Source: Planctomycetota bacterium
Lineage (GTDB): Bacteria; Planctomycetota; SZUA-567; H5-PLA8
Reading direction: 5' to 3'
Assembly (NCBI GenBank): GCA_045863855.1
Contig: BTVV01000058.1
Coordinates: 1 to 35,830 of the forward strand
Length of the DNA: 35,830 nucleotides
The notes beneath the pieces are model-generated. The model had not been told where the DNA came from, made no database searches, and saw only the letters and a list, made by a program, of their open reading frames with translations. Below are positions 1-35,830 of this stretch, piece after piece (positions within the stretch are counted from its first letter, which is position 1; each line of letters opens with the position of its first letter). The translations under genes were made by a program, and so were the position numbers.

Positions 1-196
1 CGCGCATAGCCGCCCGGACACTAAGCACCTGCGTGCAAACATACGCTTTGCAGCATCGATTTATAGCAGTTTTATGGCAGAATCGAATTTTTGCTCGACG
101 TGCGCGAGGTGGTATAGACCGCGTTTTCGTCCTTCTAAGTCCTTAAAGTTCGTTCGAAAAGTTGCCGCACAAGAGCACCTCGCTTCGCATCGTGAA

Positions 197-212
197 TGTT
201 CCACGTGGAACA
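197..212. promoter_or_regulatory. parS: parS centromere-like site (ParB binding)
   Basis: Perfect palindrome TGTTCCACGTGGAACA matching the bacterial parS consensus TGTTNCACGTGNAACA; extends to 20 bp (195-214); lies in non-coding DNA. Confidence 0.85.
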
Positions 213-340
213 TTTGCGTTTTTGTTATGGCCTCCGCACGCCCCGCCCAAGCGCTGTGATAACCGCCCGCCGCCGCGGCGCTGCGCCCGTTCGCAGCCCG
301 TGTCCGGCGGCGTCCCGCCCGCGCTTAGCGCCCGCACGCC

Positions 341-547
341 TCAACGCCCTGCCGCCCGCAACCCCTCCAGCGCCTGCTGATACGCCGAGTACGCCTGCGC
401 GCCCGCCGCGATACTCTGCCGGCCATCCGACTTTCTCGTCATGACCACGGTGGGAACGGTCTGGACACTCAACCGCGCGCCGCGCGCCACGTCTTTACGC
501 CAAACCGCGACGCGGAAGGTCACGGAAGGATGCGCTTCTTTACCCAT
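341..547 (-). pseudogene. Possible C-terminal fragment of a DsbA/FrnE-type thioredoxin-fold protein (68 aa)
   Basis: KDVARGARLSVQTVPTVVM...AGAQAYSAYQQAL resembles the DsbA-family cis-Pro (VPT) and GAQ segments; no CxxC; in-frame TAA at 590-592 blocks upstream extension. Confidence 0.3.
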
Positions 548-570
548 TTCAAGCCGGGTCAAAAAGAGTT

Positions 571-626
571 GTATACTTAACCGTATACTTTAGGTAACAG
601 TATACAGTTACGGCATACAAGTATAC
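571..626. promoter_or_regulatory. AT-rich GTATAC repeat block, putative multi-site operator
   Basis: GTATAC at 571, 583, 600 and 621, GCATAC at 613; 594-611 is the near-perfect palindrome GTAAC-A-GTATAC-A-GTTAC; about 165 bp upstream of the symporter start. Confidence 0.55.
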
Positions 627-789
627 ACTTAGCGCACGATGCGGAATTGCGATATAGCTTATCAAACCAGGCTCGCAAAACTTCTCACCTCGGCAGCGCC
701 TGTGCTGCACCGAGTGGTCCCGCGCTTCGGGCCATGATCCGCCCGCGCCGTCGGAGTAGACTGCGTCCTGCTCCCTGAGGCGGTCGATC

Positions 790-1785
790 ATGTCCACGCG
801 CGGCGTCTGGCGCATTCTCGCCCAGCATTGGTTCGTCGCGTTGCTGCTCTGCGGCGTAGGCCTCGGCACGTGGTTTCCCGGCCCCGGCCGCTGGGTCGAA
901 GCGCAGCTCAGCACGAAGCCGTTCATCTTCGTTCTGCTCTTCCTCACGGGACTCACCTTCGATACGCGCGAACTCTGGTCGGGGCTGAAAGCTCCGCGCC
1001 CGATGCTGCTCACCTTGGCCGGCACGTATCTGCTGCTCCCGGCGCTTCTCTTTCTCGCGGCGCTCCCCTTCGGCTTGCAAAGCCCGCTCGGCGCGGGACT
1101 GCTGGTGCTCGGCGCGACGCCGACGACACTGGCCAGCGCCGTGGTCTGGACGCGGCTGGCCGGCGGGCACGCGGCGTTGGCGGTCGTGCTGACGGTGCTG
1201 AGCAATACGCTGAACGTGATCCTGGGACCGGCGGTGCTCTACGCGCTGGCGGGGCATCATTTGCAGCAGTCGTTCGGATCCATCGTGCTGAGTCTGCTAC
1301 TGACCGTCCTGCTTCCGGTGGGCCTGGGGCAGGCCGTCCGGCTCAAAGCCGCCGATCTGCTGGCTCGACACGCGCTGTTGCTGAGCGTCTTGCCGAGGTT
1401 GCTCATTTGCGTGGTGGTCGTCATGGCCGCCAGCCGTGCGGCCGCCACCGCCACGGCGGGCGAAGGCCTGAGTCTGGGCCTGGTGCTGCTGCTGATCGCG
1501 CTCTGCGTCGTGGTGCATGCGCTGGCGGTGCTGGGCATGGAAGCCGGTTCGCGCGTGCTGGGCTTACCGCGGGAACACCGCATCGCGGCCGTCTTCATCG
1601 GCGGGCAGAAGACCCTGCCGGTCGGCATTCACATGCTTCAAACCTGCTTTCCCGCTCTGACACTGGGCGTGCTATCGCTCGTCGTTTATCACGCCGTGCA
1701 ACTCATCTTCGATTCGTTTCTGATCGAGCATTACCGCAAACAGGCTGCGCCGGAGAGCGCCCCCGCGGAGCGCGGTCCGGCGTGA
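790..1785 (+). CDS. Bile acid:sodium symporter family (SBF-like/YfeH-type) membrane transporter
   Basis: 331 aa, roughly 9-10 hydrophobic segments; PTTLASAVVWTRLAGG and QKTLPVG motifs typical of the SBF-like family. Confidence 0.85.
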   Translation: MSTRGVWRILAQHWFVALLLCGVGLGTWFPGPGRWVEAQLSTKPFIFVLLFLTGLTFDTRELWSGLKAPRPMLLTLAGTYLLLPALLFLAALPFGLQSPLGAGLLVLGATPTTLASAVVWTRLAGGHAALAVVLTVLSNTLNVILGPAVLYALAGHHLQQSFGSIVLSLLLTVLLPVGLGQAVRLKAADLLARHALLLSVLPRLLICVVVVMAASRAAATATAGEGLSLGLVLLLIALCVVVHALAVLGMEAGSRVLGLPREHRIAAVFIGGQKTLPVGIHMLQTCFPALTLGVLSLVVYHAVQLIFDSFLIEHYRKQAAPESAPAERGPA

Positions 1786-1788
1786 ACG

Positions 1789-2481
1789 TCACTGCGGTTT
1801 GAGCAGCCGGTTGACGAACGACTCGTGGATGCACTCGGCAATGCGGTGCGCGCTGGGCGCGGCGGGCAGTTCGGTCCGCTCGAAATACCCCTGGATGCCG
1901 TTGTATGCCGCGACGTAGCAGAAGGTCCAGGCCTCGAAGTCGAACGCGTCGAGCTGCTCCCGCGTCCAGCCCGATTCCTCTGCGGCGGCGCGGGCCAGGT
2001 TGTGGATCAACCGCGTGCCGTTCTGGCGCCACTGCGCGTTGAGTTGAATGGCCATATTCCGCACCGTGTCCGTGCGGCAGTGGCGCAGGCTGTTCATCAA
2101 GGTGGTGAGCTGGATCATTTCCTTGCCGGTCCAGTTCTTGAAATCGCACAGCGCGCGCAGCCGCTCGCGCGCCGACCCGCCGCCTTCGATGATCTTCAGG
2201 ATCGAGAGATCGAGGTACTTGGAGAGCGAATCGAAGATCTGCTTGAGGCAGTCTTCCTTGTCCTTGAAGTACCAGTAGAACGCGCCCTTCGACTGCCCGG
2301 CCGCGCGCGCGACCTGCTCGACGGTGACCTGATCGTAACCGTGCTGCAGGAAGAGGCTCAGCGCGGCGTTGAGCATCCGCGCGTGCTTGGCCGTGCGCAG
2401 TTCCGGATTGGGCGGCCGCCCGCGCGACCGTCGTCCGGGCTCCGGGCTCGTCGCCCCCGACGCCTGTTCACGAGCATTCAT
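1789..2481 (-). CDS. TetR/AcrR family transcriptional regulator
   Basis: RGRPP...AALSLFLQHGYDQVTVEQVARAAGQSKGAFYWYFKDKEDCL is a canonical TetR N-terminal HTH. Confidence 0.92.
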   Translation of the reverse strand: MNAREQASGATSPEPGRRSRGRPPNPELRTAKHARMLNAALSLFLQHGYDQVTVEQVARAAGQSKGAFYWYFKDKEDCLKQIFDSLSKYLDLSILKIIEGGGSARERLRALCDFKNWTGKEMIQLTTLMNSLRHCRTDTVRNMAIQLNAQWRQNGTRLIHNLARAAAEESGWTREQLDAFDFEAWTFCYVAAYNGIQGYFERTELPAAPSAHRIAECIHESFVNRLLKPQ

Positions 2482-3091
2482 GCGCGCGCCCTCCCAAATG
2501 GAGACGCGACCGCGAAATCGCCGATTGGAGCGTGAACGTCCGCCGAGCAGCGGTGCTGAAATCGAGCAGTGTGCGAAAAATTCGTACCTGCGTGGGCATC
2601 CATCGGATCACCGGGTAACAAAAGCCAAGCGATACACCCAGCACGCCCCCAGTCGCGCTGTGCATATCGTCGATTGCTATAACCCGATTCCCAAGCCCTT
2701 TTTGCCCTTCTCCCCGACTTCCTTTCTATTCCAGGTACAGAATAGCCTATCATCTTATGAAATTCAATTCTTTGGGGCCGATGAAAGGCTTTTGAAGGGG
2801 GCGCTTCACATATGTGCATATGTGCTTCCTTCTAAATTCTGGAACGAGTCAATAGGTGCGTAAGCTTGGAGCAATCTTTATTTCTTATCAGATAAGGACA
2901 AGTGCGTGAAATACATCTAGCGGTTTGCTGAAAACCGGCAACTCTGTTTCAGGCTTCCCGGCAACTTACACTTGCTTACGCTTGTTTTCATAGCCACTTT
3001 CACCGCGCAGGGTTACGCGAATCACCGTAGGGGGATCCTGGACCCGCGTAGGACAACACAAAAGATATCTCTCGTGCTCAAAAAATCACGT

Positions 3092-4006
3092 TTATACGCT
3101 TTTCAGATGCCGGAATCGGCCGGGCGTCGTCTGGGTCCAGGCGCGAAAAACGCGGCAGAAAAAGGGAGCGTCGCGAAAGCCGCAGGCCCTGGCGATCTGC
3201 TCGATACTCAGTTCGCCGGCGCGCAGGAGGTGGCCGGCGCGCTCGATCCGGCGGCGTTGCAGAAATCGAACCGGACTGAGCCCGGTCACTTTACGAAACA
3301 GCTTTCGAAACTGAACCTCGCTGAGATGTACGGTTCTAGCCAGATCCGCGACGCGCAAGTCGGGGTCGGCCCAACGCAGGTCGAGCTGCTGTAGCGCCGG
3401 CCAAAGCCGCGGGCTGCCGGCGGCGTCGTGCGGTTCGAACGCTTCGCCGCACGTGCGCAGGAGCACAAACAGCACGCGTTGTATCTCGGCGAGCATCGCG
3501 GCGCGCCAGCCGGGTGCCTTGAGGCCGAACTCGCGCACCAGCGCATGGCAGGCCGCCGGGACGGGCGAGCCGGGCGGGTGCGCGGTGCAGTGTGGGAAGC
3601 CGGCGAGCGCCAGCAAGTCCAGCCCGCCGAAGACGTGCGCGTAAAAATGGCAGGTGAGCACGTGCATGCCGCGGCTGCCGGGGTCTTGCCGCACCGAATG
3701 TTCGGCGGCTTGCGGGATCAGCATCAGGCGGCCGGGTTCCAGGCGAAAGCGTGGCGCGCCGGCGATCTGGCCCCAGCCGGCGCCTGCTTCGATCCAGAAC
3801 CACATGGCGTCCTGCACCTGCCGAGGGCCTAGCGCCCAATCCTTGGTGCAATGCCATTCGACCGCGGAGACCGGCTGCAGGCGCAGGTGTTCCAGAGCCT
3901 GCGTCCACGGTTCGCCGGGGCCGGCCGGCAGGGCGGAGTAGGGCTCGAAGCTTCCGGCGTCACGGGAGCGTGCGGTGCTCTCGTCGTCCCGAGGAATCGG
4001 CGCCAT
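3092..4006 (-). CDS. AraC family transcriptional regulator (cupin sensor + double HTH)
   Basis: C-terminal VADLARTVHLSEVQFRKLFRKVTGLSP...SIEQIARACGFRDAPFFCRVFR...TPGRFR; start moved to ATG 4006 because the longer ORF overlaps the divergent gene. Confidence 0.9.
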   Translation of the reverse strand: MAPIPRDDESTARSRDAGSFEPYSALPAGPGEPWTQALEHLRLQPVSAVEWHCTKDWALGPRQVQDAMWFWIEAGAGWGQIAGAPRFRLEPGRLMLIPQAAEHSVRQDPGSRGMHVLTCHFYAHVFGGLDLLALAGFPHCTAHPPGSPVPAACHALVREFGLKAPGWRAAMLAEIQRVLFVLLRTCGEAFEPHDAAGSPRLWPALQQLDLRWADPDLRVADLARTVHLSEVQFRKLFRKVTGLSPVRFLQRRRIERAGHLLRAGELSIEQIARACGFRDAPFFCRVFRAWTQTTPGRFRHLKSV

Positions 4007-4117
4007 AGTTTCGAAAAGTACAATAACTTGAGCGCGTTGTCCATAGCGCTCGCTTGGGCCGAAAGGGTATGAATAAGCCAGAATCAGTGCACGAAAGCCC
4101 GATTTAAGGAGCCGCCC

Positions 4118-4936
4118 ATGAAAGTTCTGACGCCCGAGCAAGTCGAATTCTACAACGAGCACGGTTACGTGATCGTGGAAGATTTCCTCAAGCGACCCGC
4201 GCTCGACACGCTTCTAGGCGCCCTGGACCGGCTCGTGGAAGAGAAGGCGCGCGGGCTCGATCAAGACCGCGAGGGATTCAACGTCCAGCGCACTGGCGAC
4301 GAGGCGGGCAACTACGCCAACGATGGGAAACTCGTCCAGCCCGGGCTGCTGCGCAAGATTCAGGAGATCACCAAGTACAGCCCCGAGTTTGCCGCGCTGG
4401 CCGAAAGTCCGGCGCTGCTCGATGTCGTCGAAGACCTGATCGGACCGACGATCTACTACCATTCGAGCAAGATCATGTTCAAGCCGGCGCGCCACGGCAC
4501 GCCGAAGCCATGGCACCAGGACTATGCGTACTGGGCGAGCTTAAAACCCGAACAAGTCACGTGCTGGCTGGCGTTGGACGACGCCACGATCGAGAACGGC
4601 TGCATGCAGGTGATCCCCGGCAGCCACAAGTGGGGGCTGCTGAAGCACGGGCAGAAGGAACTTCAGGTCGACCGGCGCAACCTGCCGCTGGACCGCGTGA
4701 AAGTGGCCGAGATGAAGGCCGGATCGCTGCTGGCTTTCCACGTGCTGACGTTTCACTACAGCGGCGCGAACACTTCGGAGAAAGACCGCCGCTCGTTTAT
4801 CGTCGACTACGATCCGAATCGCCGGCCGGTGAAGGAAGGGTTTGCGGGCGACCGCCTGCTGCGAATCGGCGGGCGCGCTCCGACGCCGGAGCAGATCCAG
4901 GCGGAGCAGCACGCCGTGGCGGCGGTTACGGCGTAG
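4118..4936 (+). CDS. Phytanoyl-CoA dioxygenase (PhyH) family Fe(II)/2-oxoglutarate dioxygenase
   Basis: LTPEQVEFYNEHGYVIVEDF start, PWHQD (HxD), WLALDDATIENGCMQVIPGSH, distal H (FHYSGAN) and R; AAGGAG RBS upstream. Confidence 0.92.
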   Translation: MKVLTPEQVEFYNEHGYVIVEDFLKRPALDTLLGALDRLVEEKARGLDQDREGFNVQRTGDEAGNYANDGKLVQPGLLRKIQEITKYSPEFAALAESPALLDVVEDLIGPTIYYHSSKIMFKPARHGTPKPWHQDYAYWASLKPEQVTCWLALDDATIENGCMQVIPGSHKWGLLKHGQKELQVDRRNLPLDRVKVAEMKAGSLLAFHVLTFHYSGANTSEKDRRSFIVDYDPNRRPVKEGFAGDRLLRIGGRAPTPEQIQAEQHAVAAVTA

Positions 4937-6026
4937 GTGCTCCGCGCCGGGCGTCTTTCCAGCCGCGGTAGAAGCAGACCGCCAGCGTAATCAAGGTCAG
5001 GGGCACGACGTAACCGATCATCACGCGGCTGTAGGCCTGCAAGCCATCGTGCTCCATGGACTTCAGGATCAGGTAAATCGTGTAGGCCGCGTAGTAGGCC
5101 AGGAAGAGCGCGCCTTCCCAGCGCGCGATGGTGTGCCCGGTAAAGAAGATGGGGTAGCACGCCACGCAGACGGCCACCATCACCGGTATATCGAAATGGA
5201 GCGCCGGGGCGGCGACGTTGATGCCTTCGGTCGCCAAGGCCGCACTGAAGCCCATGATACAGAGCACATTGAAGATATTGCTGCCGATGGCGTTTCCGAC
5301 GGCGATATCGCGCTGCCCGCGCAACGTGGCCATCACGGAGGTCGCGACTTCCGGGAGCGAGGTGCCGGCGGCGACGACGGTCAGCGCGATGATCAGGTCG
5401 CTGACCCCCATGGCTTGGGCCATGGCCGTGGCGGAATCGACGATCCAGCGCGCGCCCAGCACCAGAAAGCCCAGCCCCACCGCGATGGAGAGCAGATCGA
5501 AGATCCAAGCGCCGCGCTTCATCGGCGGCGGAGCCGCCGCGCCGGATTCAGGCTTGGGCGTTCCGTTCTGCTGCGACTCCTTGCGGCCCAGGATCACGCT
5601 GAGGGCAACATAGCCGCCCAACAACAGGATGAAGATCAAACCTTCGGCTCGGCTCAGCGAGCCGTCGAGGCTCAGCGCCCAAAAGAGCGCGCAGACCCCG
5701 ATCATCACGGGCACGTCGATGCGGATGAGCTGCCGGTGAACCACGAGCGGCTTGAGCAGCGCCGAGAGTCCGAGGATGCAGAGCACGTTGAAGATGTTGC
5801 TGCCCACCGCGTTGCCGATGGCCAGGTCCGGCTCGCCGCCCGTCGCGGCATTCAGGCTGACGGCCAGTTCGGGAGCGCTGGTGCCGAAGGCCACGACCGT
5901 CAGGCCGATCACCAGGGACGAGACGCCGGCCGCGGCAGCGAGCCTCGACGCGCCCCGCACGAGCAGTTCCGCGCCCAGCACGAGCACGGCGATCCCGCCA
6001 AAGAAGTAGGCCAGTTGGGAAAGCAT
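4926..6026 (-). CDS. Calcium/sodium antiporter (CaCA family, YrbG-like), copy 1
   Basis: Alpha-1 GTSAPE...GSNIFN and alpha-2 GTSLPE...GSNIFN repeats; 366 aa from ATG 6026. Confidence 0.93.
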   Translation of the reverse strand: MLSQLAYFFGGIAVLVLGAELLVRGASRLAAAAGVSSLVIGLTVVAFGTSAPELAVSLNAATGGEPDLAIGNAVGSNIFNVLCILGLSALLKPLVVHRQLIRIDVPVMIGVCALFWALSLDGSLSRAEGLIFILLLGGYVALSVILGRKESQQNGTPKPESGAAAPPPMKRGAWIFDLLSIAVGLGFLVLGARWIVDSATAMAQAMGVSDLIIALTVVAAGTSLPEVATSVMATLRGQRDIAVGNAIGSNIFNVLCIMGFSAALATEGINVAAPALHFDIPVMVAVCVACYPIFFTGHTIARWEGALFLAYYAAYTIYLILKSMEHDGLQAYSRVMIGYVVPLTLITLAVCFYRGWKDARRGAPTP

Positions 6027-6081
6027 GACGCGAAGCGTTGTAGACCGCGGGCGCGCGGATGGCCAGAGCAAGCGAACGAAA

Positions 6082-7185
6082 TCAGACCGATTCCGGGTGG
6101 CGCGCGCGCCAAGCGCGGAAGAAGCAGACGGCCAGCGTGATCGTCGTCAGCGGCGCGGCGAACGCGAGCATGACGAAACTGAAGCCAGGCAGCGCCGCGT
6201 GCTGCGTGGAAAGCAAGATCAAGTACCCCGTATACGCCGCGTAGTAGGCCAGGAAGACCGCGCCTTCCCAGCGCGCGATCAGGTGCCCCGTGAAGAAGAT
6301 GGGAAAGCACGCCACGGCCACCGCCATCATCACCGGAATATCGAAGTTTCGCGCCGCCGACGCGACCTCGACGCCCTGCGGCGAAAGCGCGCAACTTAAT
6401 CCCAGGATGCAGAGCAAATTGAAAATGTTGCTGCCGATCACGTTGCCTACCGCGATGTCGCGCTGCCCGCGGTAGGTGGCCATCACCGAAGTCGCCACCT
6501 CGGGCAGCGACGTGCCGGCGGCGACAATGGTGAGCGCCACGACCAGATCGCTGATGCCTAATGCCTTCGCCATGGACGTCGCCGAGGTCACCAGCCATTG
6601 TGCGCCGAGGATCAGCAGCCCCAGCCCGGCCAGGATGCACAGGCAGTCTATCAGCCAGGAACTCTTCGCGGGCGCGGCCGGCTTCGCGTCGGCGGCGGGA
6701 TCGGCCGGGGCTTCCGCTGCGCCGTTGGCCGCGCCATCCTTGCGGCCTAAGTGAATGCACAGGCCGATGTACGCCAGCAGGAGCAGAGAAAGAAGGATTC
6801 CTTCGATTCGGGAGAGGGTGCCGTTGAGACTTAGGCCCCAAGTCAATCCGGTGACGGCGATCATCACCGGCACGTCGACGCGAACCAACTGCTTATGGAC
6901 CACCAGCGGCGCCACCAGGGCCGAGAGCCCCAGAATGAAGAGCACGTTGAAGATGTTGCTGCCGACCACATTCCCCAGCGCCAAGTTGGGTTGGCCGCTC
7001 AAACTGGCTTTCAGGCTGACGGCCAGTTCCGGCGCGCTGGTACCGAAGGCAACGACGGTAAGCCCCACGACCAGGGCCGAGACGCCCGCCGCCGAGGCCA
7101 GCCGCGAAGCGCCGCGCACGAGCAACTCGGCGCCCACCACCAGCACCGCCAGACCGCCGACGAAATAGAACGCGTTGAGGAGCAT
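6082..7185 (-). CDS. Calcium/sodium antiporter (CaCA family, YrbG-like), copy 2
   Basis: Same GTSAPE/GTSLPE/GSNIFN alpha repeats; 367 aa; clear full-length paralogue of copy 1. Confidence 0.93.
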   Translation of the reverse strand: MLLNAFYFVGGLAVLVVGAELLVRGASRLASAAGVSALVVGLTVVAFGTSAPELAVSLKASLSGQPNLALGNVVGSNIFNVLFILGLSALVAPLVVHKQLVRVDVPVMIAVTGLTWGLSLNGTLSRIEGILLSLLLLAYIGLCIHLGRKDGAANGAAEAPADPAADAKPAAPAKSSWLIDCLCILAGLGLLILGAQWLVTSATSMAKALGISDLVVALTIVAAGTSLPEVATSVMATYRGQRDIAVGNVIGSNIFNLLCILGLSCALSPQGVEVASAARNFDIPVMMAVAVACFPIFFTGHLIARWEGAVFLAYYAAYTGYLILLSTQHAALPGFSFVMLAFAAPLTTITLAVCFFRAWRARHPESV

Positions 7186-7267
7186 GAGCAATCGAACCCG
7201 GATGGGAGCGCCATTAGATAGCCCGCGTTCGGATCGGCCAGTGCAGATTCGGAGGCTTGCAATGCAA

Positions 7268-7291
7268 GCGGGGAACCCGAAGGTTCCCCGC
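7268..7291 (-). terminator. Stem-loop downstream of the second PhyH gene (terminator-like or RNA-stabilising)
   Basis: Perfect 10-bp stem GCGGGGAACC/GGTTCCCCGC with a C(UUCG)G tetraloop on the minus-strand transcript, about 30 nt past the stop; U-tract is weak. Confidence 0.6.
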
Positions 7292-7320
7292 CGCGCGTCC
7301 GATCGAGTGGCCGGATGGCG

Positions 7321-8247
7321 TTAGTAATTCAAGCCGGCTGCGGCCATGGCCATCTTGCGTTTTTCCTGCGGCGCCGTGCGGTGCCACGGGATGCCTTTGG
7401 AGAGTTCCAGCGCTTCGGTCCAAAGCTGGCACCAGCGCTCGTGGCTGGTCAGGACCGAATCGGGCTGTTTTTCACTGTGCGTGACGAAGCAGGGATGGAA
7501 GGGCCGCCCGCTGGGCTGGTGCGTGGGCTGGTAGCGCAGATCGAGGCTCCAGCGAACGCCGTTTGTCATGTTGTCGGTGCTGCGGTGCGGCGTGAAGCGG
7601 CTCATGAAGATGATACCCCCGCGCGGAATCTCGGCGCGCACGGGCTTGGTGGCGGGCATCAGTTCGGGTTTGATGCACGTCCCGCCTTCGGCCATGTGTT
7701 CCAGGTACCCGGTCTTCTGCACCCCGGAAATCACTTCCATGCAGCCGTTGGCGGCAGTGGCGTTCACGAGCGGGAGCCACGAAGTGACGATCTCGCTGGC
7801 GTCGGCTTCTTCCCAAGTGACGGCGGCATCCTGGTGCCACGGCACGTTCATTTTGGCGCCTTCGGAGAGCTTGGCCGCCGGCGGCTTAGCGCGCAGGTGC
7901 TGGATCGGATTGCAGGAAATCTCGGGACCGATCAGGCCGCGCAGCGCCTGCATCAGACGCGGGTTGCGCAGGAAATGGAAGAGTTCCGGAATCCGCGAGT
8001 GCATGATATCCAGACCGCTGCCGATCTCGGGGCATTCGTCGTAGATCCGCGCGAAACGGTGTTCGAAGTCTTCTTTCTCGTAGAGCTGGGTGATCTTGCC
8101 TTCGGCCAGCAGCTTGCGCGCCTTCGCATCGATCCAGGCCGTGATACCGGCTTCCACGGGAGCCAGGTCTTCGTTGCGAAAGAGCCCCTCCACGATGAGG
8201 AATCCGTTCTCCTTAAAGGAATCGAGTTGGGCGGGCGAAAGCTTCAT
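7321..8247 (-). CDS. Phytanoyl-CoA dioxygenase (PhyH) family Fe(II)/2-oxoglutarate dioxygenase
   Basis: LSPAQLDSFKENGFLIVEGL, VPWHQDAA, WLPLVNATAANGCMEV, TPHRS..N....VRWSLDLRY. Confidence 0.92.
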   Translation of the reverse strand: MKLSPAQLDSFKENGFLIVEGLFRNEDLAPVEAGITAWIDAKARKLLAEGKITQLYEKEDFEHRFARIYDECPEIGSGLDIMHSRIPELFHFLRNPRLMQALRGLIGPEISCNPIQHLRAKPPAAKLSEGAKMNVPWHQDAAVTWEEADASEIVTSWLPLVNATAANGCMEVISGVQKTGYLEHMAEGGTCIKPELMPATKPVRAEIPRGGIIFMSRFTPHRSTDNMTNGVRWSLDLRYQPTHQPSGRPFHPCFVTHSEKQPDSVLTSHERWCQLWTEALELSKGIPWHRTAPQEKRKMAMAAAGLNY

Positions 8248-8342
8248 GGCGGGCGTCTCCGGGCCGGTTGGGATGAATCTTCTCCCTAACCGATACCCGG
8301 TGCAGTCCCCGGCCGCCTTGCTTGGGGATGCAAAAGAATTGT

Positions 8343-8933
8343 CTAATCCTGCACGGCCCGCCGCCGCGCCGGGAGCTCCTTCTGCTTTCGTTCGGCGTGC
8401 CGGTAGTGCCGGTTGCGTTCGGCGACCCGCTTGGCGGGGTCCTTGCCCCGGGCCAGCGCCACCAGATCCCGCGTCATCAGGCTGCGGTAGCCCTTGGGCC
8501 CGACCACCACATGGTCGTGGAGCGGGCAGCCCAGACTGGAGCCGGCCTGAGCGACCAGTTCGGTCAGATCGCGGTCCGCGCGGCTCAACCGCAACTGCCC
8601 CGAAGGATGGTTATGGACCAGGAAAACCCCATGGGCTCCGGCGCGCAGCGGAGGTATGAAGATCTCGCCGACCCGGCAGAAGACATGGTCGCTGGCGCCC
8701 ACCGCCAGGAGATCCCAGCGCAGCAAGCGCAATTGGCAGTCCACACTGCCCAGGATCAGGACCTCGCGTTCCAGCGCGGCCAGTCCGCGGAAGAGATCCG
8801 CCACATCCGAGGCGCTGCGCACGACCGGGCAACGGTCCAGCCCCAGCGACTGGCGCAAATCTTCGCCCAGCATGGGCTCCATCCGCGGCGGCTGGTAGTA
8901 TATCGGATTGGAGGAATGGGTCGATTCTGGCAT
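8343..8933 (-). CDS. Stand-alone JAB-domain protein (RadC-like), 196 aa
   Basis: EREVL...VHNHPSGQLRLSRADRDLT...LHDHVVVG carries the RadC/JAB E..HxH..S..D motif; lacks the N-terminal HhH region of chromosomal RadC; GGGAG RBS 7 nt before ATG 8933. Confidence 0.88.
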   Translation of the reverse strand: MPESTHSSNPIYYQPPRMEPMLGEDLRQSLGLDRCPVVRSASDVADLFRGLAALEREVLILGSVDCQLRLLRWDLLAVGASDHVFCRVGEIFIPPLRAGAHGVFLVHNHPSGQLRLSRADRDLTELVAQAGSSLGCPLHDHVVVGPKGYRSLMTRDLVALARGKDPAKRVAERNRHYRHAERKQKELPARRRAVQD

Positions 8934-8973
8934 GCGCGCGCTCCCGGTTGCCGCACTACTTCCATTTGGGAAA

Positions 8974-8988
8974 GCAAGCCACGATCCA
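8974..8988 (-). promoter_or_regulatory. Putative sigma54 (-24/-12) promoter for the JAB gene
   Basis: Minus strand TGGATCGTGGCTTGC has exact GG-N10-GC spacing with TTGC at -12; predicted +1 near 8962, about 30 nt before the start codon. Confidence 0.65.
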
Positions 8989-9071
8989 TTCGAATAAAAC
9001 GAGTGCATTCGTGTAAAGAGTTACGCAGACTCAGTTCCGTGAGTAAGAGTCCGAATCTCGACCGGCGGCGG

Positions 9072-9089
9072 TTGCACAAGGTCGTGCAA
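9072..9089. promoter_or_regulatory. Putative enhancer (UAS) for a sigma54 activator
   Basis: Palindrome TTGCAC-AAGGTC-GTGCAA about 110-130 bp upstream of the predicted +1; NtrC-like TGCA half-sites; extra TGCA copies at 9099 and 9107. Confidence 0.55.
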
Positions 9090-9130
9090 TACTCGCTGTG
9101 CAGTTGTGCAGGCAGGGGACGAGTTGACGA

Positions 9131-10510
9131 ATGGCTGAATTGCCGCCGAACGCCGCTGGTGCGCTGATTCTGATCGCCGACGACAGCACGCACGTGCGCG
9201 AGGATCTGGCCGATCTATTGACGGCGGCCGGGCACCGCTGCCTGCAAGCCGCGACAGCCGCTCAGACCATCGGCATGTCGGCCGACGCGCGGCCGGATCT
9301 GGTGCTGCTGGACCTGGTATTTCCGGATGCCAGCGACCTGACTCCGCTGCGCAGGCTCCTGGAACTGCCCGGCGCTCCGGACGTGATCCTGCTGAGCGGG
9401 CAGACGGGGGCGGTTCCGATTATCGTCGAATCGATCAAGCTTGGGGCCTTCGATTTCGTGCCCAAGCCTTACGAACCGGCCGAGTTACTCAACCGGATCG
9501 CGCGGGCCTGGGAGGCGCGCAAGCTGCGCGCCGAGCGGACGATCTTGCTGCAGGAACGCGACGCGCGCTCAGGGCTGGAGCGGCTGGTGGGTTCGAGCGC
9601 GCCGATGCAGCGGTTGCGCGAAGCGCTGCGCAAACTGGCCGCGCGCGACGGGAACGTACTGCTCTGCGGCGAAAGCGGCACAGGCAAAGAGTTGGCCGCC
9701 CGCGCCTTGCATGTCCTGGGTCCGCGCCGGGCGCGGCCGTTCGTGGCCGTCAATTGCGCGGCCGTTCCCGAATCGCTGACCGAGTCGATCCTCTTTGGCC
9801 ACCGTAAAGGCGCGTTCACCGGCGCGACGCAGGCCACGCCTGGCAAGTTCGAGACGGCCGGCGACGGCACGCTGTTTCTGGACGAGATCGGGGACATGCC
9901 GCTGCGGCAGCAGGCGGCGCTGTTGCGCGTGCTGGAGAATCGTACCTTCACTCCGGTGGGGGATACGACCGACCGCGTCTGCCGGGCGCGGATTGTGCTG
10001 GCCACCAACTTGGATTTGAGCGCGGCCGTCGCGGCCGGCCGACTGCGTGAGGATCTGTATTACCGGATCCGGGTAACCGCGCTGGAACTCCCCCCGCTGC
10101 GCGCGCGCTTGGAAGATCTGCCCGAACTCTGCACGCACCTGATTGCGGAACTGGCCCTAGATATAGGTCTCCCGCCGCCGGCTTTGCAGGCCGAAGCGCT
10201 TGACGTGATGCGGCGCTACGACTGGCCGGGCAACGTCCGGGAACTCAAGAATGCTTTGGAAGGTTCGCTGATGCTGCTGGACGCGCAGGCGACGGAACTG
10301 CGCATCGCAGACCTGCCCCCCGAGTTGCTCGCGGCACGCGACGGCGCGGGCCTGGGGCTGTCGCCGGCCGAACGCCTCGAGAAAGCGGATCTGCTCCGTG
10401 CACTGCGCGAGCATCGCGGCAATCAGTCCCAGGTGGCCCAAGCGCTGGGCATTCATCGCAATACCGTGCGCGCCCGCATCCGCTATTACGGAATAACGGA
10501 CTGGAGCTGA
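9131..10510 (+). CDS. Sigma54-dependent response regulator (NtrC family: REC-AAA+-Fis HTH)
   Basis: Receiver DD...LLDL...KP; Walker A GESGTGKE; intact GAFTGA; FLDEIG; WPGNVREL; C-terminal GNQSQVAQALGIHRNTV HTH. Confidence 0.95.
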   Translation: MAELPPNAAGALILIADDSTHVREDLADLLTAAGHRCLQAATAAQTIGMSADARPDLVLLDLVFPDASDLTPLRRLLELPGAPDVILLSGQTGAVPIIVESIKLGAFDFVPKPYEPAELLNRIARAWEARKLRAERTILLQERDARSGLERLVGSSAPMQRLREALRKLAARDGNVLLCGESGTGKELAARALHVLGPRRARPFVAVNCAAVPESLTESILFGHRKGAFTGATQATPGKFETAGDGTLFLDEIGDMPLRQQAALLRVLENRTFTPVGDTTDRVCRARIVLATNLDLSAAVAAGRLREDLYYRIRVTALELPPLRARLEDLPELCTHLIAELALDIGLPPPALQAEALDVMRRYDWPGNVRELKNALEGSLMLLDAQATELRIADLPPELLAARDGAGLGLSPAERLEKADLLRALREHRGNQSQVAQALGIHRNTVRARIRYYGITDWS

Positions 10511-13041
10511 CTGGCGTTCGGCTGAGGCAGCCGCAGCACGAATTCCGCGCCGCCTTCCGCCGCGTCTGCGGCGTCGATCGAACCGCCGTGCAACGTTGCG
10601 ATCTTGCGGCACAGAGCGAGACCTAAGCCGGTTCCCTTGCCGTCTTTGGTCGAATGGAACGGTTCGAACAGGAACGCGCGCTGAGCGGCGGGAATACCGG
10701 GGCCGTTGTCCGCGACGCGCAGCATCCAGGCGCCGGCCTCCCGGGTTGCCCGCAGCGTCACGCGCGCGCCGGTCCGCCGGGTGGTGGCGTCGAACGCGTT
10801 CTGGAGCAGGTTCCGGACCACTTGCTCCAGCCAGGCCGGGTCGCACGAGCAGCGCTCGGCCTCCGGCGCCACTTCGACCGAGAGTTCCGCTCCGCGCGCT
10901 TCGAAGTCCCTCGCGATCTCCAGGAGCAGGCTGCGCGCCGCCACCGGGCGCTTGCGCAGGGTCAGCGGGCGCGCGTAGTTTCGCAGCGCTTCGAGCATGC
11001 GATCCATCGCATCCAGGCGTTCGGGAATGAGGCGCGCGGCGTGCTGGAATTCAGGATGGTCGAGGTTCAGTTGCTCGAGCTTTCCGGCCTGGTGGCGGAT
11101 GGGCTGCATCAAGTTGGCGAGTTCGTGGTTGATGGCGGAGACGAACTGGCCCAGCCGCGCCAGGTTCTCCTGGCGCTGCAAGTGCACTTCGAGATCCTTG
11201 TACGCGGTCAGGTCCTGCAGCAGTACGAGGAAGAGGGCATCGTCCTCGAAGCCGTCGAGGCCGCGCATGCTCCAGAGCGCGAAGCGCCGTTCGGGCTGAG
11301 TCCACTGCAGCGGTACGGTTTCCCGCCGGATGCCGTCGCGCAAGCCCCCGGCCACGGCCTCGGCCAGCACCGGACATGCGCGAAGCCACTCTTCGAGCCG
11401 CCCGGGCGGCGGACCTTCGGTCGCGCCGGCCAGCGCGAGGGCCGCCGGATTGATCAGCACCACGCCGCCGTCCCTGTGCAGCACCGCGACGCCGGTGCTC
11501 AGGCCGTCCAAGGTCAGCCGCGTCAGTTGTTCCAAGCTGGCGATGTGCGCGTACTGGCGTGCGTTGCGCAGCGCGACCGAAGTGTTGTCGGCCACGGTGC
11601 GCGCGAAGCGCAGATCCTCGGAGTCGTAGAGTTCGTCGGCGCGCTGCGGTGGAACCAGCGCCACGGCGAGCGTTTCTTCCTGGTGGCGCACCGGAACCAG
11701 CAGGAAGGCCCCGGATTCGCTCCAAGCCACACCGCGCGCCGGCGCGTCCGGTCGGCTTTGCGGTTCCGGAAGCGCCTGGACTTCGCCGGGCGGGTGGGCC
11801 GCGAGCCAAGCGGCCCACGCTTCGCGTTCGCCGTCCTGGAAATCCGGCGCCGGACTCTCGCCGTGAGCGGACTGCAGGGTCCATGTTCCGTTGGCGCGCG
11901 GTAGAAAGACCCAGACGCGCCGGGCGTTCAATCCGTCGCGCAGGACCGCGGCCAGTTCGTGGAGCACCTCGTCGAGGCGCATGGCCGAAGCCATGCGTCG
12001 GGAGTGAATCGCCAGCAGCGCCTCGCGGTCGGCGCGCACACGAAAGAAGTAGCGGTCGATGCGGCGCTGCAGGGCGCTCAGGAGCGGTGCGTAGAGCAGT
12101 CCGGCCACGGTGACAAAGCCCACCGCGGGAAGCAGATTGGCCAGCACGCCGTCCGGATGCAGGAAACGGGACGTTGCGAAGAGCAGCAGACCGTACGCCG
12201 CGCCCAACAACATGCAGACCGCGCCGTAGGCCAGTCCGCGGCGGATCACGATTCCGAAATCGTAGACTTGGTGCACCAGTACGGCGTAGCCGAGGATCAG
12301 GACGTGCGCGACGTAAAACGATCCGCCCAGCGTAGGCAGGCGGATGCCCATGCTGATCAGGAAATGAAGCCAGCACGACGACCACATCGGCACCGCGCCG
12401 GCGGTGAAGTAAAAGACCTGCCAGCGGCGCTGCCGGGGTCTGACCGTGAAGAGGGTGTATACCAGCAGGAAGAACGCGGCGGTCAGGACGCTGGAGATGT
12501 ACCCGAAAAAGTGCGGGTAGAAGCCCTTCATCGCGGGCATCCACTTGCCGTTCCGGTAGATCGCCTGAGGACACATACTGCCTGCGAGCTGGAGCACGAG
12601 AAATACGCATCCGCCCGCCCATGCCATCCGCTCGATCCAGCGCCAGGCGGGGTGCTCGGTTTGCGTGAAGCGAATCGCGAAGCGCAGCAGGGCGGGGGCG
12701 ACGAAAATGCCACCGAATCCCAGCAGGCGGATGGCGAGTACAACGGACTCCGCGGTGGCGGCCGGATCGGGTCCGGGCCGGATCGTGAACATGGCCCAGA
12801 CCAGGCCGAGGTACACGATGACGAAGAACAGGTAGAGCTGAAAGCTGCCGTGCGCGGGCCCGCGGTGCTCCTGGCGGCGCGCGAGCAGAAGCATGCCCAA
12901 CGCGGCGTAAAACGCCACCAGCCACCCGACCGAACTAGGCGCAACGCCGTAAGCCAGCGGCAAGGTGCCCGCGGCAAGCGCCACGCACCACAGCACGGCC
13001 GCATGCCGCAAGACCGGATGCCAAGTATCCCGGGTGGTCAT
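10486..13041 (-). CDS. Membrane sensor histidine kinase (multi-TM N-terminus, GAF, PAS-like, HisKA, HATPase)
   Basis: About 330 aa hydrophobic N-terminus; GAF-like LLVPVRHQEETLAV...YDSEDLRFARTVA; H-box INHELAN; N-box NLLQNAFDA; DNGPGI; LFEPFHSTK; GTGLGL. Confidence 0.93.
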   Translation of the reverse strand: MTTRDTWHPVLRHAAVLWCVALAAGTLPLAYGVAPSSVGWLVAFYAALGMLLLARRQEHRGPAHGSFQLYLFFVIVYLGLVWAMFTIRPGPDPAATAESVVLAIRLLGFGGIFVAPALLRFAIRFTQTEHPAWRWIERMAWAGGCVFLVLQLAGSMCPQAIYRNGKWMPAMKGFYPHFFGYISSVLTAAFFLLVYTLFTVRPRQRRWQVFYFTAGAVPMWSSCWLHFLISMGIRLPTLGGSFYVAHVLILGYAVLVHQVYDFGIVIRRGLAYGAVCMLLGAAYGLLLFATSRFLHPDGVLANLLPAVGFVTVAGLLYAPLLSALQRRIDRYFFRVRADREALLAIHSRRMASAMRLDEVLHELAAVLRDGLNARRVWVFLPRANGTWTLQSAHGESPAPDFQDGEREAWAAWLAAHPPGEVQALPEPQSRPDAPARGVAWSESGAFLLVPVRHQEETLAVALVPPQRADELYDSEDLRFARTVADNTSVALRNARQYAHIASLEQLTRLTLDGLSTGVAVLHRDGGVVLINPAALALAGATEGPPPGRLEEWLRACPVLAEAVAGGLRDGIRRETVPLQWTQPERRFALWSMRGLDGFEDDALFLVLLQDLTAYKDLEVHLQRQENLARLGQFVSAINHELANLMQPIRHQAGKLEQLNLDHPEFQHAARLIPERLDAMDRMLEALRNYARPLTLRKRPVAARSLLLEIARDFEARGAELSVEVAPEAERCSCDPAWLEQVVRNLLQNAFDATTRRTGARVTLRATREAGAWMLRVADNGPGIPAAQRAFLFEPFHSTKDGKGTGLGLALCRKIATLHGGSIDAADAAEGGAEFVLRLPQPNASQLQSVIP

Positions 13042-13093
13042 ACGTTGAGCAGGTTAGAGGCCGGCGAATATGAAACAAGCCGGGATCGGCAGG

Positions 13094-14260
13094 CTATTCC
13101 GACAGCGCCACCTGCGCCGCGAAGCGGCAGGCCAGCGCGTATTCGTCCAGGTCGATCCACTCGTGCGGCGTATGCACCTGGCGCTGGCCGGTTCCGTAAG
13201 TGACGGTGGGGATGCCGTGCGCGTTCAGCCAGTTCGAATCCATCCCGCCGTTGTTGTCCACGCAGGCCATCTCGATGGAGAGTTCGCGTGCGGCCCGCAA
13301 AGCCAACTGCACCGCAGGTTCGCCGTCCGGAAGCTTAAACGATTCGTACGTGGGCGCCGGGCCGAAGGCGACTTCGGCGCACTGTCCGGCTTGGTTGCGC
13401 GTCCGGGCCGCCGCGGCTCGAAACGCATCCTGCCAGCGCGCGACGATGCGGTCGCGGAAAGCGCGGTCGTGGCTGCGCGCTTCGGCCAGGATGCTCAAAT
13501 GCGGCATCACGACGTTGCTGCCCTGCCCGCCGTTCAGGATGCCCAAGTTCGCGCTGCCTTTGCCTTCGGGCTTCGCGATCGCGCCGTGCCAGCCGTCGTC
13601 GGCCAGCGCTTGCAGCGCCCGCGCCATCGCCACCGCCGCCGAGACGCCGTCTTCGGGATGCGCGCCGCTGTGCGCTTCGACGCCTTTGATCTCGACGGTG
13701 AAGCGCTGCGTCCCGATCACCGCCGTGACCAGTTCCTGGATTCGTCCGCCGTCGGCGTTAAAGCCCAGCGCGGGCAGCGCCGGTCCCAATTTTCCTAAGT
13801 CCAATCCGCGCGCGCCGACCAGACCGACTTCTTCCTGAATCAGGAAGACCAGCGTCGTGGGTGCGTGCCGGCCTTTACGTTCGGCCAGCGCCCGCGCCAC
13901 GGCGAGCACGATGCCGCAGCCGCAACGGTTATCGCCGCCCAGCGCGCGGCCCGGCGCGGCGTTGACCGCCTTGCGGCCTTCGACGCGCGGCTGGCAGCCC
14001 ACCGCGTTGGGAATCGTATCCATGTGGCAGGTAAAGAGCCGCCGCGCGCCGCGGCCGTGCCCGTCGAGGCGCACGATCAGGTTGCCCGTCTCGCCGCCGT
14101 ATTCGCTCTGATCCTGCGCCCGGTCGAAGCTTATGGCCGAATCGGGAATACCGGCTTCGCGCAGGAAAGCCACGATGCGCTGCGCGACTTTTCCTTCGCG
14201 GCCGGGCGGGCCTTCGATGGGAAGCAGTTCGAGCAACTGGCGTTCGGCGAGTTCGGACAT
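13094..14260 (-). CDS. M20 family metallopeptidase (peptidase T-like)
   Basis: HMDT, LGGDNR, QEEVGL, AHSG.HPEDGVSA, GGMDSN and VHT metal-binding/catalytic motifs. Confidence 0.88.
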   Translation of the reverse strand: MSELAERQLLELLPIEGPPGREGKVAQRIVAFLREAGIPDSAISFDRAQDQSEYGGETGNLIVRLDGHGRGARRLFTCHMDTIPNAVGCQPRVEGRKAVNAAPGRALGGDNRCGCGIVLAVARALAERKGRHAPTTLVFLIQEEVGLVGARGLDLGKLGPALPALGFNADGGRIQELVTAVIGTQRFTVEIKGVEAHSGAHPEDGVSAAVAMARALQALADDGWHGAIAKPEGKGSANLGILNGGQGSNVVMPHLSILAEARSHDRAFRDRIVARWQDAFRAAAARTRNQAGQCAEVAFGPAPTYESFKLPDGEPAVQLALRAARELSIEMACVDNNGGMDSNWLNAHGIPTVTYGTGQRQVHTPHEWIDLDEYALACRFAAQVALSE

Positions 14261-14290
14261 GGATCGTTCCTTCCAGAGCCGCGGGCGGGC

Positions 14291-15562
14291 TCAGGCCAGC
14301 GTTTTCTCAAGAGCCGACGCGACCCGGTCGCATTCGGCGGAGGTGATCGAGAGCGGCGGTTGTAGGCGCAGGACGTTTCCGAATGGGCCGCCCGAACCGA
14401 CCAGGATGCCCTGCTCGCGCAGCGACGCGCGCAGGCTCTTGGTCTCGGCGGCGGCCGGCTCCTTGGATTTCTTATCCTTCACCAGTTCGAGGCCGATCAT
14501 CAGGCCCTTGCCGCGCACGTCGCCGATCAGCTTGCTCTTTTCGGCCAGCGGGCGCAGCCGCGACATCAGTTCCTCGCCGCGCGCGGCGGCGTTCTCGACG
14601 AGCTTCTCTTCCTGGAGCACTTCGATGTTCGCCACGGCCGCGGCGCAGGAGACGGGGTTTCCGCCGAAGGTGCTGAGGTGGTCGCCGGGCTTCATCGCGT
14701 CGCAGACCGGTTCCCGGGCGATGAATGCGCCCAGCGGGAAGCCGTTGGCGATGCCCTTGGCCATGGCCAGGATATCCGGCTCCACGCCGTAGTGTTCGAT
14801 GGCGAAGAAGCGCCCCGTGCGCCCGAAGCCGGTCTGAACTTCGTCGCAGATGAAGAGTGCACCGTCCTCCTTGAGGATGGAGACGGCTGTCTTAAAGTAT
14901 CCGTCGGGCGGAACCAGGATGCCGCCCTCGCCCAGCAGCGGTTCGGCCAGGAACGCGGCCACGTCGCCGCCGGTCTGCTGGCGCAGCACGTCTTTCATCG
15001 CGTGCGCGCAGGCCAGGTCGCAGGTGCCCGGTTCCAGCTTCAGCGGGCAGCGGTAGCAGTACGGCGTGGGCGCGAAGGCCACGCCCGAGAGGTACGGGCC
15101 GGCGCCCTGCTTGCGGCCGCGGTTGCCGGTGACCGAAAGCGTCCCCACCGTGCGCCCATGGAAGCTGTAGCCCAAGGCGACCAGCTCCTTGCGCCCCGTC
15201 GCCTGCTTGGCCAAGCGCATTGCGCCTTCGATCGCCTCGGCGCCGGAGTTCCCGAAGAAGCTCTTCTTCAAGCCGCCGGGAGTGATCCCGGCCAGCTTCT
15301 CGGCGAGCCGCCCCACCGCGGGCACCTGGTAGACGTACGAGCAGCAGTGGACCAGTTCCTCCATCTGCTTGCGCGCCGCCTCGATGATCTTCGGGTGCCC
15401 GTGCCCCGCGTTGACCACCGAGATGCCCGCGAAGCAGTCGAGATACTCTTTGCCGTCGGCCGCCTTCAGCGTGCGCCCCTTGCCGCTCACGATGGCGACC
15501 GGTTCGGCCGACAACGCGGCCACCGGCATGAGATATTCGGAGTATTGTTGCGCCGTGTTCAT
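14291..15562 (-). CDS. Class III PLP-dependent aminotransferase (omega-amino acid / beta-alanine type)
   Basis: NSGAEA, SFHGRT, DEVQTGFGRTG, MAKGIANGFPLG (PLP Lys), STFGGNPVSCAAA. Confidence 0.93.
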   Translation of the reverse strand: MNTAQQYSEYLMPVAALSAEPVAIVSGKGRTLKAADGKEYLDCFAGISVVNAGHGHPKIIEAARKQMEELVHCCSYVYQVPAVGRLAEKLAGITPGGLKKSFFGNSGAEAIEGAMRLAKQATGRKELVALGYSFHGRTVGTLSVTGNRGRKQGAGPYLSGVAFAPTPYCYRCPLKLEPGTCDLACAHAMKDVLRQQTGGDVAAFLAEPLLGEGGILVPPDGYFKTAVSILKEDGALFICDEVQTGFGRTGRFFAIEHYGVEPDILAMAKGIANGFPLGAFIAREPVCDAMKPGDHLSTFGGNPVSCAAAVANIEVLQEEKLVENAAARGEELMSRLRPLAEKSKLIGDVRGKGLMIGLELVKDKKSKEPAAAETKSLRASLREQGILVGSGGPFGNVLRLQPPLSITSAECDRVASALEKTLA

Positions 15563-15615
15563 CCTTCCGTCCTTCCTTGCTCAAATCCCAATTCCAAAAC
15601 CGGCCATCCCCTTGC

Positions 15616-17133
15616 CTACACCCAGCCCTCATGCGGCGGCACCGCGCCAAACCAGCGCTCGGTAATCACCTTCTTGCGCGTGTAGAAGTGGATCGCGTCG
15701 GGCCCGTAAACGTGCGTGTCGCCGAAGAGCGACTTCTTCCAGCCGCCGAAACTGAAGCTCGCCATCGGCGCCGGCACGCCCAGGTTGAGGCCCAACATTC
15801 CGCACTGGATGCCCGCGCGGAAGGTGCGCGCCGCCGCGCCCGACTGGGTAAAGATCGAGGCCGAATTGCCGAAGCGGCTGCGGTTGGCGATGTCGATCGC
15901 TTCCTCGAGATCCTTCGCGCGCAGGACCGCCACCACCGGGCCGAAAATCTCTTCGGCCACCAGCGGCGATTCGAGGTCCGCGACGTCGAAGACCGTTGCG
16001 CCGAGGTAATGCCCGTTGGGCCGCGTGGCGGCCTTTGCACCGCGTCCGTCGAGGAGCAGCTTGGCGCCGGCTTTTTCGCCCGCGGCGATGGCTTGTTCGA
16101 CTTTCTGCTTATGCGCCGCGCTGTGCAGCGGGCCCATCCCGGCCTGTTCGTCGAAGCCGTCGCCAAGGCGGATCGTGCGCGCGCCGGCCACGAAGCCTTC
16201 GATCACGCGGTCCTGTTGCGCCTTGTCGCCGATGGCGACCACGACACTTCCGGCCAGGCAGCGCTGCCCCGCGCAGCCGAAGCAGCTTCCCACCAGCGCC
16301 GGCACGCTCTGCTCCAGATTCGCGTCGGGCATGACGAGCAGAAAGTTCTTGCCGCCGCCCAAGGCCTGCACGCGCTGCCCGTTCGCCGCGCACTGGCTGT
16401 AAATCTGCTGCGCGACGGGCGTCGAGCCCACGAACGTGACGGCTTTGACGGACGGGTTGGCGAGGAGCCGCTGCGTCACGTCCGCTCCGCCGTGGAGCAC
16501 ATTGACCACGCCCTTGGGCAAGCCGGCTTCGTTGAAGAGCTGCGCCAGTCGCGTTCCCGTCAGCGGGGCCTTCTCGGCGGGCTTGAGGATGTACGTATTC
16601 CCACAGGCCACCGCGAGCGGCATCGTCCAGAGCGGGATCATGGCCGGGAAATTGAACGGTGGAATCCCGACGCAGACGCCCAGCGGCTCGCGCACGCAGG
16701 AGGCATCCACCAGCGACGCGACGTTGGGCAGCGTCTCGCCCATCAGCAGCGAGGGAATGCCGCAGGCGAACTCGACGACGTCGATGCCGCGGCGCACGTC
16801 GCCTTTGGCTTCGCTAAGCAGCTTGCCGTTCTCGCGGACGATCAGGCGCGCCAGTTCGACATAGTTCGCTTCGAGGAGTTCCCTGAAACGAAAGAGCACG
16901 CGCGCGCGGTCGGGCGCCGGAGTGCCGGCCCAGCCGCGAAAGGCGCGCTGCGCCGAGGCGCAAGCCGCGGCCACCTGAGCGGGCGTGGCCTCACGGACCG
17001 CGGCGACGAGCTCGCCGGGGTCCGCCGGGTTGCGAATCTCGCGGACGATCTCCCCTTCGCCGGGAACGCTCGCGCCGTCGATCCATAGAGCGGCTTCGGC
17101 GCTGCGGGGCGGGTGAGCGGTTGCGGTGGTCAT
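15616..17133 (-). CDS. mmsA: CoA-acylating (methyl)malonate-semialdehyde dehydrogenase
   Basis: PFNFPAMIPLW, LKPAEKAP, FVGSTPVA, QALGGGKN, GCAGQRCLAGS (catalytic Cys), EEIFGPV; signature of the MMSDH subgroup. Confidence 0.9.
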   Translation of the reverse strand: MTTATAHPPRSAEAALWIDGASVPGEGEIVREIRNPADPGELVAAVREATPAQVAAACASAQRAFRGWAGTPAPDRARVLFRFRELLEANYVELARLIVRENGKLLSEAKGDVRRGIDVVEFACGIPSLLMGETLPNVASLVDASCVREPLGVCVGIPPFNFPAMIPLWTMPLAVACGNTYILKPAEKAPLTGTRLAQLFNEAGLPKGVVNVLHGGADVTQRLLANPSVKAVTFVGSTPVAQQIYSQCAANGQRVQALGGGKNFLLVMPDANLEQSVPALVGSCFGCAGQRCLAGSVVVAIGDKAQQDRVIEGFVAGARTIRLGDGFDEQAGMGPLHSAAHKQKVEQAIAAGEKAGAKLLLDGRGAKAATRPNGHYLGATVFDVADLESPLVAEEIFGPVVAVLRAKDLEEAIDIANRSRFGNSASIFTQSGAAARTFRAGIQCGMLGLNLGVPAPMASFSFGGWKKSLFGDTHVYGPDAIHFYTRKKVITERWFGAVPPHEGWV

Positions 17134-17150
17134 GGCGGACGGTCCTTTTC

Positions 17151-17711
17151 TCAGAAGCTCGGCGGCGTATTGACCGAGACGGATTCGACCTCGCCGCGCC
17201 CGATGTTGCGGAAGCGATGCGGCCGGCGGCTGTCGAAGTAATACGCGTCGCCCGGGCCCAGCACGTGGACCTCGTCTTCGACGGTCAATTCCAACTGTCC
17301 TTTGAGCACCACGCCGGCCTCCTCGGCCTCGTGGCGGTACAAGTCCGGACCCGTATCCGCGCCGGGTTCGTAGCGCTCCACGAGCAACTGCAACGCGCGA
17401 CCCGGCCGGTTCGGTGCGACTTCGCGGTACGAGAGTCCCTTGTGTTGGCCGGAGATCTCGACCAGCTCGGCTTTCCGGTACACGATCTTGGCCGGGGTCG
17501 GGGCCGCTCCGTCACTGAAAAATTCGCCTAGCGTGGTGCCCAAGCTGTCGAGCAGCGTCTTGAGCTTGCCGACGGAGATCGAGTTGCGTCCGTTTTCGAC
17601 GGCCGAAATGAAGCTCAGCGCGATGCCCGTATCCCGCGCCAGCGCGCGCAACGAACGCTTGCGGCGTGTGCGCAGATCCCGCAGGCGGCTTCCCAGTTGT
17701 TTTTCGAGCAT
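17151..17711 (-). CDS. XRE-HTH + cupin transcriptional regulator (PuuR-like)
   Basis: LGSRLRDLR...SLRALARDTGIALSFISAVENGRNS HTH; cupin HEAEEAGVVLKGQLELTV...GPGDAYYFDSRRPHRFRN; ends TPPSF. Confidence 0.9.
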   Translation of the reverse strand: MLEKQLGSRLRDLRTRRKRSLRALARDTGIALSFISAVENGRNSISVGKLKTLLDSLGTTLGEFFSDGAAPTPAKIVYRKAELVEISGQHKGLSYREVAPNRPGRALQLLVERYEPGADTGPDLYRHEAEEAGVVLKGQLELTVEDEVHVLGPGDAYYFDSRRPHRFRNIGRGEVESVSVNTPPSF

Positions 17712-17726
17712 GAACCGCTCCCGAAC

Positions 17727-17784
17727 GGTGTTCGATATATAAGTACACCGGGATGGACGGAGCGCAAGCCGGAATGTTCGATAT
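17727..17784. promoter_or_regulatory. Putative operators of the PuuR-like regulator
   Basis: Exact direct repeat TGTTCGATAT at 17729-17738 and 17775-17784; the first copy lies inside GGTGT-N13-ACACC, directly upstream of the regulator start. Confidence 0.6.
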
Positions 17785-17804
17785 TTCGCCCGGCGCTAAG
17801 CTCG

Positions 17805-18671
17805 TCAGCGGCCGGCCAGGATCGCCGCGCGGTATTCCTGGGGCGAAAGCCCCTCTTCCTGCCGGAAGAGCCGCGCGAAGTAGCGCGGATCGTCGAAGCC
17901 GCAGGCGCGCGAGACGGCGGCGATGGGTTGCTGCGGGTCGAGCAAGAGCCGCCGCGCGAGCGTCAGGCGCCGCCGGCGGATCACGTCCAGCGGACCGCGC
18001 CCGGTTACCTCGCGGCAAAGCCGGCGAAAGTGCGGTTCGCTCAAGCCGGCCGCCGCGGCCAGATCGCCCGCCGCGAGTTGCGGATCGCCGAGGCGCTTAT
18101 CGAGCACATCCAGCGCGCGGCGGACGCGCCATTCGTTGACGCTGGAGCCCAGCGCTTCCGGGTCGGCGCCTTCGCGGGAGCCGGCCGGGCGCAGGGGGCC
18201 GTCGCACAACAGCGCCATGAGATTGAGAAACGCGCCGCGCCAGCGCAGGCGGCACCACGGCGAACCGGGTTTGACCGCGCGGGCGATATCGAGCATGAAC
18301 TTTCCGGCAGGCGTGCCGAGGCCCAGATGCAGCGGGTTCGGGAAAGGCCGCGCGCCGGCCAGCCGCACGTCGCCCAGCGGTTGGCGCTGCTCGGTGTCGA
18401 AGTCGAAATGTATGAAGCAGTGCCACGTGCCGTAGGGCCCCCACTGGAAGGCGTGGCGGTGCTTGGGCCGCAGGAGGTACAAGTCGCCGGGCACCAGCCC
18501 CCGGCGTCCCGCGTCGTCCTCGTACCACCCGCCGTGGCTGGTGATCAGGACGAACTCGTGATCGGGTAGTTCGCGCGGTCCGACCGTGCCGCGCGCGAAG
18601 CCGGGGTGGTGTTCCCAGCGCCGGATGTGCGGGCGCAGCGCGTAGGGATCCAGCAGGGTCTCGTCGGCCAT
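17805..18671 (-). CDS. AraC family transcriptional regulator
   Basis: Cupin-like N-terminus; LAAAAGLSEPHFRRLCREVTG...IAAVSRACGFDDPRYFARLFRQEEGLSPQEYR. Confidence 0.9.
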   Translation of the reverse strand: MADETLLDPYALRPHIRRWEHHPGFARGTVGPRELPDHEFVLITSHGGWYEDDAGRRGLVPGDLYLLRPKHRHAFQWGPYGTWHCFIHFDFDTEQRQPLGDVRLAGARPFPNPLHLGLGTPAGKFMLDIARAVKPGSPWCRLRWRGAFLNLMALLCDGPLRPAGSREGADPEALGSSVNEWRVRRALDVLDKRLGDPQLAAGDLAAAAGLSEPHFRRLCREVTGRGPLDVIRRRRLTLARRLLLDPQQPIAAVSRACGFDDPRYFARLFRQEEGLSPQEYRAAILAGR

Positions 18672-18725
18672 GGGCAATCCGTGGGCTATGCGGCGGTTGC
18701 CGCGCATGCTAATCTCGAACTCGCG

Positions 18726-19403
18726 ATGGAAGCAAGCACCCCGGAGCCCCGCGTGGCCAAGCTAGGCGATCTATCCCTGCACGACTTTCTCGCACGGCTC
18801 TCGGCGCGCGAGCCGGCGCCGGGCGGCGGCGCGGCGGCCGCATTGGCCGGCGCGACGGGCGCGGCGTTGGGCGCCATGTGCGCCGCCTACACATCGGGCG
18901 AGAAGTTCCAGGCGGTGGAAGCTCAGGCCCGGGTCCTGGAAGCGCGCTTCGCCGAATTGCGCGATCGCGTCATGGCGCTGCTCGAACGCGATGCCCAGGC
19001 GTACGCCGGGTGGGCGGCCGCGCGGCAATGGCCCAAGGCTTCCGAGCCTGAAAAGAAGGCGCGCCGCGCCGCGCTGGCGCGCGCGAAGGAGGAATCTACC
19101 GCGGTTCCGGAGGCGCTGCTGGCCGCCGCCGAGGACGGTTTGAACGCCCTCGCCGAATTGGGGCCGCTGTGCAATCCCAGCCTGCTGGCCGACGTACCGG
19201 TCGCCGCACAGCTATTCGAAGCCGCCGCCCGCGGCGCTTGCACTCAGGTGCTGGGCAATCTGGGCCAGCCGCAGCCCAGCTCGCCCGAAGCCGCCCGGGG
19301 GGCGGCCGCCTTCGAACGATTGGCGCGCTGCATCGCCTTGCGCGGAGATGTCGAGGCGGCGGTGATGAAGAGTTGGGGCTGGGCGGACGATACCGGATCA
19401 TGA
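18726..19403 (+). CDS. Cyclodeaminase/cyclohydrolase family protein (FTCD C-terminal-like)
   Basis: SLHDFLARLSAREPAPGGGAAAALAGATGAALGAMCA motif, D..AY, ..VP.., NPSLLADV. Confidence 0.88.
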   Translation: MEASTPEPRVAKLGDLSLHDFLARLSAREPAPGGGAAAALAGATGAALGAMCAAYTSGEKFQAVEAQARVLEARFAELRDRVMALLERDAQAYAGWAAARQWPKASEPEKKARRAALARAKEESTAVPEALLAAAEDGLNALAELGPLCNPSLLADVPVAAQLFEAAARGACTQVLGNLGQPQPSSPEAARGAAAFERLARCIALRGDVEAAVMKSWGWADDTGS

Positions 19404-20455
19404 ACGATCGCCTGCGGACCGCCGGCCTGGTGCTGGCCTTGGCGGCATGCGCCCTGGCCGGGTGCAGCCGCAAGCCGTCCAAAGAGCCCAAAGTCTGGGC
19501 CGACCGCATGGACGCCGAGGCCAACGAACGGCGCCTGTTGATGGCTCAGATCGTGGACGATCCGCACGACCTGCAGGCTGCCGCCGCCCTGGAAGGCAAG
19601 GCCTACAAGCACCTTCTGAAGCTCTGCGCCGCGAACCCCGACGAAACGAAGCTCGACGACAAGAAAAACGAGCAAGCCACCTTCGAGAACCTGCTCAAGC
19701 ATCCGCACCTCTTTCGCGGCGAACTGGCCGGCGTCAAGAACGCGGTGGTGATGGAGGTCGAACAGGCCAAGCTGCCGGCCGAGTACGGGCTGCCGGGCTA
19801 CACGGTGCTGCCGGCGATCCTGGTCGCCGGGAGCCCGCCGTACGTCCAGGTCTACGAACTGCGCATTCTGTGCCCGCCCGGTTCCACGCTCTACGCGCAG
19901 CTTAAGAAGGGGATCGAGGAAGACAAGAATCCCGTGATGCGCGTGACGGGGTACTTCATGAAGAACCACGTCAAGCGCACCAACCGCGCGAACGAACCGC
20001 CCTGGCAGCGCCCGCTGCTGGTCTGCCCCGAGCCCACCTTCCGGCGCGTGAACCCCACCTATCCGGCTATGTCGGAGTTGCAGCACAGCGACGCCTGGGA
20101 CTTGCTGCCCTCGGTGCGCGTCGATGCGCCCCGCAGCGAAGAACGGATGGTCGTGGAACTCGTCGGGCGCTCGTCCGGCAGCCGCGCTCAGGATGCCCGT
20201 GAGTTCGCGCGCGTGGACGGGCAGCTGGCGGCGCTGGACGACAAGGCCTTCGTGGCCCAGCGCGTGCAGGCTTTCCGAGCGCGGCTGCCGCAGGATCATC
20301 TCCTGTCGGCGGTGGTGCTCCGTTCGTCCGCTGCGACGGCCGGGAGCATCTCATCTATGGTCGAAGCGCTGGCCGCGGCCGGCATCAAGAAGATTTACGT
20401 GAAGGACGAAGCCGAGATGCTGGCGGTGGCCGACCGCGACCTGAAGAAGCGCTAA
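19400..20455 (+). CDS. Hypothetical lipoprotein (351 aa)
   Basis: MNDRLRTAGLVLALAACALAG|C lipobox; ATGA overlap with the upstream stop; strongly GC3-biased codons. Confidence 0.8.
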   Translation: MNDRLRTAGLVLALAACALAGCSRKPSKEPKVWADRMDAEANERRLLMAQIVDDPHDLQAAAALEGKAYKHLLKLCAANPDETKLDDKKNEQATFENLLKHPHLFRGELAGVKNAVVMEVEQAKLPAEYGLPGYTVLPAILVAGSPPYVQVYELRILCPPGSTLYAQLKKGIEEDKNPVMRVTGYFMKNHVKRTNRANEPPWQRPLLVCPEPTFRRVNPTYPAMSELQHSDAWDLLPSVRVDAPRSEERMVVELVGRSSGSRAQDAREFARVDGQLAALDDKAFVAQRVQAFRARLPQDHLLSAVVLRSSAATAGSISSMVEALAAAGIKKIYVKDEAEMLAVADRDLKKR

Positions 20456-20461
20456 GAGCCG

Positions 20462-21328
20462 CTAAGTCTTCGCGGGAACGCTCACCCGTTCGTTGTCGAT
20501 CAGCCGAACGCTCCCGAACTTGACCGCCAGCGCGAGCAGCACTTCGCCTTCGATCTTCTGCAAGTCGGCGAAATTGAGCGCATCGACGACGGCGACGTAG
20601 TCGATCTCGCCGCTGGTGTGCGCTTCGAGCCGTTCGGCCATCTCGCCGGCGAGCTTAAGGCCCTCGCGTTCGCCGGCCGCGATCTTGGCCTTCGCTTCGC
20701 CCAGCACCTTGCTCAGCCAGACCGCTTCCTGGCGGTGCTGCGGCGTCAGCCGGACGTTGCGGCTGCTGCACGCCAGGCCGTCCGCTTCGCGCACGATCGG
20801 GCAGGGGACGATGGCGCAGCCGAGGTTCAGGTCGCGCGCCACCACTTCGATGATGCGCAACTGCTGGTAATCCTTCTGCCCGAAGTACGCGCGGTCGGGG
20901 CGGACGATGCTGAGCAGCTTCGTGACGACCGTGCAGACTCCGCGGAAATGCCCGGGGCGCGAAAGACCGCACAGCGCGTCGGCCAGTTCGCCCACTTCCA
21001 CCCACGTGCGCGCTTCCGGATCGTACATCGCCGAGTCGTCGGGCGCGTAGATCGCGTCGGCGCCGGCTTTCTCCAGCAGCGCGCGGTCCGCATCGAAGGT
21101 GCGCGGGTACTTCTTCAGGTCGTCGGGGTTATCGAACTGGGTCGGGTTCACGTAGACGCTCACGACCACCTTGGCATTCTCGGCGCGGGCGCGTTCGACG
21201 AGCGTGACGTGGCCCTTGTGCAAAGCGCCCATCGTCGGGACGAAGCCGATGGTGTGTCCGTCGCGCTGCGCGGTTTTCGACCACGCGAGCATCGCGGCGG
21301 GGGTGCGGAGAATGTCGGGTGCGGGCAT
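20462..21328 (-). CDS. panC: Pantoate--beta-alanine ligase
   Basis: GFVPTMGALHKGH, VNPTQF, YPRT, RPGHFRGV, FGQKDYQQ, READGLACSSRN, VRLIDN. Confidence 0.97.
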   Translation of the reverse strand: MPAPDILRTPAAMLAWSKTAQRDGHTIGFVPTMGALHKGHVTLVERARAENAKVVVSVYVNPTQFDNPDDLKKYPRTFDADRALLEKAGADAIYAPDDSAMYDPEARTWVEVGELADALCGLSRPGHFRGVCTVVTKLLSIVRPDRAYFGQKDYQQLRIIEVVARDLNLGCAIVPCPIVREADGLACSSRNVRLTPQHRQEAVWLSKVLGEAKAKIAAGEREGLKLAGEMAERLEAHTSGEIDYVAVVDALNFADLQKIEGEVLLALAVKFGSVRLIDNERVSVPAKT

Positions 21329-21380
21329 GGTTACCTCGTAGGTTGGAGCAACACGAACACGTCGGCGCCGGCTGCGAGGA

Positions 21381-21409
21381 AGAATGACGCGGATCGCCGC
21401 GCGGTGCAA
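21381..21409 (-). promoter_or_regulatory. Candidate sigma70 promoter of panC
   Basis: Minus strand TTGCAC-N17-CATTCT, about 50 nt before the start codon. Confidence 0.35.
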
Positions 21410-21495
21410 GTTCAGTGCGGCGACTTATTCGAGACCGGGTCGATTGCGCGTTACCTTTAATGGAATTCATGGGTAAGTAGTGAAAGAGGTGGCCC

Positions 21496-21804
21496 ATGGC
21501 ATCACCCGCCAACCCGACGGATCCTCGCAAAGATGACAATGGTTTCGGACTGGAGCACCTGGATCTGCAAGTGCTGACTGTTGCTCCTGAAGCGCTTGCT
21601 CTCATCTCCGTGGAAACTTGCCGCGAACTGGACGTAGTACCCGTTGAGTTGTTTGACCAAGTGTTGACGTTGGCGATTCCGAATCTGGAAGTGTTGATGC
21701 AACTTAGGCCGGAGCACTTTACCTTTTCTGTTCAGATTGAGCCCGTTCGGGCGTCCCGTGAGTCCATTCGCTTAACCATCGAGCGCCTCTATGGACACCC
21801 CTAA
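21496..21804 (+). CDS. Stand-alone GspE/PilB N-terminal (T2SSE_N-type) domain protein, 102 aa
   Basis: LDLQVLTVAPEALALISVETCRELDVVPVELFDQVLTLAIPN...IEPVRASRESIRLTIERLYG aligns by eye with the matching segments of both downstream ATPases; GAGGT RBS. Confidence 0.75.
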   Translation: MASPANPTDPRKDDNGFGLEHLDLQVLTVAPEALALISVETCRELDVVPVELFDQVLTLAIPNLEVLMQLRPEHFTFSVQIEPVRASRESIRLTIERLYGHP

Positions 21805-22046
21805 CCACACGCGTCCGCACTGCAATGCACCAGTGCATTTTTGGGTGCACTTTTCAACCGTAATTCGGGCCTGCTGCGGCTCTCCCGAAATTCAAATAAG
21901 GTTGCCGCAACTCCGCTCCAATCGTATAGTTGCCAGTCGTTGGATGAGCCGTGACGCAGGTTACCGCGCGACGTGCTGAACGTGGCGCGCCGAGCGTTTA
22001 AGCGGTTTTGTAAACGTGCGTTACGCACGGGGGGACGCCAGACCAC

Positions 22047-23771
22047 ATGAGCGATCAACGGCGTTTCATCGGCGAGATACTGATGGACATGGGCTGCGTC
22101 TCGCAGGAAGACATCGACCGCGCCCTCGAAATGCAGATGAACGGCGACGCGCGCAAGATCGGCGAGATCTTCGTCGCCGAGGAACTCTGTTCCGTTTCGG
22201 ACATCACCGCCGCGCTGGCCGAGCAGTTCGGGATGGAGATGGTCGACCTCGCCGGGTTGGAGATTCCCGAAAACGTTACGGCGATGGTGCCCGAGCAGGT
22301 CTGCCGCGACAACCACGTGATGCCCATCGATATGTTCGATGGCGTTCTGACGCTGGCGATCTCCGATCCGCTGGACCTCCAAAGCCTCGACAACATCCGC
22401 TTCATGATCAACTGCCAGGTCGAGCCCGTGCTGTCGCCGCGCGACGCCATCGATACCGCCATTGACACCTACTACACCGACCGTTCCAACAAGCTCCGCG
22501 CCGAAATCGACGACCTTTCGCAGTCGCTCTCGCAGGGCGACATCGAGGTGATCGATACCGAGGCCAAGCGCGAGGAAGCCGAGCGCTGGGACGCCGAAGA
22601 CGACGACGCTCCGATCATCCGCCTCGTGCATCTGCTGATCCAGGAAGCGGTGAAGAACCGGGCCAGCGACATTCACATCGAACCGATGCTCGACCGCCTG
22701 CGCGTGCGCTACCGCATCGACGGCGTCTGCTACGAAGTCGACGCGCCGCAGAAGCGCCTGCAAGGCGCGGTGATCAGCCGCATCAAAATCATGGCCGACC
22801 TGCACGTCGAAGAGAAGCGCCGGCCGCAGGACGGCAAGATCCCGCTTAAGATGCTCGGCCGCGACCTCGACTTGCGCATTTCGTCGCTGCCCGCTTCGCA
22901 CGGCGAGTCGGTGGTGATGCGTATTCTGGACAAGAAGTCGATCAGCTTCGGTCTCGAAGAATTGGGCTTTTACGAAAGCGACATGAAGATTTTCCGCGGC
23001 CTGATTCGCAAGCCCAACGGGATCATGCTCATCACCGGCCCGACCGGTTCCGGTAAAACCACTACGCTCTATTCGGCGCTCAACGAACTGAACACCGCCG
23101 ACCGCAAGATCATCACCGTCGAAAACCCGGTGGAATACACCATCGGCGGGATCAACCAGTGCCAGGTCAACGCCGACGCGGGCATGACCTTCCAGAAGGC
23201 GCTGCGCGCGATGCTGCGCCAGGCGCCGAACGTGATTCTGGTCGGTGAAATCCGCGACAGCGAAACCGCCGAAATTGCCGTTCAGGCCGCGCTGACCGGG
23301 CACTTGGTATTCAGCACGCTGCACACCAACGACGCGCCCAGCTCCCTTTCGCGCCTGATCGACATGGGCATGGCGCCCTTCCTCGTGGCCAGTTCGATTC
23401 AGGCCGTGCAGGCGCAGCGCCTGATCCGAATGATCTGTCCGAACTGCAAGCAGCCGACCGAAGAAGACCCGCAGCGCCTGCGTTCGGTGGGCCTGCGTGA
23501 CGAACAGTTCCAGGGCAAGCAGCTTTACCGCGGCGCCGGCTGCCAGAACTGCAACGGCGTCGGCTTCCGCGGACGCAAAGGCATCTACGAAATCATGGTG
23601 ATGAACGGACGCCTCCGCGACATGTGCTTCAACAAAGCGACCACCGACGCGATCCGCGAACAGGCCTGCCGCGACGGCATGCATACCCTGCTCGACGACG
23701 GCTTGCGCAAGGTCTTGGACGGCTGGACGACGCTCGACGAGGTGATGGGCGAAGCCAAGCAGTACACGTAA
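22047..23771 (+). CDS. pilB: Type IV pilus/T2SS assembly ATPase (PilB/GspE family), copy 1
   Basis: MshEN-like N-terminus, ASDIHIEP, RRPQDG, GPTGSGKTT, LRQAPNVILVGEIRD, TGHLVFSTLHTN, CxxC...CxxC Zn site. Confidence 0.92.
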   Translation: MSDQRRFIGEILMDMGCVSQEDIDRALEMQMNGDARKIGEIFVAEELCSVSDITAALAEQFGMEMVDLAGLEIPENVTAMVPEQVCRDNHVMPIDMFDGVLTLAISDPLDLQSLDNIRFMINCQVEPVLSPRDAIDTAIDTYYTDRSNKLRAEIDDLSQSLSQGDIEVIDTEAKREEAERWDAEDDDAPIIRLVHLLIQEAVKNRASDIHIEPMLDRLRVRYRIDGVCYEVDAPQKRLQGAVISRIKIMADLHVEEKRRPQDGKIPLKMLGRDLDLRISSLPASHGESVVMRILDKKSISFGLEELGFYESDMKIFRGLIRKPNGIMLITGPTGSGKTTTLYSALNELNTADRKIITVENPVEYTIGGINQCQVNADAGMTFQKALRAMLRQAPNVILVGEIRDSETAEIAVQAALTGHLVFSTLHTNDAPSSLSRLIDMGMAPFLVASSIQAVQAQRLIRMICPNCKQPTEEDPQRLRSVGLRDEQFQGKQLYRGAGCQNCNGVGFRGRKGIYEIMVMNGRLRDMCFNKATTDAIREQACRDGMHTLLDDGLRKVLDGWTTLDEVMGEAKQYT

Positions 23772-23813
23772 CGCCGCAACCGGACAACGAGCACGACCTC
23801 ACGGGGAACCGAA

Positions 23814-25052
23814 ATGGGCATGCAACCGCAACAACCCGGCCAGAGTCCCGCGCAGCGCAGCGCGCCGGGCGCCACGCCTTCGGCCTCGGGGTCCGCGCGG
23901 CACGCTGCGCCCATGGCGGGCGAATCCGGTGGAGCGGTCCAAACCGGAGCGGCCACCGGCGGAGCCAAGGCCGATATCGCCCGGCTGCTCGAAGCGATGC
24001 TCAAGTACGACGCGTCGGACTTGCATCTGGCGGTGGGGCGCCCGCCGGCGGTACGCGTGCGCGGCGAACTGCACAATCTGGGCAACAACCCGCTCGTGCC
24101 CGACGACACGCTTAAGCTGATGAAGTCGATCACCAGCGACCGCCATCAGCAGGAACTGGCCGAACGCGGCGGCGCCGACTTCGGCTTCGCCTACGCCGAT
24201 AAGGCCCGCTTCCGCGTCTCCGTCTTCAAGCAGAAGGGCGTCGTCGGCGTGGTGCTGCGCATGATTCCCAACCGGCTGCGCAGCTTCGACGAGATCGGGC
24301 TGCCCGCCACGGTCAAAGACCTCTGCCTGCGTCCGCGCGGTCTGGTGCTGGTCACCGGACCGACCGGCAGCGGCAAGACCTCCACGCTTGCGACGATGAT
24401 CGACTTCATCAATACCGAGCGCAGCGACCACATCATCACGATCGAGGATCCCATCGAGTATTACCACCAGCACAAGAAGTGCGTGGTGACCCAGCGCGAA
24501 CTGCACGCCGACGTGCCGGACTTCCCCGAAGCGCTGCGCCGCGCGCTGCGCCAGGACCCCGACGTCATCCTCGTCGGCGAAATGCGCGACCTGGAGACCA
24601 TCTCCACCGCGATTACCGCGGCCGAAACCGGGCACTTGGTCTTCGGTACGCTGCATACCACCGGCGCGGCCGAGACCGTCGACCGTATCGTCGACGCCTT
24701 CCCGACCAACCAGCAGGCGCAGATCCGCACCCAGTTGGCGGCTTCGCTGAAAGCCGTGGTTTCGCAGTCCCTGCTGCCCACCGCGGATAACAAAGGACGC
24801 GTCGCCGCCTTCGAAATGATGTTCGTCAACGATGCGATGGAGTCCCTGATCCGTAAGGGCGAGACCTACAAAATCAACTCCCACATCCAGACGGGCGCCA
24901 AGGACGGCAATATCCTGCTCGACGACTTCCTGTTCAACCTCTGGACCCGGCAGCGCATCACGTACAACGAGATGGTGCGCAAGTGCGCCGACCCGATCGC
25001 AGTCGAAAACAAGGTTCGCGAATACACCGAAGCGATGAAGCGGCGCAAGTAA
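23814..25052 (+). CDS. pilT: Type IV pilus retraction ATPase
   Basis: ASDLHL, RFRVSVF, GPTGSGKTSTLA, TIEDPIEY, LRQDPDVILVGEMRD, AAETGHLVFGTLHT, AIRNLIRE-like AMESLIRK; exact start uncertain because of a low-complexity leader. Confidence 0.93.
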   Translation: MGMQPQQPGQSPAQRSAPGATPSASGSARHAAPMAGESGGAVQTGAATGGAKADIARLLEAMLKYDASDLHLAVGRPPAVRVRGELHNLGNNPLVPDDTLKLMKSITSDRHQQELAERGGADFGFAYADKARFRVSVFKQKGVVGVVLRMIPNRLRSFDEIGLPATVKDLCLRPRGLVLVTGPTGSGKTSTLATMIDFINTERSDHIITIEDPIEYYHQHKKCVVTQRELHADVPDFPEALRRALRQDPDVILVGEMRDLETISTAITAAETGHLVFGTLHTTGAAETVDRIVDAFPTNQQAQIRTQLAASLKAVVSQSLLPTADNKGRVAAFEMMFVNDAMESLIRKGETYKINSHIQTGAKDGNILLDDFLFNLWTRQRITYNEMVRKCADPIAVENKVREYTEAMKRRK

Positions 25053-25082
25053 GCGGCTCTGACATAGAAGCGAGGTTTCGCA

Positions 25083-26843
25083 GTGGCCACATTCGAGGAA
25101 GAACCCATGTCGCTGGCGGTGGGCGGCGGAGACGATGGCTACGAAGAGCGCCGTCCGATCGGGCAGATCCTGATCGAAATGGGCGTGTTGGACGAGCAGC
25201 AACTCGAACAGGGACTGGCCGCGCAAAACGAAAAAGGCGGCGTGCTCGGACAGATCCTCGTCGAGTTGGGATTCATCTCCAAGGAGGACGTGCTCCAGGC
25301 ACTGGCCGTGCAGCACCAGATGCCGGTGGTGAACCTGAGCGAGCTGGAGATCCCCACAGAAGTCGTGAAGATGGTCTCCGTCGATATGGCGCAGATGTAC
25401 CAGATCGTGCCGATCGATTTCGCCGACGGCGTGTTGACCGTGGCCATGGCCGATCCGCGCAACGTCAACGCGCTGGACGACCTGCGCTTCATCCTCAATT
25501 GCGGTGTGCAGGGCGCCGTCGCTTCGGAAGATCAGATCACCTCGACCATCGAGCGGCTTTTCGGATCCGACCGCGACCAGATCAAGGAACTGATGGAAGG
25601 CCTGAAGGCCGAGGACCTCGACCTGCCCCTCGATACGGGCAAGATGGACGGCAAGCGTATCGAAGACATGGTCAACGCGCCGCCGGTCGTGCGCTTCTTG
25701 AATCTCGTGCTCCTGACCGCCATCAAAGACCAGGCCTCGGACGTTCACTTCGAACCGTTCGAGAACGAATTCCGCATCCGTTACCGCATTGACGGCACGC
25801 TGCTTGAAATCACGCCGCCGCCCAAGCAACTCGCCTTGGCCATCGTCAGCCGTATTAAGGTCATGTCGAACATGGACATTGCCGAGCGGCGCGTACCGCA
25901 GGACAACCGCATCGAGCTGGTGGTCGGCGGCAATCCCATCGACTTGCGCGTCTCGACGCTGCCCACCGTGTTCGGCGAATCGGTCGTGATGCGCGTACTC
26001 GACCGCAGCGTCGTCAGTCTGGACCTCGAACGCTTGGGCATGCGCGACGAGGAAATGGAGTTTTTCCGCGGCTGCGTCGAACAGCCCAACGGCATCGTGC
26101 TCGTCACCGGCCCCACCGGCTCCGGCAAGACCACGACCCTGTATTCGCTCCTGAACGAAGCCAACACGCCCGAAGTGAAGATCATCACGACCGAGGACCC
26201 CGTCGAGTACGACTTGGACGGCATCATCCAGGTGCCCATCGACGAGTCCATCGGCGTGACCTATTCGGCCTGTTTGCGCTCGATCCTGCGCCAAGACCCG
26301 GACAAGATCCTGGTCGGCGAAATCCGCGACTTGGAAACCGCCGAAATCGCCATCGAAGCCTCGCTGACCGGGCACTTGGTCTTCAGCACGCTGCACACCA
26401 ACGACGCGCCCAGCACCATTACACGTCTGCTCGACATGGGCATCGAAGCGTTCTTGGCCGCGGCCACGCTCTACGCCGTCGTGGCCCAGCGCCTCGTCCG
26501 CTGCGTTTGTTCCAAGTGCAAAGATACGTACATGCCCAGCGAGGAGCAGCTCCTTCAGGTCAACCTCCGTGCCGAGGATCTGGAAGGCCGGAACTTCTAC
26601 TACGGGCGGCGCTGCGAGAACTGCAACAAGACCGGCTACCGCGGCCGTAACGCGATCTTCGAGATCATGCCCATCGACAGCAAGATGCGCGAACTGATCT
26701 TGCAGAAGAAGTCCACCGAAGTGATCCGCGCCGAAGCCCAGGCCGCCGGCATGCGCACCTTGCGCGAATCCGGCATCCTCAAAATTTTCGACGGCATCAC
26801 GACCATCGAAGAGGTCATTCGCGAGACCCTGGCGTTCGAGTAA
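25083..26843 (+). CDS. pilB: Type IV pilus/T2SS assembly ATPase (PilB/GspE family), copy 2
   Basis: MshEN-like N-terminus, ASDVHFEPFE, ERRVPQD, GPTGSGKTT, LRQDPDKILVGEIRD, tetracysteine Zn site; start GTG 25083 or ATG 25107. Confidence 0.92.
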   Translation: MATFEEEPMSLAVGGGDDGYEERRPIGQILIEMGVLDEQQLEQGLAAQNEKGGVLGQILVELGFISKEDVLQALAVQHQMPVVNLSELEIPTEVVKMVSVDMAQMYQIVPIDFADGVLTVAMADPRNVNALDDLRFILNCGVQGAVASEDQITSTIERLFGSDRDQIKELMEGLKAEDLDLPLDTGKMDGKRIEDMVNAPPVVRFLNLVLLTAIKDQASDVHFEPFENEFRIRYRIDGTLLEITPPPKQLALAIVSRIKVMSNMDIAERRVPQDNRIELVVGGNPIDLRVSTLPTVFGESVVMRVLDRSVVSLDLERLGMRDEEMEFFRGCVEQPNGIVLVTGPTGSGKTTTLYSLLNEANTPEVKIITTEDPVEYDLDGIIQVPIDESIGVTYSACLRSILRQDPDKILVGEIRDLETAEIAIEASLTGHLVFSTLHTNDAPSTITRLLDMGIEAFLAAATLYAVVAQRLVRCVCSKCKDTYMPSEEQLLQVNLRAEDLEGRNFYYGRRCENCNKTGYRGRNAIFEIMPIDSKMRELILQKKSTEVIRAEAQAAGMRTLRESGILKIFDGITTIEEVIRETLAFE

Positions 26844-26986
26844 GCGGGCGGCTAACCTGTTGGTCCGAAAAGAGTTGAATTGGGGTTTCGGAAACGGCGC
26901 CGCTTTTCCGATCCCAAGAAGCGGTGAAGAACCCAAGGCGCCTTGGCGTCCTGTTGGCGATTTCCAGCCTTCAAGGAGCGGCAACC

Positions 26987-28210
26987 ATGCGGATCGTTCG
27001 CGAAGTCGGAATCCGCATCGCGTGCGCGGCGGCGCTGGCGGCCGTTTGCCCTGTATTCGCTCAGGTGAATCAGCAACAGGTCCTCGAACTGCACAACGAA
27101 GTCGTCTGCCGCGTCAATACCGAGGTCATTTCCAAGCGCGATATCGAGAGCCGCATGGGCCGCGCGTACTACGAACTGTACGCCATGCGCGCGCGGATGC
27201 AGGAATTGGGCAAGTGGACCGAGCAGGCGCAGAAAGAGTGGGACGCCGAGTACTTCCGCTACTTTCGCGACCACCTGCGCGATGCGATCAAGGAGCAGTT
27301 GATGCTCCAGGAGGCGCAGCGCCTGGCCAAAGACGAAAAGCTGGATGTGGACAAGACCAAGCTCATCAAGCGCCGCGATCAATGGGCGGAAAAGCTGGCC
27401 AAGGACGGCGTCCTGGGGCAGCCCGGTTACACGCTTAACGACATCGAAAAGCAGGTCCGCGAACAGATGCTGATCGACAACTTTCGCGGTACGCTGATGA
27501 ACATGCTCGACCTGCCCAGCCGTCCGCAGGTGGAAGCGCATTACCGTAAAAATATCGAGCAGTACCAGCGCAAACCCGGCGTCAAAATCTGCCGGCTCCA
27601 GATCGCGCGAATCGTCGAGACCAGCTTGGGCACCAAGTCGGTCCGCGAAAACGCCTCGAAACTGGCCGAAGACCTGTACATCCGGCTCACGAAGGAGGGA
27701 GAAGACTTCCGGGATATGGTCATGGACTTTTCCGACGACGAGGCGGCCATCAAAAAGCGCGGCGGACTGATCCTGGGCCCCGACGGGGACGAGTTCATCG
27801 ACCCGGAAGCGAATCCCTCGATCGCGCGCATGCTGCGCGGCATGGACACCAAATTCCCGAAGAACATTTCTCCGGTCTTCGATCTCGACGGCCGTTACTG
27901 GGCCATCATCCAACTGGTGGAACGCCGCCCGGCCGGGCCTCAACCGTTGGACGACAAGCTGTACCAGAAGATCTACGATTCGCTTGCCGAGCAGCGTAAC
28001 AAGTCCTCGGAAGACGAGTGGTTCCGCAAGACCATTCAGAAAAGCCTGATCCTGCGCATCGAACAGGGCAAGGAGACGAATATCCCGCTGCCCTTCTTCT
28101 TCCCGGAAGACGAGCAGGCGGCGCCCGCGAAGGATGCACCCAAGCCGGAAAAGGCCGCGCCCGATGCCACAAAGACCGATGCTGCAAAGACCGATGACCG
28201 CAAACGCTGA
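26987..28210 (+). CDS. SurA-like exported chaperone with a parvulin-type domain
   Basis: Signal peptide (…VFA|Q), VVCRVNTEVISKRDIE SurA-N-like start, GEDFRDMVMDFSDD...RGGLI and ISPVF parvulin-like segments; AAGGAG RBS. Confidence 0.75.
   Translation: MRIVREVGIRIACAAALAAVCPVFAQVNQQQVLELHNEVVCRVNTEVISKRDIESRMGRAYYELYAMRARMQELGKWTEQAQKEWDAEYFRYFRDHLRDAIKEQLMLQEAQRLAKDEKLDVDKTKLIKRRDQWAEKLAKDGVLGQPGYTLNDIEKQVREQMLIDNFRGTLMNMLDLPSRPQVEAHYRKNIEQYQRKPGVKICRLQIARIVETSLGTKSVRENASKLAEDLYIRLTKEGEDFRDMVMDFSDDEAAIKKRGGLILGPDGDEFIDPEANPSIARMLRGMDTKFPKNISPVFDLDGRYWAIIQLVERRPAGPQPLDDKLYQKIYDSLAEQRNKSSEDEWFRKTIQKSLILRIEQGKETNIPLPFFFPEDEQAAPAKDAPKPEKAAPDATKTDAAKTDDRKR
28161..28205 (+). repeat. Three imperfect 15-bp tandem repeats
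   Basis: CCGATGCCACAAAGA / CCGATGCTGCAAAGA / CCGATGACCGCAAAC, encoding DATKT-DAAKT-DDRKR. Confidence 0.8.
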
Positions 28211-28361
28211 ATCGCGCGCGCTCAGCCTCGCCTTGCTCGCCGCCTGGGCGCTCTGGTTGGCCGTCCTGATCGTGTTGGGCCTGCACGCCTGGGGCCGGCC
28301 GCGCTCGGCCGACGCGCCGGTCGTGCCCCTCGAACCGCCGCCCGAAACGAATCGGCCGTGA
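28194..28361 (+). CDS. Small single-TM hypothetical protein (about 55 aa)
   Basis: Hydrophobic ALSLALLAAWALWLAVLIVLGLHAW plus Pro-rich tail; fills the gap, overlapping the upstream stop and sharing GTGA with the downstream start. Confidence 0.55.
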   Translation: MTANAESRALSLALLAAWALWLAVLIVLGLHAWGRPRSADAPVVPLEPPPETNRP

Positions 28362-29155
28362 GCGCCACTCCCGAGCCGCCCCTGGCGCAGGCGCTGCTTG
28401 CGCGCTTGCGCTTCGAGCGTGCCATGGGTCTCGAATGCCTCCCGGCCGCCCCGCTGGCGCCCTCGAGTGCCCTTCCGGTTCAAGAGCCCGCCGCCGCGCC
28501 GCCCGTCCGTACGACTCCGGCTGCGCATGCCGTACAAGCCGCGCCGTCGCGCGCACCCGATTCGCCTGCACCCGCGGTCCTGGATGCCGCCGAGCGAGCT
28601 AGGCGCTGGGCCGCGCTGGAAGCCCGCGCGCTGGGCTGCGTCCAATGTGCGCTCCATCAGACGCGCACGAACGTCGTCTTCGGCGAAGGCAACCGGGAAG
28701 CGAGGCTGGTTTTTGTCGGCGAAGGCCCAGGCGCCGACGAGGACGCCAGCGGGCGGCCCTTCGTGGGCAAGGCCGGCCAATTGCTCGATAAGATCATCGG
28801 CGCGATGGGCATGCCGCGCGAAGCGGTCTACATCTGCAACGTGCTGAAGTGCCGCCCGCCGGGAAATCGTACGCCCAATCCGCAGGAAATAGGCGCGTGC
28901 AGCCCGTTTCTGGAGGAGCAGCTCGAACTGCTGAGCCCTAAGGTCATCGTGACGCTGGGCTCGCCTGCCACGCAAACGCTCCTCAAGACCACCGACGGCA
29001 TCACGCGCTTGCGCGGCCACTGGCGGCTGTATAAGGGCATTCGGGTCATGCCCACCTACCACCCGGCATTCGTATTGCGGCAATACACCAAGGAAACGCG
29101 CCAAGCCGTCTGGGAAGATATGCAGCAGGTCATCAAATTCTTGAGCGAAGGCTAG
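28358..29155 (+). CDS. Uracil-DNA glycosylase family 4 ([4Fe-4S])
   Basis: CVQCAL, VFGEGN, VGEGPGADED..GRPFVG, NVLKCRPPGNRTP, TYHPA; Pro/Ala-rich N-terminal linker. Confidence 0.95.
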   Translation: MSATPEPPLAQALLARLRFERAMGLECLPAAPLAPSSALPVQEPAAAPPVRTTPAAHAVQAAPSRAPDSPAPAVLDAAERARRWAALEARALGCVQCALHQTRTNVVFGEGNREARLVFVGEGPGADEDASGRPFVGKAGQLLDKIIGAMGMPREAVYICNVLKCRPPGNRTPNPQEIGACSPFLEEQLELLSPKVIVTLGSPATQTLLKTTDGITRLRGHWRLYKGIRVMPTYHPAFVLRQYTKETRQAVWEDMQQVIKFLSEG

Positions 29156-30537
29156 CGAAAAATCAGTCGAAGGATCGTATCTTTCACGCCGGTTGCCGGG
29201 AGGTGTTCCGGCAGTTCCGCGTTCCTCACCGTGGTCATGAATAGCGGCCCCTCGTCGGGCGATTCCGGCAGGCGGCCGTGGCTGCCCTTAATCAGCTTCG
29301 CGTCGAAAGATATGTAATTCACGATCGATCCGACGTTGAAATGCATCGCGCGAAGGCCCAGTTTTAATAGAATGCGCGCCATCTTCAGCGGCACCTTGGG
29401 ATCGAGAAAGAGCTCCAGCGGGTCGTAGCCCGGCTTCTGGTGGATATCCACTTCCCGCGCGAAGGGCGGGGCGAGCGCGTCGTCCTCCCAGTAGTAGTAA
29501 GTGAACCAGCGATCCGGCGCGCTGATCGCCACCAGTTCGCCGCTGCGCGGATGGTCGAGTCCAAATTCCCGCTTCCCGGCTTCGTCGAGCACCCGGTCAA
29601 TGCCGTCGGTCTTTTCGAGCAGCGCTTTTACGGCCGAAATATCGGCGGGATCCCGGACGTAAATATGAGCCACCTGGTGGTCCGCGGCGGCAAAGGCCCG
29701 GCAGGCTCCGCAATCCAGAAGCTCCCAGTCCATCTGTTTCTGCACCGCCACGTAGCCCGCGCGGCGCAGCACGCGGTTCACGTCCACCCCATCGCGAACC
29801 GGAGCGATCCCGTATTCGCTCAGCACCGCAACGTCGATATTCTCGAAGCGTGCGTCGGCCACGATCCGGCCGACCACCGCGTCGATCGCTTCCAGATCGT
29901 CTCCCAGCGCCGGATCGTTCGGGCCGAGGCGCTGCAGGTTGTAGTCCAGATGGGGCAGGTACACGAGCGTCAGCGCGGGATGAAATTTGCGCCGCACGTG
30001 GTACGAACAGCGCTCGATCCACTCGCTGCTGCCGATGCCCGCTCGAGGGCCCCAGAAATCGAAGAGCGGAAATGCGCCCAATTCCCGGTCCAGTTCGGGG
30101 GCCAATTCGGGCGGCTTGGTGTACAGCAGCGAGACCACCTTCTCGCCGCCCTCGTATGGGCGCATGGTTACGGCCACGTCGTTGGCGGAATACATATTGT
30201 ACCACCAGCAAATCTGCGCGCTGGTGAACGCGCGGTCGCGCGCGCGCGCGGCATCCCAAATCTTTTCGCCGCCGACCAGATAATTCGACTGCTTCCAGAA
30301 ATGGATTTCGGCCAGCTCGCGGAAATACCAGCCGTTCGCCACGATCCCGTGGTCGCGCGGCAGCAGGCCCGTCAGGAACGTGGCTTGAGCCGAGCACGTC
30401 ACCGCCGGCAGCACAGTGCCCAGGGTCGCGCTCGATCCGGTCTTTGCCATCTCCGCCAGGTGCGGCGCGCGCCCTGGAAACTTCGCCAGCAGCGCGCGGG
30501 TCAGGCCCACCACGTTCAGTAAAATCAGAGGCTTCAT
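29152..30537 (-). CDS. eboF: Alkaline phosphatase superfamily / nucleotide pyrophosphatase (EboF-like)
   Basis: PAVTCSAQATFLTG...HGIVANGWYFRE...FWKQSN, YLPHLDYNLQR, DHQVAHIY, VDIHQKPGYDP, KGSHGR; ATGA-coupled to eboE. Confidence 0.85.
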   Translation of the reverse strand: MKPLILLNVVGLTRALLAKFPGRAPHLAEMAKTGSSATLGTVLPAVTCSAQATFLTGLLPRDHGIVANGWYFRELAEIHFWKQSNYLVGGEKIWDAARARDRAFTSAQICWWYNMYSANDVAVTMRPYEGGEKVVSLLYTKPPELAPELDRELGAFPLFDFWGPRAGIGSSEWIERCSYHVRRKFHPALTLVYLPHLDYNLQRLGPNDPALGDDLEAIDAVVGRIVADARFENIDVAVLSEYGIAPVRDGVDVNRVLRRAGYVAVQKQMDWELLDCGACRAFAAADHQVAHIYVRDPADISAVKALLEKTDGIDRVLDEAGKREFGLDHPRSGELVAISAPDRWFTYYYWEDDALAPPFAREVDIHQKPGYDPLELFLDPKVPLKMARILLKLGLRAMHFNVGSIVNYISFDAKLIKGSHGRLPESPDEGPLFMTTVRNAELPEHLPATGVKDTILRLIFR

Positions 30538-31865
30538 GGCGCGCGCTCCAGTTCGGACCGCGCCCAGCGCAGTTCTTGAACCATCCCCGCCTGCACGTCC
30601 ACCGCGCCCGAGCCGACGATCCGCTGCGCCGAGGCGTTCCCGCGCGCGGCCAGCCCGGTCAGGACGCCCCAGGTGTACGTCTCGGCGATGAAATTGTCGG
30701 TCAGTCCTTCGCGCGCCGCATACCGCGCCGCCGGCCCAACGCTGTCGCGCGTGCTCGACAACGGGCCGTCGAAATCCGCGAAGAGCGGCACATGGAAATG
30801 GCAGCGTACTTCTTCGAGGTCCAGCCACGTCGTGCTCCGCCCGCGCAGCCGGTCGAGGTCCTTCAGCTCCGGCAAATCGGCGAAGCGTTGCAGCGCGCCG
30901 GTCTTCGTACGCGCCACCACTTGATGTAAATACCGCGGCTCGTCCAGCTCCAGCAGCGCGCGAAACGCTTCAGGATGATCCGCCGGCCGCGCCAGCTTCA
31001 GCGCCGCCGAGAGATGCAGGCCGCTCAGCACGATGCCTTCCGCCCGCAGACGCTTCAGATCCTCGAGCGGATCCTCGAATTCCACCGCTTGGTGGCACAG
31101 ATCCAGGTTCACCGTCACGAAGCGCCGCGTAAGCTCTTCGGCGCGTTCCGAGGAGATCCCCATATCTTGCGCGAGTCGCACCATCGCGTGATAGAGAATG
31201 AAATCCTTGAAGTAGTCGACGAACTCGTCGACCGTTTCGCCCGTCGTGTACGGCTCCGGCTCCAGCCCTAGCCGGATCGTCTTTCCGGTGAGTTCCTCCA
31301 GCCGCGCGAGTTCGCGGACGCACGCCGTCAGCACGTGCGCGCAGTACGCCTTCGTGTCCGCGTCGTCGGCGATGCCCTTGAAGACGCCCGACGGCACGCT
31401 CACCGCCGCATCGTTGCGTTCGTCCAGCAGATGCGCCAGCACCTTGGCGATCTTCAGCGAGTACAGCGCGCGCCGCGGGTCGGTCCAGGACGGCTCGTAA
31501 ACCTGTTCTTTCACGCGCGGCGCGTGGAAATTCTGGATCGGGAAGCCGTTGATCGAAACCACTTGAAGGTTAAGCTCGCGCAGCGTCGCGATCAACTTCG
31601 CGCACGCCGGCGCGGGCTTCGCCGCCAGATCTTCCGCACGTATCTGCGGCGGGGGCTGCTCAGGATCGAGGCCCAGCAACTCATCCGCCTGGCGCATGCC
31701 CAGGCGCAGATTCACGGCCGCTCGTTCCGCCCCGAATGCCGCACGCGAGACCGGCGCGACCTGCGTGCGCAGCATCGCGTCCAGTTCCGCCGCCGATTCG
31801 GCCGGATGGACGTTCGTCGAATAGGACAGGGTCACCGGACGGCCCTGCGCCTGTAAGTCGAGCAT
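30534..31865 (-). CDS. eboE: Metabolite traffic protein EboE (TIM barrel)
   Basis: YSTNVHPAE, NGFP..FH...VKEQVY.P.W, LEPEP, DLCHQAVEFED, EPRYLHQV, HFHVPLF, ETYTW. Confidence 0.88.
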   Translation of the reverse strand: MLDLQAQGRPVTLSYSTNVHPAESAAELDAMLRTQVAPVSRAAFGAERAAVNLRLGMRQADELLGLDPEQPPPQIRAEDLAAKPAPACAKLIATLRELNLQVVSINGFPIQNFHAPRVKEQVYEPSWTDPRRALYSLKIAKVLAHLLDERNDAAVSVPSGVFKGIADDADTKAYCAHVLTACVRELARLEELTGKTIRLGLEPEPYTTGETVDEFVDYFKDFILYHAMVRLAQDMGISSERAEELTRRFVTVNLDLCHQAVEFEDPLEDLKRLRAEGIVLSGLHLSAALKLARPADHPEAFRALLELDEPRYLHQVVARTKTGALQRFADLPELKDLDRLRGRSTTWLDLEEVRCHFHVPLFADFDGPLSSTRDSVGPAARYAAREGLTDNFIAETYTWGVLTGLAARGNASAQRIVGSGAVDVQAGMVQELRWARSELERAP

Positions 31866-31931
31866 GCGCGTTGCGCTCCGCGGATCTACGGGCCGCTAGA
31901 CTGTAACCGAACCTGCGGGCCGCGCGCAAAG

Positions 31932-33890
31932 TCACGCCGGCGCGCCGGGCTCCGCCCAGCGAATCAGTCCGTGCTCCGCCATGAACTTGAAATGCAGCAG
32001 CAGCCGCGTGGCGCCATCGGCGCCCGATTCGAAATTCGCGCGCCGCACCACTTCGGCAAACGTCCGCTTCCCGTCGCACCAGAACAGCGCGCTGTGCAGA
32101 TGGCTGTCCCAGACCGGGGACGGCACGCTCGAACGCGCCGGCCGCGGCACGCTGTCGTACGTCGGCGTGCCGATGAACGTACGCACCGGCCGCAGCCCCG
32201 CGAACTCCTTGAGCCGCTCGTCCGCCTCCTGCGCGGCGGGCGCGCAGCCGGCCAGTTCCTGCAAGCGGCGCTTCTGCAATTCCACCAGCCGCCGCGTGTG
32301 CCGGTTCAGCTTGAGCAGTTCCTTGTGTCCGGCGGCGCGTTCTTCGCGCAGCATGAAGCGTTTGGCCGAGAGGACGGCGGCGTCCGCGACATCGCGCAGG
32401 TACAGCAGGTGGTCGAAGGCATGCGCGAGCAGCGCCGCGCGCTCGGCCTCGGCGCCCAGCGCGAGCAGTTCCACGGCGTAGCGCCCCGCGCAGTCTTCGA
32501 TTTTCCGCCCGTACCGCCGCACCGTCTCCCGAGCGAGGTATTGCGCTTCCGGGGACGTGCACGTGGCCAGCGTGTGCAGGTACGTCGCCGAGACCGTCGC
32601 GATGGCGTGCAGCGTCCGCGGGCGCAGCGTCTCCGGCACGTCCTTGCTGGTGTGCCAATAGCGGTCGGTGCTGAGCATGTACGCGCAGTCCGAACCCAGC
32701 GCCGGATCGGCGTAGACGTTATCGGTCAGCGCCCACGGTTTGTCCCGCGTGATCCGCGCGTACGGCATCTGCTTCAGCAGCCACGTTTCGATCAGCAGAT
32801 CCAGAAGCGTATCGGCGATCGAGGGCCGGCTGTCCGGGCAGCGATGCACGCGAAAATGAGCGTCGACGTCTTCCTGATGCCGCCCGCAGGTATCCCAGTT
32901 CACGCCGGCCAGCATGCGCCGCATGATCCCCGGATTCGTCGCCGCGAAGCCGATCGTCCCATAGCACTCGTTGACCAGCAGCCCGCGCACCGCGCGGCGC
33001 AGCGGCGGCAGCGCGCCCGAATCGCAGCCTTCCTTCAGCACCCGCAGGCTTTCCAGGATCACCGCGCAGCCGCTGGCGTTGTCGTTCGCACCCTGCTCCA
33101 TCGCATGACCGATGGCGTAAACTTCTTCCTGCAGCGGCGCATCGAGATACCCGCAGACGATCGGCATCTCGGTCTCGAAGTAGCGGCTCTCGACCACGAT
33201 CTTCAGTTCGACCGGCCCGCGCTCCAGGCGCACGTCCAGTTCGACGCCCGCTTGCGGCGGGATCGCCATGCCCACCAGCGGCGCGTCGCCGGCGTGGAAT
33301 GCCCAGCCGCCCGGATCGTCCGACCACGCGTTGAACCAGAATGTAGCGTCAGGGATATGATGCGCCGTGCGGCACCAGCTCGAGACCACCGCCGCCGCGC
33401 CCGCTTCGGCCAGTTTCCGCTTGAAGGCCTTTGGATGCGCCGGCGTATACACGATCTTGCCGCGAATCTCGCCGCGCTTGGCATCCAGGTCCTTCTCGTC
33501 GGCGATGCGCACCACCGGCGCAATCAATCCGCCCGGCGGGGTGGGGCCGGACCACATGATCACGCTCGTCGGGCGCTGGGCGTAATCGCCCAGCACCGTG
33601 CCGCGGTCCTCGAACGGCGTGTGAATCTCCAGCCGCGCAGCCGAACAGTCCCAGCCCAGCGGCATGCGCCAATCGCCGTACAGCGTCTTCCCGTCGGCGG
33701 GAAGGTTGAATGTCCGCGCCTTGATGCCCCAATCGCGCAGCCGCGTGCTCACGTTGCGAGCCGTTTTCTGGAACTGCGGAAACGTAAAAAACCGGTCCGA
33801 CGACCAAATCAGTTCCACGAGATCCAGCAGCCCGTTCTCGGAAATGCGTTCGGCGATAAGCGGCAGGCGAGCGTTCAAGTCGAGCGTCAT
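31932..33890 (-). CDS. M28/DUF4910-like metallohydrolase with PA-like insert and C-terminal winged helix (652 aa)
   Basis: W..P.GWD, GH...GANDNASG, NE.YG, YWHTSKD motifs; C-terminal ALFWCDGKRTFAEV; GGAG RBS before ATG 33890. Confidence 0.75.
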   Translation of the reverse strand: MTLDLNARLPLIAERISENGLLDLVELIWSSDRFFTFPQFQKTARNVSTRLRDWGIKARTFNLPADGKTLYGDWRMPLGWDCSAARLEIHTPFEDRGTVLGDYAQRPTSVIMWSGPTPPGGLIAPVVRIADEKDLDAKRGEIRGKIVYTPAHPKAFKRKLAEAGAAAVVSSWCRTAHHIPDATFWFNAWSDDPGGWAFHAGDAPLVGMAIPPQAGVELDVRLERGPVELKIVVESRYFETEMPIVCGYLDAPLQEEVYAIGHAMEQGANDNASGCAVILESLRVLKEGCDSGALPPLRRAVRGLLVNECYGTIGFAATNPGIMRRMLAGVNWDTCGRHQEDVDAHFRVHRCPDSRPSIADTLLDLLIETWLLKQMPYARITRDKPWALTDNVYADPALGSDCAYMLSTDRYWHTSKDVPETLRPRTLHAIATVSATYLHTLATCTSPEAQYLARETVRRYGRKIEDCAGRYAVELLALGAEAERAALLAHAFDHLLYLRDVADAAVLSAKRFMLREERAAGHKELLKLNRHTRRLVELQKRRLQELAGCAPAAQEADERLKEFAGLRPVRTFIGTPTYDSVPRPARSSVPSPVWDSHLHSALFWCDGKRTFAEVVRRANFESGADGATRLLLHFKFMAEHGLIRWAEPGAPA

Positions 33891-33927
33891 GCGCAGACTC
33901 CGTGAAATGGCGTAATGCTGCAGAAGG

Positions 33928-33956
33928 GTTCTAGGTAATGCGCACGGAACCGTCAA
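33928..33956 (-). promoter_or_regulatory. Candidate sigma70 promoter for the M28/DUF4910-like gene
   Basis: Minus strand TTGACG-N17-TAGAAC, about 37 nt before the start codon. Confidence 0.5.
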
Positions 33957-34047
33957 GCAGGCGCGCCGGAAGCGGTGGATAATCGGGTGCGACCTACTAA
34001 AAGGAATCCAGCGCCGCCCGGAAGCCGGCGCCTTCGAGCCCCGATCC

Positions 34048-35475
34048 GTGCCACGCGAATCCCAATCCTTCTGTGCCGTCTCGATACCCCTGCCGGAGGG
34101 CGGCATCTTCGCGCAGCCGCCCGAAGCATGGGCGCAAGCATGGTCCGCCCGGCCCGGGTTTTTCTGGTTCGACGACGCCTCGGATTCCGCAGGCGAGCGC
34201 TGGAGCTTTCTGGGTTGCGATCCCGACGCCGAAGTCCGTGCCGTGGCCGGCGGCGGTATGCGGGCGCTGGCCGAGGCCTGGCGCGACGCCGCGCCGTCCG
34301 GCGTTCCGCCCCTCGAGGGCGCGCCTCCTTTCCGAGGCGGCTGGGTGGCCGTCCTCGCGTACGATCTGGGCCGCGAGATCGAACGCCTGCCCGAACGCGC
34401 GCGCGACGATCTCGATTATCCCGCGCTGTACCTGGCGCGGCACGACGTCTGCCTCGCCTATCGCCACGCCACGCGGCGCTGGTGGGCCGCCTGCCTCGTT
34501 CCGGTGGCCGTGCCGCCCGCCGAACGCCCCGCCGCCGCGCGGGACTTGGCCCAGCGCCGCTTGGCCTCGCGTCCGAATCCGGCGCCGCTTGCGCCTTGCG
34601 CTCCGCCCGCTGCGCGGGTGCTGCGGGCGAACGTCACCCGCGCGGCCTTCGTCTCGGCCGTGGCGCGCGCGCTGGAGTACATCGGCGCGGGCGATTGCTA
34701 TCAGGTCAACCTCGCGCATCGCCTGGAATGCGCGTGGCCCGATGGCGGCTGGGCGCTCTACCGCCGCCTGCGCGCCGAAAGCCCCGCGCCTTACGGCGCG
34801 GCGGTCCGAATTTCGGACGGCGCGTGGGTTGCGTCGATCAGCCCTGAACTCTTTCTGCGCGTTCGTGGCCGCGAAGCCGTCACGCGTCCCATCAAGGGCA
34901 CGCGCCCGCGCGGAGCGACCCCCGAAGCCGACGCGCGCTTGCGCGCGGAACTGGATGCAAGCGCCAAAGACCGCGCCGAACTCACCATGATCGTCGATCT
35001 CGAACGCAACGATCTGGGTAAAGTCTGCGTCTACGGTTCGGTCCGCGTCGATTCCGCAGGCGATCTCGAAGCGCACCCCACCGTCCATCACCGCGTGGCG
35101 ACCGTGCGCGGAACGCTGCTTCCCGGTAGCGGTCCGGTCGACTGGCTCCGCGCGCTCTTCCCCGGGGGCTCGGTCATCGGCGCGCCCAAAATTCGAGCGG
35201 CTCAGATCATCGAGGAACTGGAGCCCGTGCGCCGCGGCCCGTACTGCGGCGCGATCGGCTGGCTGGGCGCCGACGGCGATCTGGAGTTCAACCTGGCCAT
35301 ACGCACCGCGCTGGTGGACGAACGCCGCGCCATCGCGTATTACCATGCCGGCGCCGGCATCGTGGCCGACAGCGCGCCGGATGCCGAGTACGAAGAAACG
35401 CTGGCGAAGGCGGCGGCCTTCGCCGGCGCCGTTAACGGAAGCCTCCCGCCCACCGAAAGTCCGGCGTGCCCATGA
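34048..35475 (+). CDS. pabB: Aminodeoxychorismate synthase component I
   Basis: PFRGGW...YDLG, GDCYQVNL, SISPELF, PIKGT (PabB-type Lys; TrpE has PIAGT), MIVDLERNDL, FPGGSV.GAPK, RGPYCGAIG, NLAIRT. Confidence 0.9.
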   Translation: MPRESQSFCAVSIPLPEGGIFAQPPEAWAQAWSARPGFFWFDDASDSAGERWSFLGCDPDAEVRAVAGGGMRALAEAWRDAAPSGVPPLEGAPPFRGGWVAVLAYDLGREIERLPERARDDLDYPALYLARHDVCLAYRHATRRWWAACLVPVAVPPAERPAAARDLAQRRLASRPNPAPLAPCAPPAARVLRANVTRAAFVSAVARALEYIGAGDCYQVNLAHRLECAWPDGGWALYRRLRAESPAPYGAAVRISDGAWVASISPELFLRVRGREAVTRPIKGTRPRGATPEADARLRAELDASAKDRAELTMIVDLERNDLGKVCVYGSVRVDSAGDLEAHPTVHHRVATVRGTLLPGSGPVDWLRALFPGGSVIGAPKIRAAQIIEELEPVRRGPYCGAIGWLGADGDLEFNLAIRTALVDERRAIAYYHAGAGIVADSAPDAEYEETLAKAAAFAGAVNGSLPPTESPACP

Positions 35476-35830
35476 CCGATACGCTGTTCAGCCTCAACGG
35501 AAAAATCGTGCCCGAACGCGAAGCCGTGGTCCCCGTCACCGACCGCGGCTTCCTGTACGGCGACGGCCTCTTCGAAACGATTCACGCGTACGGGCGGCAT
35601 CTGTTCATGCTCGACGACCACCTGCGCCGCCTGAAGCGCGGGCTCGAGACAATGGCCATCGCCGGCGCTCCGCCTTCGCGCACGCTCGAAAAATGGCTTC
35701 GCGAAGCCATCGCCGCCGCGAACGTCTCCGAAGCCAACGTGCGCCTGACCGTCACACGCGGCAGCGGACCGCGCGGTCCGTCCGTGCGCGGTACGTTCAA
35801 GCCGTTTGCCGTGACGGTAACCACGACAAA
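35472..35830 (+). CDS. Class IV aminotransferase / aminodeoxychorismate lyase-like protein (partial, runs off the window)
   Basis: Translated by hand: MTDTLFSLNGKIVPEREAVVPVTDRGFLYGDGLFETI...HLRRL...VRLTVTRG; ATGA overlap with the pabB stop; absent from the ORF track. Confidence 0.88.
   Translation, partial: MTDTLFSLNGKIVPEREAVVPVTDRGFLYGDGLFETIHAYGRHLFMLDDHLRRLKRGLETMAIAGAPPSRTLEKWLREAIAAANVSEANVRLTVTRGSGPRGPSVRGTFKPFAVTVTTT

Follow-up and report, generated by a model that had tools for sequence, protein, structure and literature searches.

A stand-alone RadC-type JAB gene in an uncultured Planctomycetota bacterium is likely switched on by a neighbouring sensor pair, because a sigma54 activator, a membrane kinase and the control sequences recur around it in relatives. 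On the best reading, the JAB gene, probably with an adjoining PhyH-family gene, would be the output of an orphan receiver arm of a ketosynthase/7TM-kinase/sigma54 signalling system. The window is the 35,830 nt at positions 1–35,830 of contig BTVV01000058.1, assembly GCA_045863855.1 (SZUA-567; H5-PLA8). This assembly, G000, is 93.9 % complete; G, L and P codes denote related genomes, loci and proteins. The locus comprises the following features.

7321–8247, minus strand: PhyH-family dioxygenase gene (PF05721), 95 bp downstream of the JAB gene
8343–8933, minus strand: stand-alone RadC-type JAB gene (PF04002), 196 aa
8941–8945, minus strand: ribosome-binding site GGGAG, 7 nt 5' of the JAB ATG (8933), from the sequence
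8962, minus strand: predicted sigma54 transcription start, from the -12 position
8973–8988, minus strand: -24/-12 sigma54-type box TGGATCG-N4-TTGCT, consensus score 13/15
8989–9019, no strand: AT-rich stretch between enhancer and promoter, from the sequence
9072–9089, no strand: palindrome TTGCAC-N6-GTGCAA, predicted activator site, centre 118 bp upstream of the predicted start
9097–9110, no strand: two more TGCACA half-sites adjoining the palindrome, from the sequence
9131–10510, plus strand: REC-AAA-Fis sigma54 activator, 459 aa, HRNT recognition helix (domain profiles, clade tree)
10486–13041, minus strand: HisKA_7TM-like/GAF/PAS/histidine kinase, 851 aa, convergent with the activator

The control region and the sensor pair

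The gap between the JAB gene and the activator spans 197 bp (8934–9130). The palindrome, GG-N10-GC element, ribosome-binding site and ATG that the first-pass annotation had placed around it were confirmed base for base, and the arrangement is beyond chance. The palindrome reads TTGCACAAGGTCGTGCAA (9072–9089) and lies 42 bp from the activator ATG; the GG-N10-GC element reads TGGATCGTGGCTTGC on the minus strand (8988–8974), with the -12 C at 8974, so that the start is predicted at about 8962. With the sigma54 consensus taken as in the available part of PMC12316311, GG-N10-GC, an enhancer within 80–150 bp upstream and a genomic rpoN were all present for the JAB gene, and no sigma70-like site was found in the gap. 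A bare GG-N10-GC means little because there are 21 per kb in the genome, and three lie on the minus strand of the gap region. The JAB box score of 13/15 was reached by 0.4 % of 3105 upstream regions. TGCAC-N6/7-GTGCA was unique in the window (0.08 expected; one present in 8 of 100 shuffles), and a perfect palindrome with a box 95–150 nt downstream was found at the JAB gene only among 3803 upstream regions, with five other genes of the genome showing a one-mismatch palindrome and a loose box. Canonical sigma54 boxes were enriched in the genome (35 vs 18 expected). Across the genome, TGCAC-N6-GTGCA showed no enrichment, with 9 sites against about 5 expected, and there is therefore no large regulon.

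The AT-rich stretch is possibly a DNA-bending site, with an IHF consensus not shown; T-tracts occupy a similar place in several JAB homologues. Arrays of TGCACA half-sites were also found in L028, L063 and L226. The longest JAB ORF begins at 9008, and the gene caller, ribosome-binding site and RNA contig ends favour the ATG at 8933. In three studies, RNA contigs stop at 8938, 8940 and 8947, 15–24 nt inside the predicted start, which is a weak hint as contigs cannot show starts and came with no DNA control.

The activator carries D61, Walker A/B, GAFTGA (227–232) and a Fis HTH, as expected of a group I sigma54 activator, and its kinase neighbour overlaps its 3' end by 25 bp; the intact loop, phospho-acceptor aspartate and adjoining kinase had all been noted at first pass. 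It belongs to a clade with the HRNT helix (12 rows, SH-aLRT 100) that takes in only two of the 20 genome activators in the tree, and it fell below the NCBIfam cut-off in all 25 listed families, the ZraR equivalog and those of NtrC (362 vs 559), AtoC (331 vs 714) and PrsR (328 vs 503) among them. The kinase has H639, about eight hydrophobic segments, GAF, a weak PAS and HATPase. HisKA_7TM (PF16927) gave no Pfam match at E 0.01 in the window protein, whose Atlas feature score was 0.95; it matched the orthologue L025 at E 2e-4 and exceeded the cut-off in L248 and L253. RNA coverage of kinase and activator consisted of short pieces only, and no copy of a small activator-linked protein was detected in G000. 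The kinase very probably phosphorylates this activator, which in turn has a good chance of binding to TGCAC-N6-GTGCA and of driving JAB through sigma54.

The arrangement resembles NtrB/NtrC-type systems with a divergent target (NtrC, ZraSR, AtoSC, PrsK/PrsR) in its REC-AAA-Fis activator, GAFTGA loop, enhancer about 120 bp upstream and -24/-12 box, and the palindrome resembles the NtrC site, TGCAC-N7-GTGCA. It differs in its 7TM-GAF-PAS sensor, its RadC-like target and an activator below the equivalog cut-offs.

Recurrence of the linkage and motifs in relatives

The neighbourhood check that had been proposed showed the linkage, the palindrome and the -24/-12 box recurring in divergent relatives. 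A clade activator or 7TM kinase lay within about 2 kb in nine of 14 distinct JAB-clade loci, divergently in six, whereas ordinary radC loci had an activator within 1 kb in 1 of 120, in convergent orientation. The palindrome (up to one mismatch, N6/N7) occurred upstream of JAB in 10 of 13 loci, against 39 of 1368 genome regions and 2 of 134 ordinary radC loci, and a Gibbs sampler recovered it unprompted in 8 of 13 JAB upstream regions. A second Gibbs motif was weak (124 vs 115.6–117.5 in three random sets; promoter-like site in about 5/13 regions) and was rejected. Box scores of at least 11 were found at the correct spacing in 9/14 JAB loci, against 0, 0, 1 and 0 at four slid spacings and a background of 11.5 %; the 14–70 nt window, the start codons and the motif behind these counts were all picked once the sites had been seen, and the kin are not independent. 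The other five boxes scored below 11, and deviant ones had CG or AG for GG (L025, L031, L063, L064) or a spacer one base longer (L065). Palindrome centres fell at -107 to -142 from the predicted start, with -118 in the window, G001 and G003. Helical phasing of ten hand-picked sites (R 0.71, p ~0.006 at 10.5 bp) was post hoc and was set aside.

The palindrome stays with JAB where the activator is missing (L024, L026, L027), and G007 (93 % complete) keeps palindrome and box with no clade activator or kinase found. It preceded none of seven clade activators without a divergent JAB. At L249, perfect palindromes lie upstream of the activator and there is no JAB, which indicates that autoregulation also occurs.

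Linkage of JAB to PhyH was seen only in this genus, with the same order in G001 and G002. Single RNA contigs span both genes in two studies, which is not proof of one transcript, and the two are probably co-transcribed in this genus. The three-gene module first envisaged does not hold strictly: 5/14 JAB loci have neither activator nor kinase nearby, and PhyH is a probable addition in this genus. The general view of short RadC proteins as mobile-element cargo found no sign at this locus: flanks are syntenic in G001 and G002, GC is 0.64–0.69 with no dip, and none of 72,556 records gave a close plasmid match. Kin cassettes, though, lie in islands.

The JAB protein

RadC is found across most bacterial lineages and, to our knowledge, has no settled function; the RadC/UPF0758 family includes E. 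coli YicR and short prophage forms. The window protein scored 87.8 bits for the PF04002 domain (cut-off 22.1), and the metal motif (E57, H107, H109, S117, D120) and basic C-terminal tail (net +8 across the last 40 residues) described at first pass are intact. Its predicted structure has a model pLDDT of 84. In a fold search with the model of clade member P0001, not that of the window protein, the top match was 2qlc (TM 0.83, Z 17.5) and JAMM folds reached Z 8.0 at most; the C-terminal ribbon was barely covered by fold searches. A PDB sequence search returned only 2qlc, and TFIIS-type zinc ribbons at E 0.25–0.9.

The protein shares the JAB domain, the E-HxH-S-D motif and the fold with RadC/UPF0758 (PF04002; 2qlc), but it lies in a separate clade with a zinc ribbon or basic tail and no HhH N-terminus, and its gene has a sigma54-type promoter with its own enhancer. 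It did not reach the full-length RadC equivalogs (NF000642, 80.9 vs 180 bits; TIGR00608, 72.6 vs 133.85 bits); matches start at profile position 89–95, with the N-terminal HhH/UPF0758 part missing, and a separate full-length radC lies elsewhere in the genome. The clade (22 rows, SH-aLRT 99) is restricted to one Planctomycetota family. A C-terminal zinc ribbon is present in 11/22 members, and the window copy has a basic two-helix segment in its place. HxH is present in 17/22 and the metal histidines are absent from 5/22, so that, on these sequences, catalysis is not needed in every member. The JAB genes of the window and G002 differ by 26 synonymous vs 8 non-synonymous codon changes. In a check for JAMM/Cap3-type isopeptidases of bacterial ubiquitin-like systems, no Ubl, E1 or E2 families were found among the neighbours scanned (sets of 27 and 38 proteins, part of all neighbours). 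The available parts of PMC3239186 and PMC5512222 predict that RadC acts on nucleic acid and that it has no ubiquitin-tail groove, and radC is induced at competence in several other bacteria according to that of PMC6237807. The chance that this JAB protein acts on nucleic acid is put at slightly below even.

The regulation could be as proposed while JAB, instead of acting on nucleic acid, is a feedback component that binds or hydrolyses either the signal or some protein of the circuit, perhaps together with PhyH. At least two lineages retain metal-less copies, three of these copies having an intact zinc ribbon; this retention, the intact and metal-less copies within one G010 cassette, the missing HhH DNA-binding part and the RNA contigs shared with PhyH would all suit such a role. 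It is nevertheless unlikely: HxH is kept in most members, the fold is nearer RadC than JAMM peptidases, zinc ribbon and basic helices are both compatible with nucleic-acid binding, and seven cassettes outside the family work without JAB.

The ketosynthase link and the proposed signal

The first-pass view of the two-component pair as JAB's own did not survive, since the same activator/kinase clade also lies beside ketosynthase operons and an XRE operon bearing the same control elements, and is found as well where there is no JAB gene. An extra FabF-like ketosynthase adjoins the kinase in G001, G002, G004 and G010, and one adjoins this kinase type in 7/7 examined loci outside the family, none of which has a JAB. 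Upstream regions of ketosynthase/XRE operons scored at least 11 for the -24/-12 box in 8/11. Within the family, the majority of ketosynthase boxes are without the -12 GC, and no ketosynthase lies near several of the kinases. The window contains no ketosynthase of this clade, and a search of G000 found none, its best match (39 %) being the housekeeping FabF; in this assembly, which lacks the ketosynthase, the locus would act as an orphan receiver. A ketosynthase profile run over 301 genomes of another phylum matched 225, ordinary FabF only, and was uninformative.

In the proposed mechanism, the ketosynthase that accompanies such kinases elsewhere would make a lipid-like signal, and the kinase would sense it. 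Once phosphorylated, the activator would turn on JAB transcription at the sigma54 promoter, and the product would be a zinc-dependent enzyme acting on nucleic acid; a locus without a synthase would listen for a signal that neighbours or some other source produce. We consider this whole chain, from signal to nucleic-acid enzyme, evenly poised between right and wrong, and the same balance applies to its input being a ketosynthase-derived diffusible signal. A broader version is tentative: a cell-to-cell system made up of a FabF-like ketosynthase as signal synthase, a 7TM-GAF-PAS receptor and a sigma54 activator recognising TGCAC-N6/7-GTGCA, with positive feedback on the synthase operon and, in one family, a dedicated zinc-ribbon RadC clade for its output. 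The window would then be a synthase-less eavesdropper that induces a RadC enzyme acting on nucleic acid in response to signalling neighbours, in parallel with the induction of radC at competence.

With the same wiring, the kinase might instead sense membrane state, the ketosynthase and methyltransferases remodelling lipids and JAB serving in an envelope-stress response. Enzymes of the ICMT/PEMT type and HpnR-like B12 radical-SAM methylases, all with lipids as substrates, are among the partners, the available parts of the literature on HisKA_7TM state no ligand, and a kinase without a synthase, as in the window, needs no outside producer. However, tailoring enzymes vary between ketosynthase loci (methyltransferase, ICMT, B12-rSAM, IorAB, AsnB), the sensor domains of family kinase paralogues are only 35–40 % identical and the cassettes lie in islands; private signals therefore fit better than housekeeping lipid control, and we regard membrane sensing as improbable.

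The pyrone synthase PpyS, whose signal receptor is a LuxR solo and not a kinase, differs in that the ketosynthase here scores best as FabF-like. In the available part of PMC4578411, Photorhabdus PpyS is a ketosynthase making a quorum signal. Ralstonia PhcB/PhcS is described as fatty-acid methyl ester quorum sensing in that of PMC8578825, and is similar in that, in kin, a lipid-type synthase and a methyltransferase adjoin a membrane kinase; here, in contrast, the ketosynthase (in kin) is FabF-like, the sensor is HisKA_7TM-like, the activator is of the sigma54 type, no LysR regulator was seen, the window has no synthase and the signal is only proposed. The Vibrio CqsA/CqsS or LuxN–LuxU–LuxO pathways likewise have a membrane kinase feeding a sigma54 activator (available part of PMC8895600), but the window kinase is of the non-hybrid type and an Hpt was not seen.

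That JAB is a passenger read by the housekeeping sigma factor, with the palindrome only the activator's autoregulatory operator and the -24/-12 match incidental, is very unlikely despite the short distance from palindrome to activator ATG, the L249 sites and several off-consensus boxes. At loci without the activator, JAB still has its palindromes and boxes, and 7/7 clade activators that have no divergent JAB lack them upstream; the slid-spacing control showed specificity, and no sigma70-like site was found in the gap.

No described system of this kind was known at first pass, and none was found in print; the supplements of PMC3239186 and PMC12316311, outside the search, could contain RadC architectures or sigma54 targets relevant to this point. 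Limits are an uncultured host, a small JAB clade and regulatory logic of a textbook kind. For the ketosynthase/7TM-kinase/sigma54 cassette, itself not found in print, the locus contributes promoters together with an operator motif and an output gene. If JAB switching is true, the RadC family, long unexplained, would gain a defined trigger, and a clade whose sigma54 promoter is inducible, whose operator is defined and whose members occur naturally in intact and metal-less forms would give a direct handle on the conditions that call for RadC and on its function.

Gene linkage at JAB loci

Every feature that the first-pass annotation had placed at this locus was present at its claimed position in sequence and domain checks. 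The genes and control elements are as follows.

7321-8247 (-), PhyH dioxygenase gene
8343-8933 (-), JAB gene, encoding a 196-aa RadC-type protein
8973-8988 (-), -24/-12 box (GG-N10-GC), predicted start at 8962
9072-9089, palindrome (TTGCAC-N6-GTGCAA)
9131-10510 (+), REC-AAA-Fis activator gene of the sigma54 type
10486-13041 (-), histidine kinase gene (HisKA_7TM-like N-terminus, GAF, PAS)

Fourteen JAB loci were counted after merging near-identical L023, L062, L029, L030, L032 and L033 and leaving out L068, which had no upstream DNA. A divergent clade activator was present at six (the window, L025, L028, L063, L065 and L069), an activator or kinase adjoined JAB in another arrangement at three (L024, L031 and L067), and neither was nearby at five (L026, L027, L034, L064 and L066). 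Of the ordinary radC loci, 120 had 1 kb of upstream sequence available, and a single one of these had an activator within 1 kb, in convergent orientation. The activators formed a 12-row clade (SH-aLRT 100) with a common HRNT recognition helix, into which only the window copy and one on contig C38 fell from the 20 activators of the host genome (G000) in the tree. Kinase and activator were convergent in the window, G003, L067, L069, G001 C2, G002 C1, G005 C39 and G000 C38. The C38 pair (21644-25614, L223) belongs to the same two clades, has no JAB, ketosynthase or palindrome within the 19 kb examined, and could cross-talk to the JAB promoter. L024 (G001 C1) has no activator, and its kinase, which lies upstream of JAB at 5105-7611, is split in two (residues 8-547 and 545-840), through decay or assembly error.

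Control elements and transcripts

With the search window, start codons and motif fixed after the data had been viewed and related loci not independent, TGCAC-N6/7-GTGCA (at most one mismatch) was found upstream of 10 of 13 JAB genes (L067 had no upstream DNA), or 9/12 without the window, against 39 of 1368 genome regions and 2 of 134 ordinary radC genes. It preceded none of seven clade activators lacking a divergent JAB, and an unseeded Gibbs run recovered it in 8 of the 13 regions; at L249, palindrome-type sites precede an activator without JAB. On the same footing, a correctly spaced -24/-12 element scored at least 11 at 9 of 14 JAB loci (0, 0, 1 and 0 at slid spacings). The first G of the box was absent at L025, L031, L063 and L064, and the spacing at L065 was one base long. 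Palindrome centres lay at -107 to -142 from the predicted start, and at -118 in three genomes. In G007 both elements were present upstream of JAB and no clade activator/kinase pair was found.

The host genome (6.9 Mb, 93.9 % complete) contains rpoN. Bare GG-N10-GC is frequent there (21 per kb); the full JAB box scored 13 of 15, a value that 0.4 % of 3105 upstream regions attain, and JAB alone has both a perfect palindrome and a box at such a distance from it. Canonical TGGC-N7-TTGC boxes are overrepresented in front of genes (35 versus 18 expected; 12–25 at other spacings), so sigma54 promoters look commonplace there.

RNA contigs from 4 of the 12 listed runs were compared. Two studies yielded contigs about 95 % like the window that bridge JAB and PhyH (7397-8940 and 7427-8947), with the next pieces starting at 8973 and 8980, and a third yielded an identical piece (8762-8938). 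The break contains position 8962 and is a weak hint of a start nearby, since contigs cannot reveal starts or levels.

The locus holds a real, conserved regulatory unit that extends beyond the three-gene module proposed earlier.

Elsewhere in the window, HTH-cupin regulator, aldehyde dehydrogenase, class III aminotransferase and M20 peptidase genes (13094-17711) run into the kinase with a 53 bp gap, and RNA contigs from this operon stop at 13034-13049. At 4118-7191 lie another PhyH gene and a tandem pair of Na/Ca exchanger genes that are 66 % identical. Three large minus-strand ORFs (627, 1061 and 750 aa; 21801-29104) matched no Pfam family and lie in a stretch where GC drops to about 0.60-0.65; shadow frames may account for some of them.

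Ketosynthase cassettes in relatives

The operons in G001 C2, G002 C1, G004 and G010 open with an additional FabF-like ketosynthase and close with the kinase; after the ketosynthase comes either a methyltransferase plus IorAB or an unknown protein of 368 aa. At L063, ketosynthase, methyltransferase and AsnB adjoin activator and JAB. Across 401 phylum genomes, with two kinase candidates scored per genome, the five next-best ketosynthase matches all lay within about 6 kb of an independently found full-length kinase. The seven outside kinase loci examined (one partial match, G203, left out) all had the ketosynthase, six had the activator and none had JAB. Cassette ketosynthases clustered apart from housekeeping FabF (10 rows, SH-aLRT 99). 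Upstream regions of ketosynthase or XRE genes scored at least 11 in 8 of 11 cases (2, 2, 4 and 2 at slid spacings) and several carried the palindrome, suggesting that the synthase is under feedback. In G004 (L226:1530-2330) a small ORF and an XRE gene lie downstream of a TGCAC array and a GG-N10-GC box; in G001 and G002 the ketosynthase faces away from a related XRE gene.

Both the G001 cassette and the G002 cassette sit in islands with integrase-like genes, umuDC, SRAP and restriction-like genes, judged by the beginnings of the ORFs and not by family scans. An ArdC-N protein and helicase-REase fusion downstream of JAB (L063:8350-13952) suggest another island. Fragments of the G002 island flanks are present in the host genome, which lacks the cassette and whose best ketosynthase match is housekeeping FabF.

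In G010 (L028-L033, L227), three approximately 94 % identical copies with differing flanks have the order JAB, activator, small, small, metal-less JAB, kinase, 368-aa protein, ketosynthase, and would stem either from duplication or from a mixture of strains (contamination 7 %). Leu replaces the first catalytic His in three family ketosynthases (L039, L224 and L226) and Gln the second at L248, with the catalytic Cys invariant; condensation chemistry is possibly altered. Two further proteins recur. An 80-90 aa protein lies directly 3' of the clade activator in six cassettes, is duplicated in G010, matched no Pfam or NCBIfam family and was not found in the host genome.

Locations of recurrent proteins
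80-90 aa protein after activator: L029:9898-10134; L031:3457-3708; L063:5040-5280; L039:8302-8571; L224:3850-4100; L226:9520-9790
Excisionase-type HTH_17 and receiver protein, near JAB or cassette: L063:357-953; L069:487-1122; L027:6695-7315; G000 C9:19782 and C177:6117

The JAB clade and a proposed circuit

A quick tree placed 22 of 47 rows in one JAB clade (SH-aLRT 99), and the clade profile set 13 database proteins (155-334 bits) apart from ordinary RadC (at most 102 bits). Of 20 genomes from the order, those with clade JAB all belonged to the host's family, f1 (G000, G001, G002, G003, G005, G007 and G010); a pattern-limited scan of a genome collection found no member above 44 % identity outside Planctomycetota MAGs. 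The host has a separate full-length radC on C59. A CxxC...CxxC ribbon was present in 11 of the 22 clade proteins and HxH was absent from five. The predicted fold of a ribbon-bearing member (pLDDT 85.7) matched RadC 2qlc (TM 0.83; Z 17.5, next match 8.0), and the window protein was modelled at pLDDT 84, with two C-terminal helices at lower confidence. Judged against the G002 copy (26 synonymous, 8 non-synonymous changes), the sequence of the window gene is under purifying selection. A full-text search of open-access literature found no paper on sigma54-controlled radC or on a ketosynthase/kinase/activator cassette, and RadC was absent from the main text of a 2025 sigma54 regulon survey (PMC12316311).

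Most likely, the kinase would phosphorylate activator D61, and the phosphorylated activator would bind the -118 palindrome and open the sigma54 promoter for JAB, from which PhyH is probably also expressed. RadC is predicted to act on nucleic acid (PMC3239186, PMC5512222), and radC is reported to be induced with competence in other bacteria yet dispensable for transformation (PMC6237807). JAB may have a feedback role in the circuit; most simply, it would be a predicted zinc enzyme acting on nucleic acid. The kinase, for its part, may sense membrane state. The preferred reading is that the kinase probably responds to a lipid-like molecule of ketosynthase origin, which this organism would receive without a local synthase.
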